IMG/VR virus record: IMGVR_UViG_3300028840_008185
Span: 186,001 to 250,000 of that record
Reading direction: 5' to 3' (one strand)
Length of the DNA: 64,000 nucleotides
Part shown: piece after piece, positions 1 through 64,000 of the stretch
Position numbering within the stretch: the stretch's first letter is position 1
How the letters are laid out: each line of letters begins with the position of its first letter
Notes under the pieces: generated by a model
The model's input: the letters and a program-made list of their open reading frames with translations, nothing else
Told to the model about the DNA's origin: nothing
Databases searched by the model: none
Position numbers and translations under genes: made by a program

Positions 1-38
1 CCACGCCGTGGCCACCATACTTGTAAACGCCCATCTTT

Positions 39-362
39 TCACCATCCTCTCTCGTGCAGTGCAGTCTCCAGCCGATTCCGCACGCCGTTCCAATAGTCCC
101 AATCCTTCGCCCAGTCTCTGCTCAGTTCCTCGATTGTCGAGTCACCCAGAGGGCTATAGGGATGGTAATTCCAGCGGTTGTCCTCCTCGCCAAAGTCCAC
201 GCCCATACCACCCTCGGTTAGGAGCTTCTGCGCCTCCTCTTTCGAGAGAACGTAGGGGGAGCAGCCGTTGAAGATCATCCAGTCCCAATGGTCAACGTCA
301 ACAGCCCAGACACCACCCGGATGGTTATGGTCACCAGCGAGAAAGATTTTCTTGTCGGACAT
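39..362 (-). CDS. hypothetical protein (107 aa)
   Basis: ORF with GGAGG SD; tightly packed with neighbours. Confidence 0.75.
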   Translation of the reverse strand: MSDKKIFLAGDHNHPGGVWAVDVDHWDWMIFNGCSPYVLSKEEAQKLLTEGGMGVDFGEEDNRWNYHPYSPLGDSTIEELSRDWAKDWDYWNGVRNRLETALHERGW

Positions 363-364
363 GC

Positions 365-703
365 TTATACCTCCTCGACGAAGAACTCGTTGTATATCGC
401 ATCATCATCCCAACGCCCTTGGGCATCAAGACAGGTTCGGCTGTAGAGCACAACCTCATGCTGGGGGAAGCGAGCCTTCCACTTGCGAGCCTGAGCCCTC
501 ATCTCCTCCAACGTCCCCGCGCAAGGTTGGTGCATGTCGCAAGCCCAGTCGAAGTCCTCGTCATTATCGGTCAACGACGGCAGGTGGCAAGGGGAAATAC
601 CATCAGCCTCAAAGGTGTAACGCTGACCGTAGAGCGCGTTATGAGCATGAGCCCACTTCGCCGTGCCCCAGGAATTCATGAGGTCTTCTTGTGTATACTT
701 CAT
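365..703 (-). CDS. hypothetical protein (112 aa)
   Basis: ORF, ATGA overlap with upstream gene, GGAGAG SD. Confidence 0.75.
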   Translation of the reverse strand: MKYTQEDLMNSWGTAKWAHAHNALYGQRYTFEADGISPCHLPSLTDNDEDFDWACDMHQPCAGTLEEMRAQARKWKARFPQHEVVLYSRTCLDAQGRWDDDAIYNEFFVEEV

Positions 704-957
704 TGTCTCTCCTCCCAGAGCTTTACGTGAGCGTCGTAGTAGTCCTCGCGGCGGTGGTGAGAAGTGAATTCCTTCCAGCCGTCCTGGTAGTCACGAGTCA
801 GAGCCTCTCGCCAGGTAATCTCTGGGGGCAGCACTGACCAGTCCACCTTGCCCATAGCGAAAGCACAGTCAGCAAGGCGCACAGCACCAAGTCCATGCCG
901 CGAGTAGCAGATCCCTGCGTGCTTCCATCCCAGCTTGTAGAGGTCAGAACGCATCAT
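700..957 (-). CDS. hypothetical protein (MMRSDLYKLGW...)
   Basis: Start reassigned to ATG 957 (AAGGAG SD, ATGA overlap with upstream stop). Confidence 0.7.
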   Translation of the reverse strand: MMRSDLYKLGWKHAGICYSRHGLGAVRLADCAFAMGKVDWSVLPPEITWREALTRDYQDGWKEFTSHHRREDYYDAHVKLWEERQ

Positions 958-1199
958 TTCTCCTTGATGTCGAACTTGTCGAGAAGGTCGCTGATCAGAC
1001 CATTGCAACCGTGCTCGCCCAAGTCATAGTCCACGAGAATGTCGTAGAGCTTGTTCCGTACTTCGTTGTCCTTGTCACACAAGCAGGACGCTCGCTTGCA
1101 GTCGAGGCAGATGTGCTTCGCTCCACACCAGCACTGTAGACGGGGAGCACTGCAATAGAGGCAGTTTCCCTGCTCGTCGCAAGTCGGGAACCTCATCAC
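954..1199 (-). CDS. small Cys-rich, probable zinc-binding protein
   Basis: CLYC, CWCG, CLDC, CLC motifs; stop/start overlaps. Confidence 0.65.
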   Translation of the reverse strand: MMRFPTCDEQGNCLYCSAPRLQCWCGAKHICLDCKRASCLCDKDNEVRNKLYDILVDYDLGEHGCNGLISDLLDKFDIKEK

Positions 1200-1351
1200 T
1201 CATCCCCGTCCTTCGCGACCTTGTGGTGGTCGCAGATGCACTTGTCACCCACCTTCTTCACCTTCCCCTTGGGGATGGCCTTCCGGCAGATGTAGCAGTA
1301 GGAACCGGACAGCTTGATTCTCAGGCGCTGCTTGTAGGGAACCAGCGGCAT
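1196..1351 (-). CDS. small zinc-finger-like protein (MPLVPYKQ..., 51 aa)
   Basis: GGAGG SD before ATG 1351; CYIC...CICDHH. Confidence 0.65.
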   Translation of the reverse strand: MPLVPYKQRLRIKLSGSYCYICRKAIPKGKVKKVGDKCICDHHKVAKDGDE

Positions 1352-1389
1352 ATCTTTCCTCCGTTGTTTTGGGTTTTGTCCTTCAAACT

Positions 1390-1553
1390 TGGTAGTACGA
1401 GCTGGATTCGAACCTGCATCTCCTAGGATGACTGCCCTCGTCACCACCCCTACCTCCTCCATCAGCTCAGTCCGCAGAACCAATGGGGGTTTCAGAGTAA
1501 TGGCTCAAACAGCCAGCGGACACCTAGGCGTCTTACCATTAGACCATCGCACA
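1390..1553 (-). ncRNA. tRNA-like RNA 1; anticodon loop replaced by a 97-nt insert
   Basis: Acceptor TGTGCGA/TCGTACT plus A-CCA; D arm GTCT-AATGGTA-AGAC; stem CCTAG/CTAGG; T arm GCAGG-TTCGAAT-CCAGC. Confidence 0.85.
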
Positions 1554-1558
1554 TATCT

Positions 1559-1699
1559 TGGCTGCGTGTGTTGGACTCGAACCAACATCTCCCGGAACAG
1601 CCATGCCTACCTCCTCACCTATGCACCCACGACATAGGCAAGGGCTCAGCATGACTGGTGGGTTTCCTCCGGGCGTCTTGCCAATTAGACCACCACGCC
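1559..1699 (-). ncRNA. tRNA-like RNA 2; anticodon loop replaced by a 73-nt insert
   Basis: Acceptor GGCGTGG/ACACGCA plus G-CCA; D arm GTCT-AATTGGCA-AGAC; stem CCCGG/CCGGG; T arm GTTGG-TTCGAGT-CCAAC. Confidence 0.85.
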
Positions 1700-1800
1700 G
1701 TATGTTGCTATACCTCAAAACGAAAACCAAAACACTTCATCGGACTCTCCGTTTCGCTGCCCCCCGACAATGGGCAACGCAGAAAGAGGTTTGAGGTTTG

Positions 1801-1830
1801 GGCTCTCCGAGCCCTGAAGCCCGGAGAGCC
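1801..1830 (-). terminator. GC-rich hairpin downstream of 1840..2070, possible terminator or processing site
   Basis: 9-bp inverted repeat ggctctccg/cggagagcc; no clear U-tract. Confidence 0.35.
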
Positions 1831-1839
1831 ACTGTTCCT

Positions 1840-2070
1840 TTACTCCTTGGCCTCCTTGCTCCCGATGACCGTCAGGTTCAGCCCGAGCTGGAGGGGAACC
1901 ACCACCCCGTCCACCACCACGCTCACCTTGCCGGTGGCGTAGTAGCCCACGGAACCGCTGCTGAACGAGCGGGGGCTGAGGTCGAAGGTCTGACCGGCGA
2001 CCTCCACCGTCATGGACTGCGCACCGCTGAGGAAATCCTTCTTCTTGATGGGACATGCTTTCTTGGCCAT
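1840..2070 (-). CDS. small conserved-looking beta-rich protein (MAKKACPIK...FSSGSVGYYATGK...LNLTVIGSK)
   Basis: AAGGAG SD before ATG 2070; strong coding bias. Confidence 0.8.
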   Translation of the reverse strand: MAKKACPIKKKDFLSGAQSMTVEVAGQTFDLSPRSFSSGSVGYYATGKVSVVVDGVVVPLQLGLNLTVIGSKEAKE

Positions 2071-2098
2071 TTTGCTTCTCCTTTGCTGTTGGTTGATA

Positions 2099-2524
2099 CT
2101 ACAGGTTGATGTCATCACAGCTTCTTACAGCCGTGAACGGAAAACCGTTATAGTCTCTTGGACCGAGTTGCGTATTATATTTGCTGATGCTATAGTTGCC
2201 CCCACGAACCACGACCCACATCACCTTGGACCGAACATACTCAAGTCCAGGGTTCTTCTCGGTGGGGTCAGTCTCGCAGAACTCACCAGTGAGGCCAGGG
2301 TTGGACTCCACGAAGTTCCAGAAGGAATCGCTCTCGGAGAGAACGTAGAACACATCGCCCTCTGGAATCTCCATGCTGATGCGCTGAAGGTCACCACGGC
2401 TCAAGTCACCCCAGCCGATCTTCTCACCCTTGGCGTTATACCAACCGCCGTTGTGGATGAAGTCATCAGCCCGCATCTGACCATCACCACGAAGTCCATA
2501 CTTCTCAAGGTCGCTTGTGTTCAT
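2099..2524 (-). CDS. hypothetical protein (141 aa)
   Basis: ORF packing, SD. Confidence 0.75.
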   Translation of the reverse strand: MNTSDLEKYGLRGDGQMRADDFIHNGGWYNAKGEKIGWGDLSRGDLQRISMEIPEGDVFYVLSESDSFWNFVESNPGLTGEFCETDPTEKNPGLEYVRSKVMWVVVRGGNYSISKYNTQLGPRDYNGFPFTAVRSCDDINL

Positions 2525-2525
2525 C

Positions 2526-2984
2526 TTATGGCTCCATCCTTGAGAGACAATCTGCCATCATCTCTCGGTGTTCGATCCAGTCTTGACTCCACACATGGTC
2601 GGTGAGAGGGCGACATCGATCCGCCAGAGCTTTCAGCCTCTTGGCGTGACCAAAGTTGCGGCTTCGTAGCTCCCACTTGGCCTCGCTGGCAATCTCATCC
2701 ACGCACCACTGGAAGTCTTTTCTCGCTTCCATCGCCTTGATGTGGTTGTCAACCTGACCATGACGCTGCATGATGCGGACCCTCTCCTGGTTGAGAGTGT
2801 CGAGCTTGTCGGAGACGCACATCAGGTTGCTCCAGCCATCACGATCCCTACTGGAGTTGCGCCCAGCGAGATACCACTCGCCGTCGTTACCAACCAGCAA
2901 GTCGCTGTGATCCTTCCAGTCGTAGACGACATGAGCACGAACCTCATCGATAGTCATGCAACTATCGGGATACAGATTGACCAT
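2526..2984 (-). CDS. hypothetical protein with coiled-coil segment
   Basis: GAGGAGGAGG SD before ATG 2984. Confidence 0.75.
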   Translation of the reverse strand: MVNLYPDSCMTIDEVRAHVVYDWKDHSDLLVGNDGEWYLAGRNSSRDRDGWSNLMCVSDKLDTLNQERVRIMQRHGQVDNHIKAMEARKDFQWCVDEIASEAKWELRSRNFGHAKRLKALADRCRPLTDHVWSQDWIEHREMMADCLSRMEP

Positions 2985-2998
2985 GGCTCCTCCTCCTC

Positions 2999-3301
2999 TT
3001 AGTAGTGACCTACGTAAGGCCACCGAGTCTCATTGATGATGTGGATGCTAGTCTCCCAGGTCGGTTGATCAAGCTCGTAGTCCCACTCGGAACCCTCACC
3101 AGTGCTCCGCTTCACCAACCTACCATCGGGCAGAATCCCAATCGCAAACTGGTGAGAAGCATTGTGGCCAACCCGGTGAAACTCCACTTCAACCGCCACG
3201 CCATCTACCACCATAACATCGGTGAGAATGTGGTAGTTGTGGTAGCGCTCCTTGGCGTCTTCAACGAGATGGTCAAATATTTCCTGGGAGGTTTCGCTCA
3301 T
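2999..3301 (-). CDS. hypothetical protein (100 aa)
   Basis: GAGGAG SD. Confidence 0.75.
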   Translation of the reverse strand: MSETSQEIFDHLVEDAKERYHNYHILTDVMVVDGVAVEVEFHRVGHNASHQFAIGILPDGRLVKRSTGEGSEWDYELDQPTWETSIHIINETRWPYVGHY

Positions 3302-3304
3302 TTG

Positions 3305-3463
3305 CTATCTCCTCTTGTCCGTTAGTTTCGGGGGCCACTGGCCAGCCACTCTGTCGTATCCCTGGAAAGGCCACACATCAGCTTCAAGAATGTCCAGAGC
3401 CTCACCCTCCAAGTCCACATCTTTCTCGGGGATAGGGACCAGCTTGTGTTTGGCCTTCTTCAT
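3305..3463 (-). CDS. hypothetical protein (MKKAKHKLVP..., 52 aa; not in ORF track)
   Basis: Hand translation fills the gap between neighbours exactly. Confidence 0.6.
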   Translation of the reverse strand: MKKAKHKLVPIPEKDVDLEGEALDILEADVWPFQGYDRVAGQWPPKLTDKRR

Positions 3464-3466
3464 CTC

Positions 3467-3856
3467 TCAGTCACCGCATTTCGGGCAGGCAGGAGTTATG
3501 TCCGTGAAACCATTGGGCAGTGGGTTATTGGCTCTGGCGACCCAATCACTCACATTCCCATACTTCTCCAACACCTCGGCTGGGGTCATGCACCACTTCG
3601 GGTACCTACAGTCGGAGCAGAGGTAACCGAGCGGTCTGCCGTAGCCAGCAACGATGTCACCGAGAGTGGTGCCGTCTATGAAGGGAAGGATGGCGTCTGG
3701 AAGGCACAAGAACTCTGGGCCATTCTTCACGTAGAGGGAGAGCCCAACCACAACATCCTGAGCCAGATCCTCTTGGTCGTGACCTCTGGTGCCGTACCTA
3801 TCATCGGACAGGATTTGCTGAATCATATCCCTAACGCCGCTTCTTGTGATGAGCAT
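3467..3856 (-). CDS. hypothetical protein with CxxC pairs (CSDC, CPKC)
   Basis: ORF packing; start may be MIQQ at 3826. Confidence 0.7.
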   Translation of the reverse strand: MLITRSGVRDMIQQILSDDRYGTRGHDQEDLAQDVVVGLSLYVKNGPEFLCLPDAILPFIDGTTLGDIVAGYGRPLGYLCSDCRYPKWCMTPAEVLEKYGNVSDWVARANNPLPNGFTDITPACPKCGD

Positions 3857-3859
3857 CTT

Positions 3860-4102
3860 CTACTCCTTGATGTGCATGACGTTGAACATCTGGAACTGCG
3901 GCGGACCCTCACCAACCCAGACGCCATCGAACGGTCGGAGCCAATCCTTCACAGCATCCTCCGTTCCTTCCACCGCGATGTGCTGCCCCGTGATGCGTCG
4001 GTTGCTGTCAGTCACAATGGTCACCTCTTCCCAATCGGCAAGCACCGTAATGTTATCCGGAACGGGAAGCATTTCTGGCATAGCAAGCAAGTGTATTTGC
4101 AT
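3860..4102 (-). CDS. hypothetical protein (MQIHLLAM...)
   Basis: AGGAG SD before ATG 4102. Confidence 0.7.
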   Translation of the reverse strand: MQIHLLAMPEMLPVPDNITVLADWEEVTIVTDSNRRITGQHIAVEGTEDAVKDWLRPFDGVWVGEGPPQFQMFNVMHIKE

Positions 4103-4106
4103 CGTC

Positions 4107-4307
4107 TTAGCTCCTATACCACCACGAGGCATCCACCGTGATTACTCCGTTCTCATCGGGGCCGTTCATCGGGCAGTGCTCAAAGCCACCGTGGAGATCC
4201 ACCAGGGCGTAAGCACGAGTCTTTGCGCCGCCCTTGGTGTCATGTCCATACTCCACTGTCTTCTTTGGTCCCCTGATGAAGACCACCCTGAACGGCTTGT
4301 TGCTCAT
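4107..4307 (-). CDS. hypothetical protein (MSNKPFRVV...)
   Basis: GGAGG SD before ATG 4307. Confidence 0.7.
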   Translation of the reverse strand: MSNKPFRVVFIRGPKKTVEYGHDTKGGAKTRAYALVDLHGGFEHCPMNGPDENGVITVDASWWYRS

Positions 4308-4352
4308 CGTCTTGTCTCCTCCGAAAGCTTCCAGTAGCGACATTTCAATCCC

Positions 4353-4772
4353 CTACTTGTTGTACCAGACTACGTGAGTGAACCGCTCATCCCAGAGCCC
4401 ACCACGGACATCACTTGGATGCACCTTGATGTCGGAGACTTGGAGATCCGTGGCATACTCCCCAAAGCCGTCGTCATCGATGAACATTCCATCGACACAG
4501 TGGCGGGTAAACTCCTCACGGGTCATGTGGTCGCCGTAGTCGGGAATGGACTCCCACTTGATGGGGTCGGGACCAACCTCCACCTTCAAGTTGGTCGCCT
4601 TGAGGAAGAACACAATCTCCTCATCCAGCCGCTTCCACAACTCCAGGGCTGAGGGCACACCACACTCCACCAAGTCCATCACAGACTCGCGCCGCTTCTC
4701 CAGCCACTCCACGGGGTTGATCTCCCCCTCTTTCCAGGTGTCCAGCAGATTCTCACGCAGTCTGTCTTTCAT
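4353..4772 (-). CDS. hypothetical protein (139 aa)
   Basis: ORF, ATGA overlap. Confidence 0.75.
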   Translation of the reverse strand: MKDRLRENLLDTWKEGEINPVEWLEKRRESVMDLVECGVPSALELWKRLDEEIVFFLKATNLKVEVGPDPIKWESIPDYGDHMTREEFTRHCVDGMFIDDDGFGEYATDLQVSDIKVHPSDVRGGLWDERFTHVVWYNK

Positions 4773-4882
4773 TGATCCTCAACCTTTCCCCGACAGGCTT
4801 TCTTGTCGGCTTCTTTCTTTTGGTCCGTATGTCTACCACTTCCGCCGTGCTGAAATGCTGCCACGGCGATATGGTTTCTCAC
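4769..4882 (-). CDS. small basic protein (MRNHIAVAAFQH..., 37 aa; not in ORF track)
   Basis: GTG start, open frame ends in an ATGA overlap with 4353..4772. Confidence 0.5.
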   Translation of the reverse strand: MRNHIAVAAFQHGGSGRHTDQKKEADKKACRGKVEDQ

Positions 4883-4883
4883 G

Positions 4884-5141
4884 TTAGGCTTTCTCTTTCT
4901 CCCACGGCGCTTTCGGCGGCGGTTCCTCTTCTTGGACATCTACCCATCGCTCCTCGTAGTGCTCAATGTCAAACCGCATGTCCCACATTTCAGCGCAACG
5001 CTGACACATCGTCTTGTCGTCACGGATGTAGGCATCGCAGAAAGTCTCAACTCCACAAACCATGCAGGGCTGAAGAGGCTTACGCTGCTTAGCTCGAATC
5101 TGCTCCCGACGCTTCTTGCGGTTGTGCTTGTCCCAAGGCAT
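4884..5141 (-). CDS. basic protein with CxxC zinc ribbon (CMVC...CQRC)
   Basis: Start at MPWD just after upstream stop. Confidence 0.7.
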   Translation of the reverse strand: MPWDKHNRKKRREQIRAKQRKPLQPCMVCGVETFCDAYIRDDKTMCQRCAEMWDMRFDIEHYEERWVDVQEEEPPPKAPWEKEKA

Positions 5142-5142
5142 A

Positions 5143-5304
5143 TTAGCGCAGCTTCTCGCCGTTGAGAGCACGGGCAGCCAGCCTCGCCCTGTCCATCACC
5201 ACGTCAGCCGTATACTCCACGTCGTGGTGATACTGGTCATACGCCGTGTAAGCACCGAACGTTGCCAGAGCCAATACAGTAACCACCAAAAACGTCTTGA
5301 ACAT
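5143..5304 (-). CDS. small membrane-anchored or secreted protein (MFKTFLVVTVLALA...)
   Basis: GAGGAG SD; N-terminal hydrophobic helix. Confidence 0.7.
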   Translation of the reverse strand: MFKTFLVVTVLALATFGAYTAYDQYHHDVEYTADVVMDRARLAARALNGEKLR

Positions 5305-5407
5305 GAGTCTCTCCTCTTGTTGTCTTGGCGCATTGCTCAAGCGCCTTTGGCGCAACCAGCTTGGTCCCAAGACCACCATGCTAGCTGGTTGCTGTGGTGC
5401 GGTGTTG

Positions 5408-5794
5408 CTAGAAACAACTTCGTAGTGCTCCAGTCCCGAAGCACATTGTCCCGTTCGTGTTTGTGTAGACGGTGGAGTTGCTGTCATAGGTCCAGTGGTT
5501 GTAGTCTTTGTCGGTGCCGTATGAAGTGCCATCGTCGTTGTAGGTGCCACTCCACATGCTTCCAGTGTTGAAGTTGTGACCCCTGACTTCGGTCCTGTCG
5601 CTGTACGTGTCCACGTCGTAGAAGTTGCCAGAGTTGTAGTCATACGACGTGCTGTAGAGCGGGGTCGTAGTGGTCGGCACGATGCTGTCACAGCCGATGC
5701 AGGTGGTGCTGAAGCCGTCAAGCCAGTCTGCCTGCACGTTGCCAGCACAGAACACCATTGCCACGAATGCCAGAATTGCCACGATTGCCTTCAT
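5408..5794 (-). CDS. secreted Ser/Thr/Tyr-rich protein
   Basis: Signal peptide MKAIVAILAFVAMVFCAGNVQA; AAGGAG SD. Confidence 0.8.
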   Translation of the reverse strand: MKAIVAILAFVAMVFCAGNVQADWLDGFSTTCIGCDSIVPTTTTPLYSTSYDYNSGNFYDVDTYSDRTEVRGHNFNTGSMWSGTYNDDGTSYGTDKDYNHWTYDSNSTVYTNTNGTMCFGTGALRSCF

Positions 5795-5830
5795 TTGTCT
5801 CTCTCCTTGTTGGTTGTTGACTCCGATATG

Positions 5831-6154
5831 TTACAGCCCCAAACAGGCTGCCGGTAGAATTCCGTTAACTATGTTGCTGCAACTATTATTACGAAGTGCG
5901 TCCAGACATGCATCCCACTCTTCCACTGTAGGCTGGTTTGTCACCATCTGCCCACACTTCCCAGCGTCCATGCAGCAACCACCCATGAACACATTTACGC
6001 ACTCGTCGAAGTTGACAGATGAGTTACACTCCATCACCCGCTGACAAGTTGCCATGCCACTCTCGTAACAGACATCTTGGGCTGTCTCCGGTAGCTCACC
6101 GCCACCACACGCCGAGACTGCGAACACCAGAAGAATTGCTACGATTGCCTTCAT
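5831..6154 (-). CDS. Cys-rich lipoprotein
   Basis: MKAIVAILLVFAVSA-C lipobox; multiple further Cys. Confidence 0.8.
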   Translation of the reverse strand: MKAIVAILLVFAVSACGGGELPETAQDVCYESGMATCQRVMECNSSVNFDECVNVFMGGCCMDAGKCGQMVTNQPTVEEWDACLDALRNNSCSNIVNGILPAACLGL

Positions 6155-6178
6155 CTATCTTCTCCCTGTTTGGGTTGT

Positions 6179-6502
6179 TTAGAACATCCTGATTTCACGG
6201 TTGCCAGACTCATCCACCTCATACACCTTCCAGAAGCCACTTGGGAACACCTCGTAAATTGCGTCGAGAATCTGCTCCCTTGAAGCGTCTACATCCACCT
6301 CAGCCACCTTGTCATCGGGACCGCACATCACTGGACCCAAGTAGACGTTGAAGAACCGCTTGCCAGTCTTAGCCCGAGATGCCGCCATCACATCGTCAGC
6401 CACCACACAACCCTTGGAGTAGGTCACACAACCGGGCTTCACCCAATGACCGTCACCATCCTGCGTGTAACCCTTGGCAATCAACTGGCTTCTCAACGTC
6501 AT
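6179..6502 (-). CDS. hypothetical protein (107 aa)
   Basis: GGAGG SD. Confidence 0.75.
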   Translation of the reverse strand: MTLRSQLIAKGYTQDGDGHWVKPGCVTYSKGCVVADDVMAASRAKTGKRFFNVYLGPVMCGPDDKVAEVDVDASREQILDAIYEVFPSGFWKVYEVDESGNREIRMF

Positions 6503-6505
6503 GGC

Positions 6506-6859
6506 TTACCTCCTCCAATCGGGGTTGATCTCATCACGCAGAGCGTGCCAGTCACCATCCAGCTCCACCAACCGCTCGCACTGTTCTTCCGTGAGCCAGT
6601 TGATGCTGCACTCCCAGGTCACGTCTCCACCCTTGTGGTAGGTGGTGCGAGTCACGAACCGACCGTCGAAGCCCCAGCACACCGTGGTCCGGTTGCCCCA
6701 CACATGGATACGCACCGACTTGTCCATTTCACCAGTGATCCTGCGAACGTCGTTGTTCCAGTAATACTCGACAACCTGGAAGCCCTGCTCTGGTGTGGGC
6801 ATACTGTCGAGAGCCGACTTGAGCGCGTCGATGACTGTGTTGATGGCGTCGTTATCCAT
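6506..6859 (-). CDS. hypothetical protein (117 aa)
   Basis: ORF with SD. Confidence 0.75.
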   Translation of the reverse strand: MDNDAINTVIDALKSALDSMPTPEQGFQVVEYYWNNDVRRITGEMDKSVRIHVWGNRTTVCWGFDGRFVTRTTYHKGGDVTWECSINWLTEEQCERLVELDGDWHALRDEINPDWRR

Positions 6860-6934
6860 GGCACGTAGCTCCGTTTTTGATACGGTGTTTGGTGGAATTT
6901 TTGCTGGTACTTAAGTCAGGATTTGGGTTTCTGG

Positions 6935-7135
6935 CTAGACCTTCTGAAGTCTAGTTCGCCGCAACTTCTTGGGTCGCTTGAACGTCACAATGTAGCAATC
7001 CTCATCGCGGTCCATCTCCACCACTTCCCACCCCTTTGAGCCATAACCATTGAGCCAGTTACGTAGCTTGTGGGTGTCGAGAATGATACGAGACTTGAAC
7101 ATGAACCGCTCTACAGTGTATTCCCACTTGGTCAT
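6935..7135 (-). CDS. DUF4177-like small protein
   Basis: KWEY...LNGYGSKGWEVV...FKR pattern typical of DUF4177. Confidence 0.7.
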   Translation of the reverse strand: MTKWEYTVERFMFKSRIILDTHKLRNWLNGYGSKGWEVVEMDRDEDCYIVTFKRPKKLRRTRLQKV

Positions 7136-7170
7136 TTAGCTCTCCGGTGACACGGTGTTTTGGCAAAAAC

Positions 7171-7316
7171 TGGTCTGGGGTCTGAGCACCCCTGGTCGGC
7201 GCTATTTCCCCAATGATTCCCCAGGTTTCCAGCGCCCCTCCTCGGTTGGGAAACCATAACTACTTGAAACAACAGACCATTCAGGTGGCGCCCAAGTCCA
7301 GGGGACACGGCGCCCA
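7171..7316 (-). ncRNA. candidate structured RNA with H-type pseudoknot
   Basis: Outer stem TGGTCTG/CAGACCA; crossing stems GGTTTCC/GGAAACC and GGCGCT/AGCGCC; extra hairpins; followed by GTTTTT. Confidence 0.5.
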
Positions 7317-7320
7317 TCCC

Positions 7321-7515
7321 TCAGTCCCAAGAGTTGTAGTAAGCGTTGTCCTCACCGTCAGACTCACGCTCCACAACGGGCGGGGAGGAGTGAGTGTTGT
7401 AGAAGTAGTAGTAGCAGAAGTAGTTGTGACACTCCCACATACCACCGATGCTGCACTCCATCCAGACCAGCGGAGTGTCGCACTCACCACAGACCTTGAC
7501 CATCTTCTTGCTCAT
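7321..7515 (-). CDS. small zinc-ribbon protein (MSKKMVKVCGEC...), Tyr-rich C-terminal half
   Basis: AAGGAGGAG SD directly after the mini-tRNA CCA; CGEC, CSIG, CHNYFC. Confidence 0.7.
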   Translation of the reverse strand: MSKKMVKVCGECDTPLVWMECSIGGMWECHNYFCYYYFYNTHSSPPVVERESDGEDNAYYNSWD

Positions 7516-7525
7516 CACTCCTCCT

Positions 7526-7577
7526 TGGTGAACCTTTGTGGACTCGAACCACATACTTCCAAATACAAGTAAGGTTC
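7526..7577 (-). ncRNA. 52-nt minimal tRNA-like RNA lacking an anticodon arm
   Basis: Perfect 7-bp acceptor GAACCTT/AAGGTTC plus A-CCA; hairpin ACTT-GTATTTGG-AAGT; canonical T arm TGTGG-TTCGAGT-CCACA. Confidence 0.8.
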
Positions 7578-7789
7578 ATTACTTAGCCGCCGCTGACTCA
7601 ACCGAAACACGAGGGGTAGATGCCGTTCATGTTGTCTCTCTTGGTGAGGTGGTGGTTGTCAGTCGCGGACCTTTAGGGTGCATTTCAAAGCCCCACTGAC
7701 TCTCCGGGCACCCATCTCCCAGAGCATCTTCTTCTCTCTCCGGTTGCTCCATGTTTACTTCATCTGCTTTTTCCTCCAGTACTGACTCA

Positions 7790-7809
7790 AGGGGCCCCTA
7801 GGGGCCCCT
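7790..7809. repeat. 20-bp perfect palindrome, (AGGGGCCCCT)x2
   Basis: Read directly; lies just past the stop of 7818..8027. Confidence 0.9.
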
Positions 7810-7817
7810 CTTGCTAC

Positions 7818-8027
7818 TTACTTCATCTTCTCCTTGACTTGAGCCAACATCGAGTCCATGGCCAGCGTGTAGACGGCTAACTTCTCGCACATCGCATCCA
7901 CTTCGCTCTTTTGCTCCGATTGCTCTTGCTCTTGGTGCATCAGCCTCCACAACCGCCGCTCACTTGCGTCTCGAACATGATGGTAGCGTGGGGCTGACCT
8001 TCCGCCTCGTGGTCTACACATGGCCAT
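7818..8027 (-). CDS. hypothetical coiled-coil protein (MAMCRPRGG...)
   Basis: GGAGGT SD; start overlaps upstream stop. Confidence 0.65.
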   Translation of the reverse strand: MAMCRPRGGRSAPRYHHVRDASERRLWRLMHQEQEQSEQKSEVDAMCEKLAVYTLAMDSMLAQVKEKMK

Positions 8028-8197
8028 CAGCCCACCTCCAACTTCTTGCCGCGCTCCTTGGCGACATGCAGCGCACCGCGCTGGTCGGTGCCGCGCACCT
8101 TCATCTTCTGCACTGACCCACGACGGCGGGAAGGGGCAAACACCTTGACCTCCACCCACTCACCGTGGACCAGCTTCTTCTCGATACGATAGCTCAT
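8027..8197 (-). CDS. small basic protein (MSYRIEKK...)
   Basis: AGGAGG SD before ATG 8197. Confidence 0.7.
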   Translation of the reverse strand: MSYRIEKKLVHGEWVEVKVFAPSRRRGSVQKMKVRGTDQRGALHVAKERGKKLEVG

Positions 8198-8210
8198 TGT
8201 TCCTCCTGTT

Positions 8211-8429
8211 TTAGAGGTGGCTGAAACCAACGCCGCCGGGACAAATGGTCCGACCGCGCTGCCCAGAAGTAACCCTCTCGATGAGGGCGTTGTAGGTTGA
8301 CTCGGGACAACGAACCTTCCCGTCGTGGTCAACGGGGAGGTAGATGAAGACAGTGTGGTTGACACCACGGCACCAGATGGTAACTGCCGTGAGCCTGTAA
8401 GACAGACGACCCTTCCAAGTCTTACGCAT
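8211..8429 (-). CDS. hypothetical protein (MRKTWKGR...)
   Basis: AAGGAG SD; packing. Confidence 0.65.
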   Translation of the reverse strand: MRKTWKGRLSYRLTAVTIWCRGVNHTVFIYLPVDHDGKVRCPESTYNALIERVTSGQRGRTICPGGVGFSHL

Positions 8430-8430
8430 G

Positions 8431-8703
8431 CTACTCACTCTCCTTCCCCACCCTCAACCAACCCAGCTCATAAGCTCTCTTGGTGAGGTGGACTAGAAGC
8501 CTGGTGTCTCCCTTGGTCGATGCCATGAACTGAGCACGGAGCAAGAGGTGGTAGAAGAACACCAAGTCTTGTGGATACTTACCAGACCTGGTGACCCTTC
8601 TTCTCTGAAGTCCACGCCTCCTACGCCACACTGCATTGCTCAGTGCGTCTCCTACTTCCCACATGAAGGTGGGGTCTTGCACAGACACAGAGAAGGGATA
8701 CAT
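8431..8703 (-). CDS. basic hypothetical protein (MYPFSVSVQ...)
   Basis: AAGGAG SD before ATG 8703; upstream extension in the track is non-coding-like. Confidence 0.7.
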   Translation of the reverse strand: MYPFSVSVQDPTFMWEVGDALSNAVWRRRRGLQRRRVTRSGKYPQDLVFFYHLLLRAQFMASTKGDTRLLVHLTKRAYELGWLRVGKESE

Positions 8704-8724
8704 GACGTTGCTCCTTTGTTGGCC

Positions 8725-8763
8725 TCTCATATACACACGTAGTATATACGTGTGCATATGAGA
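8725..8763 (-). repeat. 17-bp hairpin (one G-U pair on the minus strand), 5-nt loop
   Basis: tctcatat-a-cacacgta / tacgtgtg-c-atatgaga. Confidence 0.8.
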
Positions 8764-8800
8764 AGGGGCTCTGTAGGAGCCCTTGTGAGGAGGGGAGTGT

Positions 8801-9007
8801 TTAGCTGTTGTTGAGGATGGTGAGGGCGAAGTCCCTGGCCTGACCCAGCTCCTTGGCCTTGGGGTCGTTGGGGTCGATGATGCCGGTGGCGTTGGTGAGT
8901 GCAGCGTCGAGGCGCTGCAAGGCCACCTTGGCGAGGGGGGTGTTGAGGTTGTTGAGGCGGGGGTAGAGGGCCTGCACTGCCTTGCGGATGTTGTGCAACA
9001 TTGACAT
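8801..9007 (-). CDS. small helical protein (MSMLHNIRK..., 68 aa), first gene of the high-GC block
   Basis: CAGGAG SD before ATG 9007; strong codon bias. Confidence 0.8.
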   Translation of the reverse strand: MSMLHNIRKAVQALYPRLNNLNTPLAKVALQRLDAALTNATGIIDPNDPKAKELGQARDFALTILNNS

Positions 9008-9086
9008 ATCTCCTGTGAAGGGGTTGAAGAAACAGTGAGAGGATCGTAAGACCACAACCCCATTACTCAAGGATCGTGATCTTCCG

Positions 9087-9116
9087 ACTCTAACTTTCAA
9101 AACTTTCGCCTTTCAA
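9087..9116 (-). promoter_or_regulatory. candidate host sigma70-type promoter TTGAAA-N18-TAGAGT
   Basis: Read on the minus strand upstream of 8801..9007; T-rich upstream element; TTTTGAAAG occurs twice. Confidence 0.4.
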
Positions 9117-9748
9117 AACCACAGAGCGAAAAAAATAAAGTTTCCCAAGTCCACAAAATTATTCAGTTTTTTGTGTTGCAAAAAATATACAGGGTGTATA
9201 CATTCTGCCACGGTACCAGGCGGCGCGGACCCCCGGCGCACGAGGCGACCACCGATTCGGAGAGATTATGTCTATCATATAGTAGAATATAGAGTAATAT
9301 GGAGCTACAGGAAGAGTAATAGTGGATATATGGGGTAGTTTGCTACGTAGAGTGTATCATTAGATTATAGATACATGTATCTATGGGATAGGTAGATGGG
9401 GCTACGCGACATTTTGTCATAGGTCATTTGCTTATTGTGATAGGATTTAGGTGGGTTATGGATCTGGTCTAAGATCCAAGGGAGGGAAGGATTAGAAGAG
9501 CTATGTCTTTCCTATATCGCGCCATTGTATTATGGGATTGGTGGCGTGATGTGGCTTGATTTGACCTACTATAGTATGTCTTATGTATGTTGTGGGTTAT
9601 ACGTGGGGAATGGTGGTAAGAAGTGGGGAGAATATACAGCAATTTGTATCATTTGCTTTACGGTATTTCTTTAATGATATTGGTGTGTTATAGTATGGGA
9701 GAAAGGCAAATAAATTCAGCTATTTCCTTATACTCTTTAGCCCGGAAA
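9101..9748. other. about 650-bp non-coding junction with G>>C skew on the plus strand and an 18-bp palindrome (9367-9384)
   Basis: No ORF of 60 aa or more; spot counts about 20 G to 5 C per 60 nt; atagatacatgtatctat. Confidence 0.75.
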
Positions 9749-12442
9749 TTATAGATTATCCTCGTAGTAATGTAGCTCTCCTATCTCCTCTTCCGTATGA
9801 GGCTCTTTGGTTATATTCTCGTTGATTGTTTCGATTAAGATTCTTATAGCCGGGGCTAGGGATTTCAGTTCATTTAGGTCATATGTCTCAATATCTATCT
9901 GAGTCTGCGGGAAGCCCGCATATATGTCTTGCTTGGCGTATCGCTTTAGAGGTGCTGGGGTTTCTATAGGCTTTTGACAAATAATAAATACCTCCTTCTC
10001 GCGCCCTCTTGATTGGGCTCCGAAGGTCGCCTTGATTCCGATGTTCGCACTTACATCGGAATTCCTGTAGTTTGTGATGTCCCAGCCTTGGAACATCTCT
10101 TTGGGAAACAGTTCAGTTAAATCTGGATCATAGGGCTTCCCTATTGGGACGACGTTTGATGTATCTCCACCCCTTTGGTCCGTTAAATTCATACTCTCCG
10201 CAAAGCCTCCTATCGTAGTAATAATAGGAGCTATTTTCTCGACATCTTTGGGAAAATCGAAATGAAGCGTATAAGTATTCCTATCTATATCCACCTTGAG
10301 ACCTAGGTTAAAATCTCCTATCTGCGATGGCCATGAAAGATGTCCTGCGGGTAATCGGTCTTTTGTCGCATCTATAGAGAAGTATCCATTATTGAAATTA
10401 TTTTGCTTCGGGAAAGAGACCCAAGCCATGAAGTATGCTCCATATAATTCTCCCTCGCGCCCAGTTTTCTCCTGCTCTCTTCCCTCCATAGAGGTCCAAC
10501 CACCGAAAACTGTTATAGACAGTTCGGGAAAGAACTTTTCCAATATCTCTTTTGGCTGGCCATATAGCTTTGCCCGCTTAGATATAGAGAATGTTTGGCT
10601 TTCAAGCTTAATCGCTTGAGCTTTGGCCCCGATGTTCTTTATGACCTGAATAGGCTCCGTGAAGTTTCCACCCACGGGTATGTTATACTGTGATGTTTCA
10701 TCCTGGTTGAATAACTCAAAGAATATGTTGTATGAGACTGGCTTACCTTCGTGGTGGATGAGCATAATTTTAAGATAAATATTTAGTTTTTTACTTCCCG
10801 CTCGTATAACAGTATCTTCATACTTCAGAGTATCCCAACCCTTAAAGATTTCTGGTGGAAACACCTCTTTCATTTCTGGAGGCGCTGGGTCTTTGTCTCC
10901 CTCTTCCTTCTTTAGAGTGAACTCAGCAATCAAATCATGAATCTGTGGGAGTTGTTCTTCGAATTCACCTTTGCTCAGGTTTTCCACCTCAGCGCCGCGA
11001 TATTCATTTGTAAATCCCCAGCGCACTTCTACACCCTCTTTGCCGCTTGGATGAACTTCTTCTGGCCATCCCATAGCCCAGGAGATTTTATCTTGTTCTT
11101 TATCTACACGCAGAAAAACTTCTCCCTGGTGAAACCTCAGATAGGCTTCTATCTCATTGGGTTCATACTTAGTAACAAACCATTGCGGCTTATCACCTCG
11201 CATGGTGCCAAAAACATGGGCTGGGAAGTATTTTCTTAGGTCTACCTCCTGAGCCCGCTTAGATATAGGTAATGATTGATTTCCTATCAACTCTAGCTCT
11301 TCTTCTGGGTATTGCTGCTTTGCTTCTTCGGCAAGATCATTTCCGCTGTCGATTGCCTGTTTGATAGGCTCAATTAGTTTGTCGAACTCTCCCATAGTTT
11401 TTGCTATAACCATTTCGTTGAACACTGGGTCCATCTTCGGCATGTTTAGTTGGATGTGAACCCCGCCGTATGTTAGGCGAATATCCACTGAGTAGTAAGG
11501 TTCAGTTGGATTAGGCGTGAGCGGTGGTAAGTGAGCCTTTATAATGTCTACGTCATAGTTTTCTATTATGAAATTCTTGAATAAGTTCTTTGGGAATAGC
11601 TCCGTGAAGTTTATGTTTTGGACCGCTCCAGTAGGTCTTGGCTTCTGGTATTCTGTTATGCCCCTTTGCTTTAGACTCTTCAGTGTTTCTGCATCTACTC
11701 CAACACTTTCAATAATTTCAAGAATTTTGGGCAGCTTCTCCTTTATCTCCTCGTTTTCCAGCCATATTTTTAGAGGCTTTCCTATCAAGCCGGTATTGAA
11801 GTCTCCTAGCTCTGGATCCCATTTTAAATCCAGTGTCATTTGTTTTCTTCCGCCTTTAAAATGATGTAGTTCTAATCTTATCCTTGGCTCCCACTTTATT
11901 CCTGGAATATGCACGTAGGCTTCAAAGGCGTCTGTCTCCCACGAAGAGCCTCCGCCATATTTTAAAGCTTGAATGTTCCAACCGCCGAAATATCCTGGCG
12001 GAATGAAAGGGAAGTGTTTTCTTAATACCTCCGCTGCTTCGTGTCTCTCTTCCTCTTTCCAGCTTGATCTCTTGGAAATCCTAGGCGTTATTTCTTTAAT
12101 AGTTTCCTGATCTTTCTCGGGAAGCTTCTTGAAGAGCCTGTCTTTAATCACGAAATCTATGTTCTTTTTCGCATCGACAACTTTACCTTTATAATCATAA
12201 TCTTTCTCTAATTGAGACGCAGTTGGATCAAATATGTTTCCCTTCTTATCCTCCGCCCAGAAGTGTGCGGTGTCTTCCTTGTGCTTGCCTTTGCCTTTGT
12301 GTGGCGGCTTGCCTTTCATAAGTTTAAGTTCAGGGAACAGCAGAGACATGGCGGCAGCATAGAAGAAACAATTCCCATGATGCTTCGCCCTCACATTTTC
12401 CTTCATCCATTTCAGGATAGGCTGCCGCTTAGATAGTTTCAT
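9749..12442 (-). CDS. 897-aa modular (poly)protein: N-terminal Cys-His-Asp (transglutaminase/papain-like) domain plus three repeated two-domain cassettes separated by ISKR[AS]
   Basis: GNCF...HFW...DPTASQ; motifs at aa 3, 122, 393, 620; six FP..F.GW-type repeats. Confidence 0.85.
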   Translation of the reverse strand: MKLSKRQPILKWMKENVRAKHHGNCFFYAAAMSLLFPELKLMKGKPPHKGKGKHKEDTAHFWAEDKKGNIFDPTASQLEKDYDYKGKVVDAKKNIDFVIKDRLFKKLPEKDQETIKEITPRISKRSSWKEEERHEAAEVLRKHFPFIPPGYFGGWNIQALKYGGGSSWETDAFEAYVHIPGIKWEPRIRLELHHFKGGRKQMTLDLKWDPELGDFNTGLIGKPLKIWLENEEIKEKLPKILEIIESVGVDAETLKSLKQRGITEYQKPRPTGAVQNINFTELFPKNLFKNFIIENYDVDIIKAHLPPLTPNPTEPYYSVDIRLTYGGVHIQLNMPKMDPVFNEMVIAKTMGEFDKLIEPIKQAIDSGNDLAEEAKQQYPEEELELIGNQSLPISKRAQEVDLRKYFPAHVFGTMRGDKPQWFVTKYEPNEIEAYLRFHQGEVFLRVDKEQDKISWAMGWPEEVHPSGKEGVEVRWGFTNEYRGAEVENLSKGEFEEQLPQIHDLIAEFTLKKEEGDKDPAPPEMKEVFPPEIFKGWDTLKYEDTVIRAGSKKLNIYLKIMLIHHEGKPVSYNIFFELFNQDETSQYNIPVGGNFTEPIQVIKNIGAKAQAIKLESQTFSISKRAKLYGQPKEILEKFFPELSITVFGGWTSMEGREQEKTGREGELYGAYFMAWVSFPKQNNFNNGYFSIDATKDRLPAGHLSWPSQIGDFNLGLKVDIDRNTYTLHFDFPKDVEKIAPIITTIGGFAESMNLTDQRGGDTSNVVPIGKPYDPDLTELFPKEMFQGWDITNYRNSDVSANIGIKATFGAQSRGREKEVFIICQKPIETPAPLKRYAKQDIYAGFPQTQIDIETYDLNELKSLAPAIRILIETINENITKEPHTEEEIGELHYYEDNL

Positions 12443-12732
12443 TCCAGTTCCTCGCTTTTATCTTCCAGCTTGGCAAGTTTTGTTTCAATGTATCGCATAA
12501 CATTCTCTATGCGGGTTCTCGCCAGCACTGAAAAATCGTCATCTCCTGATAACTCTTCAAGAATATCACCAAGTTCGTAGGACACAAGCTTTTTCAGTTC
12601 TGTTAAAAGCCCTCTACGTTCCGCAATTCTTTGATACTTAGAGGAACGGTGAAGAAGATCATATCTTTCTTCGCTCTCCTGTAATTTTTGCAGCAAATCT
12701 TCTTCTTCTGCGGCACGCTTAGATAGTTTCAT
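12439..12732 (-). CDS. small helical protein starting MKLSKRAA
   Basis: ATGA overlaps on both sides; shared N-terminal motif. Confidence 0.85.
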   Translation of the reverse strand: MKLSKRAAEEEDLLQKLQESEERYDLLHRSSKYQRIAERRGLLTELKKLVSYELGDILEELSGDDDFSVLARTRIENVMRYIETKLAKLEDKSEELE

Positions 12733-14741
12733 CTCGCAACCTCTGTTAAAAACTTATTCACTGCATCTCTATATCTCTTCTCCCAGACGCCCATTGGTTT
12801 GGCCTTGAGTTCATTATAGCGACCAACGGCATCTTTCCGCTCAAGATCTGTCTTCTCATATTCCCAGATCAAACGCCGCTTATCTTCTTCTTCACTTGCT
12901 TTTTCTATTTCTTTACGCCTTAAATCCTGAGCATAATCCAGAGCCCCTATGTATTTAAGCAGTTGATTTATTTCTTCAAGCTCTTCGTCCATCTTGGCTC
13001 TCAGGCTCACAAAGAAATGATTTGGCCAAACCCTTGTGGACAATCCCACCTCGGGCATATCTGGCGCTTGTATGAAATATGGTTTGTTCTGCCCGCCGCT
13101 AACGTAATAGGGTGGAGCAGCCATAAAAGCTTTGAGAGCTTCATTTCTTGGGCGCTCATTTCCCCAACGTTCAGGAAACTTTTGATGAAATCTTCTTTTC
13201 CATGCATCAGCAACAGTCCCTATGTTAGAATGATACTCTATATCTCTTAGAGCATGCGGCAATCTGGTCTTCTCCAGTTGCTTCCACTTTTCCTCCACCA
13301 ATGTCTTTCTTTCTTCGGAGGTTGGAGCCCGTCTTATTACCTCATCCCATTGCTTTATATCTTCTGTTTTATAGCCATGAGGTCCATAGCCAGGAGTTTC
13401 TGTTGTTGGGAGCCCTGCTGGTCTGCTCCAGCGATCCTCTTCCGCCCAGTCTTTTTTCGGAAGCTTTCTCGGCAGCTTTTTGCCCCAGCTAATCAAGGTT
13501 TGGACTAGGTGGCGCATCTCGTGCTCGGTAGTTGATTTAAGCTTCTTCCTAAACTTCTCGTATTCATTTGGATCTTTTGGATGTAAAAACTTCTTGGGCA
13601 CAAAAATTCTAAGATTTCGTAGATGGTCATCCCACTCGCCTAGTGGATCTTCTGCTCTCTGTGGTTCCATGCTCACTATAATCTTTACAGGGACTAAGAC
13701 CTGAGGAAGATTGTATTTTTCCCAGCCAGCATAGTCTATAGGTATTGTTGTGTTTTCATAACCCACAAAGACATTTCCCTTCTCATACTTTTCCTCTGGC
13801 GTAGGCTTCTTTTCATATCCTTCATCATCATACCTAAGATCATCTAGCTTAGCGTTTTGAAGAGATTTGCGTCTCATTATTAGATAATCTGGAAGGTCTT
13901 CATCCCACAGAGGCTCTCCCTTCTCGAAAAATTTAGAGGTCTTGTCGGACAACATGTGCAACGCATCTTTGAGCGTCATTTTTGTTTCAAACTTAGGATA
14001 ATCCGCAAAGCCCCAAACCTTTTGAAAAGCTTTACTTTCTGCGTTGGGAATGTATACGTCTTCTATTGGGCCACTGACTTTGGAGACGCCTCTTGGAAGG
14101 GTCACATACAACGTTTTGTATTCATCTACCGCCCCAAGCAGTTCGGGATTCATTATAGGAATTTTGAAATCTTTAAACAATCCGCTGGTCAAGAAAAGCT
14201 CAACCTCTTCTTTAAGAGTCTTTGCGTTATAAATCTTTGGCAACAAATCGTCTATTTTATCTTGAATTTCATCGACTTGGTTCTCAACAGCCTTATATTG
14301 TTTCTGCGTTATTCTTGGTTTCATAATGTCGATGAGTGCCCAACGAGCGTAGTTCTTTTCAACCCACGCCCAAACCTTTTCGGTTTCAGGCGGCAGAGGT
14401 ATAACTGCCGCTTCCTTCTTCATTTTACCTCTGTGCGACAGGTCAATCAACGGCTTAATGTGAATTACCTGGACCTTATCTTTCGGGTCTAATTTCACGA
14501 AATCTTTCATTTTAGCCACTTGTTTGGGCACATGCTTATGTAAATCCTTGAACTTTGTGGTTATTATGGTATTAACCCTAACCTTAAAGCCCCAGTCTTT
14601 TCCTGAATAAGACTGAGCATCATACTCTCTTCCCTTTCTATACTTGCCCATCTCCTTTCCAATACGCACAGTTAGATTCTTCTTGCCCGAAAGCAATTTG
14701 TTCTTATACTGTGATGGGAAGGGCATTACATTCTTTTTCAT
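12729..14741 (-). CDS. 670-aa protein: N-terminal ASCH/PUA-like domain plus HExxH zincin-like region
   Basis: FPSQYKNKLLSGKKNLTVR (ASCH-like); HEMRH at 13509-13523 and a downstream RDIEYH. Confidence 0.75.
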   Translation of the reverse strand: MKKNVMPFPSQYKNKLLSGKKNLTVRIGKEMGKYRKGREYDAQSYSGKDWGFKVRVNTIITTKFKDLHKHVPKQVAKMKDFVKLDPKDKVQVIHIKPLIDLSHRGKMKKEAAVIPLPPETEKVWAWVEKNYARWALIDIMKPRITQKQYKAVENQVDEIQDKIDDLLPKIYNAKTLKEEVELFLTSGLFKDFKIPIMNPELLGAVDEYKTLYVTLPRGVSKVSGPIEDVYIPNAESKAFQKVWGFADYPKFETKMTLKDALHMLSDKTSKFFEKGEPLWDEDLPDYLIMRRKSLQNAKLDDLRYDDEGYEKKPTPEEKYEKGNVFVGYENTTIPIDYAGWEKYNLPQVLVPVKIIVSMEPQRAEDPLGEWDDHLRNLRIFVPKKFLHPKDPNEYEKFRKKLKSTTEHEMRHLVQTLISWGKKLPRKLPKKDWAEEDRWSRPAGLPTTETPGYGPHGYKTEDIKQWDEVIRRAPTSEERKTLVEEKWKQLEKTRLPHALRDIEYHSNIGTVADAWKRRFHQKFPERWGNERPRNEALKAFMAAPPYYVSGGQNKPYFIQAPDMPEVGLSTRVWPNHFFVSLRAKMDEELEEINQLLKYIGALDYAQDLRRKEIEKASEEEDKRRLIWEYEKTDLERKDAVGRYNELKAKPMGVWEKRYRDAVNKFLTEVAR

Positions 14742-14742
14742 A

Positions 14743-15180
14743 TCATTCCTCTGAGTAAGCTAGAACATTCACGGGGAGGTTACTAACATATTCCAACCAC
14801 TTATAGATTTTGCTCAGTAGCATTGGAAAATACTTCATACTCATCCTTGGAAGATCTACAACGTAGTATCTGTCTTTCTTGCCAGCAGGTTTGGCCATTT
14901 TTCCAAAATATACATCTCCAAGCTCGCTTGGCCATACCATCTTTAGTCTGAATGATTTCCCATCTCCTTCTAGCTCAAGAGTAGCAGATAGATATTCATC
15001 CTCTTTCGCGCCCGCAACTGGCCAGAAGGTTGTCTCCAGTGTTATGAATTCACGCTCGGCAGGCTTTCCCTCAGTGGGACCAAACCATTTGAATGGGAAG
15101 TTCTTTATCTTATCCGGAGTGAAATATCTGAATATGCTCCCCTTATCAGCCTCTTCGTGCTTCTTCCTGAATTCGCTCAT
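14743..15180 (-). CDS. hypothetical protein with WPSxLGD domain paralogous to polyprotein segments
   Basis: LKMVWPSELGDVYFG. Confidence 0.8.
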   Translation of the reverse strand: MSEFRKKHEEADKGSIFRYFTPDKIKNFPFKWFGPTEGKPAEREFITLETTFWPVAGAKEDEYLSATLELEGDGKSFRLKMVWPSELGDVYFGKMAKPAGKKDRYYVVDLPRMSMKYFPMLLSKIYKWLEYVSNLPVNVLAYSEE

Positions 15181-18100
15181 CTCGCGTCTCTCTTCTCGAA
15201 CTCATGCAAATCTATTAGTTGCTTTTCAGTCAAGCCTCTTTTCTGTTGCTCTTCGTAATCTTGGGGATACTCAAGAGGGAAAACCTCAGCTTCCTCTCCC
15301 TTTTCTTCCGGCGGCGTCACCTTCTCTGTTGGAAACTCAATCACCTTGGCGGCTCGTCTGGAAAGCTGAAACCCATCACTTATCTCTTCCAAATATTCTC
15401 CCGGCAGCGTGCCACTTTTAATTGTCACAAACGCATGAGGGGTGCCCTGAAATAGAAGGCGGGGGCTCGTGCGTTTGAATCCCTTGGCTTTACTAAGCTC
15501 TTCGAGAAGGGAGCCTTGCTCTACTTCGCGCTGGCTCCGTGGCTTTTCCTCTACAATACTAACACCTTCAATCAGTCCATCCGCTAGAGCACGGCTGTAA
15601 TCAACTGCATACAGCTTTCTGCGCTTTGCGAATGCTTGTTGTTCAGGATCATCTTGTGGTCCTATTGGCCGTAACAATAACGAAACCACACGAGAACCAC
15701 CAGGGCCTCGTAGCTTTTCAAGAGCTTCAATAATTTCTTCTGTAGTTAGAGATTCGGCTTCTTTTCCAAGCTCTTCTGCCGCCCTTCCACGATATTTTTC
15801 TAATACTTCAGGCATATGAGACAAACTAGCGGGAGTCTTCAAGCCCTCTTTTATTAGATCTACTCCTGAGGGTCCGTAGTGATATAGCATAGTGGGCACA
15901 GCGGCTCGTTTAGATATAGCAAAAGAACCCTCGGACTTCATCTTTTTTGATAGGGCGCCTATCTTGCTAATAACTGGCAACAATTTCCTCAAGACACCAT
16001 CAAGCTCGCTATAAGATCCTTCTTTAGCGAATATCATTGTGGGCCCGTCTTCTATGGCATCAAGCTCCATATCCCCAAGTTTAGATGGCCAGTGCAACTC
16101 TAAGCGGTAATCGCCTTCTCTTATGGGTGCGTCCGGTTCCAATACCTTGGAGCGCAGCTTTATGGTGAGTAAGAACCAGCCGTATGCGACCTTGGGCATA
16201 AATTCTTCCTCATAGTGCGTTGGAATATCTGGGAAGCTGGTGCTTAACTCAAGCGTGTATCGAGGGTAACCAGTCTCGGAGTAATCATCAGCCTGAACAT
16301 CCCAACCCTCTATTTTGCTTGGTGGAATTAGCAGCCTGAACTCTCTTTCGTAGACATCATCCTCACCCGCCCTTTTTGATAAAGGGATGCCACCTCCTCC
16401 TCCAGCAAACTTCTCCATCACCATTCTCTTAGCCACATCTTTCGTAAGCTCTTTGCCTTCCTCAGCCAACCCATCCTGAAGCTCAAGCAGATACTTTCCA
16501 ACCTGACCGATGATTGGCCCAGGTTTTACATCAAGGATTTCCATAATTTCTTTGCCGTTAAGTATGGGTTTCCTGGCCACGGGAATCTCTTTGGTCTGCT
16601 CGATGCGCTTTCTTAGTTCTGGGATGTAGTTGCTGGGAGGCATGTTCCCTAGAGCATCGGCCTCCGCAAGATCCAGCACATCATCAACCATGCCTTCGCC
16701 CACGTCGCGCACGAACTTCCTAAGAGCTTTTGGCGAGGCTTTTTCAAGGGAGTGTGGGCGCATGTGGTTCTCGACCATGGATTTCACGCGCTGTATAGTT
16801 TTTCCGTCAAACTTGAGTCTGCGCAAGATGGCCTCAGCAATTTCTGCGCCCGCTTTCTCATGGCCCAAGAACTGAATCTTGTCGCCTATGAACTCTTGGG
16901 TCTCAGGTTTGCCGATGTCGTGGAGTAGGGCAGCCAGCTGCCCGTGAATCGTAGGTGGGGCGTTCGAGAGGACTAATAGAGTGTGCTTATAGACATCTCC
17001 TTCCTGGTGGCTGCGCTTGTCGTGCTTGACACCAATGAGCCCATAGATTTCGGGAAGGACTAAGGGAAGGAGGTTGGTCGCTTTCATTATTTTAATGGCC
17101 TGGGCGGTTTTGCCAAGCTTCATTACTTTTGTGAGTTCTTCTTGTATGCGTTCCCAAGAGATTTTCTGTATCTCTTCGGCGTTTCTCCTGACTGATCTGA
17201 GCATAAACATAGGAATCTTCCAGTCATATTTACATTGGAAGCGAATAAGACGAAGCATGCGCAGTGGGTCATTAGAGAACATCGTGTCGGGATTCACAGC
17301 CGGGTGGCCTCTTAGAATGCCCTTTTCTATATCCTCTTTGCTTGTGCCCGTCAGGTCTTCTATTTCGCCCGATGTGAGGTCTCTGAGCAGCATGTTCACC
17401 GTGAAGTCTCTACGCTCGATGTCATCCTTGAGAGGCGCGTAAACCGTCTCACGCTGCCTTGAGGAGGGATCGGGGTAGTGTTCCTTCTGCGTGTCCGCAA
17501 TATCGATTTCAGCGCCTGTCGTAGCATATCGCTGGCCCTCATAAGTTATATCATCCTTGAAGGCGACGTGCCAGATTGGGTAGGCTGCTCCTAGCTGGCG
17601 AGGGGTTGAGGTCTGCTCGGGGAAACTGTCAGCTATAAACTTGCAGAGGGCTTCAGCCCCGCCACGCATTTCCACAACTATGTCGAGGTCTTTGGACTCC
17701 ATGCCCATCAGCTTGTCTCGCTCGTAGCCTCCTACGGAGAAGGCTTTACCGGCGAAAGGGGTGCCCGGTAGTATCCGGAGTAGAAGTCTTTGAACCTCCT
17801 CCTCCGCGAGCGCAGCTCGCTTTGACAGTTTGACATCACTGGCTGGCTGATCTGCTTTCGCACCGGCTCGTTGCTCCGCCCACCTTATTAGACCATCCAT
17901 GGATCTGGCTGCACTTTCAGCACTCATACCTATAACTGTGCCAGCCTCCTCGGGAACTTTGTATAGAAAGTCTTCTTCTGGATAGTTTCTACCCATACCG
18001 GCGAAGGCTCTATTATCCAAATCCATGGGGTCGCCGGATGGTCTTTCATTTTTTTCGTAGATCGCATATGGCGGCGGCTCAAATCCAGGCTCACTAACTT

Positions 18101-19691
18101 CACTAATTATCATAACTGCCTGCGCAAAATACTCACGCTCATCAATATACACCTGCTGCATATTGGCGTTAAGGAAGTTTATCAACTCAGCTTTTACAGC
18201 CGAATTTTTTATTTGTGGCCAGATGTTTGTAAGTCGGTCACTCACCAATTGGAACAACACAGAATCAGGATCGCCATCAGCAAAATCTTCCGTCAGGCCA
18301 ACTGCCGCATCATCCGCATGGTCAAGCTCTCTGAACCGCCCCAGCCCATGACCGAAAGCAGCCAGCAAATACCATACGGGGGCCTCTTCTTCTACTGGTT
18401 CAGGAGACTCCTCTTTTGGCACCTCAGGAGCCACCGGCTCCTCTGGCGGCGCTTCTCTCTTCTTATGCATCTCCCACATCTCTTCTTCTGGAATAGGCTT
18501 AAGCGGCGTGCCAGCGCCGGGAGGAAGCTTATAGCTCTTCCACTGACCTGGCTGCTGTGTTTCGTAAGGTTCAAACCACTTAATGGCTCGCTTCGAGATA
18601 GGAAAAGATTGAGAGGCAACCTTACCCTTCGTGGTGTAGGATGTTTCCAATCCGGGAACAAGGTATTGATTCTTGAGAGTTCCAGCTTCGTGGCCTACGA
18701 TCTTAGCTGTGTTCTCCAGAGCTTCTTTGAACTCTTCTTTGAGTTTCTTTTCCTTTTCTTTTTGCTCCTTTGGAAGACTTCCCTTTCTCACCTTCTTAAG
18801 CTCTTTGCGCATCTCTTCATTGGCATGAAAACCCCTAATATCTTTGGCGGTGATATCAAATGGCTTCAAATAGGCATTAACAGTATTGTCCGTAATGTAA
18901 TAATTATCTCCCTTGAAGATCGTATCATTATCTTTCTTGCCACTCACCATTTCCCTGAGAACGGGAATGATGCTTTTGTTAGTGATCTTCTTATCTTGTT
19001 CTACGCCAGATTTTCCGGTGTATTTAATCACGGCTGTTCCACCAGTAAATTTTATATGTTTCTTCAGCCAGGTGGTCACGCCGTAATGCTTCATATCCTC
19101 GGCAGAATATCTGTTCCCAACTCTCTCGTATGTATCGTCAATGAGAGCTACAGCCAGAGCGTTATATTTTGTCTTGATGTCGCTAGACTTGAGATCCTTG
19201 CCCACTTCCTTTCTAACTTTGGTAATATTTTTGGACAGCTTGTCCAACTTCTTGGCCTTCTTTTCGTCGCGCTCCTTGACATGCTTTTCGGTGTAAATAT
19301 ATGTAATGTTTCCACTTTCTTCTTTCTTTTTCTCGACGTATTCTGCGGCTCGTTTAGACAAAGGAATCCTCTGCGGAATGCCGCTAAGCTCTTGGAATTC
19401 TTCATAATCTACAAGGATTTCTGTATTGGCGGGAATGTCTCGACTAGCGGCTAAGGCATAGCCTTTCTTGGTGGAAATGGCCAAGGCATTGGGGTCTTTG
19501 GAATGATTGAGGTATTTTCCTATGTCCGTTCTGGAATAGGCAGAATCAGTATCTTTGGCCCCTTTCAACTTCTTCATGATGAGGCCAACTACATCACCCT
19601 TCTTAATTTTTTCTTTAGAAAACACGCCTTTGCCGTGAATCTGTGATTTCTTGATTTCTACGGGAAGATCACGCACCGATATTGCTGCCAT
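15177..19691 (-). CDS. 1504-aa multi-enzyme polyprotein (SET, topoisomerase IB, unknown, CCA-adding/HD, unknown, ART-like, tail)
   Basis: Uninterrupted ORF; six [IL]S[KR]RA motifs at the domain boundaries. Confidence 0.92.
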   Translation of the reverse strand: MAAISVRDLPVEIKKSQIHGKGVFSKEKIKKGDVVGLIMKKLKGAKDTDSAYSRTDIGKYLNHSKDPNALAISTKKGYALAASRDIPANTEILVDYEEFQELSGIPQRIPLSKRAAEYVEKKKEESGNITYIYTEKHVKERDEKKAKKLDKLSKNITKVRKEVGKDLKSSDIKTKYNALAVALIDDTYERVGNRYSAEDMKHYGVTTWLKKHIKFTGGTAVIKYTGKSGVEQDKKITNKSIIPVLREMVSGKKDNDTIFKGDNYYITDNTVNAYLKPFDITAKDIRGFHANEEMRKELKKVRKGSLPKEQKEKEKKLKEEFKEALENTAKIVGHEAGTLKNQYLVPGLETSYTTKGKVASQSFPISKRAIKWFEPYETQQPGQWKSYKLPPGAGTPLKPIPEEEMWEMHKKREAPPEEPVAPEVPKEESPEPVEEEAPVWYLLAAFGHGLGRFRELDHADDAAVGLTEDFADGDPDSVLFQLVSDRLTNIWPQIKNSAVKAELINFLNANMQQVYIDEREYFAQAVMIISEVSEPGFEPPPYAIYEKNERPSGDPMDLDNRAFAGMGRNYPEEDFLYKVPEEAGTVIGMSAESAARSMDGLIRWAEQRAGAKADQPASDVKLSKRAALAEEEVQRLLLRILPGTPFAGKAFSVGGYERDKLMGMESKDLDIVVEMRGGAEALCKFIADSFPEQTSTPRQLGAAYPIWHVAFKDDITYEGQRYATTGAEIDIADTQKEHYPDPSSRQRETVYAPLKDDIERRDFTVNMLLRDLTSGEIEDLTGTSKEDIEKGILRGHPAVNPDTMFSNDPLRMLRLIRFQCKYDWKIPMFMLRSVRRNAEEIQKISWERIQEELTKVMKLGKTAQAIKIMKATNLLPLVLPEIYGLIGVKHDKRSHQEGDVYKHTLLVLSNAPPTIHGQLAALLHDIGKPETQEFIGDKIQFLGHEKAGAEIAEAILRRLKFDGKTIQRVKSMVENHMRPHSLEKASPKALRKFVRDVGEGMVDDVLDLAEADALGNMPPSNYIPELRKRIEQTKEIPVARKPILNGKEIMEILDVKPGPIIGQVGKYLLELQDGLAEEGKELTKDVAKRMVMEKFAGGGGGIPLSKRAGEDDVYEREFRLLIPPSKIEGWDVQADDYSETGYPRYTLELSTSFPDIPTHYEEEFMPKVAYGWFLLTIKLRSKVLEPDAPIREGDYRLELHWPSKLGDMELDAIEDGPTMIFAKEGSYSELDGVLRKLLPVISKIGALSKKMKSEGSFAISKRAAVPTMLYHYGPSGVDLIKEGLKTPASLSHMPEVLEKYRGRAAEELGKEAESLTTEEIIEALEKLRGPGGSRVVSLLLRPIGPQDDPEQQAFAKRRKLYAVDYSRALADGLIEGVSIVEEKPRSQREVEQGSLLEELSKAKGFKRTSPRLLFQGTPHAFVTIKSGTLPGEYLEEISDGFQLSRRAAKVIEFPTEKVTPPEEKGEEAEVFPLEYPQDYEEQQKRGLTEKQLIDLHEFEKRDAR
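15366..15902 (-). other. probable ADP-ribosyltransferase-fold (Tpt1/KptA-like) domain (segment 6)
   Basis: LYHYGPSG...IKEGLKTP at the start and GTLPGEYLEEI at the end resemble YHGT...GL.P and IP.EYI patterns. Confidence 0.45.
16383..17813 (-). other. cca: class II tRNA nucleotidyltransferase (CCA-adding/poly(A) polymerase family) with HD domain (segment 4)
   Basis: VGGYERD...KDLDIVV, RRDFTVN, DPLRMLRLIRF, SWERIQEEL, LLHDIGKP. Confidence 0.92.
18600..19346 (-). other. DNA topoisomerase IB catalytic domain (segment 2)
   Basis: RVGN, GKSG, KDIRG, VGH, KNQYL catalytic residues as in bacterial/viral TopIB. Confidence 0.9.
19362..19691 (-). other. SET domain (polyprotein segment 1)
   Basis: SQIHGKGVF...YLNHSKDPN...RDIPANTEILVDY: GxG, NHS and ExxxDY SET motifs. 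Confidence 0.9.
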
Positions 19692-19721
19692 AATGAATAT
19701 ACCTCGCCAACTTTATGTGGT

Positions 19722-19732
19722 ATTATTAGTAG
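19722..19732 (-). promoter_or_regulatory. candidate phage promoter motif CTACTAATAAT (also 51249-51259; variant CTATTAATAT at 35131-35140)
   Basis: Identical 11-mer in two short intergenic gaps upstream of genes. Confidence 0.3.
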
Positions 19733-19733
19733 G

Positions 19734-19964
19734 TTAGAGCCAGGTATGATAATCATGCGTATCAGCATCCCAAACCACATGAAAAATTCTGGCGCAGGCA
19801 GGACAGTGAGGGTGGAGGACAAAATCATCCTCTTCTGGGTAGTAGATCCAGAGGTATGAAAGGCAGGAGGGACAGTTTGTTTCAAGATGGTAATATCCCT
19901 CGGGTGTTGGCAGATCAAAAAGCGAACAAATGACAGATCTATCGCTAGCATTAAGTATCTTCAT
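19734..19964 (-). CDS. small zinc-finger protein (CPSC...CPAC), N-terminus MKILNA
   Basis: ATGA overlap; two CxxC. Confidence 0.8.
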   Translation of the reverse strand: MKILNASDRSVICSLFDLPTPEGYYHLETNCPSCLSYLWIYYPEEDDFVLHPHCPACARIFHVVWDADTHDYHTWL

Positions 19965-20317
19965 ATCGCACCCACCTCCGCAGCTATTTTTTCTAGCTTT
20001 TTAACAAACCAAGTGGTCATGTCCGTAAGCCACCTGTCGCTTTCGTGGAAATTGGCATTCCTCATTGCTTCTTTGCCATCTCGATTAATCCTAAAAGATG
20101 TTGCGGCTTGCCCATCATCTCCCGATGTTATGTCTATGTATGCATATATGTTCGCAAACGTCATATAGGAAGGTGGATAAACCCAGACAATTTCCATGCC
20201 TCCATTCCACTCGGACATTCTAACTGGAGCCAACTTACATCTATTAACTATGGGCAAAATGATTTCCTTAGCCCGCCCTATCTGTTTGCTAAGGGGAACT
20301 GAATTCAAAACTTTCAT
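19961..20317 (-). CDS. hypothetical protein, N-terminus MKVLNS
   Basis: Start reassigned to ATG 20317 (ATGA overlap). Confidence 0.8.
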   Translation of the reverse strand: MKVLNSVPLSKQIGRAKEIILPIVNRCKLAPVRMSEWNGGMEIVWVYPPSYMTFANIYAYIDITSGDDGQAATSFRINRDGKEAMRNANFHESDRWLTDMTTWFVKKLEKIAAEVGAI

Positions 20318-20616
20318 ACGGGGAACCACCTTTCCAGGAAGTCTATAAGTTCATCCTTGGCGTAATCTTTTGATATAAAATGAACAGCGCCCATCATGTT
20401 GTTGTCCATAATCCTCACGAACAATTCATTCTTAGTGGCACCCTGATCCTCGGCGTCATCACCGACCATCAAAACAACTTTACTAGGCCACCTAAAGGCA
20501 ATCCCACCTAACTTTTCTATAATCTTATCAGGCTGCTCAATACCTTCTTGTGTGCAAAACTCTTCCACAGCTTCTTTAGATCGTTCAAAAAAAGAAATAG
20601 AATTAACCAATATCAT
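20314..20616 (-). CDS. hypothetical protein, N-terminus MILVNS
   Basis: Start reassigned to ATG 20616. Confidence 0.7.
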   Translation of the reverse strand: MILVNSISFFERSKEAVEEFCTQEGIEQPDKIIEKLGGIAFRWPSKVVLMVGDDAEDQGATKNELFVRIMDNNMMGAVHFISKDYAKDELIDFLERWFPV

Positions 20617-21016
20617 TTTGGCCGAAATCTCCTGGTTTGGATTCGACACTGGCCAACCATCGTATAACATCAGCCGCGCCGTTTCTTATCGCTTGAACTA
20701 TCTCTTGCGTCATCGGTCTTCCTAGAAAACCATGAATCATCCACAAAATATTGCACTGAATAATCCATCGCTGGTCATACGTAAGATAAGCGGCATCGTA
20801 GTCGGAGATGGTCACGCCTACCTTTCGCTGCTCGAAATCGGCCTGAACTATCAACCTATTTATCATGTCATCTACACCCACTTTAGCTATGTTTCTACAT
20901 ATGGGCGGATCAGGAAGCCCGTAAAAGGGATACACTTCCCAGCCTTCCGGCGGAGATGTATGAACTTCTCTCGTCGGTAAAATTGATTCTTTAACAAACG
21001 CACCTGGGCGCATCAT
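20603..21016 (-). CDS. hypothetical protein (MMRPGAF...)
   Basis: Start just after upstream stop. Confidence 0.75.
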   Translation of the reverse strand: MMRPGAFVKESILPTREVHTSPPEGWEVYPFYGLPDPPICRNIAKVGVDDMINRLIVQADFEQRKVGVTISDYDAAYLTYDQRWIIQCNILWMIHGFLGRPMTQEIVQAIRNGAADVIRWLASVESKPGDFGQNDIG

Positions 21017-21017
21017 C

Positions 21018-21227
21018 TTAGGCATCTTTCCATCCTTTTGGGAGCTTGGGCTCTTCAATTTTGATAAGATCGTCATTATAGTCTTCTGGGTATTGAAGCC
21101 ACACCTTTTCTATTCTCTTGGATATGGCATCCAGATCCTGCTCACCAATATATCTGTCAAAACTTTTCCGGAAGACTTCACAAACTTTATCCAACAATCT
21201 TTCTTCCTCTGTGTTAAGTATTTTCAT
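21018..21227 (-). CDS. hypothetical protein, N-terminus MKILNT
   Basis: ATGA overlap. Confidence 0.75.
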   Translation of the reverse strand: MKILNTEEERLLDKVCEVFRKSFDRYIGEQDLDAISKRIEKVWLQYPEDYNDDLIKIEEPKLPKGWKDA

Positions 21228-21769
21228 TTTTTACCCACTTCGAATGTTCTAGTAGTAATAGCCTTACTATCCTCTAAAGTAGTAAATGGAATTTCCTCTT
21301 CCCACTCTTCTTGAGCGCCAACATTAAAAGCTCTCGGGCTTCGCACTTCAATGTCTGGTTCCTCTTCCTGGAATCCTTCACCCTGGAACCAAGGGAGCTT
21401 TGTCAATAGCTCAACAAGCCCTGGGTCATTAAGAGCATCGCCTTCCTTGTGCATGGGCATACCTTCCTTCCACTCATACTTGTCGGGAATTACTTCCTTA
21501 TCCCTGATTACTTCTGCGGCTGCCTCTTGAATCTCTCCAAGGTTCTTAATAGTCGTGTCCAGAGTTTCTTTGGGCAGAATATTACCATGAAGCTTTGCCC
21601 ACAGCTTCACCTTCTTTATTTTCTCCACCGCATCCTTCTTCACCGTAGCAGAGAACTTCACAAATTCTTTCCACTCACCTTTGGGGTCCAAAGGATCAAA
21701 CTCTCCACACTTAGCTATTAGCTTAACGATCTCAACTGCTTTCTCTAATTCCATTTTCTTAATCTCCAT
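21224..21769 (-). CDS. acidic hypothetical protein (181 aa)
   Basis: ORF packing. Confidence 0.8.
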   Translation of the reverse strand: MEIKKMELEKAVEIVKLIAKCGEFDPLDPKGEWKEFVKFSATVKKDAVEKIKKVKLWAKLHGNILPKETLDTTIKNLGEIQEAAAEVIRDKEVIPDKYEWKEGMPMHKEGDALNDPGLVELLTKLPWFQGEGFQEEEPDIEVRSPRAFNVGAQEEWEEEIPFTTLEDSKAITTRTFEVGKK

Positions 21770-21971
21770 ATTTTATTTTTCTTACCGCCAGCGTCCATTT
21801 AGATTTCACTGGCAAGAACTTCTTGTAATCTGTTGTGCTCTTTATCTCATAGACTTGTTTGTATTCTTTGGTTGAAGGGGTCCAGTTGTAAATCTTTCCA
21901 ACCGGGAACGCATCTCCATTTAGATTTATTCTCACACCCCAGCCAATCTCACTGGTATTTAGTAGTTTCAT
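21759..21971 (-). CDS. hypothetical protein, N-terminus MKLLNT
   Basis: ORF packing. Confidence 0.7.
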   Translation of the reverse strand: MKLLNTSEIGWGVRINLNGDAFPVGKIYNWTPSTKEYKQVYEIKSTTDYKKFLPVKSKWTLAVRKIKYGD

Positions 21972-21972
21972 T

Positions 21973-22380
21973 TCAACCCCTTTTGACTATTCTCCAAATT
22001 ATTTCCACATCAGCCAATCTCAACATTTCTCGTTTATTTATCAGGCCATGTTTAGGATCCAAGAACTGCCTCCTTTTGCTATCCCAAACAACGTAGTGCC
22101 CAGAAAGATTGGGCTGCCTCCACTGGACAGCTACGAGTGCAGCGCCCTTCTGCGGGAGCCTGCATATCTCGTTGTAGTCGTAACCGAGAGAATCCAAAAT
22201 GTCTAGAACTCTGTGGGGATACAATCCACCACGAGAGCGTTTAAGCTCAGGAAATTGTTCAGTAACTTCCTCGTAGAGATGCTTGGTAAGCATGGCTATG
22301 CAAGCTATACCGCAGTCCGTCTTCCGTCTTTGCTCTACAAATTCAATTTGCCTTGGCCTGTGAGACGGAATTTTACTCAA
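21973..22380 (-). CDS. stand-alone C39-like cysteine peptidase
   Basis: EQRRKTDCGIAC...GHYVVWD...LDP. Confidence 0.85.
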   Translation of the reverse strand: MSKIPSHRPRQIEFVEQRRKTDCGIACIAMLTKHLYEEVTEQFPELKRSRGGLYPHRVLDILDSLGYDYNEICRLPQKGAALVAVQWRQPNLSGHYVVWDSKRRQFLDPKHGLINKREMLRLADVEIIWRIVKRG

Positions 22381-22383
22381 TGA

Positions 22384-22626
22384 TTATTCACCTCGAAGCT
22401 TTTCGTCTAACTCCTTTAATATAAGACCTTTTTCCTGGTCAGTCAACCCCTCGTCTTCAACTTTCATGAGTTTTGAGAGATCATTGGTCTGGTGCTCTAT
22501 CTGCTTCATAAGCCTTTGCAGGGCTCTTTTTCTCTCAGGAGAGGAATTAGCATATGGAGATTTCTGTAGCTTCTCTATAGCCGTTCGCAAAACTTCGGGA
22601 AGCTTCTCAAATAGAATGTTGATCAT
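22384..22626 (-). CDS. small helical hypothetical protein
   Basis: ORF packing. Confidence 0.7.
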   Translation of the reverse strand: MINILFEKLPEVLRTAIEKLQKSPYANSSPERKRALQRLMKQIEHQTNDLSKLMKVEDEGLTDQEKGLILKELDEKLRGE

Positions 22627-23035
22627 TTTTTACACCTATGATTTTATACACGAGCCCATTCTCTGTCGAACATACATTCTTGACAAACCCTCCATCGTTG
22701 CGTGCTTTTTCCAGAACAACCTCCACGAGCTTAACCGACTCCTTGCTTAAGCTATTTGTTTCCATAAAGGCGGTTCGTTGACTGCACACATACAGAGTTA
22801 AAGCGCCGCCTGTCACCATATCTTTATGGACGCGCAAAAGCGGGCAAACCTTAAATCTATCAACTTCTTCAAGCTCACAGAAAGACATTAGCCCTAGTTT
22901 GTAGCCGATCCTTGCGCTTTTGATGTGCTGAAATGTTCCTAGGGAATAGCCCAAAAACAGCATGAATAGCAGCACAAGAGTGCATACAATTATTTTTCCT
23001 ATATTGTTCTTTATCTTTCTCAAAAACCCTATCAT
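22607..23035 (-). CDS. membrane-anchored hypothetical protein
   Basis: Basic N-terminus then hydrophobic helix IIVCTLVLLFMLFLGYSLG. Confidence 0.75.
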   Translation of the reverse strand: MIGFLRKIKNNIGKIIVCTLVLLFMLFLGYSLGTFQHIKSARIGYKLGLMSFCELEEVDRFKVCPLLRVHKDMVTGGALTLYVCSQRTAFMETNSLSKESVKLVEVVLEKARNDGGFVKNVCSTENGLVYKIIGVKNDQHSI

Positions 23036-23331
23036 CTTTGTCCCTTTTTAAGCTCAGTCTTAATGCCATTCACATCGCCTTCTTTAAGCATGCGAATAAA
23101 GTGAACCAGATAATCAATGTCGTTTAAATCGTCTGGGTCAAACAAATCGATGTTAATACGCAGCACCTCTTTCGCATCAATGAGAAAGAGCACAGATTTA
23201 AGCTCGCGGGCGACCTTTACTTCCCAACACGGACTCCTGTAATCCTCCTCGCTATCAAAATCAAAAAATTCGCCGGGATCTGCCTTGTCATCGAGAATTT
23301 CCCCAAGTTCTTTGCTGTTAATCACCTTCAT
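23032..23331 (-). CDS. acidic hypothetical protein, N-terminus MKVINS
   Basis: GAGG SD; ATGA overlap. Confidence 0.8.
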   Translation of the reverse strand: MKVINSKELGEILDDKADPGEFFDFDSEEDYRSPCWEVKVARELKSVLFLIDAKEVLRINIDLFDPDDLNDIDYLVHFIRMLKEGDVNGIKTELKKGQR

Positions 23332-23344
23332 AATCCATCCTCAT

Positions 23345-23545
23345 TTATTCTTCGTTATTTATTAACTCCGTGTAACAAAACTCACACACGTTCCATGCCG
23401 CTTCTGGATCAGACGCGCCTTCTTCATAATGTATTAGGAGCGCTGGGGTCTGGCAGCCGTCGCACTTCCCAAACTTCCTCTTTTTCATATACTTGTCTAT
23501 ATATCGTCTTTGCCCACGTTTTAAAATGGTTGTAAAATCAGACAT
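23345..23545 (-). CDS. small zinc-finger protein (CDGC...CEFC)
   Basis: GAGGAG SD before ATG 23545. Confidence 0.75.
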   Translation of the reverse strand: MSDFTTILKRGQRRYIDKYMKKRKFGKCDGCQTPALLIHYEEGASDPEAAWNVCEFCYTELINNEE

Positions 23546-23546
23546 A

Positions 23547-23975
23547 TTACTCCTCGTCGTCTTTTTTAACACCAACTCCTGGCCAGCGCTTTTTCCATTC
23601 TTCCATCGCCTTACTTACCCTTTCGTTTTTGTTTCCAGCTTTGGGAAATGGACCAAGTGCTTCTTCGCTGCCCTCTACGTTGTGGTGATACAAACCATCT
23701 TCCTTGACCGTAGGATGTTTCTCGGGCGTAGGCAACTGCTCTTTGTCGTGCGTCAACACAACTGGCTCGCCAGTAACCCTTATCTCCACCGGAATTGGTT
23801 GTCCCATGAACTCAATTTTGGGTAAATCATCTACTTCTCTGGTCATACACAACACTAACCTTGGCGGATCTTCTTCGAACTTGAGTTCGTTAAGTTCTGC
23901 AATCTTCGATGTCAGATCCCAGGCATGCAGTTGTAAATAATCCAAAATTAGTTTCTTCACGTCTTGATTTTCCAT
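23547..23975 (-). CDS. hypothetical protein (142 aa)
   Basis: AAGGAG SD. Confidence 0.8.
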   Translation of the reverse strand: MENQDVKKLILDYLQLHAWDLTSKIAELNELKFEEDPPRLVLCMTREVDDLPKIEFMGQPIPVEIRVTGEPVVLTHDKEQLPTPEKHPTVKEDGLYHHNVEGSEEALGPFPKAGNKNERVSKAMEEWKKRWPGVGVKKDDEE

Positions 23976-23981
23976 ATCATT

Positions 23982-25106
23982 TCACTCCTTTAAAATTGTT
24001 CTTGCAGCAATGAGGCCAGAGGCCATGGCTCCAATAAGATTGCTTACCCTGGAAGTGCATTCACCGGCACCATACAAGCCGGGAACACTGCCAATTTTCA
24101 TTGAAGGATCTACAGGCATCACACCTCTAAATCTTACCTCGGGCACATACATCGTTGCATAGCTTATAAATGAGGGGATTATATCTTCAATCGCCTCGAA
24201 TGCTTCTCCTAAGTTTTTGAAAGCATCTATGTGTTCCAGAACGGATTTACCTTCCATGTAGTCTTCAACCCGCTCCTTTTTTATTTTATCGTTAGTGAGC
24301 ACATTAACTATCTGCACATCTCTTATGGCGTCCTGGGAGCTTGACTCAGTGCTCACCATAAAATTGGTTCTGGAGGATTTCTTGCCGGGCATGCAGTGCC
24401 CAAATGCTGACAACACTTTGGCTTCATCCCACTCACCGACAAACGAATCAACTCTGGAATCGTCGCACTCTGCGCTCTCGCAGGAAACTTTCACATCACC
24501 AAGCTCAACTAGCACATCATTTATCCTGAATGTTGGAACCTCAACTCGAACACCAATCTTAATGGTCTCTTCCTCAGGCTCGACGTTGAAAGAAGCACAA
24601 ACATCTTTGGTCCATTCAATAGAGTTTTTGCCCGTGGAAATCAAACATTTGTTAGATCTAAAGATGCCCTTGTTGGTATGCACTTCGAAGTCTTTATCTC
24701 TGTCTATTGCTATAACCTCAGTGTTGAACATGCTCTCGGTTCGTTTGCCCACTTTCATGCGATAATAAGACGCGAGTTTTAGACCAAAGCGATCCGGAAA
24801 ACGACAATATTTACCAGTCTTTTCCCCTTTCAGCTTGAGCGTTTCAATCTTGTGATCTGCGACTCTCCTTATCAGGGCTATTATTTCCCTGACCACCTTG
24901 GCATTCCCTAGCACCGGGTCTTCCAATTCCAGACGATCAACAAGAAACAAGCCTCTTCCAAAAAAACCAGAGGTTAGGCTCCTCCTCTTCTTGAGATCTT
25001 TCCCCTGCTCTATCAGAAGAACGGACATTCCCTTTTCCGAGGCTTTCTTGGCTGCTACTACTCCAGCGGGACCAGCTCCCACTATTATTAGATCATATAT
25101 TTTCAT
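23982..25106 (-). CDS. FAD/NAD(P)-dependent oxidoreductase
   Basis: IIVGAGPAG dinucleotide-binding motif; C-terminal GLYGAGE; IGVRVE. Confidence 0.88.
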   Translation of the reverse strand: MKIYDLIIVGAGPAGVVAAKKASEKGMSVLLIEQGKDLKKRRSLTSGFFGRGLFLVDRLELEDPVLGNAKVVREIIALIRRVADHKIETLKLKGEKTGKYCRFPDRFGLKLASYYRMKVGKRTESMFNTEVIAIDRDKDFEVHTNKGIFRSNKCLISTGKNSIEWTKDVCASFNVEPEEETIKIGVRVEVPTFRINDVLVELGDVKVSCESAECDDSRVDSFVGEWDEAKVLSAFGHCMPGKKSSRTNFMVSTESSSQDAIRDVQIVNVLTNDKIKKERVEDYMEGKSVLEHIDAFKNLGEAFEAIEDIIPSFISYATMYVPEVRFRGVMPVDPSMKIGSVPGLYGAGECTSRVSNLIGAMASGLIAARTILKE

Positions 25107-25750
25107 TTAACTAGTTCATATACATCTCGATAGGCAGGATTCTCGTCTTTTAGACACTCATCCGTGTCTATATACTTCTGGAGAGTCCGCCTTACGGATT
25201 TCTTAAATGGCCACATAAAGTAATAGCCTGGGCCCGTGAAAGCTTCAACTCGGCTGTCCAAATAATCTTCTCTTACCGAACCGTGCCGCCACTTCCTAAC
25301 TTTACAACTCATACCATATCCTCTAAGCTCCGCCCATCCTCTTCCGGGGGATGGAATTGGCGCAAGAAAGACTAGAGCAAAGAGAAACAAAAGGAACCAT
25401 AGGTTTATAAACGCTAAAAAAGCCCCAAGCGATAGGAGCGCGAGGAGCTGCGGCAAAAGATAGATGGTTGGAAAGACTACCGGCGCATTATGGGAATCCC
25501 AAGCATGCACATACTCATGGGCGAGGGTATAAAAATACCTACCGGGATTCGCCTCTACGTCTTTTCTCTTCGGAAAATAAACTGTGGTTCCGATAGTGGT
25601 CGTGTATCGAGTCATGAAAGCCTTGTTGAAGAACAAAACCTTGCCAAGCCTCTTCATAAAAGAGCTTTCATCCTTATACTCAATCTTAAAATCGGGCATA
25701 CGTTCTTTCATTTTAGCCGCGAGCTTGAAATATCTCTCTCGATCATCCAT
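25103..25750 (-). CDS. HExxH metallopeptidase-like protein with internal transmembrane hairpin
   Basis: AHEYVH (25505-25519), hydrophobic stretch, downstream ELRGY. Confidence 0.7.
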   Translation of the reverse strand: MDDRERYFKLAAKMKERMPDFKIEYKDESSFMKRLGKVLFFNKAFMTRYTTTIGTTVYFPKRKDVEANPGRYFYTLAHEYVHAWDSHNAPVVFPTIYLLPQLLALLSLGAFLAFINLWFLLFLFALVFLAPIPSPGRGWAELRGYGMSCKVRKWRHGSVREDYLDSRVEAFTGPGYYFMWPFKKSVRRTLQKYIDTDECLKDENPAYRDVYELVK

Positions 25751-25952
25751 CCGTATCCTCCATGGCCTCAAGTGCTGTGGCCAACCAGACTGCTATTTGT
25801 TCCGTGATTTCCTTGCTCAAAAGAACTGTCGTGGAAGTGTGCTTCCCCTTGTCCCCAATGTGAATAGCTTGGATCTCTACTCTGGGCAACCCGCTCTCCA
25901 AATCCAATCTGATACTGCCCAAGCCTCCTAAATCAATTACCAATGGTTCCAT
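25743..25952 (-). CDS. hypothetical protein (69 aa)
   Basis: GAGGAG SD. Confidence 0.7.
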   Translation of the reverse strand: MEPLVIDLGGLGSIRLDLESGLPRVEIQAIHIGDKGKHTSTTVLLSKEITEQIAVWLATALEAMEDTDG

Positions 25953-25959
25953 GTTCTCC

Positions 25960-26253
25960 TCAAAAATTAACTACCCTCAAGCATTCTACAAAGGGCTCTA
26001 TTTGCCAGAAATCAAGCACACCCCTTACCTCGTGTAAGCTAAAAACAGCATTGTCTTTCTCAAGTTGCTGGATATTGGTTATTTCAAAACAATTGCCGTA
26101 GCGATTAACCCACTCGACAATATCACTAGTGGCGGGCACATGGTCGTCGTCAAACGGTGGGAGACACACATCTCTCACACTAATTTTGTCTCCAATCTTG
26201 TATCCCTGAAAACAATCTATAAACTCTTGAAGCACCCTAACCTCCTCATACAT
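25960..26253 (-). CDS. hypothetical protein (97 aa)
   Basis: ORF packing. Confidence 0.7.
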   Translation of the reverse strand: MYEEVRVLQEFIDCFQGYKIGDKISVRDVCLPPFDDDHVPATSDIVEWVNRYGNCFEITNIQQLEKDNAVFSLHEVRGVLDFWQIEPFVECLRVVNF

Positions 26254-26290
26254 ATAGTAATTACTGCCGACTAGATAATATCGACATCAC

Positions 26291-27133
26291 TTAGCCACTT
26301 ATTTTATCAATAAACTCCTTGAGTTCCAAGCCCTCGAACCCCGATTCTTCAGCAGCTTTCTTTAGTCCGCCGACAGAATTTAGAAAGGTTCTAATTACTT
26401 GCATCTCTTTTGTCGTGAAAGTGCAAGAACCCAGCCTGTAATCCTGGAACGCCTCACAAGCCACTGGAACCACAGGCTTAATTAACTCAAAGATGGCCTC
26501 GGCATATTGTCTCATTTCCCACTGCGCATGCGGATGAAGCCTAAGCCCTAGAAAATGAAAGAGATTGTGGAGATCCATTTTCCAATACCACTGAGTATAC
26601 GAAGAAAGCGGAAGATTGATTCGTGCCATCTCTTTAGCTGTCCCCTGCGCCAGCATACTATCGTAGTCGGTGAAGGCCGCGTTCTGGCCAGCTTCAATAA
26701 TGCCGATTACTTCTTCCTCGTTACTAAGTTTGCCTGTGCTTCCCTGCTTGTTGAACTTGTCCTGAACCCTAATGTGATTAGGTAGATAGGCTCCGTTGTT
26801 CAACTTAGAATACCTACCACTCTGCTCGTTGAGACTGGCTGTTCTATGGCGAACCCACTGTCTGGCCACAAAGATCGGCATTTTGCAATGGAACTTGAAC
26901 TCCACCATCTCGAATGGAGATGTATGCCTGTGTCGCATCAAATACCTGAGAAGTTCTCTATCCTTCTCTGCGCCCTTGGATCCCTTATTGAAACTCACGC
27001 GGGCTGCCTGGACGATAGAGGTGTCGTTACCAAAGAAATCTACAAGTCTTACAAAACCTTGATCCAGTACCTCGATACTCCTACCGCAGTACTCCCGCTT
27101 CATCTTAGCTTCTTCCATATAAATATCTTCCAT
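26291..27133 (-). CDS. thyX: flavin-dependent thymidylate synthase
   Basis: HTSPFEM...FVARQWVRHRTASLNEQSGRY ThyX signature. Confidence 0.97.
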   Translation of the reverse strand: MEDIYMEEAKMKREYCGRSIEVLDQGFVRLVDFFGNDTSIVQAARVSFNKGSKGAEKDRELLRYLMRHRHTSPFEMVEFKFHCKMPIFVARQWVRHRTASLNEQSGRYSKLNNGAYLPNHIRVQDKFNKQGSTGKLSNEEEVIGIIEAGQNAAFTDYDSMLAQGTAKEMARINLPLSSYTQWYWKMDLHNLFHFLGLRLHPHAQWEMRQYAEAIFELIKPVVPVACEAFQDYRLGSCTFTTKEMQVIRTFLNSVGGLKKAAEESGFEGLELKEFIDKISG

Positions 27134-28141
27134 TTATCTTCTCTCTTTCTCGTTGAGTGCGCCCTCCAGCGCCTTGTGGGTATTCCTACCCCAAACGCCA
27201 TCTGCTTTCAATCCGTAGTCCGCTTGAAATTGCTTCAAAGCCCTCTCAGTTTTGGGGCCAAATTTACCATCCAGCGAACCACATTCGTATTCCAACTTCA
27301 GCAGCGTCCATTGGCGCCTTTCCCAATCGTTAAACTCCCTAAAACATCTTGGGTAATTGGGCATTTTAATCTCTACCCCATTTAAAAACCTGTAGTGATC
27401 AAAGGATATTGGATCAATTTTCCCCTTGTTCGAGTTATAATGACAAATAATCCCTTTGTAGGCTTTTGGTTTAGCCAAAACTGACTGAGCTATTAAACCA
27501 TTTTTAGCACGCGGGAAATCGAGTTTGATGTTGGGGAACACCTCTACTAATGCAATACCCAATCTAATAAGTGTCGCATATTGGGCGTCATTATACTCAA
27601 ATCCATTAATCCACATTCCTTGAACCTTATCTCTCCTGATCTCTCTTGGCCCAACTTTATATTTCTTTTGATGTGCCTTGTCATAGGCGTCTGGGCGCTT
27701 TCCAGCGTGAGCCCTAGAGTCTATCTCTATCCCTACCGACATTGGATTGTTCCCTCCGCCGTGCCATGCCTTCTCTTTTAGGTCTAGCGTTTGGTAGAGC
27801 ACCCCGTTGTCATCCAGGATAAAATGAACAGATAGGCGGCGCTGGTTGTGGAGGACATTGAAAGTATCTCTGGCATGATATAGACCAGAGTGATGTAGAA
27901 AGAACTGCGTGATTTTCTTCTGCAACTGAGGCAGTTTCTTAATTGTAAGCAGTTTGTTTCTTTTGCTGTATCTCTTACCCTTTACAACTATCCTCTGGGT
28001 TTTGCCCGTCTTCCTGTCCTCATACTCGGTCACATGCTCCGAAGTGTCATAGCCATTAAGCCCATTGATTTCATCCCACAACACCACTCTTGTCCCGATG
28101 TCGAATTTTTGTCCGCACGCAACGATACTGGTATTAGCCAT
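27134..28141 (-). CDS. N-acetylmuramoyl-L-alanine amidase (Amidase_2) with C-terminal peptidoglycan-binding domain; probable endolysin
   Basis: FFLHHSG, SVHF, AWHGG, SVGIEI, ICHY, KIDP; C-terminal DGKFGPKTERALKQFQ...ADGVWG. Confidence 0.92.
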   Translation of the reverse strand: MANTSIVACGQKFDIGTRVVLWDEINGLNGYDTSEHVTEYEDRKTGKTQRIVVKGKRYSKRNKLLTIKKLPQLQKKITQFFLHHSGLYHARDTFNVLHNQRRLSVHFILDDNGVLYQTLDLKEKAWHGGGNNPMSVGIEIDSRAHAGKRPDAYDKAHQKKYKVGPREIRRDKVQGMWINGFEYNDAQYATLIRLGIALVEVFPNIKLDFPRAKNGLIAQSVLAKPKAYKGIICHYNSNKGKIDPISFDHYRFLNGVEIKMPNYPRCFREFNDWERRQWTLLKLEYECGSLDGKFGPKTERALKQFQADYGLKADGVWGRNTHKALEGALNEKERR

Positions 28142-28805
28142 CTTTCTCTCCTGTTACGCCACTTATCCACAGCTTTTTAGACAGATGCTTGGTAATCTCT
28201 TCATGGATTTCTTCGATGGTCTTAGGCGGAGCGGCATTAACTATCTGGAATCGGTGCTCCTCTTGGATGCTCTCAGCCAGTTTTAGAAAGCCGTGTCGCA
28301 CGTCTTCATGAAACTTAACCTCCGCCTGTTCTATTCTATCACCTGCGCCATTGCTCTTGGCCTTGGCTCTTTCTAATCCAACATCTACAGGAATATCAAG
28401 AATGAAGGTAAGATCGGGGACCAGGTTGCTTGTGGCAAAATCAATAAGAACATCAATCTTGCACCTGCTTAGCCCTCTAGCGCACTGATATACTCTTGTA
28501 GAATCAGCATACCTGTCGCATATAACATGGTTTCCTTTCTCCAACTCTGGCCTGATGAGCCGCTCAACGTGCTGAGCCCTATCAGCCAGAAAAAGAAAAA
28601 GTTCGGACAGGGGAACAATGTCATTCTCCGCATCCAACAATAGATTTCTTATCTTAACACACTCTCTTATGAACGAACTACCTGGTTCCTTTGTGCGAAT
28701 ATACGAAATCTTTCTATTCTTCATCCACTCACAAAGCTTATCAGCCTGGGTGGTCTTCCCACAACCTTCCCCGCCCTCAAGTGTAATGAATAGACCCTTA
28801 CTCAT
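28134..28805 (-). CDS. tmk: thymidylate kinase
   Basis: FITLEGGEGCGKTTQ, TKEPG, FLADRAQH, ICDRYADS. Confidence 0.97.
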   Translation of the reverse strand: MSKGLFITLEGGEGCGKTTQADKLCEWMKNRKISYIRTKEPGSSFIRECVKIRNLLLDAENDIVPLSELFLFLADRAQHVERLIRPELEKGNHVICDRYADSTRVYQCARGLSRCKIDVLIDFATSNLVPDLTFILDIPVDVGLERAKAKSNGAGDRIEQAEVKFHEDVRHGFLKLAESIQEEHRFQIVNAAPPKTIEEIHEEITKHLSKKLWISGVTGEKDG

Positions 28806-29553
28806 ACTTACTCCTATCTGTTAATACCAATGGGCCACTCTCAGTGACCAAAACCGTGTGCTCGCAGTGTGCTGACTTGCCGCTTACAGCCACGGACCAC
28901 TCATCATCAGCAACCGAAGTCGCTGGCTCTCCTATAGCATACATGGGCTCCAGCGCTATTACCATGCCAGGCCTCAGTGAGAAATCGCCGTGTTGATCTG
29001 GCTTATTTGGGACAAACGGCGTTGCGTGCATGCTATTCCTATCTATCCCGTGGCCGCCGTAGTCAGTTATGACCTTGAAATCTTTGCTGCCTTTGTGTAT
29101 AACTTCACTTATGTCGTTTAACTTGTTTCCGGGCACCGCTTTTTCTATAGCACTCTTCAAAGCTTTGCGGCAGTCGCTAATGAGAAGCTCGACATTTGGA
29201 TCTCCTTTCCCGCCAACTATTATAGTCTCAGCCGTATCTCCAATGAAACCATTAAGGGTTACGCCGAGATCTATCCCTAATGCGTCACCCTCTTTGAGTT
29301 TCTCGTCGTTGGGGCAACCATGGACTATAACTTCGTTGTTGGAAGCACAAATGGCTGCCGGAAAACCCTCGTGGCCAAGAAAAGTTGGCTCGACACCATG
29401 CTCTTTGCACTTTTCTCTAGCCATTGCATCAAGTTCCAGCGTGGTCATGCCTGGTTTGGCAGCTTGTAGTAGCTCGTGCAAAATAAGACCAGCGATTTCA
29501 CCAGCCTTTTTAAAACCCTCAATTTCTTCTTCCGTCTTTAAATACACTATCAT
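28798..29553 (-). CDS. map: methionine aminopeptidase type I
   Basis: VHGCP, IDLG...GFIGDTAET, GHGI, ALEPM, HCEHTV. Confidence 0.96.
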   Translation of the reverse strand: MIVYLKTEEEIEGFKKAGEIAGLILHELLQAAKPGMTTLELDAMAREKCKEHGVEPTFLGHEGFPAAICASNNEVIVHGCPNDEKLKEGDALGIDLGVTLNGFIGDTAETIIVGGKGDPNVELLISDCRKALKSAIEKAVPGNKLNDISEVIHKGSKDFKVITDYGGHGIDRNSMHATPFVPNKPDQHGDFSLRPGMVIALEPMYAIGEPATSVADDEWSVAVSGKSAHCEHTVLVTESGPLVLTDRSKYE

Positions 29554-29834
29554 TAATACACCTTAAAACCTTCAACTGTGTCAACTTCAATTACCCACAA
29601 ATCAAAAATACTTCCGTCTCCCAGAAACACGTCATTTTTGTTTTCGCGCATTTCCAACTCGTACATAAGTGAGTCTCCCCAGGGAAGCTCTCTTATAGAT
29701 TCTATCCAGCCGTTTTCTAAAAGTTTGCGCTCTTTTTTTCCTAGTAGGACTATTCTTGGCTTTTTGCCTTGTTTTTCCAGATCGAATTTTTCCGTTAGAA
29801 TTTCCTTCATTAGAAGGTCGGCTTCGCTCATCAT
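29553..29834 (-). CDS. hypothetical protein
   Basis: Start just after upstream stop; upstream starts also possible. Confidence 0.7.
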   Translation of the reverse strand: MMSEADLLMKEILTEKFDLEKQGKKPRIVLLGKKERKLLENGWIESIRELPWGDSLMYELEMRENKNDVFLGDGSIFDLWVIEVDTVEGFKVY

Positions 29835-29835
29835 T

Positions 29836-30108
29836 TTACTGTTCTCCTTCATCAAATTTCCCAGCACTTAAGTCTTCCAATGTTTTGTCAAATTCTTCAT
29901 CCTCAAAAGATAAACTCCTTGGTTTTACTTTCCCCCAGGGAGTTTCGTTTGAGATTAATCTCGACCAGACTTCTTTATCCACCGCCGCGAGCGTGGCATG
30001 TGCGCCTCTAACATGAACACTATCAATGTTGGTCACATTAGAATAAAACACCAAATACTGTCTCGCGAGCAATAGTTCTGTAAGCGTAAGTTTTCCTAAA
30101 TCTTTCAT
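29836..30108 (-). CDS. hypothetical protein (90 aa)
   Basis: TAATG overlap. Confidence 0.75.
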   Translation of the reverse strand: MKDLGKLTLTELLLARQYLVFYSNVTNIDSVHVRGAHATLAAVDKEVWSRLISNETPWGKVKPRSLSFEDEEFDKTLEDLSAGKFDEGEQ

Positions 30109-30947
30109 TAATTTCCTCCATCTATATCTCTTACATCATTGGACGGCAGGAGCCCGGTCGCCTCATTCAGGAAAAGAATTTGCGCGTTTCCTGCAAGCGT
30201 GATCTCCGTGACTCCACCGTTATTACTACTATCATTGGTGCAAACCAAAATTATCGACTTTTCTTCGTTGAACGCAACGGCAACAACCTGGGGCGCCGTG
30301 CCACCGATCACCTCGTTCGTAGCGCCGCTGCCAACGATGCCGTAGTCAATGGCCAGTCCGTAGCCGTCCAAGCCATCACTATATCCATCTACAGTTTGCG
30401 AATCGTATGTTTCTATTCTCGTCATGCCCAGGCTGGTTCCCACGAAAAGCCTAGCACCTCCACTGAGCCGCAGCGAAGCGGCATCAATTACCTCAAGACT
30501 GAGAATCTGTCCTGGGAAAAGAGCGGGGGTGGAGGTAGTGTTGTATATAAAATCAGGAGCCCTAGTGGTGTCTCCCCTGAAGTGAGCACCATAATATACT
30601 TCAACTCGGTTCAATGTCTCGTTTATTACATACAAGATCCCTTTATCACTTAGCCCCGGCTTGTTGCAGCTATAGCCATCCGCATACTGTTCAACACTCG
30701 CCGTGTCGTTCTTAATTACCACAGCACCATGCGAAGGGCCACCATAATCATCAAAGGAAGCTGCCAAGAAATCATCGGAGCCCACGGCATTGCCGGATAT
30801 ATGAGAGACACTATCGGACGGAATGGGCGGAACAGTAGTCGTATCCAGTATGGTCGAGACCACACTTTGACTCTCACCGACCAGATCGGCTAAATCTATC
30901 TTTTTAATTCCATATCCGTCTGAAAAATATAGTGCATTAACTGCCAT
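30108..30947 (-). CDS. probable virion structural beta-rich protein, 4 DGY
   Basis: Composition and context; propeller-like C-terminus. Confidence 0.7.
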   Translation of the reverse strand: MAVNALYFSDGYGIKKIDLADLVGESQSVVSTILDTTTVPPIPSDSVSHISGNAVGSDDFLAASFDDYGGPSHGAVVIKNDTASVEQYADGYSCNKPGLSDKGILYVINETLNRVEVYYGAHFRGDTTRAPDFIYNTTSTPALFPGQILSLEVIDAASLRLSGGARLFVGTSLGMTRIETYDSQTVDGYSDGLDGYGLAIDYGIVGSGATNEVIGGTAPQVVAVAFNEEKSIILVCTNDSSNNGGVTEITLAGNAQILFLNEATGLLPSNDVRDIDGGN

Positions 30948-30961
30948 TTGGTTTGTGCTCC

Positions 30962-33283
30962 TTATCTGCGAATCTTTACTCTTCTTATCAGCATAGAATC
31001 AGAAGTGTCTGGGGTCACGGGTGCGCCAGGAGATCTTCCGATAGTAATTCTATCGACGGCTCTCGGCACCGTTTCAGCTGTCCCAGTGCTTCCAGCAACG
31101 TCATCAACAAAAATCGCGTAGTTGTTGTCTTGGTAGTCAAACCTTAGTTTGTGCTCATATCCGTCCACTATATCAGCAGTTCCCGCCACCGGAACAACCA
31201 ATGGATAAATTCTGTCGATTACCACTGCCTCTCCCTTATCACCGACGGGATCCACATATACCTGAATTCTTTGAAACTTATCTTGACCATTACTTATGCC
31301 CATAATAGTTCTGTCGTAGGCCACCAAATCGTGCTCTGGAATCATACCGTAAGCCTCAATTACACCGTAGCCATCGTATATGTTGTCTGTCGCAAAATAT
31401 GACAAATTGTCAACTGCCTTGACAACTCCACTGATGCCATTTTCCGGAGTAAAGTTAGACGGGTAGCAAGTATCAGATTCAACTTGCGCCATCGCCACAT
31501 CAGTGGTATACATATTGGTTCCAGTATATAAAACCACTCCGTCTTGAGTAGCGGAATAGATTCTTATTTTGTCTGGAAACCAAGGAATCGTTTCCTCAAA
31601 AGGACCAGCCTTCCAAGAAAACCAGCATCTATACCAACCTTCCTTCCAGTCTTCGATTCCAGCTTCTTTCACATTAACAGCAGTTCCCTTTACACCACTC
31701 CCAACGTTGAAGTAGCAAGAGCGATAAATGCGATTAAGGCTGCTAAGCACCTCTAAGCGTATCCAGGCTCTATCTACAGCCTTGGCAAATACGGAAGCCA
31801 CATAGTATTCGGAATCTCTGGCATCAACAGCAATGTCGCTCTGGACGAAATGGATCCCATATGCAGAATTTTCTCTTAGCCTGTCAGCAGTCAGCATGTT
31901 GTCTGGAGCGTAAGTTGCGTTAGGAGAAACCGACATTCGTATGTTTGTCCAAGCATCAAAATTTTCTGGGTTGACAACTTGATTATAAAACCTTCTTTCA
32001 ACCAATAGCCCGTCTTCAGTTGCAACCCCGGAGCCGTTGTATCTGCGGCAGGTTCTAAACCAGTCTTCTCCTACACGGTAGTATTTCCTATATCCAGTTG
32101 ACTCCACTTTATCAAGATAAGCTACAGACGCCCTGGTGTGTAATTCTGGCGTGTAAGTTCCCGCAATTACTGGGTGTGTCTTGGTAATTTCCCTAAACCT
32201 TTGACCCTCGGTTGCAATTATCTCACCAGCGTTGGCGTCAGTGAACCAAGATGTTCTATTCCACAGGCAGACCAAAGCGACTTCAAAGCTGCCACCAGAA
32301 TTCCCAATCGCAAAGCGCTGGGAATTCGTCAAAGACCCAAGCCCAATGATCTCTGTTACTGTGCTGAACTTACCATCAACGAAAGCGTAAGCGTTCCCTC
32401 CCCTATCAACGTAGAAGGATATGTAATACCAAGTGTTTGGCTTCAACTCTCCAGTATAAATCGTGGTTGATCCAAGTGTTCCATACAAAGTAAGCGCTGC
32501 TGTTTGTGGAAAACTAGTGAATCTCAGTATCCAGCCGCCATCAGCATTTCCTTTGGACGCAATATTCCCAGGAGTTAGATAATCTGGAGTCTTAATCATG
32601 GCACTTAAAACAAAATCTTCAGATGTCATATCGCCGGTTACATTTCCCAAAGAATCCCAGAAATATATGCCGTTATTGAAAAGAACACTTTTGTCCGTAG
32701 TGCCAAGCAACGGGGTGTTCCTACCAGCCGTTACATCGGGGACGCTGCCAGCAGCTTCTAACGGCGCACCCCACCCCATATATGAATCCCATGTTGAGGT
32801 TGTTGCAACATCACCATTATAACAAAGTTCTGGGCTCTCATCCAAGGAATTTATTGTTAAGGTCATCTCGGCGTTAAAGATGTTGGTGTCCATATACTCA
32901 ACTAAAAATGTGATTTCGCCAGTTGAAAAAGTCCAACTATCATCCAGGGTATTTCCACCATAGTCATCAGCGACTACCCTAACTGTTATTTCTTCGTTTC
33001 CGTAAGGAACTGTCTTATCTACTACAATATGATACCCATCGTAACCGTCTACGATGGTAGGGGTAATCGCAGAAGAGGGGCCATTGAAGGGCGCTACGAA
33101 ACTGCCATTATATGCATCGGCTCCATCCACCCAAACTCTAAGAGTAGAGAGATCCACAAAGGTCTCGGCGTCCAGAACATCAACAGATATGAGCACACTT
33201 GTAGAAACTCTCGACGCTCCTGGCGCAGGGAACTCATTTCTTAAAAATGGCGGATTACCCGTATCAAAAAACCAGCTAGGCAT
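30962..33283 (-). CDS. probable virion fibre/spike protein: Ig-like, LamG/ConA-like and carbohydrate-binding-like domains
   Basis: N-terminal Ig-like repeat; W.....YVD......FVDG LamG pattern; NQVVNPENF...APDNMLTADRL. Confidence 0.75.
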   Translation of the reverse strand: MPSWFFDTGNPPFLRNEFPAPGASRVSTSVLISVDVLDAETFVDLSTLRVWVDGADAYNGSFVAPFNGPSSAITPTIVDGYDGYHIVVDKTVPYGNEEITVRVVADDYGGNTLDDSWTFSTGEITFLVEYMDTNIFNAEMTLTINSLDESPELCYNGDVATTSTWDSYMGWGAPLEAAGSVPDVTAGRNTPLLGTTDKSVLFNNGIYFWDSLGNVTGDMTSEDFVLSAMIKTPDYLTPGNIASKGNADGGWILRFTSFPQTAALTLYGTLGSTTIYTGELKPNTWYYISFYVDRGGNAYAFVDGKFSTVTEIIGLGSLTNSQRFAIGNSGGSFEVALVCLWNRTSWFTDANAGEIIATEGQRFREITKTHPVIAGTYTPELHTRASVAYLDKVESTGYRKYYRVGEDWFRTCRRYNGSGVATEDGLLVERRFYNQVVNPENFDAWTNIRMSVSPNATYAPDNMLTADRLRENSAYGIHFVQSDIAVDARDSEYYVASVFAKAVDRAWIRLEVLSSLNRIYRSCYFNVGSGVKGTAVNVKEAGIEDWKEGWYRCWFSWKAGPFEETIPWFPDKIRIYSATQDGVVLYTGTNMYTTDVAMAQVESDTCYPSNFTPENGISGVVKAVDNLSYFATDNIYDGYGVIEAYGMIPEHDLVAYDRTIMGISNGQDKFQRIQVYVDPVGDKGEAVVIDRIYPLVVPVAGTADIVDGYEHKLRFDYQDNNYAIFVDDVAGSTGTAETVPRAVDRITIGRSPGAPVTPDTSDSMLIRRVKIRR

Positions 33284-33299
33284 TTATAATTTTGCTCCG

Positions 33300-34073
33300 T
33301 TAGAGATTTTTCTCCCAACCTTTCTCGTCGTATCCAGCCTCCACAACCAGATCTGCAAAATCTGGGTCAGATTTTATAAGGCCCAATATTCGTGTTTTGT
33401 GATATTTCCACTGACCAACAGAATCTCTGTCAACTGGTCTTGGCCCCTTCAGCCAACGCATGGATCGATGACGCAGCTCTTTTTCAGTAAGAGTGTTGGG
33501 CCAATCATTGACATCTTCCATCCCCTTTTCTAAACCAATAGTCTCAAAAAGATTTTCCATAACCTCATTTGGTTGGGACACTAGCTCCTCATACTTTACT
33601 AGCAAGGTTCTATCGGGGTGTATTTCATAAAGTCTTTTGTAAATCGCTTCAGCATTTTTCCACATATACGGCAGACCCACATATCTGTTTGATTTTTGCA
33701 TCCTCGATGTCATGGAATCTCTGGGATCGCGGCGGATATGAATATGCCAAATTCTTTGCCAATTAGCCATCCACTCTACCCAAGGAATTATTTCTTCGCG
33801 ACCTTCAAAAATTGATTCACCAGACAGCACTCTCTCAGAGTTGATAAGGGCGGCATCAATTCCACTCATAGAGGCGCCCCATATATGAGGGGCGCCACAC
33901 CGCTTGCCAACAAAGGAAAGCTTGGGATCATCGTAGTATTGTTCTACGCGAAATAAAATAGGTGGTGGTATTTCCCCCATTATCACTTTAGTATCCTTGG
34001 CACAACGAAACAAGTTTTGTAACAAAGTTGTACCCGACCTGTTACAACCGAGAATAAAAATAAGTTCTCCCAT
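33300..34073 (-). CDS. PAPS-dependent sulfotransferase (Sulfotransfer_3/TPST-like)
   Basis: FILGCNRSGTTLL 5'-PSB loop; RRDPRDSMTS 3'-PB; VKYEELVSQP; PVDRDSVGQW; AAGGAG SD before ATG 34073. Confidence 0.88.
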   Translation of the reverse strand: MGELIFILGCNRSGTTLLQNLFRCAKDTKVIMGEIPPPILFRVEQYYDDPKLSFVGKRCGAPHIWGASMSGIDAALINSERVLSGESIFEGREEIIPWVEWMANWQRIWHIHIRRDPRDSMTSRMQKSNRYVGLPYMWKNAEAIYKRLYEIHPDRTLLVKYEELVSQPNEVMENLFETIGLEKGMEDVNDWPNTLTEKELRHRSMRWLKGPRPVDRDSVGQWKYHKTRILGLIKSDPDFADLVVEAGYDEKGWEKNL

Positions 34074-34084
34074 ACTTTTTCTCC

Positions 34085-35119
34085 TTATCGGGCAGTTATA
34101 TGAGTGCCCCACCCCAAACTGCTGGGCGGTGCTACTCCTAAATTTGTCCACGTTATAGTTTCTGCAGAAGAATTAACAACTCCTTCCCAAGTGTCCGCTC
34201 TCGGAATTGGGTGGAAAGGATCTCCATGCAGCCCTCCCACTATATATATTTTATTATTATCATCATCAACAACACAGTCCACGTATCCTCGCTGAGAAGG
34301 TGGACTATTTATATTGGTAAGTGTCCTGCGCGAATAGGATCCGGGGCTGGTTTCTACAATGGCATAAGTATCATTTAAAAATGTATAGGGTGAGATGTCA
34401 CCACCATATTCGCCCCAACCTGTTCTTCCTTCTACCTCAATGCCACCGAAATATATAAAAGCCCGCGAGCCTTCCCAATTAATCGTATTCGTCGCACAGG
34501 CATACTCCCAACTCTTGTCGGACCAAACATATGTTGTACTCCAGTCAGATGGATCAACCAGACATGCTATCATCATTGGCATGCCACCCCATCTAAAAAA
34601 AACCCAAAGTTTATCTCTAGAAGAATCCCATTCTAAATCTGGCCAATATCCTGATATAGGATATCCAAACCAAGTTCCTGGCGAGTGCGAACTCCATTGC
34701 CCAGATACACCATCCCACGTATAGATGGTGGCATCCTTCCAGAGTGCCATGGTTATCAAAATCATTTGATTATTAGTAGAGTCAAATGTCATAGCTGCCC
34801 AATGGCCTGGATATGTAGAATCTCCAGACCAGGAAGGCTGACTAGGTGCGTGCGTTACATTTGACCAAGTGTTGGTGTCCAAATCTAATTCCCATGTGCC
34901 CAATTCGTCGTAAAAACCACCATTCACATAAACTATTACATTTCTATTGGAATCATACGCAGCAACGCCATATGGATCAGAAAGCAGGTTTGGCCCTGCC
35001 ACTCCGGTTTCAATAGTATATAAATTAGTGCCAGAACTAAATTTAAACCAATCTTGATTTGGACTTTCTTCACCCTCATTTGTCCACTCAAGTGTGTACT
35101 CAGAACCATAGATCGTCAT
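34085..35119 (-). CDS. Kelch-like beta-propeller protein
   Basis: Repeated AYDS...VNGG, FDS, YFGG, IVGG...DTW blades. Confidence 0.75.
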   Translation of the reverse strand: MTIYGSEYTLEWTNEGEESPNQDWFKFSSGTNLYTIETGVAGPNLLSDPYGVAAYDSNRNVIVYVNGGFYDELGTWELDLDTNTWSNVTHAPSQPSWSGDSTYPGHWAAMTFDSTNNQMILITMALWKDATIYTWDGVSGQWSSHSPGTWFGYPISGYWPDLEWDSSRDKLWVFFRWGGMPMMIACLVDPSDWSTTYVWSDKSWEYACATNTINWEGSRAFIYFGGIEVEGRTGWGEYGGDISPYTFLNDTYAIVETSPGSYSRRTLTNINSPPSQRGYVDCVVDDDNNKIYIVGGLHGDPFHPIPRADTWEGVVNSSAETITWTNLGVAPPSSLGWGTHITAR

Positions 35120-35133
35120 ATAAAACTCCTATA

Positions 35134-37119
35134 TTAATAGCCTCTATCCACTTCACCACCATATGAAATAATCTTGGAAGAAACTGGGATCCAGACCATT
35201 CTATGTCCGCATATAGCAACGTTTGGATCCAATTCTGTTCGATGCCAAACTCTATACCATTCGCCAACTCCTCCATCCCATCTCCAACAATCTGCCAGCG
35301 GAAATTTATCACCGGTAATCTGCTCGCATCCGCCAAACATAATTACACCGCCAACTCCAGAATGGTAGGCCATGTCGGCATACTGCCTGGCTGGAGGAGA
35401 AGTTGACGGTGATTGTTGTGTAAAACCAGCTCCATTACCCGTCCAGGTGGTGCCATCTGTTCCAAACAAAACTATATTGCCAGCGGACTCGTCGTAGGCC
35501 ATTGAGGCAGACTCAAACGATGGCGATGAATTAACAAAACTCCAACTGGTGCCATCCCATGTATACACTCCACCTCCAGTTCCACTTCCATAACCAGTTG
35601 GACACACAATAACTGTTACCGAGCCATCAAAAGCCATGCAGAAATGCCACTGCCTCCCAGGATGTGTGCCTCCGAAACCAAAACCGCCTTTCCTGGTCCA
35701 TGTGGGCGGATTGGTCGAGGTATCAAGTTCAAAAATACGACCGTCATCGTCGTCGATAGTCGCTTGCGATCTTCCGCCATATAATACATGTACATTGCGC
35801 ACAGAATCATAAACCATACAATGGCCACCAGAAACGAATGATCTGGTTGGATCGGCATTCGCGTATGGAGGCCTGCTGCCTTGCGAAGTTTCATAAAGCC
35901 AGCCATATCCGTCCGTTGTATAAAACTCAAGAGAGTTGCCCCCAGATATCCACATATAAGCTTTTTGTTTTACAGGATCGTAAGATATCCCACGCATCTG
36001 TGAATAAAAATTTCCTGGAATGGAAGGCACATTCATGTCTTTGCGCCAGTTTATCTTTATGTCTGCTGCAGGGAATGGAGTAATTTCTCCAAACATTCCA
36101 AAAACTGTTACATAGTCCCACTTGGTAAAATTACGGTTTGTCCAACTTGTAAGCGGCGGTTGTGCTGATTGGATTATATTAGCCGTTTGGGAAAAGTGTT
36201 CACCAAAAGCCCACAAATTGTTAGCGCCGCTGCCCAATTGAAGAATTCCGCCGTCAAAAAGGTCTGGCCCTACCGATGGCGAAACAATGGTCCAAGCCGA
36301 TCCGTTCCAGTGTGCCATGCTTCCTGGTATTGGTGGAGAATATGAGCTAACAGCCCATAGATCATTAGAGCTGGTGCCGCCCAAGTGCATAATGCTTTCG
36401 AAACTGTCAATAACGGCATCGGATCTATCTACCCAGCCGGCCCCCGTCCATTGTTGTATGCTGGCTTGTGGACCGGATTCCAGATTACCACCAATCCAAA
36501 CATCATTAGGTCCGAACCCGAACACAGTATTGAGCCATTCATTGCCGCCCGGCGGAGATCCAGTAGGCGGCGTTCTATCAGTCCAAGCCGCTCCGTTGTA
36601 GTGATGTACAAAGCAACCAATTGCAGCATTCGTTTCACCTACAGCCCAAACATCATTGGGGCCGCTAGCCCAAATAGAGTAGACGGCGTAGATCTGAGGA
36701 TCAAGCGCTAGTATTGAGGCGCTTTCGTTAGTCCAAGTAGCTCCATTCCAATGCCACAATAAATAAGCTCCATACCCACTACCAACCCAAACATCATCCG
36801 AGGCTACAGCGAATACCGTGAAGAACCTAGTATTGGAAGGAATACCCCCGACTCCAGGATCCAGCTCTATATTGAAAGCACCGCCCTCCGAGGTTCTATG
36901 AAACAAACCTCGGTTCTGTGCAGCGATATACATATTAGAGGCCGACAGACCATGGAAACGACGATCCCCATGATTGATGAACCCCCAAACGGAACCGGTA
37001 CTCCATGTGTCAAAGAAATTCTCGAAATTCCAGGTGGCTCCATCATCATCTGATCTATATACCTGTGGAAGCCAACTAGTGCCAGATTTGGCTTCAATAT
37101 ATGCCCAAAGTGTAGCCAT
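35134..37119 (-). CDS. double beta-propeller protein (NDVW-type blades plus Kelch blades)
   Basis: Repeats SGPNDVWAVG, GPNDVWIGG, SSNDLWAV; HWNGxxWT; Kelch YDS...LYGG. Confidence 0.8.
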   Translation of the reverse strand: MATLWAYIEAKSGTSWLPQVYRSDDDGATWNFENFFDTWSTGSVWGFINHGDRRFHGLSASNMYIAAQNRGLFHRTSEGGAFNIELDPGVGGIPSNTRFFTVFAVASDDVWVGSGYGAYLLWHWNGATWTNESASILALDPQIYAVYSIWASGPNDVWAVGETNAAIGCFVHHYNGAAWTDRTPPTGSPPGGNEWLNTVFGFGPNDVWIGGNLESGPQASIQQWTGAGWVDRSDAVIDSFESIMHLGGTSSNDLWAVSSYSPPIPGSMAHWNGSAWTIVSPSVGPDLFDGGILQLGSGANNLWAFGEHFSQTANIIQSAQPPLTSWTNRNFTKWDYVTVFGMFGEITPFPAADIKINWRKDMNVPSIPGNFYSQMRGISYDPVKQKAYMWISGGNSLEFYTTDGYGWLYETSQGSRPPYANADPTRSFVSGGHCMVYDSVRNVHVLYGGRSQATIDDDDGRIFELDTSTNPPTWTRKGGFGFGGTHPGRQWHFCMAFDGSVTVIVCPTGYGSGTGGGVYTWDGTSWSFVNSSPSFESASMAYDESAGNIVLFGTDGTTWTGNGAGFTQQSPSTSPPARQYADMAYHSGVGGVIMFGGCEQITGDKFPLADCWRWDGGVGEWYRVWHRTELDPNVAICGHRMVWIPVSSKIISYGGEVDRGY

Positions 37120-37133
37120 TTTTTAATTCTCCT

Positions 37134-38546
37134 TTACTGATATGTTCCAAACAAACCAATACATATTCTTGGATTAGAAATTCCAATATTTCTATTTAAC
37201 CACGCGGTATCAGGGGGCCTATTAGACTGAACACATGTGCTTATGTCTCCAGAATCAGAACCAGCAAACCAAAGCTGCCTTGCAGTAAGATAGTTTGGCT
37301 CACCAAATAGAGTATAAATTTGATCTATACCACCAGAAATGGTTATATTCGTCCAACTAGAACCATCATAACGACTTACAATATTGCCGTTTGGTGATCC
37401 AATCCATACGTCATTAAAATTTTCTTCGCCAGTAATGCTTGTATACGAAGCCTGTGGCGATGATAATGTGGTTCCTAAATTGACAGGTGGCGCCCCGTAT
37501 CGCCATACTTGTGCCACGCCTCCAACAGTAGTACCAGTGGCAATCCATTCATATGGAGCCGCCCAAATGGCATGTCCATCTCCTCCATCATCAAAGCCGT
37601 AAACAGTCCATTGCCCAAACCCTGGCGTAAAAGTCTGGGACCAGACTCCAACAATTCCGCCGCCAGAATCAGAACCAGCAACACAAACATTATATCCGTC
37701 ACGATCCCAATTTATAGCCACCGAACTTAACTTGGTTATAGGAGTTCCATTTCTTGGCACCCCTCGCTGGTCTCCAGCCGGTATCCCCGCATTAAGATTT
37801 GCAGATATATCTGACCAACTAGCACCATAGTCTGGCGAAAACATAGAACAACACGTTCCAGCAAAAGTATGGCCAACTGCAGCTACGTATTGACCATAAG
37901 CATAGACAGAAAGAAACCTGGTGCCAGCAGGTACTCCACCAGCCCCAGGAACAATCACCTGTGTCCAATTAGTTCCATTCCACTTGTATACCCCCTTCTC
38001 TTGAGCAGCAGCAAACATATAATTTGAATTGTTTCCGTGTAAACGCCTAAAACCTTGACCGGCACGACTCTCAGCTATGCCAGCGGCAAGTGTTGAATGT
38101 AAACTCCAAGTAGCTCCATCATTAGATGATTCATAAATTTGAATATTGCTTCCAGTTTGTATTGTGTATGCATACAATTTAAAAGTGCCTGGGAATCCTC
38201 CAATACCTTCAAAGAGGAATGGCTCTGATGGAACTATATCTTCATTTATTATCCTGAACCTAATCTCTGTATCGCGGGGTCTATCTACAGTGCCGGCAGG
38301 AGGAAATAGATTATAAATAATATCTTGGTAGCCTTCTAACAAATCAACATCGACAGTGACTCTACCCAAATCAAGCTCTCCAGCTTTCCTGATAACAAAA
38401 TTATATCCATCATAACTATCAGCATTGCTGTAAATAACAAAGGATCCATTATTATAGGGAGACTGAAAAGTGTATCCGTCCCAAGCCTGATTGTAGCCAG
38501 TGCCATAACCCTCCTCAATATCCACGGTCGCAAAACGTGTAACCAT
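37134..38546 (-). CDS. beta-propeller protein paralogous to N-half of 35134..37119
   Basis: Shared DGATW, RR.HG, PG.GG.P..TRF, PP.T.W.NRN blocks. Confidence 0.8.
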   Translation of the reverse strand: MVTRFATVDIEEGYGTGYNQAWDGYTFQSPYNNGSFVIYSNADSYDGYNFVIRKAGELDLGRVTVDVDLLEGYQDIIYNLFPPAGTVDRPRDTEIRFRIINEDIVPSEPFLFEGIGGFPGTFKLYAYTIQTGSNIQIYESSNDGATWSLHSTLAAGIAESRAGQGFRRLHGNNSNYMFAAAQEKGVYKWNGTNWTQVIVPGAGGVPAGTRFLSVYAYGQYVAAVGHTFAGTCCSMFSPDYGASWSDISANLNAGIPAGDQRGVPRNGTPITKLSSVAINWDRDGYNVCVAGSDSGGGIVGVWSQTFTPGFGQWTVYGFDDGGDGHAIWAAPYEWIATGTTVGGVAQVWRYGAPPVNLGTTLSSPQASYTSITGEENFNDVWIGSPNGNIVSRYDGSSWTNITISGGIDQIYTLFGEPNYLTARQLWFAGSDSGDISTCVQSNRPPDTAWLNRNIGISNPRICIGLFGTYQ

Positions 38547-38606
38547 AAAAAATTTCCTCCAGTTTTTCCATTGTCATAATGTATGGCACAAATTCTTGGT
38601 AGACCA

Positions 38607-39905
38607 TTATACCCCTCCGAATCCGCCGAAGCCAAATGGCATAAAACCAAATGCTAAAGAAGCACTGACGCTAAAAGTATACATGGTATTCAACTCGTTT
38701 CCTAACAGGTCGCTAGCGACCACCCTTACAGAAACTGTTGAACCTAGCACAAGGGGACTAGGAGGCTCAATCACGAACGAAACCTGCTGATAACCAACCG
38801 CAGCAGTTCCTGAATATCCACTTTGCCATCCACCGAAGCCTCCAGCAAAAACGACTATGCCATCAACATAAACAGTAACCGAAGTAGGTTCCACAGAAGT
38901 GATGAGATCGGCAACCGTGAACGCTATGGAATCTGACGGGCTGGCTGTTCCGCCAGGCAGGGGCGACTGGCCTGTAAGATATGGTGGGTCTGTGTCCGTG
39001 ATTACCAAGTCGTTAGGGAAGTTGGCCACAAACATGGCATTTATTCCATAAGCATCAAGTATTTGTGCCCATCTTGCGGGAGTAGATACATTAACTCTTC
39101 TGAATACATCTATGCCCCTAGTGCCGCTTAGATATATTCTTTGGCTGTCGGAGGTAACCAATCTGCTCTCATGCCAACTTCTCACCCTGCCGTTATAATT
39201 GCTCATTGTGGCAGTTGAGTAGAATGGTGATAGTGTGGCAGTTCTAAAGGAAGCCGGTATGCCGTAGCCATCTGCGTCTCGTATGCTGTCTGATAATGTC
39301 AAGGTGAATGACGACTGCTCTTGGAAAAGCTCAACCCATAGCCTAACATTATCAGAATCTACAATATCTACCAACCTGCAATACATCCCTTTATCAAACT
39401 GGTAGCTCGTAGGACTGGTAAGCGCACTATCTATCGTCATCGGGCGCCCGAACTTAATATCAACCGTCACTTCATAAGGATCAACTGTTATTGAGGCGAT
39501 TCCAGTATAAATCTCAAATTCGTAATCGCCAGCCGGATCTACCAAGCCGTTTAGGGTATTACCATAATTGTCGCTCACAACAATAGCTACAACTTGCGTG
39601 CTGCTTTGGGGATAGAGACCGGTGTTGTCCAGCACCAAATGATATCCGTCATAACCATCTACAGTGGTCGGAGTGATGGAAGAGCCGGCGCCATTAAACG
39701 GGGCTATAAAAGTGCTGGGGCCACTAAAAGCCTGAATGCCGTTCACATAGGCGTCTAAGGTGGACAGATTAATAGCAGAGTAGTCATCCAACACGTCCAC
39801 GCTGGTCAGAGTGGCAGGATCTACGGTGCCTACAGGATCCGCATTCCTCAAGAATGGCCCAACATAATCTATGACGCCGAACGTCCAAGTTCCTATTGTT
39901 CCCAT
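38607..39905 (-). CDS. Ig-like repeat structural protein
   Basis: Two P.L....P...SVD/AF repeats; TVDGYDGYH. Confidence 0.75.
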   Translation of the reverse strand: MGTIGTWTFGVIDYVGPFLRNADPVGTVDPATLTSVDVLDDYSAINLSTLDAYVNGIQAFSGPSTFIAPFNGAGSSITPTTVDGYDGYHLVLDNTGLYPQSSTQVVAIVVSDNYGNTLNGLVDPAGDYEFEIYTGIASITVDPYEVTVDIKFGRPMTIDSALTSPTSYQFDKGMYCRLVDIVDSDNVRLWVELFQEQSSFTLTLSDSIRDADGYGIPASFRTATLSPFYSTATMSNYNGRVRSWHESRLVTSDSQRIYLSGTRGIDVFRRVNVSTPARWAQILDAYGINAMFVANFPNDLVITDTDPPYLTGQSPLPGGTASPSDSIAFTVADLITSVEPTSVTVYVDGIVVFAGGFGGWQSGYSGTAAVGYQQVSFVIEPPSPLVLGSTVSVRVVASDLLGNELNTMYTFSVSASLAFGFMPFGFGGFGGV

Positions 39906-39908
39906 TGA

Positions 39909-42900
39909 TTAATAACCATCCTTGTTAAGAGCGTCTATTCTTGTAGTTACTGAATCTCCAGAATGATAGGGCGCAGTTTTATCTATGATTAAATTGTAGG
40001 CATCGTAGCCGTCAACCACAGTTGGCGTGATGTCCGAAGACACGCCATTAAACGGAGCTATAAATGATCCATTGTAAGCCAATTGACCATCCACATAGGC
40101 ATTTATTGTGCTAAAATCTACACCTATTCCCTTGCTAAATATGTCAACACTCAACAGCGTGTTTGGATTGACGCCGCTCGCTCCATCGGGCGGAAACTCA
40201 TTGGCAATTTCTGGAGGGTCTGTATCTATCGTCAGAAAGCTATAATATGCGTCAAGGTAATTCCCAGCAAAATCATACGCATCTACTTCAACCACAACAT
40301 AAGAATACGTGGAAAAATCAGCATCAGGGTTTATCACATATCTATATCCATCCGCTATAGCGAAAGTACCAACAGAAAATCCAGGCTGCGCCATCTCCAT
40401 CTCCCAAGCCGTGTGTCCGTCAATGGCTAATATAACAGAGTAAGCGTCGAGTCCGCTATCATCATCTGTAATATCCAGAGATATATTGGTTTCTATTATC
40501 ACGCCTGTTTGATCCGGCGCTGGATTTTGGTTCGATAAAACTGGAGAGGTTACATCAGCGTCACCTATTTTCGAGATGCCCACCCAAGTTTGGGTAGTGG
40601 GAAGCCAGTTAGTTCCAGTAATCCCCTCAAGCCAGCCAAGACCACTTGCTGCGATGTCATCCCACAATCTATTATTGCTCTCAGCCGACACCGCCATTAC
40701 GGCACTATCATTGAAAGCGCTAATCCCTGTGGGCGTAAGAGTGTCGCCCAGCTTTTGTTGTAGCGACCAGGAGCCAGTAACCAGCTCGTATACGCTGGCA
40801 TCGGATGCAAGGTCATCTGCCGTAAACACCCACCAGTCCCCAGAGCCATCTCTAAACAAAGATCGATCTCCAGCAGCTTCGCTAATATCAGGTGCAGCGA
40901 CACTCCATGACCCGCCCTCAAACTTGGAGAACAGCATCGTGCCACCGAGACCCTGGAGCGCGACCCACGCGCCTTCATTGGTGGTTATCACATCCTTGGC
41001 CAGATTCGCAGGCCCCGTCAGTGCCCCCAGGTATACATTCTGGGAACCGCCGGTCCAGCTACTATCCCTAACGATCTCTGACCAGCTCGCACCGTCGGCG
41101 GTGCGCCGGACAATAAACTCAAAAGTGCCCGACTCGGAGTAGGCCACGTAGCCTACCTCGTCGTTGAACATCCAGATGTCACCACCGAATAGATTGAAGG
41201 GCACTGCGTCCTGCCGCGTGACCGTGGCTCCATCGAAAAATTGCGCCCCAGCCGCTCCGCCATATCCCGAGCTATACCACTGCTTGTTCGCCGCCGTTGC
41301 CGAACTCCTCGCAGGACCGGCGTATGGCCATTCGAATGGGCCAATGTATGACCACGAGACGCCATCCCATTTGCACAAACGCCCACCTGATACAGAGGTG
41401 GCATAGTACAACCAGACGTAGATTTCATTAGCAGATATAGCGTGAATCGCACCCACGTATGATCCGGTAACAACTGTTGGAGCAACATCGGCCACCAGTT
41501 GAGCCCACTGATTGGTCCAGACTCCAGCCCCCCGTGGACTGTTGTCACGGAAGCCGATATACTGGTTTCCGCCCACCACCACATCTTCGATGTTGGGTCC
41601 ATAGACGTAGACATCAAAGAGAAGATTGCCAACTGGAGCAAGGGTGGCATCCGTTACCCAGGTTGAGCCATTCCATTGTTTCAGTACCGGGTCGCTGTTC
41701 CAGGACAGCGCATAGACGTTGTTGTAATCGTAGCCATGAATTCGATCCGCCTTGTTGCCGCCAGTAAAGTTACACGGCCCCTTGTCTACCCAAACCCCAC
41801 CTTCAAGATGCAGGAACTTTTGCGTGGTTCCCGCTGCCTGCCTGGCACCCATAATCAGACGGCTATTGGCATCGCCCCAGATCCCGGCCACGGCGTCATA
41901 GGTGCCCGTGTTAATCTGCGGACTGAACTCAACCAAGTTGAGGCTGCCGTCGAGTGTGTATAGCTTGTCTGTGCCAACGACACTTAGCGATATGACAAGC
42001 TGCTTCGATGACCCATGCAACGCTGCCGCTGCTGCGAAGCGATTAACCCACGAAGTGCCGCCATCGTCGCTGTGCCACAGCTGACTGTTGCTGCTAGTGA
42101 TCCAAATGTCCTGTCCATCTCTACTGGCGCTAATGTTGAGTTCATAACCACCAGTGCTGCCAGGAATCAGTGAGGCTGTCCAAGCAGAGCCGTTCCAGCG
42201 GAAATAATAGATGTTGGTGCCATCTTCACCAACGCCATGGATTCTTTCCGCTACATAATCTGTCCCATACAAACGCTCAATTCTTGCTGGGTTGCTTAAT
42301 TTGTGGGCTGTCCACGAGTCGCTGGTAGGATCATAGTGCCAAGCTATATCTGCTGGAGAACCTCCGGTTCCACCAGAAGAAATGCTGAGAACTACCTCAC
42401 CGCTACTAAAACCTTGAATGTCACTATAGTTGGTCGCAAGTACGGTAAGGTCGTCAGGATCGGCTTTATCTTGACCTCTGCTGGAATTGTCAGCCCATCT
42501 ACACCACGCGGCATACTTAGAGTCACCCTTTGTCCAAAGAGTGTAGTCTGCCACCTTGGTCCCGTATGTGGTCACGATTCTTCTATTTGGATCAGATATT
42601 GGAGCAATAAACCCCTGAGCAGCATAGCCTCCAGAAACAAGATTATTCCAAGTGCTTCCGCCATCTATGGAGATGCGAGAAGTATTAGAGCCGCTTGCCC
42701 ATAGGGTCTGGCTGTCAACGGCAGCAGGTTGGGCAGTCGTTCCCGCCACGCCTGTTGGACCCAAGTTGGTCCAACTATCTGGTCCATTGCGAATCCAGAA
42801 ATCCTGGCCAACAGCATAACATAAGAAAGAGTCGTCTGCGCTGACAGCAAAACAAGGTCGGGTGTCTCCGACAGTGGCCACAGAAAATGGGCCATCAGTC

Positions 42901-44816
42901 GTGTTGTCTTTCACAAAACCACCACTCCAGGTCCCGCGCCAGATGTCCCCATTACCATCGATCAGAAAGGCTTCGCCATCAAACTCGATGATGTTATACA
43001 TGGATACGCTGGTAGGTAAATCCCCGCCAGAATAAACTTCAAAGCCTCCGCCAGTGGTCCAACGCCGAAGCCGTACTGCTCCTGCTCCGGTATTCCATGT
43101 AACAGCGAACAAGCACTCATCAGCACTAATAGCTAGTGGCCAGTCTCGCCCGCCGCGATTAGTCTGTCCCTGTAGAACATCAAACGTAGCACCATTCCAT
43201 CTATAAATATAAGTGTTGGGAGAGCCAATGGCATCTCCACACATGAATACATAGTCTGCCCCTGGAACCTTCGAAATGGCGCAATAGCCCCGATTATTCG
43301 AAGGTGTGGCGTCATAGGTTGTCCATGAATACCCATCCCAGTGGATCATAGAGAACCGGTCGCTGCCCGAGTTGGTCAGCATACCGATCCAAATGTCATC
43401 CATGCTGCTGTTGCGATAATCGAAATTGTGTACCCCGCCAAACGTAAAGCCGGGCGGTACAACAGGGAAGCGTCCTAGACCGCTACCTTCTTCCCAGTGC
43501 CAAAGCTCGTTGTTGGCTGCGGGAGTGAGGTAGCCTATAAAGTGGGCTCCGTCAGAAACTGGAGTGGAAGTGAACGAGCAATACCCGTCTACAAAATTTC
43601 CAGATAAATCCTCAGCATATACTCCCACCGTGAGATACGCATCTGGCCAAGTGCTATCAGCAGGAGGAAGCATCACATATCTGTAGCCATCCCAGTTCCC
43701 ACTACTTATAGCCGTTCTTGAGCCACGATAGCCATCAGTAGGTGCATCATTCTGCCAAATTACATATCCATCCAATGCAACGATGGTGGCAGATCCATCA
43801 ATGTTGCCATATTCATCAAGAACATCAAAAGCTATGCGAACTGTGTCAGGCTGTGTGCTACCATCGGCTGGATATTCTCTAAGTATCTGTGGTGCGTAAG
43901 CATCCGCCGACGTGTCAAAGCTCCACGATCCGTCAAGATGGAGCCCATCAAAATCATCAACTGTAATTCTTGGCGTTATTGTGCTTCCCCACGGAAGCAC
44001 TGTTGTTCTGTCTAAAACAATGTGATATCCGTCGTAGCCATCAACAGTAGTTGGGGTTATGGATGACAGAGGGCCGTCATACGGGGAAACAAATCCCAAG
44101 CCAACCCTGTAAGCATCGGCGCCGCTAACATAAGCATCAAGAGTAGAGAGATCGATGCCAGAGTATTCGTCTATAACATCGACCGAGATGAGCGTTCCTA
44201 TATCAACATTGGAAGCACCTGACGCAGGGAATCTGTTTCTGAGTTCTGGTACAAAATAATCTATAACGCGAAAGCTGTAAGTTGTATCTAGCGCATCAAC
44301 ATAACCATCATGAGCAACAACCCTTACGGAAATAGTGGTAAAGTAATCCCAGTCTGAGGTCTTCTGGATTGCGAAATGATGACCTAGGTCAACAAGCGTG
44401 CGGGAAGAACTCCCACCATTATAGGGTGCAGCAAATGTATCTGTCGATCCCTGATATGCCAAGACTCCTTCAACCTCAATAGACACCGTAGCTAAGTCTA
44501 TATTGTTGTTTATGTCCAGCAAATCAAATTCGACAACCTTATCAATCGCAACACCTGTGGCGTTTGGAAGGGGATCTTGATTGTCTAGATAAGGCGCGGT
44601 GCGATCAAGCCACCAGCCGAAAACCTCATCACGCGCTTCAGTTCTTGGGTCGGAGTAGCCATCAAAACCGAACAAAACTGTACTACCACCCGCCCAATCT
44701 CCCGGTTGATAATTCCGGGGATCGGCATAGCCATCAAAGCCAGATTGTACAGTATTGCCACTAGCCCAGCCGCCTGGGCTAAAGTTTCGAGGGCTGGCAT
44801 ATCCGTCCCAAACCAT
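39909..44816 (-). CDS. 1635-aa fibre/adhesin-like protein: 3 N-terminal DGY repeats, 5 Ig-like domains, central propellers
   Basis: Repeats read directly; at least 14 DGY; ends in DGY-stop. Confidence 0.8.
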   Translation of the reverse strand: MVWDGYASPRNFSPGGWASGNTVQSGFDGYADPRNYQPGDWAGGSTVLFGFDGYSDPRTEARDEVFGWWLDRTAPYLDNQDPLPNATGVAIDKVVEFDLLDINNNIDLATVSIEVEGVLAYQGSTDTFAAPYNGGSSSRTLVDLGHHFAIQKTSDWDYFTTISVRVVAHDGYVDALDTTYSFRVIDYFVPELRNRFPASGASNVDIGTLISVDVIDEYSGIDLSTLDAYVSGADAYRVGLGFVSPYDGPLSSITPTTVDGYDGYHIVLDRTTVLPWGSTITPRITVDDFDGLHLDGSWSFDTSADAYAPQILREYPADGSTQPDTVRIAFDVLDEYGNIDGSATIVALDGYVIWQNDAPTDGYRGSRTAISSGNWDGYRYVMLPPADSTWPDAYLTVGVYAEDLSGNFVDGYCSFTSTPVSDGAHFIGYLTPAANNELWHWEEGSGLGRFPVVPPGFTFGGVHNFDYRNSSMDDIWIGMLTNSGSDRFSMIHWDGYSWTTYDATPSNNRGYCAISKVPGADYVFMCGDAIGSPNTYIYRWNGATFDVLQGQTNRGGRDWPLAISADECLFAVTWNTGAGAVRLRRWTTGGGFEVYSGGDLPTSVSMYNIIEFDGEAFLIDGNGDIWRGTWSGGFVKDNTTDGPFSVATVGDTRPCFAVSADDSFLCYAVGQDFWIRNGPDSWTNLGPTGVAGTTAQPAAVDSQTLWASGSNTSRISIDGGSTWNNLVSGGYAAQGFIAPISDPNRRIVTTYGTKVADYTLWTKGDSKYAAWCRWADNSSRGQDKADPDDLTVLATNYSDIQGFSSGEVVLSISSGGTGGSPADIAWHYDPTSDSWTAHKLSNPARIERLYGTDYVAERIHGVGEDGTNIYYFRWNGSAWTASLIPGSTGGYELNISASRDGQDIWITSSNSQLWHSDDGGTSWVNRFAAAAALHGSSKQLVISLSVVGTDKLYTLDGSLNLVEFSPQINTGTYDAVAGIWGDANSRLIMGARQAAGTTQKFLHLEGGVWVDKGPCNFTGGNKADRIHGYDYNNVYALSWNSDPVLKQWNGSTWVTDATLAPVGNLLFDVYVYGPNIEDVVVGGNQYIGFRDNSPRGAGVWTNQWAQLVADVAPTVVTGSYVGAIHAISANEIYVWLYYATSVSGGRLCKWDGVSWSYIGPFEWPYAGPARSSATAANKQWYSSGYGGAAGAQFFDGATVTRQDAVPFNLFGGDIWMFNDEVGYVAYSESGTFEFIVRRTADGASWSEIVRDSSWTGGSQNVYLGALTGPANLAKDVITTNEGAWVALQGLGGTMLFSKFEGGSWSVAAPDISEAAGDRSLFRDGSGDWWVFTADDLASDASVYELVTGSWSLQQKLGDTLTPTGISAFNDSAVMAVSAESNNRLWDDIAASGLGWLEGITGTNWLPTTQTWVGISKIGDADVTSPVLSNQNPAPDQTGVIIETNISLDITDDDSGLDAYSVILAIDGHTAWEMEMAQPGFSVGTFAIADGYRYVINPDADFSTYSYVVVEVDAYDFAGNYLDAYYSFLTIDTDPPEIANEFPPDGASGVNPNTLLSVDIFSKGIGVDFSTINAYVDGQLAYNGSFIAPFNGVSSDITPTVVDGYDAYNLIIDKTAPYHSGDSVTTRIDALNKDGY

Positions 44817-44829
44817 TTATTGCTCCTCC

Positions 44830-46047
44830 TTATAGTGGCAGGAATTGTGGAGTCACACCTGGCCATGGGATGACAAATCCATCATAAATGTGGAGTTTGT
44901 CTTTCGTACCGACATCATCTATGGTCTGCATATTGTTGAAATTCCTGCGTACCATTTCGAACGGGGCATATTCCCCCATGATCTCATATTTGTCCACCGC
45001 GTTGAATGGATCAATCACAAGTGTTATGCCAGGCTTTAAATCATTTTTACCCGTGCGTGCATTTGCCTCGTTAGATGTCCAATATGTAAAACCATTCCCA
45101 AAATCATTATACGACCATTCCAGAGCATAACAGACATTCACAGAAGAATCAGCTTCTCTCCAGACAAATCCGTTATATTTACTCTGGACAATATTGCGTT
45201 CAAATCCTTGGGCATTCCATGCTTGAGCCTGGTCTGTTCCACCAAGAACCCACAACTCATCATCCGTATGTGCCGGTTCCGTTTCAAAAGGGATCATCTT
45301 TGCCATCGTGAGGCCATTTACTCCCGCCGTACTGCTTGTTGAGTTCAGGTAGATGCACAACTTACTACCATCGTCTGTTCCGTAGGCGTAGTAATATAGC
45401 TCGCTCACTAAGCCTTGGTTAGTTTGACCAAAATGTTTGTGTCTCCAAGTTCCAGATGATAATTCGAGAATCTTATTGCCAACAGCAAAGGTGTCCAGCG
45501 CAACTATACACCGCAAATAATAGTTGCCGATGATGATGAACTTGATCTCCCAGCTGTCAGCATGCGGTGTGCGCAGTTGCCACTCATCGTTGACCGTATT
45601 GGGCGTGTTATTATCTTCCGCCATCATGTAATAACTCATATCATCGCCAGTATTCTGTACTGGATATTCGGCAGCGCCAGATCTATAATCGATAGAAACA
45701 CGATCCGCATCAACATAACCATCAATTGCATACCAACCACTATTCTCTCCATTATTGGGGTCTACAAGGAGAATCCATTTCCCCACATCCCCAGCAGTAA
45801 ACGGACTGTTGGTGTCGTCACGGAAATACCCATCAGTTCCAGAAACATTGATACTGCCAACTCCAGTGGCATAAGTGACACCAGTATAGTCAGTTGGATC
45901 GTAACTGCCGCCGCCGCCAAGACTCTCAGAAAAATTTGTGTATCCAAGAACGTGATACATCCACCAACACAACATCTTAGAGTAGAAACTGATGCCTGCA
46001 CGCGTAGCTGACGAAAACCTTATTTCTCTAAGCCAGTGATTTGCCAT
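44830..46047 (-). CDS. structural protein, paralog B2 (MANHWLREI...)
   Basis: Long near-identical blocks shared with 47353..48576. Confidence 0.85.
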   Translation of the reverse strand: MANHWLREIRFSSATRAGISFYSKMLCWWMYHVLGYTNFSESLGGGGSYDPTDYTGVTYATGVGSINVSGTDGYFRDDTNSPFTAGDVGKWILLVDPNNGENSGWYAIDGYVDADRVSIDYRSGAAEYPVQNTGDDMSYYMMAEDNNTPNTVNDEWQLRTPHADSWEIKFIIIGNYYLRCIVALDTFAVGNKILELSSGTWRHKHFGQTNQGLVSELYYYAYGTDDGSKLCIYLNSTSSTAGVNGLTMAKMIPFETEPAHTDDELWVLGGTDQAQAWNAQGFERNIVQSKYNGFVWREADSSVNVCYALEWSYNDFGNGFTYWTSNEANARTGKNDLKPGITLVIDPFNAVDKYEIMGEYAPFEMVRRNFNNMQTIDDVGTKDKLHIYDGFVIPWPGVTPQFLPL

Positions 46048-46059
46048 TATTAGCCTCCT

Positions 46060-47268
46060 TTAACGATTCCACTGGACGTGGACTCTGCTTCCATTCCATG
46101 GCATAGATATACCACCTTGCAAGTGGAGGAAAAAATCTGGAGTTGTTCCGAACGGAGTAAGATTATCATAACGCCCGCCATTCCATAAAGACTTTGGAAC
46201 GCCCCGAGCCTCCATATGTCCTGCTGCCCGACTCTGTAACATGATCTCTATCCTATAGATGCCGCCAGACCATTGCGACCACATGTTATTTGCGTCAAAA
46301 ATGCTGGTATTGTTTCCCGTACGTATAGACGGAACCAGCAAGTAGGCAGTCACTTCCACGTCGTTTGCTCCGGAATTGTATGCCATCATTCTTCCACCAT
46401 CATCAATGTTGGAAAATGCGGCACCATATCCAAGAGCTTCCCAAGCACCATCATTCTGGCCAGCTATTATAACGCCAGGGTTTGTATCTATTGCAGTTCC
46501 CGCCGTCGTCTCTATCGCCCCGATATAGTACAAAAGAAATTCATTATTGGTCCCAGAATCGTCAAACACACCAACAACGAAGTGGTCATTATCCGTTTCA
46601 TCACCATAAGCAAAAATATACCTATTCGTGGAATTAGCAGTTGATGTAGTCTTATTAGTTGTGTTCCTGGAATCTTCCCAGGCATTAGCAACCCCGTCCC
46701 AAGTGCCGAAGGGTCCAATAGCAACATAGGGGTTCCTCTGATCGCCGCCACCTTCAGTTATTAGGACATCCATATTCGGTTCAGCAGGCGCGTGTAGGTA
46801 TTGCGAGCGGATGACAGCCCAAGTGCTATTAGCTGGTACATCAGTATCATCCCAAATGCGAAAACTTACGCTGCCTTTATTAAGAGGTAGGCCATCTTCA
46901 TGAACACCCCGTTTGATATCAAGATAGGCATACTCGGTCACAGCATCCACATAGGTAATTTTGTACATACCGATGGTCTCCTTTTCAGAAGCAGACCAGC
47001 CAGCATTGCCCAGCATCGTCACGATACTCCCAGTATCTGCCGCCGTCAAAGTATAAGCTGACCCAGAGAAATCAAGAATTGCTGGGTTGCTGGCATGTGT
47101 GGCAGCATCCGCTCCAGATCCCTGCACACTTGTCCACCCAGCATCGTTATTATCATAGCCATCCCATCCAAGAATTTGAGTGGCAAACTCAAACATCCAT
47201 CTGGAAAAATTTTTGCCTGATTTAGAATCACTAGGGCCAAAGTGTAAGCCATTTTGGAAACGTGCCAT
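46060..47268 (-). CDS. structural protein, paralog A2 (MARFQNGLHFGP...)
   Basis: Long near-identical blocks shared with 48590..49801. Confidence 0.85.
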   Translation of the reverse strand: MARFQNGLHFGPSDSKSGKNFSRWMFEFATQILGWDGYDNNDAGWTSVQGSGADAATHASNPAILDFSGSAYTLTAADTGSIVTMLGNAGWSASEKETIGMYKITYVDAVTEYAYLDIKRGVHEDGLPLNKGSVSFRIWDDTDVPANSTWAVIRSQYLHAPAEPNMDVLITEGGGDQRNPYVAIGPFGTWDGVANAWEDSRNTTNKTTSTANSTNRYIFAYGDETDNDHFVVGVFDDSGTNNEFLLYYIGAIETTAGTAIDTNPGVIIAGQNDGAWEALGYGAAFSNIDDGGRMMAYNSGANDVEVTAYLLVPSIRTGNNTSIFDANNMWSQWSGGIYRIEIMLQSRAAGHMEARGVPKSLWNGGRYDNLTPFGTTPDFFLHLQGGISMPWNGSRVHVQWNR

Positions 47269-47304
47269 CAGTTTTGCTCCTTTGGGGACAAATAGTCGGT
47301 CATA

Positions 47305-47349
47305 TCAATCCCCAGGTTGATAATTCCGTGAATCGGCATCCCAAGCCAT
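47305..47349 (-). pseudogene. 14-codon relic of the 5' end of the 1635-aa gene (MAWDADSRNYQPGD*)
   Basis: Matches MVWDGY...DPRNYQPGDW of 39909..44816; same TAAATG start context. Confidence 0.75.
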
Positions 47350-47352
47350 TTA

Positions 47353-48576
47353 TTATGGGGCTGGCGAGAACTGTGGAGTTATGCCTGGCCATGGGATAAC
47401 AAACCCATCATAGATTTGGAGTTTGTCTTTCGTGCCGCCATCGTTTATGGTCGTCATTTTGTTGAAATTTCTGCGTGCCATTTCACACGGGGCATATTCC
47501 CCCATAATCTCATATTTGTGCGCATCGTTGAATGGATCAATCACGAATGTCATGCCAGGTTTTAAATCATTTTTACCAGTACGTGCATTTGGCTCGCCAA
47601 TGCCACCCACCCACGTAAAACCAAGATCATAAGTCGAGTGTGACCACTCCAGGGCATGACAGAAGTTCACAGAAGAATCAGCTTCTCTCCAAACATACCC
47701 GTTCAAATAGCTGTTGCCACTAGCGCCATACCAGCGTTGAAATCCCTCGTGAGAGTCGTCGCCAACGGTTTCCTGTCCAAAAAGAACCCACAGCTCATCA
47801 TCTGTGTGTGCTGGCACCGTTTCAAAAGGCAGCACCTTTGCCATCATGAGACCACTATTCCCTCCACTATCTGTTGTAAACATGTGGATACACAATTTTC
47901 TTCCATCGTCCGTTCCATAGGCGTAGTAATACAGCTCCGATGAAACGGATTGGGAGTTTTGACCAAAATGTTTATACGCTGGAGTTGACATTTGGAGAAT
48001 CTTGTTACCAACAGCAAAGGTATCCAGCGCAACCAAACATCGCAAATAATAGTTGGCTTGGAGAATAAACTTGATTTCCCAAGCATCAGCATGTGGTGTG
48101 CGAAGCTGCCATTCATCGTTAAGTGTGTCAGGCATATTATTATCTACCGCCATCATGTAATAGCTCATGTCATCGTTAGTATTCTGTATTGGGTATTCGC
48201 CGGGAGCAGATTTGTAATCGATAGAAACACGATCCGCATCGACATAACCATCAACTTCATACCAACCACTATTCTCTCCATTGGTGGGATCTACAAGAAG
48301 AATCCACTTCCCTACATCCCCAGCAGTAAATGGGCTGTTGGTATCGTCGCGGAAATATCCGTCAGTGCCAGAAACATTGATACTTCCAACACTAGTGGCA
48401 TAAGTAACCCCAGTATAATCAGTTGGATCATAGCTTCCAGCACCGCCAAGGCTCTCAGCAAAATTCGTATATCCAAGAACATGGTACATCCACCAACACA
48501 ACATCTTGGAGTAGAAACTAATGCCTCCACGCGCAGCTGCCGTAAGCTGTATTTCTCGAAGCCAGTGATTTGCCAC
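47353..48576 (-). CDS. structural protein, paralog B1 (GTG start, ANHWLREI...)
   Basis: AAGGAGG SD before GTG 48576; paralog alignment. Confidence 0.85.
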   Translation of the reverse strand: MANHWLREIQLTAAARGGISFYSKMLCWWMYHVLGYTNFAESLGGAGSYDPTDYTGVTYATSVGSINVSGTDGYFRDDTNSPFTAGDVGKWILLVDPTNGENSGWYEVDGYVDADRVSIDYKSAPGEYPIQNTNDDMSYYMMAVDNNMPDTLNDEWQLRTPHADAWEIKFILQANYYLRCLVALDTFAVGNKILQMSTPAYKHFGQNSQSVSSELYYYAYGTDDGRKLCIHMFTTDSGGNSGLMMAKVLPFETVPAHTDDELWVLFGQETVGDDSHEGFQRWYGASGNSYLNGYVWREADSSVNFCHALEWSHSTYDLGFTWVGGIGEPNARTGKNDLKPGMTFVIDPFNDAHKYEIMGEYAPCEMARRNFNKMTTINDGGTKDKLQIYDGFVIPWPGITPQFSPAP

Positions 48577-48589
48577 TACCAACCTCCTT

Positions 48590-49801
48590 TTAGGGAGAGC
48601 GATTCCACTGAACGTGAACTTCGCTTCCGTTCCATGGCATGGATAGACCGCCATTCAAATGGAGAAAAAAATCTGGAGTTGTTCCAAACGGAATAAGATT
48701 TGAATAAAGCCCACCACCCATCCACAAAGATTTTAGAACACCCCGAGCCTCCATGTGCCCTGCTGTCTGACTCTGTAACATAATCTCTATCCTATATCTG
48801 CTGCCAGACCATGACGACCACATCAGATTGTTGTCAAAAATACTGTTAGCGTCTCTGGGACACACAGATGGAACTATTAAATAGGTCGGGGCTATTTCCA
48901 CATCGTTCCCTCCGCCATTGTACGCCATCATTCTTCCGCCAATATCAATGTCGGAATCGTTGCCATTTCCAAGAGCAGGCTCATCGTCAGAGTTACTACC
49001 AGCCACTATAACACCGGGGTTGGTGTCTGTTAAAGTTCCCGCCGTTGGATCTATCGCCCCGATATAGTACAACACCAGTCTATTCATGGTTCTATCATAC
49101 ACGCCAACAACAAAATGATCGTTGTCCGTTTCATCACCATAAGCAAAAATATATCTGTCCGTGGAACCACTCGTATACGGAGTGCGGTTGGTTGTATTCC
49201 TAGAGTCAGCCCAACTATTACCAACCCCATCCCAAGTACCAAAGGGTCCAATCGCAACAAAGGGGTTATCATCATCTCCGTTGCCTTCAGTTATTAAAAC
49301 ATCCATATTCGGTTCAGCGGGTGCATGTAAATATTGCGAACGAATAACACCCCAGGTGCCGGTGGCTGGTGTATCAGTATCGTCCCAAATGCGCCAGCCT
49401 ACGCTACTTTTACCGAGAGGCAAACCATCTTCATGAACACCTCGTTTAATATCAAGATAAGCATACTCGGTCGCAGCATCCACATAAATGATTTTGTACA
49501 TGCCGATGGTTTCTTTTTCAGAATCAGACCAGCCGGCGTTGCCTAGCATTGTTACAATGCTCCCAACATTTGCTGCCGTCAAAGTATAGGCCGATCCAGA
49601 AAAATCGAGAATTGACGGATCGCTGACGTGTGTAGCAGCATCCACTCCAGATCCCTGCACACTCGTCCACCCAACATCATTATCATCATAGCCATCCCAC
49701 CCAAGAATTTGGGTGGCAAACTCAAACATCCATCTTGAGAGTTGTTTGCCTGATTTAGCGTAACTGGGGCCGAAGTGTAAACCATTTTGGAAACGTGCCA
49801 T
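48590..49801 (-). CDS. structural protein, paralog A1
   Basis: Paralog alignment with 46060..47268. Confidence 0.85.
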   Translation of the reverse strand: MARFQNGLHFGPSYAKSGKQLSRWMFEFATQILGWDGYDDNDVGWTSVQGSGVDAATHVSDPSILDFSGSAYTLTAANVGSIVTMLGNAGWSDSEKETIGMYKIIYVDAATEYAYLDIKRGVHEDGLPLGKSSVGWRIWDDTDTPATGTWGVIRSQYLHAPAEPNMDVLITEGNGDDDNPFVAIGPFGTWDGVGNSWADSRNTTNRTPYTSGSTDRYIFAYGDETDNDHFVVGVYDRTMNRLVLYYIGAIDPTAGTLTDTNPGVIVAGSNSDDEPALGNGNDSDIDIGGRMMAYNGGGNDVEIAPTYLIVPSVCPRDANSIFDNNLMWSSWSGSRYRIEIMLQSQTAGHMEARGVLKSLWMGGGLYSNLIPFGTTPDFFLHLNGGLSMPWNGSEVHVQWNRSP

Positions 49802-49851
49802 CAGTTTTGTTCCTTTGGGGATACATGGTCGGTCATATCGACAATCTCCCT

Positions 49852-49895
49852 AATAAAAATATACCGAACACCTAGATAGAGATGTTCGGTATAAA
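49852..49895 (-). terminator. intrinsic terminator after phoH
   Basis: Stem tataccgaaca/tgttcggtata followed by TTTTT on the minus strand. Confidence 0.75.
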
Positions 49896-49926
49896 TGTGA
49901 GATTATTGATATATTTGAGGTAGGAT

Positions 49927-51204
49927 TTAGAGGATCTCTGCTGCTAGCGTGGCGAGCTTAGAACGCTCACCTTTTCGGAGGGTTACATGGCCAGCAATAG
50001 AGCAATCCTTAAACTTTTCAACTACATGGGTTAGACCATTATCGGAAAAGTCTACATAAGGATTGTCGATTTGTTCAATATCGCCTGTGATGACGATCTT
50101 GCTATTCTCACCCATGCGGGTGATGATAGTTTTAATCTCTGTGGCGCTCAAATTCTGCGCCTCATCGAGAATCATAAACGATCTCGGGATGCTACGACCA
50201 CGGATGTAGGTCAGTGGCTCGACTTGTATAAGACCTTCATATGACTGCGTAGTATGAAAGTTAGAGCCCAAGAGCAACTCAAGGTTGTCGTATATTGGCT
50301 GCATCCAGGGCCTTAGCTTTTCCTCAATATCTCCAGGCAGATAACCAACGTCTCTTCCCATTGGCTGAACTGGACGAGATATCAATAGGCGATCAAAGGT
50401 CTTCGTGTCTTTGAGAACCTGATGTAGAGCGGCTGCGGAAGCCATGAGGGTCTTTCCGCTGCCTGCCTTACCCAGAAGAGTTACGAGACGGACCTCGGGA
50501 TCCAATAGTAGATCCGCAGCCATCTTTTGCTCAACATTACGGGGAGTTATACCCATCAACTCCCTCACACACCTAGGTTTTTGAAGTTTTCCACCTCCAA
50601 CATGTCTGGCCAAACCAGAATGACTGTCGTTTTCTTTAGATTTCAATATGAAGAATTGGTTTGTAAACGCCTGTAATCCTTCAATAATAGTAAAGCCACT
50701 GTTGTAGACCTCATCTATGAGCGGAGATGAAATCTCTAGAGTCTCGACTCCGCTATAGACCAAGTTAACGTCTTCGGCCAACTTGTCTTTAACATAATCT
50801 TGCGCTTCCACCCCAAGAACATCACACTTAACTCTAAGGTTAATATCCTTGGATACTACGATTACTTGCTTGCCTGCTTTTTTAAGACCCAGTGCCGTGC
50901 TTAGAACCTTGTTGTCGGTTTTTTGAGTTGATAAGCCATTGGGAATGTTTCCAGTGTGGTTTATCTCAACTCTAATGGTGGTCTCCCCCAGCTTAACTCC
51001 ATCGCTAAGCGAACCTTCTTTGCGCAGAGAATCCAGTAGACGCACCGCTGACCGGGCGTTACGCCCAGTTTCGTCAACACGATTTTTAGCCATATCCAAT
51101 TCGTCGAGAACCGACAGTGGAATTACGATTTCATTATCGTCAAAGACTTTCAGGCAGGAAGGGTCGTGAAGCAGAACATTTGTGTCCAGCAAAAATGTTT
51201 TCAA
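49927..51204 (-). CDS. phoH: PIN-PhoH protein (PhoH2-type)
   Basis: PIN: LLDTNVLLHD, VLDELD, SKDINLR; PhoH: GKAGSGKT, RGRS, LDEAQN, GDIEQID. Confidence 0.95.
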   Translation of the reverse strand: MKTFLLDTNVLLHDPSCLKVFDDNEIVIPLSVLDELDMAKNRVDETGRNARSAVRLLDSLRKEGSLSDGVKLGETTIRVEINHTGNIPNGLSTQKTDNKVLSTALGLKKAGKQVIVVSKDINLRVKCDVLGVEAQDYVKDKLAEDVNLVYSGVETLEISSPLIDEVYNSGFTIIEGLQAFTNQFFILKSKENDSHSGLARHVGGGKLQKPRCVRELMGITPRNVEQKMAADLLLDPEVRLVTLLGKAGSGKTLMASAAALHQVLKDTKTFDRLLISRPVQPMGRDVGYLPGDIEEKLRPWMQPIYDNLELLLGSNFHTTQSYEGLIQVEPLTYIRGRSIPRSFMILDEAQNLSATEIKTIITRMGENSKIVITGDIEQIDNPYVDFSDNGLTHVVEKFKDCSIAGHVTLRKGERSKLATLAAEIL

Positions 51205-51260
51205 AATAGAACAGCCTCCACAATATTCAGTTTTCTTCTAAATACAAAATTATTAGTAGT

Positions 51261-51731
51261 TTATCTACCTCTTCTGTTTCTTCTGGTGTCGCACCTCTGC
51301 TTTACTTCCATCACTTCTTTGTAATCGCTGACAGTCAAAGGAGTGGGAAGAAACACAACTCCTTTTGTCTTTCCGCGCAGTTGCTCCTTTGCCCTTTTTT
51401 GTAGGGAACCGAGCTTAGATAGGTCGTCATCGGTAGTCACCCTTACGGCAATATACTTCTCACTAAGCTCCTTAAGCTCTCCAAGAGCCTCAAAATCGAG
51501 GGTGTGGGCTGTTATTAAAAAGCTACAATTTTCTAACTTTCTTAAAGCATCTGCTCCCTTCAGCCCCTTGAAGGTGGCCTCAATCTCTGATTCTGGAGCA
51601 GGACACTCATCGCTTCCCACGCGCACCACCACCAACTTGTTGCTCCACTCTTTCGCGGCAATGTCCTTAAACTGGATGGGGATGTATTCCCCCTTGCTGC
51701 TCTTCACATAAAATGGACTGTCATTACTCAT
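51261..51731 (-). CDS. hypothetical protein, paralog of 51724..52020
   Basis: GEYIPI...W.NKL...DALR.L...SFLI shared. Confidence 0.8.
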   Translation of the reverse strand: MSNDSPFYVKSSKGEYIPIQFKDIAAKEWSNKLVVVRVGSDECPAPESEIEATFKGLKGADALRKLENCSFLITAHTLDFEALGELKELSEKYIAVRVTTDDDLSKLGSLQKRAKEQLRGKTKGVVFLPTPLTVSDYKEVMEVKQRCDTRRNRRGR

Positions 51732-52020
51732 CTTTGCTCTCCTCAATCATCATGTATTCCCAATTTACATTATTGGGACCAAGGTTTTCGAACTTTATAG
51801 GCTTTTCTACTATAAGAAAACTCGCACCGTTTAAAGCCCTAAGCGCATCTGCGTCTTGAAAGCTTTCTAGCAATTCCCGACAATCCAAATCACTGGCCAT
51901 GTTTTGTGGGGAACCCATCGTCACAAGAATAAGCTTATTATCCCAACTCTTATCAACAACTTCTTCGAAACTTACGGGGATATATTCCCCATTTTTGTTC
52001 TTCATATACAAATTACCCAT
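51724..52020 (-). CDS. hypothetical protein, paralog of 51261..51731
   Basis: GEYIPV...WDNKL...DADALRALNGASFLI. Confidence 0.8.
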   Translation of the reverse strand: MGNLYMKNKNGEYIPVSFEEVVDKSWDNKLILVTMGSPQNMASDLDCRELLESFQDADALRALNGASFLIVEKPIKFENLGPNNVNWEYMMIEESKDE

Positions 52021-52023
52021 TGT

Positions 52024-52488
52024 CTATCTCCTTTTCTCGGACAGCATATCTCTAAGCCGCCACTCATTTAGCTCAATTTCATAGTAGAAGTTGTCTGGTC
52101 TTTTCTTATATTCTCTCTTGGCTTTGCTGACCTTTCTATTCTTTCTAAAATCTTTTACTATCTTTCTGTCCTCGGCTCTGTCTTTTGCCGCCCCTTTGTC
52201 TTTCTCAACGCGCATAGTAAGTCTGGGCGGTTTCCACTGAGCTATGACTTTATCCTTTCTTATTATGTCCGTGGAGCCGTCGGCATGGTTAAAGATTTCT
52301 ACTTCAAGAGAAGTGAAGTAGGTAATCAGCTCGCTATTATCAAGCTCAACCACCATCTCCTCAGCCACCTCGGGATCTATGTTTTGATCGATTAGGATGG
52401 CCAAAAGTTCCTGGAAGACCCACTCCGCCTTTTCCTCTTCCATGATTTTCTGTTCATCGCCCTTGTCGGCTAGAATTACGGTAGACAT
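52024..52488 (-). CDS. hypothetical protein with basic C-terminus
   Basis: TAATG overlap with nrdJ stop. Confidence 0.8.
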   Translation of the reverse strand: MSTVILADKGDEQKIMEEEKAEWVFQELLAILIDQNIDPEVAEEMVVELDNSELITYFTSLEVEIFNHADGSTDIIRKDKVIAQWKPPRLTMRVEKDKGAAKDRAEDRKIVKDFRKNRKVSKAKREYKKRPDNFYYEIELNEWRLRDMLSEKRR

Positions 52489-54842
52489 TAGTTGCACCCA
52501 CTCCATTGGCAGTCTAAGCAACGCAGGCAACCTTCTTCCATCCTGAGGTTGGCGCTCCTACACATAGGACACACAGCCTTCCTTGCTGTTGCGCTGTCGC
52601 TAAGTATCTGATGGAGCCTGGCTGCAAGCGTTCCCGCGAAAGCATGTTCATCGAGAATATCTAAAGCTCTTTCAAAATTGTCTGTCTTCATAGATAGTGA
52701 AAGAAAACGAGTAAGCTTGGCTAAGGAATTGGAGCTTCTATCTATATACTTTTGGATTCTCTTTTCCGACACCCCTCGCTCACGAAGCATCCTGATTAGA
52801 GAGTTTCCAATCTTAACGAAAGCATCACACTCAGCTCTCTTGTAATTCATAACGAATACTTGGTATGGCTTGCTTATGTCCCTGTTGCGATAAGATATAA
52901 TAATATAGAACTTATCTCCACCCTCGGCACGAACACAGTGGACTATGGAATTCATAGCCGGGATTCCAGCTTGTCTGGCGAACTCGTCGGTGACGAGAAC
53001 TCCCTCGCGGGCGTTCTCCCTGTATACCGTGACGCCTTTCAAGCCTTCTTTCCAAGCTGCCTTGTATATTTGTTCCACTACTTTTACGCCCACATCTTCG
53101 GGCAAATTGATTGTTGAGGAGATGCTGGCGTCTATGTGCTTCTGCATAACGCCCTGAAGTTTAACACGAGCCATGTAATCTATCTCGTGCGACACCACCC
53201 AGTAGTATGGTAGGTTGCTGAGATCTTCGTTAATATCTTCATCATCTTCGTATGCAGCAAACCATCTTGCTAAACCCTGATGGAATACATTAAACTTTCT
53301 TTTCTCCCCTCCCATCTCTACAGAACGAGAATACTCCAAAGCAAATATGGGTTCAACGCCGCTTGAGCATTGAGCTATAACAGACAGGGTGCCGCTGGGA
53401 GCTACTGTGGAAATTGCAACATTCCTGAGCCCATACTCTTTAGCTGCGTCTTTCATATCGGCAGGGAGTGTGGCACAAAAGCCTCTCTTAAAATGCTTGT
53501 CCGCATCGAAGAGGGGGAAGGAGCCTCTTTCCCTGGCCAGATCAATGGAGGCGTGGTATTCTTGAAGCTTCTTGAATTCCATAATGGCGTCCACAAGCTT
53601 CAAGGCTTCGTCGGAGTCATAGCGAATCCCGAGTGCAGCCAGCATGTCAGCCAAACCCGTAACTCCCAGGCCAATCCTTCTGCCCAGCGTAGAAGCTTCC
53701 TCCTGCTCTTTGAGCGCATGCTTGCCGATGTTAAGCTCGATGACATTATCAAGATGTCTTACGCCGCGCCACACCATATCACTGAATAGCTCATAGTCGA
53801 ACTTCGCATCCTCCGTGAATGGATCCTCTACAAACTTGTGAAGCAACAGGGAAGAAAGCACGCAAGTGCCACCCGGCTCCAGAATCTGTTCGCCGCACGG
53901 ATTTGTAGAGTGAACTTTTAACCTATCATAAGTATCCGACGGAGACATCTCTACCATACGATCCCAGAACATAAGCCCTGGTTCAGCAGAGTCCCTAGCG
54001 GATTGTATAATCTTTTTCCATAGTTCGCGGGCTTTCACCGTCCGCTCAAACCTCTCGTGATGTGTAACGAAACTCAGAGTAAAATCATCATTGTTCTCAA
54101 CGGCCTCCATAAACTCGTCAGTCAGCTTGATGCTGATGTTTGCGAATTCAACTTTGTCCTTGTTGTTGTGTTTCATCTCCACGAAGAGTTCCAGGTCTGG
54201 GTGTCCCACCGGAATGGTGATCATAAGAGCGCCACGGCGTCCGTGCTGACCGATAAGCCCTGTGGTAATTGAATATAGCTCCATGAAGCTTGCCGCCCCC
54301 GTAGAGAACTTGGCGCTATTGGAAACCTTTGAGTCTGCTGGGCGCAATTCTCCTATACACAAACCAATGCCACCACCATAAGAGTAGGTCTTTGCAAGTT
54401 TCTTAGCCGCGTCGAATATTCCTTCCAGGCTGTCTTCCTCGATCTTGGTGACATAGCAATTTGTATATGTAGCCTTATCTACATACTCATTGCCCAAGGC
54501 ATACATCTGCCTGCCTGCCGGGAGCAAATAATCATACAGCTCTCTGAAATGTTCATATGGTTTAGCCCTGCGGCCATCAAATAAGCGCTCAGCTTCCGAT
54601 ATTGCTGTGGCCCACCTCTCCTTTGCTTCGTCTAAGGTGAACTCCAATATCTCATTATCTTCGTCCCTGAGTGCATATTTCTTAAGAAAAGCTGCGCAGG
54701 CCAACTCATCTCCCTGGAAAGATTTGAGACACCGTGTAACTTTTCTTTTTCCAAGACCGCAATTTTTAAGCTCATTGTAAGAAAGAATACGCTCAACTAC
54801 ATCGTCAATATCATCGTTTAAGTATATCAAATCAGACATCAC
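52488..54842 (-). CDS. nrdJ: class II (adenosylcobalamin-dependent) ribonucleotide reductase
   Basis: PAGR, TNCY, GGGIG, RRGALM, TNPCGEQ, APSGT, ISSTIN, KGVTVYR; C-terminal CPMC...EEGCLRCLDC; no nrdB nearby. Confidence 0.93.
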   Translation of the reverse strand: MMSDLIYLNDDIDDVVERILSYNELKNCGLGKRKVTRCLKSFQGDELACAAFLKKYALRDEDNEILEFTLDEAKERWATAISEAERLFDGRRAKPYEHFRELYDYLLPAGRQMYALGNEYVDKATYTNCYVTKIEEDSLEGIFDAAKKLAKTYSYGGGIGLCIGELRPADSKVSNSAKFSTGAASFMELYSITTGLIGQHGRRGALMITIPVGHPDLELFVEMKHNNKDKVEFANISIKLTDEFMEAVENNDDFTLSFVTHHERFERTVKARELWKKIIQSARDSAEPGLMFWDRMVEMSPSDTYDRLKVHSTNPCGEQILEPGGTCVLSSLLLHKFVEDPFTEDAKFDYELFSDMVWRGVRHLDNVIELNIGKHALKEQEEASTLGRRIGLGVTGLADMLAALGIRYDSDEALKLVDAIMEFKKLQEYHASIDLARERGSFPLFDADKHFKRGFCATLPADMKDAAKEYGLRNVAISTVAPSGTLSVIAQCSSGVEPIFALEYSRSVEMGGEKRKFNVFHQGLARWFAAYEDDEDINEDLSNLPYYWVVSHEIDYMARVKLQGVMQKHIDASISSTINLPEDVGVKVVEQIYKAAWKEGLKGVTVYRENAREGVLVTDEFARQAGIPAMNSIVHCVRAEGGDKFYIIISYRNRDISKPYQVFVMNYKRAECDAFVKIGNSLIRMLRERGVSEKRIQKYIDRSSNSLAKLTRFLSLSMKTDNFERALDILDEHAFAGTLAARLHQILSDSATARKAVCPMCRSANLRMEEGCLRCLDCQWSGCN

Positions 54843-54848
54843 ATCTCT

Positions 54849-55514
54849 CTATAGTAGTTCATAGAAGAAGCTTTTAACTTGTCTATTCTTTTTCAATTTA
54901 GAAATGGCCTTCTTCTCTATCTGCTCAATTCTTTGTTTAGTGAGCGAGAAAGCTTCCCCAATTTGTCTTAAGGTGTGCTCACTGAAACCGTCCATACCAA
55001 ATCTCATCGTTAGTACCCGGCGGTCTACGTCAGGCAGCCCATCCATAGCTTTCCTGAGAACTCTTGCGCCTTCCATAGTTTCAAAGTAATTCTCGGGGCT
55101 TGGCTCACACTCATCTGGGCAGCGCCCTTCTTCAACAATCTTGCCCCTTCTTTCATCTTCCTTTTTATGGCGGTTCACTAGGCGCGTGATGCGGCTCTGG
55201 ATGTGCCACCTTGCGAACTTGAAAAAGTTGATGCCGCGCAATGGATCAAAATCTTCCACAGCTTTCATGAGGCCAAGCCTACCCTCCTGCAAAAGATCTT
55301 CATAATAAAGCCTGTTTCTGTAGCCCTTGATCTTGGCGTATACCAGATAGTCAAGTCGCTTTAGTATGGTTCCCTTGATCTTCTTCTTCCTCCTATTTGG
55401 AGCTTCTCTATAGATTTTTACGAGAGCCAAGGCCTCATCATTGCTGACGTAATACTTATTCCAAGCGGCCTTTGCTTCTCTAAAATCGTTTCCTATTGCA
55501 GGTTTCTTCTTCAT
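54849..55514 (-). CDS. sigma70-family RNA polymerase sigma factor
   Basis: Region 2 DLLQEGRLGLMKAVEDFDPLRG; region 4 TLRQIGEAFSLTKQRIEQIEKKAISKL. Confidence 0.95.
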   Translation of the reverse strand: MKKKPAIGNDFREAKAAWNKYYVSNDEALALVKIYREAPNRRKKKIKGTILKRLDYLVYAKIKGYRNRLYYEDLLQEGRLGLMKAVEDFDPLRGINFFKFARWHIQSRITRLVNRHKKEDERRGKIVEEGRCPDECEPSPENYFETMEGARVLRKAMDGLPDVDRRVLTMRFGMDGFSEHTLRQIGEAFSLTKQRIEQIEKKAISKLKKNRQVKSFFYELL

Positions 55515-56083
55515 TATATCTCTCCCCTCAGTGTGGGTGGTCTCCAACCTTTAGTTAAATCCTCGTTGACTACGAATCTATTATCAGTAAAGGAGTTTTC
55601 ATCAAGGGCATTGTAGACAAACTTGGATTCTTTTAGAGCATACTTTATGCAATTAAATGTTCCGCCTTTTCTCCTCCCAACCCAGAAAGCCAGAACGAAG
55701 TCTGCGTCATCAACCATGCGCTTGTTTCTTTCCTGGTATTTAGATACGTGGTACCTGCCCGATGGATCTATGATTTCCATTCCGCAGGCTTTTGACATTT
55801 GTCTTTCCAATATTTCCCTATGTTCCTTGGACCAAAACTTAGATTGAACCTCTGGTGGGAAGGGAAGATAAAGCTTGTATCTCACATTTAAAGCAATGCA
55901 AGCTTCGCCCGCCCATTGATCGGCACCAATAGCCCCACCAAGGTTAAGTATGAGGTCATCCTTGTATTGTTTTTGCAACACAAAGATGGTGTCTTCGGCT
56001 ATTCTCTGAACAGTTTCCGGAGAATAGTGAGAAACCAAAAAGGAATCTGGTCTGTGGCCTGTAACTGCTACTGCTGTTGCCAT
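55514..56083 (-). CDS. SLOG family protein (DUF1273/YspA-like)
   Basis: VAVTGHRP, GGAIGADQW, YQERNKRMVD, GGTFNC. Confidence 0.88.
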   Translation of the reverse strand: MATAVAVTGHRPDSFLVSHYSPETVQRIAEDTIFVLQKQYKDDLILNLGGAIGADQWAGEACIALNVRYKLYLPFPPEVQSKFWSKEHREILERQMSKACGMEIIDPSGRYHVSKYQERNKRMVDDADFVLAFWVGRRKGGTFNCIKYALKESKFVYNALDENSFTDNRFVVNEDLTKGWRPPTLRGEI

Positions 56084-56095
56084 TTTCCACTCTCC

Positions 56096-57547
56096 TTACG
56101 GCATAAAAATTAGGCTGCCTTGATCATCATCTTCTTCGTCAAAACTTATCTCTTCATTGAGATTTCGTGTGAAAAATCCTGCTTCGTCAAAGCACAACAC
56201 TATGTCTGTTCCATCATCATCCTTGGCGTGTAACTCAATGGGAGCAGCCCACAAATCCCAAATATATTCAAGTGTTTTCTCGGCATAGCGTTGGTTAAGC
56301 GTTCCGACTTCTTCGCTGTCGTGGCGCATTTGCAGGGCACCCTCCGGACCAATTCCGTAGATTACTATCTTGGGAGCCCCGCCATTATACATGGGCTTTA
56401 CCAAGTGCTCAACAATCTCATCACGCAACCTCTCCTTTATTTCTATGTATCGTTCTCCTTCATAATTGTCTGGATAATCTCTCACATATCCATAAGTAAG
56501 AAGTTTCATATCATCCACCAATTCTGGCGTCAGGTAATTTCTGATGAATGAGATGTCATCATCTTCAGCGCGAACTTCAAAGATCTTGTCTCTGCCCTTA
56601 CCCTTACCATACTTTTCATCCCAGCGCCTCTCTATGTCTTTGAATATCCTGAAACCGAGATAGTAAGGGTTCATCCTGAAGTTATTATAGCCAGGCTGAA
56701 CAACCTTCTCATGATTCCTGGCAAACTCAAGGAAATCCTCGGGAGATAGATCGAGCTTATACATCACCTCTGCGTGCCAGAAGCTCGCCCACCCCTCATG
56801 CATAATTTTGGTGATTCTGTTTGGGTAGAAATAGAAAGCTTCTTCCCTGATAATATCAAGCACATCTCTTTCCCAATCTTCCAAGGGCGCATAGTTAATG
56901 AAGAACCACAAAAGATCTCTCTCGGGATGCGGTGGAATATCTTTGTTCATGATCTGTTTAACTATGTATTCTCGCTTGTTTTTTCTGTAGACCAGATCAT
57001 CAAATTCTCCCTCATCCCTGAAACGAGTAACAACCTTTTTCTTAGGATAAAGCTTCCTGTTAAATCCTTTGTGCCAGTCAATATGATCATCAAGCGCAAA
57101 GCCAATGTCCATCAAGCGTTCCACTTTTTCAAGGCCGTATCTTTCTATATACTTTTCAACCCTGCCTGCGTGCTCAGCAGCGTGCCAAACCATGTTCCTA
57201 TCGGAGTTCTCGAACACGCAGTTATGCTTGAACATGTCAGAGTGGCCCAAGCAATGGGGGACGATGAAAGTATCTTGAATCTCGGTATTAGTGTCAAGCA
57301 TGAACGCATGAGCGGGGTTGTTGTTGATGATAATCTCATAAACTTTTGACAACCCCATCTGTCCGTATTTCTTGGAATGTTCATATGAGCGCCCATAGCT
57401 CCAATGGCGTGGGCGCATTGGCAAGCCATATGAAATCACATTGAACATCGTGCTGGGCTCAACCTCCGTGAATACAACGGGGAAAGGATCCAGCCCCTCA
57501 TTCAGCGCAATCTTTGTGAGCATTTCTACTTTTTCATCATTTATCAT
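56096..57547 (-). CDS. spoVR: SpoVR/YcgB family protein
   Basis: YGLPMRPRHWSYG, YEIIINNNPA, HCLGHSDMF, TKIMHEGWASFWH, NPYYLG. Confidence 0.96.
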   Translation of the reverse strand: MINDEKVEMLTKIALNEGLDPFPVVFTEVEPSTMFNVISYGLPMRPRHWSYGRSYEHSKKYGQMGLSKVYEIIINNNPAHAFMLDTNTEIQDTFIVPHCLGHSDMFKHNCVFENSDRNMVWHAAEHAGRVEKYIERYGLEKVERLMDIGFALDDHIDWHKGFNRKLYPKKKVVTRFRDEGEFDDLVYRKNKREYIVKQIMNKDIPPHPERDLLWFFINYAPLEDWERDVLDIIREEAFYFYPNRITKIMHEGWASFWHAEVMYKLDLSPEDFLEFARNHEKVVQPGYNNFRMNPYYLGFRIFKDIERRWDEKYGKGKGRDKIFEVRAEDDDISFIRNYLTPELVDDMKLLTYGYVRDYPDNYEGERYIEIKERLRDEIVEHLVKPMYNGGAPKIVIYGIGPEGALQMRHDSEEVGTLNQRYAEKTLEYIWDLWAAPIELHAKDDDGTDIVLCFDEAGFFTRNLNEEISFDEEDDDQGSLIFMP

Positions 57548-58733
57548 TATTCTTTCCTTCATCGAGATCGCTAAGAAACTTTCTAAGACACTCGTAAATA
57601 TCCTCACGCTTCTCAACCTTGGCCGTAATAAAGTGCTTGTTTTGGGACAAGTCATCATTGTTCCTCAGAACCTCAGCAAAGTGCGACCAATCGAATGGAT
57701 CGTGTTTTCCAGCGGTGGCTCCCCAATTATAGAAGTAGTTGCTGTATCTCACTTCTCCATACCCAACAGCCTCACACTTCGTAAGAGATTCCTTGATGGC
57801 CTCCACGCACCTGTCATTGTCTTCGGGCCAGTTGTCACCGTCGGACCAAGCGAAAATGTAGTTGTTCCACACGCTGGTAGGGTAGCGATCATCAATAATC
57901 TTGTTGGCCAACCTGAACCCAGAGCTGACATAAGTTCCACCGGACTGAGATATTGTAAAGAACCTTTCCTCCTCTACCTCTTTGGCTTCAGTGTCGTGAG
58001 CGATGAACACCAAATCAACGTTGTCATATTTCTTCTCGATAAACCTAACCATCCACCAAAAGAAAGATTTCACGATATATTTCTTTTCGCTACTCATACT
58101 TCCGGAGCGGTCCATCACAAGAATAACTGCCGCATTGGAGTGTCTCTCTATAACGTTCTCCCAGACCTTATACCGCAAATCCTCAGGAGAGAAGCCACCA
58201 ATCTTCATCTTGCCCTTGCTGGCATTCTTCTTCATGTTCTCCATAATAGTGCGGCGCTTATCTATATTGGCTGGTAAACCACGCTCAGCAATATCCTGAA
58301 AGACTGTTTCCTCTGTCTCGATTTCGTTTACGTCTTCTTTCTCTTTGAGCCAAGGAAGATTGAGATCCTCCAACATCATATCAATGACCTCTTCGTAATC
58401 TACCTCCTCTTCATATATTTCCTCGCCGGCTTCATTGCCGGCTTTACCCTCGCCTTGACCTTCTGGCGGCTCAATATAAACAATATCACCTGGATCCCCA
58501 TCACCAAATCCTACACCCTTAGCGTTCTTGTTCTTGCCGAACTTGAATCTCCACATGTCCAGGTATTTGATGGGAACCTTAATCTTCTTGCCGCCTTTTG
58601 AAGAAATGATAGTTTCCTCGGCAATCAATTCGCGAAGATTCTCCTTAATAGCTTTGCGGATTCTTTCTTTATGGCGCTTCGAATCCCGAGCACCATGCCT
58701 CCGCTTACTCCATATATCCTTAAATGAATCCAT
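57537..58733 (-). CDS. yeaH: YeaH/YhbH (DUF444) vWA-like protein
   Basis: GARDSKRH, MDRSGSM, FIAHDTEAKEV, SGGTYVSSG, SDGDNW. Confidence 0.96.
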   Translation of the reverse strand: MDSFKDIWSKRRHGARDSKRHKERIRKAIKENLRELIAEETIISSKGGKKIKVPIKYLDMWRFKFGKNKNAKGVGFGDGDPGDIVYIEPPEGQGEGKAGNEAGEEIYEEEVDYEEVIDMMLEDLNLPWLKEKEDVNEIETEETVFQDIAERGLPANIDKRRTIMENMKKNASKGKMKIGGFSPEDLRYKVWENVIERHSNAAVILVMDRSGSMSSEKKYIVKSFFWWMVRFIEKKYDNVDLVFIAHDTEAKEVEEERFFTISQSGGTYVSSGFRLANKIIDDRYPTSVWNNYIFAWSDGDNWPEDNDRCVEAIKESLTKCEAVGYGEVRYSNYFYNWGATAGKHDPFDWSHFAEVLRNNDDLSQNKHFITAKVEKREDIYECLRKFLSDLDEGKNNDK

Positions 58734-58741
58734 GATTCTCC

Positions 58742-60682
58742 TTATTGTGCCGCCATAATCTCACTTACATAGCGTAGAAGTTCGTTGGCACTCTCCGCGT
58801 TGTAACCATATTCATCGCAAAGAACTCTTACAACCTCGTTAAGCTTCTTAAGACCTTCGGGGTCAGGACTGCGAGAAGAGACCGTGAGCCTGATCACATC
58901 TTTTCTCTCATCAAAAAGCTGCTTCTGCAGAGCTTCCTTAAGAGTTGGGTGGGATTGGTAATCATATACACCATTTTCATCCTTAGATTTCAGCATCTTG
59001 CGATATACCTCTTCCCTGAATGAATCCTTGCCGGTGCTTGTAATCTCTACCTTTTCCTCAATGTTTCTCATAAGATTCTCATTGGGCTCAACCATGTCGC
59101 CCCATTCATTCTCAAGCTTTTCGTCGTTGAGATAGGCTTCCACATTGTCAAGATAGTTCTCAAGAAGGTTCTTAATCTCGTGTTCGAAATTAAGGAAGAA
59201 TGCCTTCTGCACTTCGTTGCAAGCGATCTTAGTATACTCTTCAATGCACAAAGACGTTAGAGCCTTACACCTTTCAATGCCTTCTTTGTCGAGCTTGGCG
59301 TTAGTTGGCAGGCCATCTTCAACGCTTCTAATAGCAGCAATGGGAGTAATAGCCTTGGCGCCGTGTCTAGCAATACAAGCTTCAATTCTGTTCACGATGT
59401 AGCGCGGGGAGATTCCGTCCAAGCCCTCACGAGCAGATGCTTCCTGAAGCTCCTTGATCTGCTTCTTGGTAAATCCCTCAACAGTCTCACCGTTGTATAG
59501 GCGCATCTTTTGGAGAAGAGTGATGCTCTTATCCTTGGGTTCCTCAAGCCTGGAAAGAACCGCAAACATTGCCGCTACCTTGAGAGTGTGAGGAGCAACG
59601 TGAATTCCCCTGAACTTGATGCTCTGCTTAATGAGCTTCTCGCAGATTCTAACTTCCTCATCTACCTTCAGGTTGTATGGATATTCCACAATAATCACAC
59701 GGTCGTGTAGGGCTTCCTCTTCCTTCTTGGCCAAGAACTTATTGAACTCGGTCTCGTTCGTGTGAGCTACTGGAACCAAGTCGGCGTAAATCAACGGGAA
59801 TCTCTCCACCTTGATTCTCTTCTCCTGGGAAAGCGTAAGTAGGATGTGCCTGAACTTCGGGTCAACTTTAAGAAGCTCGATGAACTCCATCATGCCACGG
59901 TTGGATACGTTAAGCTCGCCGTCAAAGTTATAGGCCAGTGGGTGTGATTCCACACCATATTCCTCAAGCTTCGCGAAGTTCACAGAGCCCGTAAGCTCCG
60001 ACTGGCTCTGGCTCTTGGTGTCTCCTGGCTGGAAGGTTCCAATACCAACACGATTCATCTCCGAGAAGAATACCCTATGCACGGGAAACTTCCAATAGTC
60101 GCCGCCGAACTCTTCTTGTAGGCGGTAAGAGCATCGCGGGCAAAGCTCACCCTCGATATGCAAATCATACTTGTCTCTAAGGGCGGCTCTAGCAGTCCAA
60201 GGAATAGCGTTAAGTGGATTCTCGTGCATGGGGCAACCCTTGATGCCATAAATCCTACCCTCCCATGTCTTGCTGAACTTTTCGAGCCCCTTCTTCAACA
60301 TGGTGGCAAACTGAGACTTTCCGGAACTGGTGGGACCCCATAACAACAGAATACGCCTGCCAACCTCTGAGCCACTCGCAGCACCACGGAAATACTCCAT
60401 GATGTTAGCCAGGGCCGGATCGATTCCAAAAAGTTCTTGTTCAAAGAACTTGTAATGTGGGTTCTTTTTGTTGGGGTCATCATCCTTGAACTCGACTCCT
60501 GCGTGCTCTATCATCCGACAAATGCGAGCGTGAGCAAGTTCATTGAGATTAGGATTATCAAGAACCATGGGCAAATATTCGCGTAGTTCTCCATCCCAAG
60601 GAGTCAGGTCTTCATCACTAGTAGCTTGCTCGATTAGAGAAAAAATGTCTTCTTGGGCTGCGTTTTTCACTTTTGTAGTCAT
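58742..60682 (-). CDS. prkA: PrkA/YeaG family AAA+ / serine kinase
   Basis: LLWGPTSSGKS, CPMHENPL, RVGIGTF, GELNVSNRGMMEFIE, AHTNE. Confidence 0.96.
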   Translation of the reverse strand: MTTKVKNAAQEDIFSLIEQATSDEDLTPWDGELREYLPMVLDNPNLNELAHARICRMIEHAGVEFKDDDPNKKNPHYKFFEQELFGIDPALANIMEYFRGAASGSEVGRRILLLWGPTSSGKSQFATMLKKGLEKFSKTWEGRIYGIKGCPMHENPLNAIPWTARAALRDKYDLHIEGELCPRCSYRLQEEFGGDYWKFPVHRVFFSEMNRVGIGTFQPGDTKSQSQSELTGSVNFAKLEEYGVESHPLAYNFDGELNVSNRGMMEFIELLKVDPKFRHILLTLSQEKRIKVERFPLIYADLVPVAHTNETEFNKFLAKKEEEALHDRVIIVEYPYNLKVDEEVRICEKLIKQSIKFRGIHVAPHTLKVAAMFAVLSRLEEPKDKSITLLQKMRLYNGETVEGFTKKQIKELQEASAREGLDGISPRYIVNRIEACIARHGAKAITPIAAIRSVEDGLPTNAKLDKEGIERCKALTSLCIEEYTKIACNEVQKAFFLNFEHEIKNLLENYLDNVEAYLNDEKLENEWGDMVEPNENLMRNIEEKVEITSTGKDSFREEVYRKMLKSKDENGVYDYQSHPTLKEALQKQLFDERKDVIRLTVSSRSPDPEGLKKLNEVVRVLCDEYGYNAESANELLRYVSEIMAAQ

Positions 60683-60727
60683 TAATTTTACTCCACTTTT
60701 AGTTAAAGCCGCGAGGCACGTATAAAC

Positions 60728-61021
60728 TTATTTAACGAATCTCTTAATGGCACCGGCACTTGCTGCTTTGTCTCCTGCTATGTCCGCAAGCGCATCTTCA
60801 TCACCGCTTTTAATCTTGTCAACTATTTCCTTAACATCTTTCTTTATCACTTTGTCGTAGGTCTCTTTGGCATCTTTGTATTCCACGTTTCCTACAGCCA
60901 CAGATACTATGCGTCTAACATCTGCTTTGCACTCCGGGCAGCATTCAGGCTCATCATCGGCCATTACTACCTCCTCAAAAACATGCTCGCATTCGACGCA
61001 CATATACTCGTAAATGGGCAT
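60728..61021 (-). CDS. FmdB-family zinc-ribbon protein
   Basis: MPIYEYMCVECEHVFE...CPEC. Confidence 0.9.
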   Translation of the reverse strand: MPIYEYMCVECEHVFEEVVMADDEPECCPECKADVRRIVSVAVGNVEYKDAKETYDKVIKKDVKEIVDKIKSGDEDALADIAGDKAASAGAIKRFVK

Positions 61022-61022
61022 C

Positions 61023-61199
61023 TTATTTCTTCTCCTTTTCCTCTATGACGAGCTTGGCGTCTATGTTATTTTCCCAACTATTCCGCAGTATTATCTGTTT
61101 CATAGCTGGATCAACCACTTTCATCTTCAGATATAAATCTCCAGTGTCTGGATCGTAGATCACCTGGCACAGCTTAGCAATCTCTATTTCAATCGCCAT
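61023..61199 (-). CDS. hypothetical protein (MAIEIEIAK...)
   Basis: GGAGG SD before ATG 61199. Confidence 0.7.
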   Translation of the reverse strand: MAIEIEIAKLCQVIYDPDTGDLYLKMKVVDPAMKQIILRNSWENNIDAKLVIEEKEKK

Positions 61200-62619
61200 C
61201 TTCCGCCTCCCCTTCTGTAGCTGCCACCTCTGCATCCGGATTGTCGTATTCGGTTGGGCTCCATCCTGGATCATCATCAAATATTCTCATCATATCCATG
61301 CGCTTGTGTAGCATGAAGGCTCCTCTCTCGCCCTCTCTCATTTTACCTATAATTATCTTCATATCCAGCTTAAGCTCTTCGTCTTTGCGCGTCTCAATTA
61401 TCAACATGATATTGGCATTTTGCGGCATCATTATGCTCCTTCCAACACGGTGCTGGTCGGGAGGTATTGGGGCGCCCTCTTTTGTCTTCTCTGGGCGATT
61501 TAGCTGAACTGGTGAGATGCCAGAGACTTGATAAGCCCTGCAAAACTCGTGCAGCCTCTCAGAAAGCTTTCCGAGGCCCAACCAGTCCGAGCCTTCCTGC
61601 TCAGTATTCATAAGGCTGATGTAATCAACAACGATAAGCTGGGGGTTGAACTCGTGGCTCACCTCTATAAACTTACTCTCGATCTGGCTCATAGTGCAGC
61701 CACGAGGAATATCTATTATGTGGAACTGCTTGTCATATAGACTCTGAAACTTGAGGGCAGCTTGATAGCGTTTAACCTCATCTTCAGTCAGCGTTCCATC
61801 TCTAACCCCGTAGAGCGGCACCCCAGCCACATTGGCATCAACTCTGCGACGGAGAGCCTTGAAGGGCATCTCAATCGTGAAGAATAGAACATCAACTCCG
61901 TCATTCGCAAATTCCTCGGGCATAGCATCTGGCGAGGTGGGTATGTTGTGTCTGTTGCTTCCAAGCCACGCGTTAATGGCCATCTGCATAGCGAGAGCCG
62001 ACTTACCGGAGCTGGACTCGCCGCCGATAAGCATAAGCTCTCCTGGCTGCAATCCGTTGGTAATTCGGTCAAACTCCCTAAGCCCCAGATGGATCCCGCG
62101 TCCAGCTTCTGGGTTGTCTCTTACAGTCTCATAAGTTTTCCAAGCATCTTTGGCTGTAGCGGACAGAGACCCCTCTTGGAAAATCTGGTTTCCATATATG
62201 CTGTCTATGCCCGCAACAGTTCTCTTGAGGAGAAGGTTGGCCTCCCCTAAGTTGCGGAAGTTGTCGCCGTCCCAGTTTTCTTTGTAGATGGTTTTTCCAA
62301 CCATCAGTAAGAGCTGAGAGTTGTAGCGAGTCTTAAGCTTTTCAAGGTCGGACGGAAACTCCCTGGAATTTATTTCAACTTCTTGAGCTGAGGTATAAAT
62401 ATCAGCCATCTGTTCATTCCAGGCATCGCCGCCTTGCTCCTCCATAACTCTGGGGGTTGGTGGCTCCCGAAACTTATCAAAGCAATTCGCAAACAGCTTG
62501 TAGAACGGTTGGGCATCCTTGTGCATGTATTCTGGAGTGATGGCCGTTTGAAGGCTCATAGACAGCCGCTTTTCTGAAATAGCATAAGCTATGATTTTTT
62601 TGTCTAGCTCTGGAATCAT
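61189..62619 (-). CDS. dnaB: replicative DNA helicase
   Basis: GGESSSGKS Walker A, FFTIEM, IVVDYISLM, QLNR, K.REG. Confidence 0.93.
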   Translation of the reverse strand: MIPELDKKIIAYAISEKRLSMSLQTAITPEYMHKDAQPFYKLFANCFDKFREPPTPRVMEEQGGDAWNEQMADIYTSAQEVEINSREFPSDLEKLKTRYNSQLLLMVGKTIYKENWDGDNFRNLGEANLLLKRTVAGIDSIYGNQIFQEGSLSATAKDAWKTYETVRDNPEAGRGIHLGLREFDRITNGLQPGELMLIGGESSSGKSALAMQMAINAWLGSNRHNIPTSPDAMPEEFANDGVDVLFFTIEMPFKALRRRVDANVAGVPLYGVRDGTLTEDEVKRYQAALKFQSLYDKQFHIIDIPRGCTMSQIESKFIEVSHEFNPQLIVVDYISLMNTEQEGSDWLGLGKLSERLHEFCRAYQVSGISPVQLNRPEKTKEGAPIPPDQHRVGRSIMMPQNANIMLIIETRKDEELKLDMKIIIGKMREGERGAFMLHKRMDMMRIFDDDPGWSPTEYDNPDAEVAATEGEAEDGD

Positions 62620-63287
62620 AGTTTCTCCTCGTTCTTGCGGGCATCTTCCCCACCAGCCGGAACAACTTTCGTGAATTGCGAGCCTAGAGACTCGAACGAC
62701 TTCTTGAACTCTCCACCGAATATTTGATTAACATCGGGTGAATTGGAACACAGTATCGTCGGGAGCTTGTTCTGCATCCTACTCCTCAACACATTCTCTA
62801 ATTGGTTTCCGAAAAGCTCCATACTCATCTGCGTGGGGAAGAAGCGCTGATCAACCTCATCTATCACCACAAAATCATAACTTCTAATCCTCATCCTCAG
62901 GGCTGGGTCAGTATTAATCATGTAAGTCACCAGATCGGATAGAGTGATGTAGAAAACACTATATCCAGACAGAATACCCTTCTTAAGAATAGAGCAGGCG
63001 GCCATAGTTTTGCCCCTGCCCCGCTCTCCTACAAGGAAAAGTGTAATGCCTCTTGAGTATTCGCCATCAAGATCTTCAATATATCCAAGTATGAAATCTC
63101 TAAAGTTCTCCTCGCCATAGAAATCTTCCATCCTACGACGCCAATAATCAACGGGAATGCGAGCCTCGGCCATCTGGTCTATAAAAGAGCAATAACTAAG
63201 ACACACGGGGCACCCCAATCCTTTGCACTTTTTACAACCAGATATGATTAATTTCTTTTCTATTTCTATTTTTCTTTCAGGGATCAT
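62616..63287 (-). CDS. DnaC/IstB-like AAA+ helicase loader with N-terminal Cys cluster
   Basis: CKKC...CPVC; GERGRGKT; VIDEVD; RMQNKLPTILCSN; adjacent to dnaB. Confidence 0.88.
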   Translation of the reverse strand: MIPERKIEIEKKLIISGCKKCKGLGCPVCLSYCSFIDQMAEARIPVDYWRRRMEDFYGEENFRDFILGYIEDLDGEYSRGITLFLVGERGRGKTMAACSILKKGILSGYSVFYITLSDLVTYMINTDPALRMRIRSYDFVVIDEVDQRFFPTQMSMELFGNQLENVLRSRMQNKLPTILCSNSPDVNQIFGGEFKKSFESLGSQFTKVVPAGGEDARKNEEKL

Positions 63288-63716
63288 TTACTCTCCGCGT
63301 TTGGTTTTCCTCTCAAAGGTGGGGATCGAACCGCATGGGTTTTGATCTGGCTGAGACATGGGCATCGAAAACTCTGGCTCTCTTGGCCTATTCTTCACTA
63401 TAGCTGCCAAATCTGGTCTGGGGTTTTCGCCCACAAGATAAGCCCCGCCTGCTACAGGAGCCAAATCAACAGGAAGCTCATTTATCTCTTTAATATCAGG
63501 CTTAAGCTGAGCTTTCTTCATGGAAGGATTTCCAGGTGTGCCAACTTTAATGTATGCTACAGCATCGGGGTTCACATAAATTATAGCATTATCATAGTCC
63601 ACCAGCTTTATATAATCTTCCTCTACTACAACTATAAAACCACCCATACTTTCTTTGTTTCTCATACCAATAGTTACGTGCTTCTGCATGAGTTCTTCTT
63701 TAGGTATTTCCATCAA
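63288..63716 (-). CDS. hypothetical protein with possible Sm/Hfq-like N-terminal fold
   Basis: KHVTIGMRN...GFIVVVEEDYIKL...IIYVNPDAVAYI pattern. Confidence 0.5.
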   Translation of the reverse strand: MMEIPKEELMQKHVTIGMRNKESMGGFIVVVEEDYIKLVDYDNAIIYVNPDAVAYIKVGTPGNPSMKKAQLKPDIKEINELPVDLAPVAGGAYLVGENPRPDLAAIVKNRPREPEFSMPMSQPDQNPCGSIPTFERKTKRGE

Positions 63717-64000
63717 TCCTCCAATTTTCTATATTCTGGGCCTTCTAGAAGCATGCCTCTTCTAACGGCCTCTTCAATCACAGCGCCTTCGCCACCAGAC
63801 ATACCGTAAGCTTTTACTAAACCCACCAAGACATTAAGATCGTTCCAGGTTATGAGGTTGTGCTTTACCACTGTTTCGCAGCAATTGTCAACACACCACT
63901 GGATAAAATCCTCTGGTAGTGGCGTGGAGCGTCTAAGCACCTGGCTCCTCGCCTTAGCTGCCTTGAATTCGTTCACAAAGGCCGCATTAGCGAAGAAGCC
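63713..64000 (-). CDS. hypothetical protein, 5'-truncated by the window edge
   Basis: Frame stays open to 64000. Confidence 0.7.
   Translation of the reverse strand, partial: GFFANAAFVNEFKAAKARSQVLRRSTPLPEDFIQWCVDNCCETVVKHNLITWNDLNVLVGLVKAYGMSGGEGAVIEEAVRRGMLLEGPEYRKLED

What the first reader, a model, noticed from the sequence alone, without database searches (positions are those of the whole stretch)
1390..1699. Tandem tRNA-scaffold RNAs whose anticodon loop is replaced by a homologous 73-97-nt structured domain
Seen: two elements 5 nt apart each have acceptor stem, D arm, anticodon-stem-like helix, T arm with TTCGA and encoded CCA, but no 7-nt anticodon loop. The inserts share three motifs in the same order (GAAACCCnC, CTGAGC, GAGGAGGTAGG) while stems differ compensatorily (CCTAG/CTAGG vs CCCGG/CCGGG). 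Insert 1 has GTCCGC/GCGGAC and TGGCT/AGCCA helices. Insert 2 has AGTCATGC/GCATGGCT, CCTATG/CATAGG and a possible ACCCAC/GTGGGT pseudoknot. They are too short for group I introns, have a D stem and no Ala G3-U70 (so not tmRNA), and I found no splice site that restores a canonical anticodon loop. Inference: an undescribed tRNA-mimic ncRNA class.
Basis: partly seen in the sequence, partly recalled or inferred. Interest (0 to 1): 0.9.

Follow-up and report, generated by a model that had tools for sequence, protein, structure and literature searches.

The report
Phage tRNA-shaped RNAs lacking an anticodon
A giant bacteriophage carries two adjacent genes for RNAs that look like complete tRNAs, except that the anticodon loop is replaced by a long self-pairing hairpin; related phages have the same design, so it appears to be a small, undescribed family of non-decoding tRNA-derived RNAs whose job is still unknown.

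Summary
On the minus strand, E2 (1699-1559, 141 nt) and E1 (1553-1390, 164 nt) lie 5 nt apart. Each has a complete tRNA body with encoded CCA but no 7-nt anticodon loop. Default ARAGORN and Rfam 15 find nothing.

The window is part of a huge phage (contigs up to 452 kb). Two divergent homologues sit at the same locus in related phages (L073, L083). Their inserts are AT-rich and unrelated in sequence, but the architecture is the same:
- a 6-bp "anticodon" stem;
- a 6-8-nt 5' bulge;
- one end-to-end irregular hairpin of 60-97 nt, whose apical loop is complementary to that bulge.

Support:
- Covariation is strong: 15 of 30 pairs change on both sides, and 90.6% of cells pair against 28-45% in slid controls.
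- The hairpins fold better than shuffles (z -2.3 to -5.7).
- Position 1:72 is mismatched in all four.
- No single excision restores a canonical anticodon loop.

It is therefore not a canonical tRNA, a group I or BHB intron tRNA, a tmRNA or a YrlA RNA. The most likely reading is a non-decoding, tRNA-scaffolded structured RNA. Function and expression are untested. The family is narrow: a model built from the four members finds no others in 2.2 Mb of held DNA.

The parts
1559..1699 (-). E2: tRNA-shaped RNA, 141 nt, encoded CCA at 1561-1559
   Evidence: Sequence read, coordinates checked. ARAGORN -i calls a tRNA body with a 64-nt 'intron'. Covariance model R1 scores it 121.4 bits.
1390..1553 (-). 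E1: tRNA-shaped RNA, 164 nt, encoded CCA at 1392-1390
   Evidence: R1 scores it 158.9 bits.
1668..1673 (-). E2 6-bp 'anticodon' stem, 5' strand CCCGGA (3' strand UCCGGG at 1596-1591)
   Evidence: In the four-sequence alignment, 4 of the 6 pairs change on both sides and 100% of cells pair.
1523..1528 (-). E1 6-bp 'anticodon' stem, 5' strand CCUAGG (3' strand CCUAGG at 1427-1422)
1658..1663 (-). E2 bulge/leader ACCCAC (S1 5' strand), complementary to the apical loop GUGGGU at 1630-1625
   Evidence: S1 helix: 4 of 8 pairs change on both sides.
1598..1657 (-). E2 long irregular hairpin (S2, 60 nt) with the S1 3' strand in its 7-nt apical loop
   Evidence: Constrained fold (61-nt stretch 1597-1657) gives -33.9 kcal/mol, z = -5.68, with 0 of 300 shuffles as good.
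1516..1521 (-). E1 bulge/leader GUCCGC (S1 5' strand), complementary to the apical loop GCGGAC at 1475-1470
   Evidence: MAFFT aligns these with S1 of the homologues. There are two compensatory double changes relative to GCCCAC/GUGGGC.
1429..1515 (-). E1 long irregular hairpin (S2, 87 nt) with the S1 3' strand in its 8-nt apical loop
   Evidence: Constrained fold (88-nt stretch 1428-1515) gives -39.2 kcal/mol, z = -4.14, with 0 of 300 shuffles as good.
1570..1586 (-). E2 T arm GUUGG UUCGAGU CCAAC
1401..1417 (-). E1 T arm GCAGG UUCGAAU CCAGC (A.A at 51:63)
   Evidence: A 51:63 mismatch also occurs in L083 and in the Planctomycete tRNA-Thr.
1843..2070 (-). Conserved upstream neighbour: gene for a 76-aa protein. 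A paralogue precedes the ordinary tRNA-Lys of the same phage.
   Evidence: Homologues P0003 and P0004 precede the E-type RNAs in L073 and L083.
1801..1830 (-). Conserved hairpin GGCUCUCCG..CGGAGAGCC after the small-protein gene, followed (1700-1795) by a ~100-nt structured spacer
   Evidence: The same stem sequence occurs in L073, L083 and L084. The fold of 1700-1832 has z = -4.62.

Best explanation
E1 and E2 are tandem paralogues of a small, lineage-specific family of phage RNAs derived from a Gln/Thr-type tRNA.

Shown:
- The body keeps everything needed for the tRNA L-shape.
- The anticodon loop is gone. The anticodon stem is lengthened to 6 bp and runs into a 6-8-nt 5' bulge followed by one long irregular hairpin (60-97 nt).
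- The apical loop of that hairpin is complementary to the bulge.
- These RNAs cannot decode.

Inferred:
- They are co-transcribed with the flanking minus-strand genes.
- The tRNA body acts as a natural 'tRNA scaffold': RNase P and RNase Z/CCA enzymes cut the RNA out precisely, and the fold protects it.
- The functional part is the inserted domain, displayed on the end of the anticodon arm.
- The mature RNA then works in trans, as a tRNA-shaped ligand or decoy for a tRNA-binding host or phage protein.

The target is unknown.
For: - tRNA body: recognised by ARAGORN -i. U8, A14, G18G19, A21, G26, A15:U48, the T-loop UUCGA and G53-C61 are all present.
- Ancestry: the bodies are 65-75% identical to Planctomycete tRNA-Thr(CGU) and Actinomycetota tRNA-Gln(UUG).
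- Homologues with unrelated insert sequence but the same architecture lie at the syntenic position in related phages: L073 2555-2729 and L083 702-864.
- Covariation: 30 pairs, 90.6% of cells paired against 28-45% when the partner is slid, 15 pairs with changes on both sides, and 0 of 500 shuffles reach the observed values. The S1 loop-bulge helix changes GCCCAC/GUGGGC to GUCCGC/GCGGAC.
- In all four members the domain after the bulge folds as a single end-to-end hairpin with the bulge complement in the apical loop: z = -4.1, -5.7, -2.3 and -4.4.
- No excision restores a canonical anticodon loop.
- 1:72 is unpaired in 4 of 4, and CCA is encoded in 3 of 4.
- Model R1 separates members (121-159 bits) from every ordinary or insert-bearing tRNA in 2.2 Mb of held DNA (62 bits or less).
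- No promoter or terminator lies next to the elements, which fits co-transcription and processing.
Against: - There are no expression data. RNase P/Z processing, CCA status, stability and any partner are inferences.
- Only four distinct sequences from one phage lineage were found, so the covariation statistics rest on few independent events.
- The S1 helix alone is only modestly better than shuffles (p = 0.13, 0.03, 0.05).
- An intramolecular loop-bulge pairing is sterically awkward for a hairpin of 25-40 bp unless it bends sharply.
- One natural variant (L008) carries a G-to-A change that breaks a pair in the E1 hairpin.
- Each element sits 11-35 nt upstream of the next gene's start codon, so a purely cis role is possible.
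- A relative has a true group I intron in its tRNA-Lys, so interrupted tRNAs do occur in this lineage.
Confidence: 0.5

Rival explanations
1. Cis-acting tRNA-like punctuation or leader element. The tRNA body only serves to direct RNase P/Z cleavage of the polycistronic transcript, or to regulate the gene just downstream. The RNA itself would have no trans function.
For: - The elements end 35, 17 and 11 nt before the next start codon in the window, L073 and L083. In L083 the CCA abuts the Shine-Dalgarno sequence.
- The same region holds other acceptor/T-arm-only elements: window 7526-7577 and L001 7320-7455.
- Gemmataceae genomes carry a tRNA-like leader with the same 5' half upstream of a gene whose product starts like a CCA-adding enzyme.
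Against: - The downstream genes are not homologous among the three loci.
- A cleavage signal needs only the acceptor/T-arm minihelix. It would not explain retention of the D arm, the tertiary nucleotides, or a 60-97-nt hairpin with covarying loop-bulge complementarity.
Confidence: 0.2
2. Intron-containing tRNA genes with a new kind of small intron, removed by an unknown ribozyme or protein pathway (for example double-strand cleavage of the long hairpin followed by ligation) to give decoding tRNAs.
For: - ARAGORN -i reports them as tRNA-Asp(GUC) and tRNA-Ser(GCU) with introns.
- The tRNA-Lys orthologue of a relative holds a genuine group I intron (Rfam 60.1 bits).
- Other phage and bacterial tRNA genes have 45-90-nt inserts, and some leave a canonical loop intact, such as L219/L266 tRNA-Met.
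Against: - No single excision yields U33 plus a purine at 37 in any of the four. E2 and L073 never acquire U33.
- The stem is closed by a sixth Watson-Crick pair at 32:38 in all four.
- There is no Rfam intron or ribozyme match.
- All four members carry the insert. The insert sequence has diverged completely while its architecture is kept, which is unlike a mobile intron.
- No RNA ligase or splicing endonuclease turned up among the window ORFs scanned.
Confidence: 0.15
3. RNA partner of a ribonucleoprotein of the tmRNA or Y RNA (YrlA) type. The tRNA-like module would recruit tRNA-handling factors while the long helix binds a dedicated protein.
For: - The layout is a tRNA-like module plus a long helix leaving from the anticodon position, as in tmRNA and YrlA.
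- M. smegmatis YrlA is cut by RNase P and receives CCA (PMC4201824).
- Jumbo phages can encode Ro/TROVE proteins with a tRNA-like partner (PMC7824862).
Against: - ARAGORN tmRNA mode and Rfam are negative.
- A full D stem is present, there is no G3.U70 and there is no tag reading frame.
- The topology is permuted relative to YrlA, and the GNCGAAN0-1G motif is absent.
- No TROVE or SmpB-like domain appeared in the ORFs scanned. Not all ORFs were scanned.
Confidence: 0.1
4. Decaying tRNA pseudogenes whose anticodon loops were hit by an insertion; no function.
For: - Imperfections are present: 1:72 mismatches, G7.A66 in E2, and T-stem mismatches in E1, L073 and L083.
- The element is absent from one close relative, where two protein genes occupy the site (L081).
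Against: - Compensatory changes keep every helix, including the insert helices, across sequences whose inserts share no primary sequence.
- The tertiary nucleotides are intact.
- The 1:72 mismatch is itself conserved in 4 of 4.
Confidence: 0.05

Closest known systems
Engineered 'tRNA scaffold' RNAs (recombinant RNAs inserted in place of the anticodon loop of a tRNA so that the cell processes and protects them; recalled from my own knowledge of Ponchon and Dardel's method, not checked here)
   Same: Identical design: an intact acceptor, D and T arms, a lengthened anticodon stem, and a foreign structured RNA in place of the anticodon loop.
   Different: Those are man-made. Here the design is natural and conserved in a phage lineage, and the inserted module has its own conserved loop-bulge complementarity.
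tmRNA (Rfam RF00023)
   Same: A tRNA-like acceptor/T-arm end with CCA, a long helix leaving where the anticodon arm would be, and possible pseudoknotted content.
   Different: E1 and E2 have a complete D stem, no G3.U70, no tag ORF and only 141-164 nt. ARAGORN tmRNA mode and Rfam do not detect them.
Bacterial and phage Y RNA-like YrlA (PMC4201824)
   Same: A tRNA-mimicking D/T-arm module joined to a long helix at the anticodon position. One member is processed by RNase P and CCA-adding enzyme.
   Different: YrlA has its 5' and 3' ends in the long helix and a closed 'acceptor'. E1 and E2 are the reverse. The Ro-binding motif GNCGAAN0-1G is absent, and no Ro60/TROVE gene was seen nearby.
tRNA genes with group I introns in the anticodon loop (bacteria, phages; Rfam RF00028)
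   Same: An insertion in the anticodon region of a phage tRNA-type gene. A relative of this phage has a real example in tRNA-Lys (L094).
   Different: The inserts are 71-106 nt between the 6-bp stem strands (real group I introns are over 200 nt). There is no group I core match, and excision cannot restore an anticodon loop.
   Same: A bulge loop and a hairpin loop of one RNA are mutually complementary, yet poorly placed to pair within one molecule. In pRNA this drives oligomerisation.
   Different: There is no sequence or structural homology. pRNA is not tRNA-like. Oligomerisation of E1/E2 is only an inference.

Membership tests
Canonical tRNA (Rfam RF00005 / ARAGORN default) | Cloverleaf body: 7-position acceptor stem, D arm with G18G19, T arm with UUCRA, and tertiary-interaction nucleotides | tested here: met
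   All elements are present in E1, E2, L073 and L083.
Canonical tRNA (Rfam RF00005 / ARAGORN default) | 5-bp anticodon stem closed by a 7-nt loop with U33 and an anticodon; detected by standard tools | tested here: not met
   Default ARAGORN finds 0 genes in the window. There is no RF00005 hit. The stem is 6 bp and leads into a 71- or 95-nt domain.
tRNA gene with group I intron | Group I catalytic core (Rfam RF00028) within the insert | tested here: not met
   No hit even at E<=10 over 1200-1900. As a positive control, L094 scores 60.1 bits.
Any intron-containing tRNA | Removal of one contiguous segment restores a canonical anticodon arm | tested here: not met
   Exhaustive enumeration over the four members: no product has both U33 and R37. 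E2 and L073 never have U33.
Archaeal-type BHB intron tRNA | A bulge-helix-bulge motif (3-nt bulge, 4-bp helix, 3-nt bulge) at the junctions, and an archaeal host | tested here: not met
   The junction is a 6-bp stem, then a single 5' single-stranded stretch of 7-10 nt (the bulge with its linker) and 0-3 nt on the 3' side. The genome has bacterial-phage content: sigma-70 factor, amidase with a peptidoglycan-binding domain, ThyX and PhoH.
tmRNA | A tRNA-like domain without a D stem, G3.U70, a tag ORF ending in a stop codon, and detection by ARAGORN -m or Rfam RF00023 | tested here: not met
   Position 3:70 is C-G or U-A.
YrlA / bacterial Y RNA | 5'-proximal GNCGAAN0-1G Ro-binding motif; RNA ends in the long helix; acceptor closed by a loop | tested here: not met
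   The motif is absent from the four sequences and the topology is the reverse (definition from PMC4201824).
YrlA / bacterial Y RNA | Ro60 (TROVE) gene within about 4 kb on the same strand | tested here: inconclusive
   No TROVE hit among the neighbouring ORFs scanned. Not every ORF of the window, or of the 450-kb genome, was scanned.
E-type family defined here (model R1) | tRNA body, 6-bp stem, 5' bulge, and an end-to-end hairpin whose apical loop complements the bulge | tested here: met
   E1, E2, L073 and L083 score 121-159 bits. The next best sequences score 62 bits or less.

The most novel reading that the evidence does not exclude
Phages have evolved their own 'tRNA scaffold'. The host's tRNA maturation machinery would cut out and protect a non-decoding RNA whose displayed hairpin self-associates through orthogonal bulge-loop pairs (E1 GUCCGC/GCGGAC, E2 ACCCAC/GUGGGU). 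The resulting tRNA-shaped particle would trap or redirect a tRNA-binding host factor during infection, for example an anti-phage tRNA nuclease, a CCA-adding or repair enzyme, or a ribosomal tRNA site.
Probability: 0.25. Interest if true: 0.85.

Novelty: new variant of a known kind. Interest (0 to 1): 0.62.

Why it matters
tRNA mimicry is a recurring strategy (tmRNA, Y RNAs, viral 3' tRNA-like structures), but a complete tRNA body carrying a conserved structured module in place of the anticodon loop has not been catalogued: Rfam 15 has no matching family and the literature searches found none.

If these RNAs are expressed and stable, three things follow:
- They would be a natural counterpart of the tRNA-scaffold trick used in the laboratory.
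- They would be a new handle on how huge phages manipulate tRNA-centred host processes.
- They would warn that tRNA finders run with intron options mis-annotate such genes as tRNA-Asp or tRNA-Ser.

The same phage region holds several other tRNA-derived oddities, so this lineage may be a rich source of such RNAs.

Tried and rejected
1. Real hits came only from the same phage (IMG/VR 318 kb; JGI contigs of 452 kb and 143 kb, 99.9% identical). All other hits were chance matches in coding DNA or Shine-Dalgarno regions.
2. A scan for the tRNA body plus a gap found only the window itself.
3. A protein-anchored search in IMG/VR found only the window itself. The anchor worked only through the large protein collection and Logan contigs.
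4. Kink-turn or box C/D reading of CUGA...UGAUGG/UGAGGA: rejected. In the four-member model the internal loops are near-symmetric (GAGC opposite ACGA or AGGUA) with no 3-nt bulge, and the motif is not kept in L083.
5. Shine-Dalgarno plus start codon (a tmRNA-like or mRNA-like reading) of GGAGGU-N5-AUG/GUG: rejected. The purine run is not conserved in L073 or L083, and the frame runs through the T arm.
6. Hammerhead, HDV, pistol or twister readings: no Rfam support, and the helix order does not fit.
7. Antisense target in the 72.7 kb available: no match beyond chance.
8. A conserved downstream protein partner: the downstream genes are unrelated.
9. The upstream 76-aa protein: confident all-beta model (pLDDT 92) but no Pfam, PHROG or PDB relative. 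It is common in Planctomycetota chromosomes away from tRNAs, so it gives a host hint but no function.
10. L118/L141/L179 and other insert-bearing phage tRNA genes looked similar at first (GGAGGAG run). They lack the bulge-loop design and score 62 bits or less with R1, so they are not members.

Full report
**Observation.** Read on the minus strand, 1699-1559 (E2, 141 nt) and 1553-1390 (E1, 164 nt) are two tRNA-shaped elements separated by 5 nt. Both have an acceptor stem, U8, a GUCU/AGAC D stem with a GG-containing loop, G26, a 4-nt variable loop AGAU, a T arm with UUCGAAU or UUCGAGU, a discriminator base and an encoded CCA. Where the anticodon loop should be, the stem continues to a sixth Watson-Crick pair (E1 CCUAGG/CCUAGG, E2 CCCGGA/UCCGGG). 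It then opens into a 95- or 71-nt domain. Default ARAGORN finds no tRNA or tmRNA in the whole window. Rfam 15 finds nothing at gathering score, and only noise at E<=10 over 1200-1900. ARAGORN with introns allowed recognises both bodies, calling tRNA-Asp(GUC) with a 90-nt intron and tRNA-Ser(GCU) with a 64-nt intron, but the loops it proposes are non-canonical.

**Source and surroundings.** The window is part of IMG/VR contig 3300028840_008185 (318 kb). The same phage, 99.9% identical, occurs in JGI contigs of 452.6 and 143 kb. All genes run on the minus strand. The content is that of a huge bacteriophage:
- DnaB-like helicase, ribonucleotide reductase and a tail protein;
- ThyX, thymidylate kinase and an amidase with a peptidoglycan-binding domain;
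- a sigma-70-type factor, PIN-PhoH and SpoVR/DUF444;
- a 1504-aa fusion of SET, topoisomerase IB, CCA-adding and HD domains.

No RNA ligase or splicing endonuclease was found among the ORFs scanned. E2 and E1 lie in a GC-rich (0.54-0.56 against about 0.45), small-ORF region that also carries ordinary tRNA-Lys and tRNA-Met. No promoter or terminator signal flanks them.

**Homologues.** Exact-motif scans recovered only this phage. The gene immediately upstream encodes a 76-aa protein, and a paralogue of it precedes the phage's tRNA-Lys. Homologues of this protein in Logan assemblies led to related phages. There the same position is occupied by a tRNA-shaped RNA of the same kind: L073 2555-2729 (identical in four further contigs) and L083 702-864. 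L086 breaks off at the start of another copy. A close relative lacks the element altogether (L081). The inserts of L073 and L083 are AT-rich and share no primary sequence with E1 or E2.

**Architecture.** MAFFT aligned E1's GUCCGC/GCGGAC with ACCCAC/GUGGGU (E2), GGCCCAC/GUGGGCC (L073) and AUGCCCAU/GUGGGCAU (L083). All four members share this plan:
- a 6-bp stem;
- 0-4 nt;
- a 6-8-nt 5' bulge (S1 5' strand);
- a domain that folds, from its first to nearly its last nucleotide, as one irregular hairpin whose apical loop is the S1 3' strand.

With that loop held unpaired, the hairpins are far more stable than dinucleotide shuffles: z = -4.1, -5.7, -2.3 and -4.4, with 0, 0, 8 and 0 of 300 shuffles as good.

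On the alignment, the five alignable helices (acceptor, D, 6-bp stem, S1, T) give the following:
- 90.6% of cells are paired, against 28-45% when partners are slid.
- 15 of 30 pairs change on both sides.
- 0 of 500 shuffles reach the observed values.
- The 6-bp stem changes on both sides at 4 of 6 positions.
- S1 changes on both sides at 4 of 8 positions.
- Position 1:72 is never paired (U.U once, G.A three times).

S1 taken alone is only modestly above chance in each sequence (p = 0.13, 0.03, 0.05); its weight comes from recurring at the same place with compensatory changes. A covariance model built from the alignment (R1) scores the four members at 121-159 bits and the truncated L079 copy at 73 bits. 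Everything else in 2.2 Mb of fetched phage and bacterial DNA scores 62 bits or less, including hundreds of tRNAs and other insert-bearing tRNA genes.

**What it is not.**
- *Canonical tRNA:* there is no anticodon loop.
- *Intron-bearing tRNA of a known kind:* there is no group I core, whereas the relative L094 scores 60.1 bits for a real one in tRNA-Lys. There is no bulge-helix-bulge and the host is bacterial. Exhaustive enumeration shows that no single excision gives a 5-bp stem and a 7-nt loop with both U33 and a purine at 37. E2 and L073 never gain U33.
- *tmRNA:* there is a full D stem, no G3.U70, no tag frame and no detection.
- *YrlA:* the topology is reversed and the Ro-binding motif is absent.
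- *Pseudogene:* every helix is maintained by compensatory change while the insert sequence has turned over completely.

**Ancestry.** The 5' half matches tRNA-Gln(UUG) of Actinomycetota and tRNA-Thr(CGU) of Planctomycetes. Body identity to these is 65-75%, similar to the identity among the four members themselves (67-77%). The upstream protein family is common in Planctomycetota chromosomes, which points to a planctomycete host. This is an inference.

**How it most likely works.** The shown and inferred parts are as follows.
- *Shown:* a conserved, non-decoding tRNA body with a conserved bulge-hairpin module.
- *Inferred, processing:* the elements are co-transcribed with their neighbours and released by RNase P and RNase Z/CCA enzymes. 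The body acts as a natural tRNA scaffold that gives exact ends and stability.
- *Inferred, module:* the displayed module is the working part. The loop-bulge complementarity co-varies, so the two strands pair with each other and not with an outside target. Within one molecule this would need a sharp fold-back of a 25-40-bp hairpin. Between molecules it would give symmetric dimers or chains, whatever the hairpin length. E1 and E2 carry different, non-cross-pairing S1 sequences.
- *Guess:* a trans role as a tRNA-shaped ligand or decoy. I put 0.5 on this overall model.

The main rivals, with my confidence in each, are:
- a purely cis punctuation or leader role (0.2), supported by the 11-35-nt distance to the next start codon but weakened by the unrelated downstream genes;
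- a new kind of intron (0.15);
- a tmRNA- or Y-RNA-like RNP partner (0.1);
- a pseudogene (0.05).

**Novelty and limits.** Rfam 15 has no matching family, and four literature searches found no description. The kind of thing (a tRNA-derived mimic) is known; this architecture is not. The family is narrow, with four distinct sequences from one phage lineage. Expression is untested. The model could not be run on whole public collections.

Noticed in passing
window 7526-7577 (-); also L084 1014-1093 (+): A mini tRNA-like element: a 7-bp acceptor stem (GAACCUU/AAGGUUC), a small D-like hairpin with GG, a perfect T arm (UGUGG UUCGAGU CCACA), discriminator A and CCA, but no anticodon arm at all. A comparable element lies in a related phage contig. 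ARAGORN and Rfam do not call either.
   Followed up: partly
L001 7320-7455 (-), i.e. about 1.3 kb before window position 1: Another tRNA-like RNA of the same phage: a 7-bp acceptor stem and a T arm (UUCGAAU) enclosing two non-tRNA hairpins. It has no D arm and overlaps a probably spurious 141-aa ORF.
   Followed up: partly
L083 575-681 (+); L073 about 2455-2550 (+); L080: In the related phages, the space between the small-protein gene and the E-type RNA holds a 'multi-T-arm' RNA. A 13-bp closing stem encloses five hairpins, two of them with T-loop-like loops (UUCAAUU, UUCGACU); the L083 fold has z = -5.8. In the window the same position (1700-1795) holds a different ~100-nt structured spacer (z = -4.6 together with the hairpin), and L085/L086 hold a third kind.
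   Followed up: partly
window 1801-1830 (-); L073, L083, L084 just after the small-protein gene: A hairpin with the stem GGCUCUCCG(A/G)G...CUCGGAGAGCC, conserved in sequence, with a variable loop and no U tract. The paralogous module has GGGGGAGCCC UUCG GGGCUCCCCC before tRNA-Lys. It may be a processing or protein-binding site.
   Followed up: no
L094 2417-2731 (+), L095 809-1123 (+): In a relative, the tRNA-Lys(UUU) orthologue is interrupted between positions 34 and 35 by a genuine group I intron (Rfam RF00028, 60.1 bits). The window phage's own tRNA-Lys is intron-less.
   Followed up: yes
L254 about 1326-1450 (+) (Gemmataceae CJuql4, LR594584.1); L278 5469-5563 (+) (Gemmata MAG); similar starts in L218/L225 and L229: A tRNA-like leader with the same 5' half as the E-type body: acceptor strand, GUCU D arm, and a CAGGG/CCCUG stem with a 41-nt loop. 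It has no T arm. A hairpin follows, and then a gene whose product begins MTEREFALDVV...GGCVRDE, which looks like a CCA-adding enzyme. This may be a tRNA-mimic regulator of cca. It is not in Rfam.
   Followed up: partly
L266 838-994 (+) (Puniceicoccaceae genome) and L219 769-925 (+) (viral contig): A tRNA-Met(CAU) gene with an 82-nt structured insert between positions 31 and 32. The anticodon loop UUCAUAA is intact on the 3' side. Rfam's tRNA model still scores it 46.7 bits, and there is no group I match.
   Followed up: no
L118 / L141 / L179, L209, L127, L196-type, L111, L114, L126, L063 (viral contigs): Many unrelated phage contigs carry tRNA-type genes with oversized anticodon arms or 24-90-nt inserts. 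Some could be true small introns: in L111, a tRNA-Gln would regain CUUUGGA after removal of about 45 nt. None has the bulge-loop design, and all score 62 bits or less with model R1.
   Followed up: partly
window 15177-19691 (-): A 1504-aa ORF that fuses a SET domain, a eukaryotic-type topoisomerase IB core, a CCA-adding/poly(A) polymerase head with its RNA-binding domain, and an HD domain. This is an unusual combination.
   Followed up: no
window 1843-2070 (-) and L001 2832-3071 (-): A 76-80-aa protein family with no Pfam or PHROG hit. The AlphaFold model is confident (pLDDT 92, one helix plus a beta sheet) and has no significant PDB match. There are 357 relatives at E<=0.001, many in Planctomycetota chromosomes. 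In this phage lineage the gene always sits just upstream of tRNA or tRNA-like genes.
   Followed up: partly
window 1-9000 plus about 7.7 kb upstream (L001): A roughly 17-kb island of higher G+C (0.51-0.57, against 0.43-0.46 in the rest of the window). It is packed with ORFs under 150 aa that have no database matches, and it holds all the tRNA and tRNA-like genes.
   Followed up: no
L008 (Ga0180438) copy of E1: The only difference in E1/E2 among the three near-identical phage copies is a G-to-A change (UGAUGG to UGAUAG). It turns a C-G pair of the inner E1 hairpin into C.A.
   Followed up: yes

Follow-up and report, generated by a model that had tools for sequence, protein, structure and literature searches.

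The locus and the mini element

The stretch of DNA analysed here (the window, 64,000 nt) comprises bases 186001–250000 of a 318-kb IMG/VR virus record, which IMG/VR labels 'provirus'. A JGI contig of 452,599 nt belongs to the same phage, giving a genome size of about 450 kb, and the minus strand carries almost all genes of this phage. On that strand, a 52-nt tRNA-shaped sequence without an anticodon arm, hereafter referred to as the mini element, lies between a spacer and a small gene. The features of the locus, in window coordinates, are as follows:

7579–7817, minus: upstream spacer of ~240 nt with no convincing ORF
7790–7809: GC-rich palindromic hairpin opening this spacer, past the stop codon that ends the upstream 69-aa ORF
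7577 to 7526, minus: mini element, 52 nt, anticodon arm absent
7578, minus: base −1 (T/U), before the predicted RNase P cut, with possible pairing to A73
7577–7571, minus: acceptor 5′ strand GAACCTT (tRNA positions 1–7), 7/7 Watson–Crick pairs with 7536–7530
7570–7555, minus: D-like hairpin ACTT-GTATTTGG-AAGT, without an 8/9 linker and with GG at the end of the loop
7554, minus: one-nt linker, A, in the place of the anticodon arm and variable region
7553–7537, minus: T arm TGTGG-TTCGAGT-CCACA, with a 5-bp stem and an exact match to GGTTCRANTCC
7536–7530, minus: acceptor 3′ strand AAGGTTC, abutting the T stem to give a 12-bp coaxial stack
7529, minus: discriminator A73
7528–7526, minus: genome-encoded CCA
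7525–7518, minus: Shine–Dalgarno (SD) sequence AGGAGGAG, beginning one base past the CCA
7515–7513, minus: ATG start codon of the 64-aa ORF, preceded by TG
7321–7515, minus: downstream gene, encoding a 64-aa Cys-rich ORFan protein (CxxC...C...C-H...C) with homologs P0002 (65%) and P0003 (52%)

The first-pass annotation of this DNA had described a 52-nt mini-tRNA with acceptor, D-like and T arms and CCA but no anticodon arm, and this description holds base by base on the minus strand. The acceptor stem is a perfect 7-bp helix, and the T found at 7578 makes the proposed eighth pair, between the −1 base and A73, possible. The hairpin with a loop ending in GG, previously given as 4–5 bp, has 4 bp; an optional fifth pair would form at the expense of acceptor pair 7:66. 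None of the 16 pairs in the three stems is broken. Taken alone, the RNA is predicted to form a three-way junction (MFE −14.6 kcal/mol, z = −2.1), with pair probabilities of 0.9–0.99 for nearly all pairs and of 0.92–0.97 for the D-like hairpin. In context, the predicted fold is unstable: the acceptor pairs have probabilities anywhere between 0.06 and 0.97 according to the length of flank included, and in some of these folds the 3′ acceptor strand pairs with codons 9–12, enclosing the SD and the AUG.

The 64-aa Cys-rich protein had no match in Pfam or PHROG. A scan of window 6800–9900 for sigma-70 promoters and intrinsic terminators yielded nothing beyond shuffled expectation, and the sequence GAGTCAG, present upstream of the mini element and in the related contig L006, was dropped as a promoter motif, as it is not recurrent in the genome. 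The DNA of the mini element was identical in contigs from three independent metagenome runs (sediment and seawater) and in two JGI contigs, so the mini element is not an assembly artefact. Matches in the JGI metagenomes corresponded only to the same phage (99.7–99.9% identity), no polymorphism was seen among the contigs aligned to the region, and megablast of this region against GenBank phages gave no match.

The GC content rises steadily from 0.46 to 0.55 over about 55 kb (genome 140–195 kb) and falls sharply to 0.43 at window ~9100–9300, where a 650-nt AT-rich intergenic region (window 9100–9748) adjoins the drop; small ORFan genes fill the GC-rich part (window 1–9300 side). A perfect 19-bp inverted repeat with a 5-nt loop (window 8723–8765) is found between two small minus-strand ORFs and surfaced only as a spurious match to a miRNA model.

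Chance control and comparison with known RNA classes

The mini element is a real, non-random tRNA-derived structure. Both strands of the genome were scanned for acceptor closures of 7/7 bp within 70 nt of a T arm of 5/5 bp (G53, TTCRANN, C61), and 100 first-order Markov genomes subjected to the same closure scan served as the control. The simulations yielded 0.02 closures per strand, and none with CCA (0/100). The real plus strand contained no such closure, and the real minus strand contained the real tRNAs and exactly two short stand-alone closures, the mini element and the following sequence:

Genome 130198–130259 (L010:2699–2760), minus: 62-nt tRNA without an anticodon arm, RF00005 score of 37.8 bits

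This 62-nt element has a canonical acceptor stem, U8/A9, a D arm and a T arm and lacks CCA. A terminator-like hairpin lies before it, and an SD and an ATG come after it, ahead of a radical-SAM gene. Its appearance is that of a tRNA-Arg(TCT)-like gene from which a microhomology deletion has removed the anticodon arm; thus, anticodon-arm deletions do occur in this phage genome.

The mini element has the 7-bp acceptor stem, 5-bp T stem and T-psi-C loop (TTCGAGT) of a canonical tRNA, but a single nucleotide is found where the anticodon arm (5-bp stem, 7-nt loop) and the variable region should lie. ARAGORN made no call in the default and intron modes, and with a lowered score threshold it returned only an uninterpretable 89-nt 'tRNA-???' with a 4-base anticodon. 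The Rfam tRNA model RF00005 (gathering threshold of 29 bits) gave no match at E ≤ 10 in 541 nt, at E ≤ 5 in 9.8 kb or at E ≤ 1 genome-wide, the last search recovering 41 other sites, including the 62-nt element. Searches with the Rfam families, at gathering thresholds and at lax E-values, yielded only an antisense match to the Plastid-ycf2 model, which itself resembles the reverse strand of a tRNA.

Other RNA classes were also considered. YrlA-type Y RNAs are non-decoding and have a D arm, a T arm and an acceptor stem, like the mini element, and they occur in genomes encoding Ro60, including those of phages (Chen et al. 2014, PMC4201824); this phage encodes Ro60 and RtcB. YrlA from M. smegmatis is cut by RNase P and receives CCA (PMC4201824). 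However, YrlA ends at the Ro-binding stem whereas the mini element ends at the acceptor stem, has neither the GNCGAAN0-1G motif nor the Ro60-binding helix, does not match the model (RF02553) and lies far from Ro60, the gene for which (genome ~29.8–30.6 kb) is about 163 kb away from the mini element (193.5 kb). RF02553 gave only sub-threshold matches in the genome, at tandem tRNA-Lys genes. The tRNA-like domain of tmRNA shares with the mini element the acceptor stem, a reduced D-loop analogue, the T arm, the 3′ ACCA and the lack of an anticodon arm, but the mini element has A3-U70 rather than G3.U70, no pseudoknots and no tag reading frame, and ARAGORN called no tmRNA. An armless tRNA of mitochondrial type would keep its anticodon arm and have a loop in place of the D or T arm; this class is disfavoured, as the weak call made by ARAGORN in -mt mode re-reads the T arm as an anticodon arm and the -mtx mode made no call. 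A copy of the 3′ end of a host tRNA at an att site is also disfavoured: a 22-mer from the 3′ half of the mini element had no match in cellular genomes (185,579 species representatives), so no tRNA gene in these genomes carries this half, which argues against copying from a host tRNA.

The mini element resembles a t-element as defined in PMC1920247, in that it has a non-decoding tRNA-like fold with the T-arm motif and lies beside an mRNA; in a processing signal of this type, the ends would also coincide with transcript termini generated by RNase P/Z.

The tRNA slots of the phage genome

The 40 tRNAs that ARAGORN identified in the phage all belong to the minus strand. An SD-like motif and a start codon are found ≤12 nt past the 3′ end in 26 of these 40 canonical tRNAs, corresponding to 26 of the 34 that are not followed by another tRNA, and a stop codon directly precedes most of them. 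The succession ORF, tRNA, SD, ORF is a general layout of this genome, and the mini element occupies such a slot. The abutment to the SD reported in the first-pass annotation is therefore correct, AGGAGGAG being found directly after the CCA, but it is not peculiar to the mini element, since the same layout occurs in 26/40 canonical tRNAs. An IMG/VR scan for the pattern T loop-N11-CCA-AGGAGG showed that ordinary tRNAs in many other phages share this layout. CCA is encoded by only about five tRNA-type genes of the phage and by very few of the canonical tRNAs. The CCA-encoding genes that are tRNA-shaped and non-decoding are the mini element, two sequences at window 1390–1553 and 1559–1699, and the counterpart of the mini element in the related contig L007.

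A motif, CAAGGTC(C/A)AG...(G)GATACTTC, replaces the SD after tRNA-Phe 38031, tRNA-Trp 41678, tRNA-Tyr 49064 and tRNA-Met 49406 (genome coordinates) and leads into short atypical tRNA-like sequences with weak or partial RF00005 matches. The sequences listed with this motif are:

Genome 34639–34700
Genome 47944–48008
Genome 49330–49387

Default ARAGORN also missed non-canonical tRNA-like genes on the minus strand (genome 11988–12075, 13443–13524, 42101–42184 and 42189–42272), among which there are two Ser-like genes (anticodons GCT and GGA) with odd D arms and a tandem pair with a long variable arm and an apparently absent D arm.

Other tRNA-shaped elements

The following sequences, in the same part of the window, are the other members of the trio of anticodon-less tRNA mimics within 6.2 kb that had been noticed at first reading, and this count stands:

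Window 1390–1553 and 1559–1699, minus: two tandem paralogous tRNA-shaped genes with canonical D and T arms and encoded CCA

Their inserts at the anticodon position measure 90 and 64 nt, respectively, as drawn by ARAGORN, with about 95 and 70 nt between the strands of the anticodon stem. Positions 1:72 and 7:66 are mismatched in both genes, and GGAGGAGGTAGG precedes an ATG or GTG in each insert. The genes are called by ARAGORN only if arbitrary 'introns' are allowed, and the Rfam tRNA model did not detect them. The mini element, its L007 counterpart and these two genes resemble a set of non-decoding scaffolds that encode CCA and vary in their middle part, the shared descent of all four being putative.

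About 1.3 kb outside the start of the window, an acceptor stem and a T arm close a 135-nt element (genome 184621–184755, minus strand) that contains GCCGAACGGUGGUGAGUUA; this sequence fits the GNCGAAN0-1G motif of Y RNAs and is similar to the strand of metazoan Y RNAs that binds Ro60. The Rfam YrlA model did not match this element. In other viral contigs, non-decoding elements running into AGGAGG-ATG were observed at L029:241–303 (plus strand; 63 nt, with an acceptor stem, one hairpin and a T arm), in L030 (minus strand, ending at 1512; 74 nt, with G3.U70 and ACCA) and in L011 (minus strand, ending at 1972; 131 nt, with a tmRNA-like acceptor, GGGGCUG...CAGCUCCACCA).

Conservation in related contigs

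The search for homologs of the 64-aa protein identified only two among 5.8 billion proteins. In L007, the downstream homolog (65% aa identity) is syntenic, and 36/36 nt are identical to the locus described here, from two bases before the T stem through the T arm, the 3′ acceptor strand, ACCA and AGGAGGA. For the adjacent CDS, nucleotide identity with L007 is 73%, and no identical run exceeds 21 nt. An identity of 36 nt would be expected by chance with a probability of 0.73^36 (~1e-5), or of ~0.007 at the 87% identity of the next CDS, with the qualification that the SD, constrained anyway for translation, makes up part of the 36 nt. The enzyme-facing (3′) half of the mini element thus appears, from one informative relative, to be under purifying selection.

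The 5′ half differs in L007, where GGACCU closes a 6-bp acceptor stem with a compatible change (A2-U71 to G2.U71). A hairpin, GUC-GUUGG-GAC, directly follows this acceptor strand, in the same place as the D-like hairpin, and a 45-nt arm is found where the mini element has a single A (one 45-nt gap in the MAFFT alignment). The two sequences therefore differ essentially by one 45-nt gap and a 5-nt indel, and in both of them the acceptor stem closes, the T arm is kept and a small hairpin ends in UUGG. A central arm, 45 nt long in L007 and 0 nt in the mini element, is dispensable. We do not claim covariation for the D-like hairpin, because the MAFFT alignment contains two sequences, in which the hairpin loops were aligned by sequence and the stems are in different registers. 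The L007 contig starts exactly at the putative G1, so that the 5′ end and the −1 base fall outside it.

No tRNA-like element was found upstream of the homolog of the 64-aa protein in L006 (52% identity), and the downstream gene therefore does not require the mini element. In a third relative, G001 (PrkA identity of 72%), a canonical tRNA-Arg(TCT) is located downstream of the homolog of the fusion enzyme described below; this relative is uninformative on the mini element, since the small-ORF region is missing. Peptide-pattern searches of IMG/VR with the 897-aa and 64-aa neighbours yielded no relatives, and exact and degenerate DNA patterns of the mini element had no match in viral contigs.

Another non-coding block, of about 155 nt (window ~7141–7293, minus strand), lies between the Cys-rich ORF and a DUF4177-like ORF. 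It is ~96% identical to L007, exceeding both flanking CDSs, and contains a hairpin (GGGGU-GCUCAG-ACCCC) with a T-run about 55 nt upstream of the ATG of the next gene, making it a candidate structured leader or small RNA. It had no Rfam match, its use as a search anchor in viral and cellular collections gave no matches, and no further homolog of the DUF4177-like neighbour was found.

RNA-processing machinery of the phage

Genes with a potential role in RNA processing were identified as follows:

Genome 7476–7745 (L039:1501–1770), minus: bacterial type-A RNase P RNA of ~270 nt (RF00010, 145.8 bits, against a 100-bit gathering threshold)
Genome 26298–27512, minus: RtcB (222 bits)
Genome ~29843–30601, minus: Ro60/TROVE, in a 590-aa frame
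Window 15177–19691, minus: 1504-aa fusion protein with SET, eukaryotic-type topoisomerase IB, CCA-adding/poly(A) polymerase head and HD domains

The RNase P RNA abuts tRNA-Thr(TGT). The blocks of its catalytic core could be aligned at high posterior probability, insertions of the P13/P14 type are reduced, and the GGGUAGG/L15 region is kept; in the M1 RNA of E. coli, the GGGUAGG stretch contains the nucleotides pairing with the 3′ RCCA of the substrate. No prior report of a phage-encoded RNase P RNA was found in the literature searched, and no similar gene was found in GenBank phage records. The 318 kb of the phage record yielded no homolog of RnpA or RNase Z, and the other viral records with non-decoding tRNA-like elements contained no RNase P RNA. 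The RtcB and Ro60 genes are located among three tRNA-Lys genes, an arrangement resembling the rsr-rtcB RNA-repair module. The first-pass annotation had considered the mini element as a substrate of the phage CCA enzyme; such a role is not needed, as the CCA is genome-encoded, and CCA repair by this enzyme is a possibility.

Interpretation of the mini element

The minimal unit recognised by enzymes is a 12-bp coaxial acceptor/T stack with the T loop and a 3′ RCCA; minimal-substrate constructs are laboratory-made, whereas the mini element is a natural gene with an extra D-like hairpin. Plant mitochondrial t-elements were reportedly described by Hanic-Joyce in 1990. Like the mini element, they are non-decoding, have the GGTTCRANYCC T-arm motif and an acceptor stem, and lie beside protein-coding genes, where RNase P/Z, by acting on them, sets the ends of mRNAs (Forner et al. 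2007, PMC1920247). The cuts generating mRNA 5′ or 3′ ends at t-elements have been proposed and partly shown, whereas cleavage of the mini element is predicted from its sequence. The t-elements are CCA-tailed and not aminoacylated (bioRxiv 10.1101/2024.09.09.612099), have a roughly full cloverleaf and no genome-encoded CCA (10.1101/2024.09.09.612099), and belong to organelle genomes with a protein-only RNase P; in contrast, the mini element is 52 nt long, lacks the anticodon arm, has an encoded ACCA, touches the SD and resides in a phage with its own RNase P ribozyme. The small products of the mascRNA/MALAT1 and MEN-beta elements are not aminoacylated, as summarised in 10.1101/2024.09.09.612099, and, unlike the mini element, these are 3′-end signals of eukaryotic nuclear lncRNAs, with an anticodon-like arm and CCA added post-transcriptionally.

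Bacterial RNase P recognises the acceptor/T stack, the T loop, U−1, G1:C72 and RCCA, and the sequence of the mini element has them all (12-bp acceptor/T stack, T loop, U(−1), G1:C72, 3′ RCCA). A 7-bp acceptor stem is a major RNase P determinant (PMC4201824), and minimal substrates depend on RCCA (PMC12710915). We suggest that the mini element may be a tRNA-derived 'top-half' processing signal cut by RNase P, in the manner of t-elements or mascRNA. This is the best-supported reading, given the RNase P determinants, the genome of tRNA slots, the conserved 3′ half and the phage ribozyme, and we hold it tentatively, with confidence somewhat short of even. The punctuation mark for RNase P/Z proposed at first reading is favoured to this extent by context (slot, determinants, the 3′ half invariant in L007 and the phage RNase P RNA), the cleavage itself being a prediction. 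The decoy, T-box and RelA ideas advanced at the same time found no support.

That the mini element is transcribed, folds in vivo and is cut by RNase P is inferred, as is any processing on its 3′ side. The mini element would be co-transcribed with its neighbours and then fold, the acceptor and T arms stacking over 12 bp and the D-like hairpin presenting GG to the T loop. Having lost, or never had, a decoding arm, it would sit in a tRNA slot punctuating long one-strand transcription units. RNase P, either the host holoenzyme or the phage P RNA with host protein, would recognise it like a pre-tRNA and cut between U−1 (7578) and G+1 (7577), a U−1:A73 pair possibly shifting or weakening this cleavage. 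The cut would detach the 240-nt spacer and everything upstream of it from the downstream message. On the 3′ side, CCA is an anti-determinant for many RNase Z enzymes, and the encoded CCA touching the SD leaves no space for trailer cleavage of the usual kind. A second cut, at ACCA or beyond it, could produce a 52-nt stable RNA and an mRNA starting at the SD; alternatively, the mRNA encoding the 64-aa protein would keep the mimic as a base-paired cap at its 5′ end.

The mini element could instead be a stand-alone small RNA, its 52-nt product (generated by RNase P and a 3′ nuclease) acting in trans as an acceptor or elbow mimic, whether as a partner or substrate of Ro60, RtcB or the CCA-adding/HD fusion or as a decoy. 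The encoded ACCA, the perfect stems and the hairpin presenting GG point to a stable product of tRNA-like type; the non-decoding tRNA-shaped genes encode CCA, which very few canonical tRNAs do; and the phage encodes Ro60/TROVE, RtcB and a CCA enzyme. Furthermore, bacterial Y RNAs are tRNA mimics without a decoding arm (PMC4201824), and short non-decoding elements are also present in unrelated viral contigs (L029 and L030). However, the mini element has neither the Ro60-binding helix nor the GNCGAAN0-1G motif and is not matched by the YrlA model, the Ro60 gene is ~163 kb distant, the data name no target or partner, and the lack of the element in L006 indicates that it is dispensable in that lineage. 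We consider a trans-acting RNA of this type unlikely.

The possibility that the mini element is a non-functional remnant, the central arm of which was lost by a single recent deletion and which is now drifting, has a similarly small chance of being correct. A difference from L007 amounting essentially to a 45-nt gap and a 5-nt indel is consistent with such an event, the 62-nt element at 130198–130259 shows that anticodon-arm deletions of this kind occur in the genome, and L006 lacks the element. Nevertheless, no change has occurred in 36 nt while the adjacent CDS gained 27% nucleotide differences, 16/16 stem pairs are intact, the mini element is identical across all sampled populations, and the 5′ half, although different from that of L007, still closes the acceptor stem and forms a hairpin with the same loop end. 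Decay, which had been foreseen at first reading, is thus argued against by the conservation of the 3′ half in L007, the sole informative relative.

A structure acting in cis in the 5′-UTR on the translation or stability of the 64-aa ORF without RNase P, as a protective 5′ stem or an SD-occluding switch, is in our opinion improbable. The mini element touches the SD, the ACCA-AGGAGGA junction is conserved, and some in-context folds enclose the SD and the AUG, but the SD-occluding pairing is not kept in L007 (TGGTGAG to TGGCAGT), a consensus T loop, a 7+5-bp stack and CCA would be unneeded in a generic hairpin, and canonical tRNAs hold the same position before dozens of other genes. An att-site or recombination scar (a tRNA 3′ part duplicated by an integrase) or a decoding armless tRNA is hardly credible: the conserved part is the 3′ half, as in tRNA-targeting att cores, the record carries the 'provirus' label and ARAGORN made a weak mitochondrial-mode call, but both acceptor strands are present and perfectly paired, the 22-mer of the 3′ half occurs in 0 of 185,579 cellular species representatives, the armless call counts the T arm as an anticodon arm, is without linkers and was rejected by the stricter mode, and a 12-bp stack is too short to span the distance from anticodon to CCA.

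Beyond the processing signal itself, a broader and more speculative scenario can be envisaged, which we regard as rather improbable: a phage combining mitochondrion-like tRNA punctuation with its own RNase P ribozyme would have a family of CCA-ending, non-decoding top-halves (middle arms of 0, 45, ~70 and ~95 nt), with the mini element as the minimal member, and the released RNAs, rather than being mere cleavage marks, would engage the phage CCA/HD enzyme, Ro60/RtcB, or host acceptor-end readers or defences.

For annotation, these results indicate that tRNA finders and Rfam miss tRNA-derived elements recurring before phage genes, of which L029 and L030 provide further examples. If the RNase P processing model is true, the mini element would be a natural minimal RNase P substrate, of 52 nt, with no anticodon arm and with a genome-encoded RCCA, and the principle of tRNA punctuation and t-elements would reach bacteriophage, beyond organelles and eukaryotic lncRNAs. 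Together with the phage RNase P RNA, this would suggest that huge phages may segment their polycistronic transcripts independently of host promoters and terminators.

Follow-up and report, generated by a model that had tools for sequence, protein, structure and literature searches.

The 64,000-nucleotide window analyzed here, taken from IMG/VR virus record IMGVR_UViG_3300028840_008185, encodes a genuine, conserved, small thiol-enzyme domain of YunG-like kind at residues 7–121 of an 897-aa polyprotein. The explanation we prefer, and to which we give roughly an even chance, is that the domain is a cargo thiol hydrolase or amidase that is cut out by another protease and released. The phage is a member of a huge-phage clade that is very widespread. 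The polyprotein, the domain and its predicted catalytic residues lie in the window as follows.

9749..12442, minus strand: 897-aa polyprotein, the Cys domain followed by three paralogous modules at residues 126-396, 397-623 and 624-897 (translation; BLASTP paralogy)
12080..12424, minus strand: YunG-like Cys-His-Asp domain, residues 7-121 of the 897-aa ORF (translation, 80 relatives, AF2 model, fold neighbors, YunG link)
12368..12370, minus strand: codon of Cys25, the predicted nucleophile and first residue of helix 25-35 (conservation; model)
12263..12265, minus strand: codon of His60, first residue of strand 60-64 (conservation; aligned by hhalign with the His of canonical YunG)
12227..12229, minus strand: codon of Asp72 (conservation; aligned by hhalign with the Asp of canonical YunG)

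Conservation of the Cys-His-Asp Domain

Translation with genetic code table 11 placed Cys25 within GNCF, His60 within HFW and Asp72 within DPTASQ, with ISKRS following, and so confirmed every residue and position (Cys at 12368-12370, HFW at 12263-12265) picked out in the first-pass annotation. The domain runs exactly from the end of the N-terminal MKLSKR to the start of the first ISKR of the 897-aa ORF, and its Cys, His and Asp are spaced by 35 and then 12 residues. A full HMMER search of 1.84 billion proteins recovered 80 relatives at E ≤ 1e-3, 38 of them at E ≤ 1e-10, among which the three residues proved to be the conserved ones: Cys25 was kept in 71 of the 74 relatives aligned at that column, His60 in 78/80 and Asp72 in 80/80, together with Gly44 (78/80). 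Among the relatives these four were the only columns conserved at ≥90%; in the 66-sequence alignment (A1) no other column was invariant or nearly so, and Asp72 was its sole invariant column. The subfamily signature consists of W-I-x-x-N-V, N-C-F-F-Y-A, D-T-A-H-F-W and D-P-T, plus a C-terminal helical extension.

The domain matched nothing in Pfam or PHROGs, nor in the phage collection by megablast or tblastn, and a word-index protein search returned the query itself as its only hit. In IMG/VR, no locus carried the whole 897-aa protein and a search with the domain alignment returned one locus; a BFVD search returned unnamed viral proteins only.

Predicted Fold and Relationship to YunG

The first-pass annotation had called for structure prediction and had described the spacing of the residues as typical of transglutaminase/papain-like folds. 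In the AlphaFold (AF2) model (pLDDT 89.6, pTM 0.83), helix 25-35 opens at Cys25, strand 60-64 opens at His60 and Asp72 follows just after the strand; the ISKR/S stretch behind the domain (the slash marking the putative cut) has a low pLDDT of 59. More than 30 of the best 50 structural neighbors (VIA-align, 48,161 chains) were Cys enzymes of the transglutaminase/papain fold, and the neighbors include TglA, PeiW/PeiP, LapG, protein glutaminase, NATs, SpvD, SseI, OspI, MepS and staphopain. The matches were modest (Z 3.3–5.6, all under the VIA-align caution line of 8), and a Foldseek search of the model against the PDB gave nothing at E ≤ 0.001. Searches of PDB sequences (phmmer, profile hmmsearch) likewise gave no meaningful match to the domain, and neither it nor its relatives matched the Pfam families of the transglutaminase/papain clan. 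Overall, the model supports a core of transglutaminase/papain type, with the order C-H-D, the Cys at a helix N-terminus and the His and Asp in a strand region.

The C-H-D order and the Cys at a helix start are common to the transglutaminase-fold enzymes, among them LapG-type proteases, PeiW/PeiP isopeptidases, protein glutaminase, arylamine N-acetyltransferases and the OspI/SseI deamidases; these enzymes are, however, much larger than the phage domain, and no solved structure of theirs matches it by sequence or profile. The spacing of its three residues resembles that of LapG and the NATs. Because the chemistries of fold members differ (protease, deamidase, acyltransferase), the fold does not fix the reaction of the domain.

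We infer that the domain is catalytic. The alternative that it is non-catalytic, its conserved residues being structural or metal-binding as in, e.g., a packaging or docking module, would fit with a literature search that found no activity for any YunG-like protein, but the four best-conserved positions include a helix-start Cys together with, in the strand region after it, a His and an Asp, an arrangement canonical for the fold, and we consider this alternative very improbable.

Profiles and predicted shapes link the domain to Pfam YunG (PF24585) as a divergent relative. Residues 1-130 of the 897-aa ORF gave no match to PF24585 at E ≤ 1 (curated cut-off 27 bits), and 27 of the 66 relatives matched it (best E 4.7e-7). 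The same genome encodes a stand-alone canonical YunG (G000:7035-7379, 30.7 bits to PF24585), which hhalign aligned with A1 over the His-Asp stretch, His to His and Asp to Asp (probability 95.3%, E 2.3e-8), and which an HMM built from A1 recovered over the Cys-to-Asp stretch (E 7.3e-7). The nearest predicted shapes were YunG clusters, mostly viral, including an Atlas viral cluster that is 47% YunG (TM 0.57/0.56) and another cluster that is 31% YunG (TM 0.67); one Atlas cluster has a YunG-like fold joined to Peptidase_S78_2. Phage_YunG-like (PF24591) was a feature-level neighbor of the domain at 0.91 and had no match anywhere in the genome at E ≤ 10. Pfam YunG and the domain are alike in length (∼110 residues) and in the order Cys, then His-aromatic-Trp, then Asp; they differ in that the domain is embedded in polyproteins and has its own subfamily signature and C-terminal extension. 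YunG-like proteins form a sizeable, mostly phage-borne and uncharacterized family, to which a candidate catalytic triad and a fold class can now be given, and one of its subfamilies is now placed inside punctuated cargo polyproteins.

SKR Punctuation and a Proposed Released-Cargo Model

The domain unit is flanked by short motifs that recur in its own polyprotein and in adjacent genes.

12425..12442, minus strand: N-terminal MKLSKR of the 897-aa ORF, a putative six-residue propeptide ending in a punctuation site (sequence)
12065..12079, minus strand: ISKR/S site closing the domain unit, residues 122-126 (PRISKR/S, 120-126) (sequence)
11252..11266, minus strand: ISKR/A site, residues 393-397 of the 897-aa ORF (sequence)
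10571..10585, minus strand: ISKR/A site, residues 620-624 of the 897-aa ORF (sequence)
12439..12732, minus strand: 97-aa charged protein that starts MKLSKR/A (sequence)
15177..19691, minus strand: 1504-aa polyprotein with SET, topoisomerase IB, a unit of unknown kind, a CCA-adding enzyme with HD, and further units (domain search, sites)
14743..15180, minus strand: 145-aa ORF between the 670-aa and 1504-aa genes (sequence read only)

The three ISKR sites that had been reported in the 897-aa ORF are all present, and its three modules, ∼230–270 aa each, are mutually paralogous by BLASTP. The MKLSKR start is common to this ORF and the adjacent 97-aa ORF, and the 1504-aa polyprotein carries five [IL]SKR/A sites plus one LSRR/A site. 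Across the 318-kb record, [IL]SKR[AS] occurs nine times, every time within these three adjacent genes (897, 97, and 1504 aa), against chance expectations of ∼0.46 genome-wide and 0.012 in the three genes. Hydrophobic-S-K-R/A sites were counted at 37 positions in 15 proteins. Several unrelated effector domains share a polypeptide, namely SET, TopoIB and CCA/HD in the 1504-aa protein and the Cys domain with three modules in the 897-aa protein. The genome has a stand-alone CCA-adding enzyme beside the polyprotein copy, as it does for YunG. By eye, the 145-aa ORF has motifs similar to a portion of the modules repeated in the 897-aa protein; BLASTP between the two gave no match at E ≤ 0.01.

The domain unit, ∼115 residues, would be one of several cargo units separated by the hydrophobic-S-K-R/A/S motif. 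Because it is bounded by sites on both sides, the domain is most likely released as a free enzyme; cleavage at the flanking sites would yield a thiol enzyme of ∼13–14 kDa, whose chemistry would be acyl transfer or hydrolysis (peptidase, amidase or deamidase) and which may have a target in the host or the phage, working together with the nucleic-acid enzymes that accompany it (topoisomerase IB, the CCA-adding enzyme, ASCH and SET). The alternative raised in the first-pass annotation, a deamidase or other effector, fits better than its protease proposal, and no specific chemistry is assigned. As cargo, the domain would add a new candidate to the effectors of host takeover. The SKR cuts would more probably be made by another protease, for which the head-maturation protease is the first candidate and a neighboring HExxH module the second.

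Distribution of the Domain Relative to SKR Sites

The protease proposal of the first-pass annotation had made the domain a candidate autoprocessing SKR protease. In its full form, the domain would be a papain-like cysteine protease specific for SKR/A, freeing itself and cutting the 897-, 97-, 1504-, 500-, and 3474-aa proteins in trans. The conserved Cys-His-Asp triad speaks for this reading, as does a fold that includes real proteases (LapG, PeiW/PeiP, staphopain). So does placement: in most of the relatives that bear SKR sites, a site comes straight after the domain, 5–20 residues separating the two in P0001, P0002, P0003, P0009, P0019, and the L007 protein, as would be the case for a cis-acting protease. 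The domain is also found in all SKR-bearing loci whose length allows a judgment (the window, L001, L007, L014); this co-occurrence is not independent, because the domain was the query that led to these loci and the phages concerned are related.

The wider distribution argues the other way. Canonical SKR sites occur in only seven of the 80 relatives, and several of the 73 without them are multidomain proteins. A site was present in 1 of the 45 relatives that are small stand-alone proteins (≤180 aa) and in 6 of the 21 of ≥300 aa. Three phage loci (L003, L006, L010) have the domain and no SKR site nearby, and multidomain relatives show no conservation in the sequence that follows the domain. Stand-alone copies of both YunG and the CCA-adding enzyme, present in the genome beside those in the polyproteins, also favor a cargo role. 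The unit has sites on either side, as the other cargo units do, removal of the six-residue N-terminal propeptide in cis seems sterically unlikely, and other candidate proteases exist in the phage. To our knowledge, the proteases of the transglutaminase fold prefer small P1 residues rather than Lys-Arg, which also counts against the proposal. We therefore find no support for autoprocessing and regard the SKR protease reading as unlikely; about as unlikely is its broadest version, in which the YunG-like domain, as a dedicated hydrophobic-S-K-R/A protease, would cut in trans five or more cargo proteins of the widespread huge-phage clade. Were the domain the SKR protease, it would represent a new class of phage polyprotein-processing cysteine protease and the first function for the YunG superfamily.

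With or without sites, the recurrent partners of the domain are TopoIB, CCA-adding enzyme, ASCH, SET, 2H, and NUDIX; fusions in relatives include inorganic-pyrophosphatase-like, NUDIX and 2H domains. These partners bear on a further possibility, that the domain is a cell-wall hydrolase (an NlpC/P60-, CHAP- or PeiW-like endopeptidase) that leaves the virion together with the DNA and makes a local opening in the wall. In favor of it, phages commonly carry lysins in their virions, and the structural neighbors include PeiW, PeiP, MepS, and other NlpC/P60 enzymes, but the partners are nucleic-acid enzymes and not wall-binding domains, our reading of the relatives' sequences found no signal peptide or wall-binding module, and stand-alone family members are small. 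We judge a wall hydrolase to be improbable.

Other Candidate Proteases and the Head Module

Candidates for the cutter other than the domain lie both in the window and in the head module.

12729..14741, minus strand: 670-aa protein with an ASCH-like N-terminus and an HExxH module, a rival candidate protease (motif invariance)
13509-13523, minus strand: HEMRH of the 670-aa protein, residues 407-411 (HExxH module)
21973..22380, minus strand: 135-aa Peptidase_C39 family protein, a papain-like candidate protease (Pfam 28.9 bits, cut-off 22)

The HExxH module of the 670-aa protein could be the processing enzyme, with the Cys domain as its cargo. Five copies share, without exception, its H, E, H and Q and, further downstream, the D, E and N of D-x-E-x-x-x-N. 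SKR-punctuated proteins also contain the module (two copies in P0009, one in L007), and the orthologue P0083 has an LSKR/A just before it. Zincin-like metallopeptidases have been proposed to process polyvalent proteins (Iyer, Burroughs, Anand, de Souza, Aravind 2017, PMC5512222), and weak Atlas similarities lead to SprT-like and LPD23, although these fall in the range reported as chance. Against this reading, the module had no Pfam or PHROG match, its fold model is poor (pLDDT 50.8), and it could be one more cargo unit; we give it a small chance. The Peptidase_C39 protein is syntenic in related loci, with orthologues in L007 and L014.

The head module was reached by walking from contig to contig. 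On a 452-kb contig of this phage, a 1367-aa protein carries a head-maturation protease domain (phrog_18299, E 1.8e-13); just upstream of it lies a phosphatase protein that starts FSKR/A, and ∼6 kb upstream a 3474-aa protein with two LSKR/A sites. Peptidase_S77, Peptidase_S78, Peptidase_S78_2, and Terminase_6C had no match in the 318-kb record. The head-module proteins read, among them the major capsid protein, the protein with the protease domain and the pair of large ORFs that separates these two, lack the canonical SKR site. The major capsid protein, which has 1725 close homologues (E ≤ 1e-10; nearest cultured relative, Bacillus phage G), carries only LIKR/A. We considered this as a head-protease site and set it aside as ambiguous, since phage G has LISKA at that place; the phage G capsid protein begins only three residues ahead of the aligned stretch.

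The location of SKR-bearing genes beside head genes gives only hints of virion packaging. Packaging of the cargo into the head is likewise something we infer. The two MKLSKR starts may, by analogy, recall the capsid-targeting sequences of T4, which are removed by gp21. Knowing the SKR cutter would reveal how a phage with a DNA genome relies on polyproteins for the delivery of enzymes such as topoisomerase IB, SET methyltransferase and CCA-adding enzyme.

Comparison With Known Systems

The T4 internal proteins and Alt and the ejection proteins of phiKZ/SPN3US are head-packaged enzymes that carry one short motif cut by the head-maturation (prohead) protease, after Glu. Short N-terminal propeptides or internal sites are found in those proteins as in the polyproteins described here, for which packaging is presumed, and a prohead protease is present in all of these phages. 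The sites differ, however: P1 here would be Arg, and the capsid protein has no canonical site.

The leader papain-like proteases of RNA viruses resemble the 897-aa protein in having an N-terminal Cys/His domain with a cleavage site close behind. In contrast to them, the phage family is mostly stand-alone or in fusions that appear uncut, the phage unit is preceded by a site as well, and no homology between the two was detected.

A literature search on phage polyproteins returned nothing relevant. Parallels can be drawn with the polyvalent proteins (PMC5512222), which also combine many unrelated effector domains per polypeptide, partly beside virion genes; an HExxH module is shared with this phage, and for both systems processing and delivery with the DNA are predicted. 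A term search of that paper found no mention of papain-like/transglutaminase-like domains, YunG or a short punctuation motif. Unlike the units of polyvalent proteins, those described here are separated by a strict hydrophobic-S-K-R/A motif.

The N-terminal domain and its family

The domain lies at the start of a gene on the minus strand, translated, like all genes here, with genetic code table 11:

9749..12442, minus strand: 897-residue ORF, starting MKLSKR
12080-12424, minus strand: Cys-His-Asp domain, residues 7-121 of the 897-residue protein

In the translation, Cys25, His60 and Asp72 sit exactly at the positions that the first-pass annotation had named for a Cys-His-Asp domain. Residues 1-130 had no match in Pfam, PHROGs or PDB sequences, and a word-index protein search returned only the query itself. 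An exhaustive HMMER search recovered 80 relatives (38 at E ≤ 1e-10), whose conservation confirms both the domain and the triad. The best-conserved alignment columns were Cys25 (71/74), Gly44 (78/80), His60 (78/80) and Asp72 (80/80), and because the three named residues are among these positions, we regard them as the signature of the family.

An AlphaFold2 model built from a 66-sequence alignment was confident (pLDDT 89.6, pTM 0.83), supplying the structure prediction that the first-pass annotation had called for. Cys25 opens a helix (25-35), His60 opens a strand (60-64), and Asp72 comes after. Foldseek found no match to the model in the PDB. A Foldseek-independent structure search covered 48,161 chains. 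Its Z scores were modest (5.6 to 3.3), each below the tool's caution line, but Cys enzymes of the transglutaminase/papain fold made up over 30 of the top 50 hits. Neighbors included TglA, the pseudomurein isopeptidases PeiW and PeiP, LapG, protein glutaminases and transglutaminases, as well as arylamine N-acetyltransferases, SpvD, SseI, OspI, MepS and staphopain. The agreement of this list with the triad geometry, rather than any single score, supports a predicted transglutaminase/papain-type fold, as first proposed.

Relationship to YunG

YunG (PF24585) matched 27 of 66 relatives (best E 4.7e-7), and the nearest Atlas shapes were YunG-bearing clusters, mostly viral. The genome (G000) also encodes a canonical YunG:

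G000:7035-7379: canonical YunG, 114 residues, 30.7 bits

The family HMM recovers this protein across the Cys-to-Asp stretch, and hhalign pairs the family profile with it at 95% probability, matching His to His and Asp to Asp. Since these family links hold while the window's own domain falls below the Pfam thresholds for both YunG families (PF24585 and PF24591), the domain represents a divergent subfamily of the YunG-like kind. A literature search for YunG function found no paper.

Polyproteins punctuated by SKR sites

The motif [IL]SKR[AS] occurs nine times in the record's proteome, against 0.46 expected genome-wide, and all nine occurrences fall in three adjacent genes (897, 97 and 1504 aa). 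In this phage and its relatives we counted 37 SKR sites in 15 proteins, with the consensus P5 Pro, P4 Leu/Ile/Phe, P3 Ser, P2 Lys, P1 Arg and P1' Ala. SKR punctuation is real; the motif probably serves as a cleavage site. The sites and the punctuated units are:

Residues 122-126, 393-397 and 620-624 of the 897-residue protein: ISKR|S, ISKR|A and ISKR|A
9749-12064, minus strand: three paralogous modules (residues 126-396, 397-623 and 624-897), each delimited by a site
15177-19691, minus strand: 1504-aa polyprotein: SET, topoisomerase IB, CCA-adding enzyme plus HD domain, and three or more unknown units

The three modules have no Pfam or PHROG match and weakly match unit 1108-1262 of the 1504-aa protein. 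The units of the latter follow one another as SET, topoisomerase IB core, unknown unit, CCA-adding enzyme plus HD domain, then others, and are set apart by [IL]SKR|A (five sites) and LSRR|A (one site). A 145-aa ORF at 14743-15180 resembles the modules on visual inspection alone; BLASTP gave no match between them at E ≤ 0.01. In the relatives P0009, P0019 and L007:8229-9632, a pair of sites spaced 16 residues apart comes after the Cys domain: LSGR or LSKR first, SKR|A second, with a conserved spacer in between. Cleavage at both would free a short conserved peptide.

The first-pass annotation had proposed that the domain itself cuts these sites. A site does stand closely behind the domain in P0001, P0002, P0003, P0009, P0019 and the L007 protein, and all inspected SKR-bearing loci also carry the domain, although the domain was the query that led to every such locus, and two of them, L007 and L014, are related to the window and share its synteny. 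Against this, 45 of the 80 relatives measure at most 180 aa, and just one of these small proteins has a site; sites occur in only 6 of 21 long relatives and are absent from L006, L010 and L003, the last encoding a fusion of the domain with a CCA-adding enzyme; and the sequence behind the domain is not conserved in multidomain relatives. The domain unit is flanked by sites on both sides, as is every other unit, and its constant companions are TopoIB, CCA-adding enzyme, ASCH, SET, 2H and NUDIX domains, punctuated or not. The case against is stronger than the limited case for, and we consider the role of protease for the cluster possible but the less likely reading of the domain. YunG and the CCA-adding enzyme also persist as stand-alone genes beside the polyprotein copies, the latter at:

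G000:104047-105456: second, stand-alone CCA-adding enzyme

The retention of these copies suggests that the units inside the polyproteins are duplicates intended for delivery. Our best reading, at roughly even odds, is that the domain acts as a thiol hydrolase or amidase of the YunG-like superfamily, carried as cargo and then released; the catalysis, the cleavage that would free it from the polyprotein, and its packaging are all predicted.

Host phage of the cluster

The window (bases 186001-250000) derives from a 318-kb IMG/VR record labeled "provirus" at 79% estimated completeness, which is part of metagenome contigs of ∼452.6 kb. Nearly all genes lie on the minus strand; besides 40 tRNA genes, the record has genes for replication and nucleotide metabolism and a contractile-tail module. 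The major capsid protein (343 aa, phrog_2522), encoded outside the record on the 452-kb contig, has 1725 homologs at E ≤ 1e-10 (80-100% identity among the 120 matches listed) and shares 52-54% identity with gp27 of Bacillus phage G. This kinship and gene content place the phage, which is uncultured, in a widespread clade of huge myoviruses. The head module lies beyond the record's end, and the "provirus" trimming looks wrong.

Window positions 1-9000, just downstream of the 897-aa gene, have 52-59% G+C vs. 39-45% in the polyprotein cluster; ORFs there look doubtful, and no tRNA gene or Rfam match was found. Outside the window, the pair G000:251932-253386 and G000:50580-51884 gave two matches: a weak one to PhuZ-like tubulin and a strong one to an adenylosuccinate-synthetase-like PHROG that includes PurZ-type enzymes.

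Candidate processing enzymes

Two other candidates lie in the window:

12729-14741, minus strand: 670-aa protein, ASCH-like N-terminus plus HExxH module, between the two polyproteins
21973..22380, minus strand: Peptidase_C39 family protein, 135 aa, 28.9 bits, syntenic in L007 and L014

Near the C39 gene, small genes share the start Met-Lys-(Val/Leu)-(Leu/Ile/Val)-Asn-(Ser/Thr), common to many small genes of the phage clade:

19961-20329, 21759-21971 and 23032-23331, minus strand: signature genes in the window
L043:7016-7255 and 8739-8948, and about ten in L014: signature genes at other loci

Genes of this type occur close to both the C39 gene and the head genes; the shared start may mark a paralogous family or be a second signature that recurs at N-termini.

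In the HExxH module, HExxH, a Gln and D-x-E-x-x-x-N are invariant; the module recurs within punctuated relatives, its structure model is poor and its Atlas leads are weak. The orthologue P0083 carries LSKR|A before the module, between the two parts, and the window's copy has no site; close relatives thus differ by the loss or gain of one punctuation site. Zincin-like peptidases have been proposed as processing enzymes of phage polyvalent proteins (PMC5512222).

Stepwise extension along the 452-kb contig reached the head module, outside the 318-kb record:

L045:5650-9753 and L045:18809-19840: head module, with the 343-aa capsid protein and a 1367-aa protease protein
L045:3014-4516 and L046:1-9623: genes of a 500-aa tyrosine-phosphatase-family protein and a 3474-aa protein, with sites beside the head genes

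The first ∼260 residues of the 1367-aa protein match head-maturation proteases (phrog_18299, E 1.8e-13) and are fused to a long acidic, repeat-rich tail. Just upstream of its gene, the phosphatase opens with a short propeptide that terminates in FSKR|A, and the 3474-aa protein, encoded ∼6 kb upstream, has two LSKR|A sites; its visible start resembles, by eye, the end of a DNA ligase domain. No canonical site occurs in the head-module proteins that we read, among them the capsid protein, the protease-bearing protein and the two large ORFs that separate these; LIKR|A in the capsid protein is ambiguous.

The head-maturation protease would make the cuts at the SKR sites, with the HExxH module as a less likely alternative. 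In T4 and in phiKZ/SPN3US, the prohead protease trims packaged proteins. The phage described here resembles these systems in its short N-terminal propeptides ending in a common motif and in its cargo genes adjoining the head protease.
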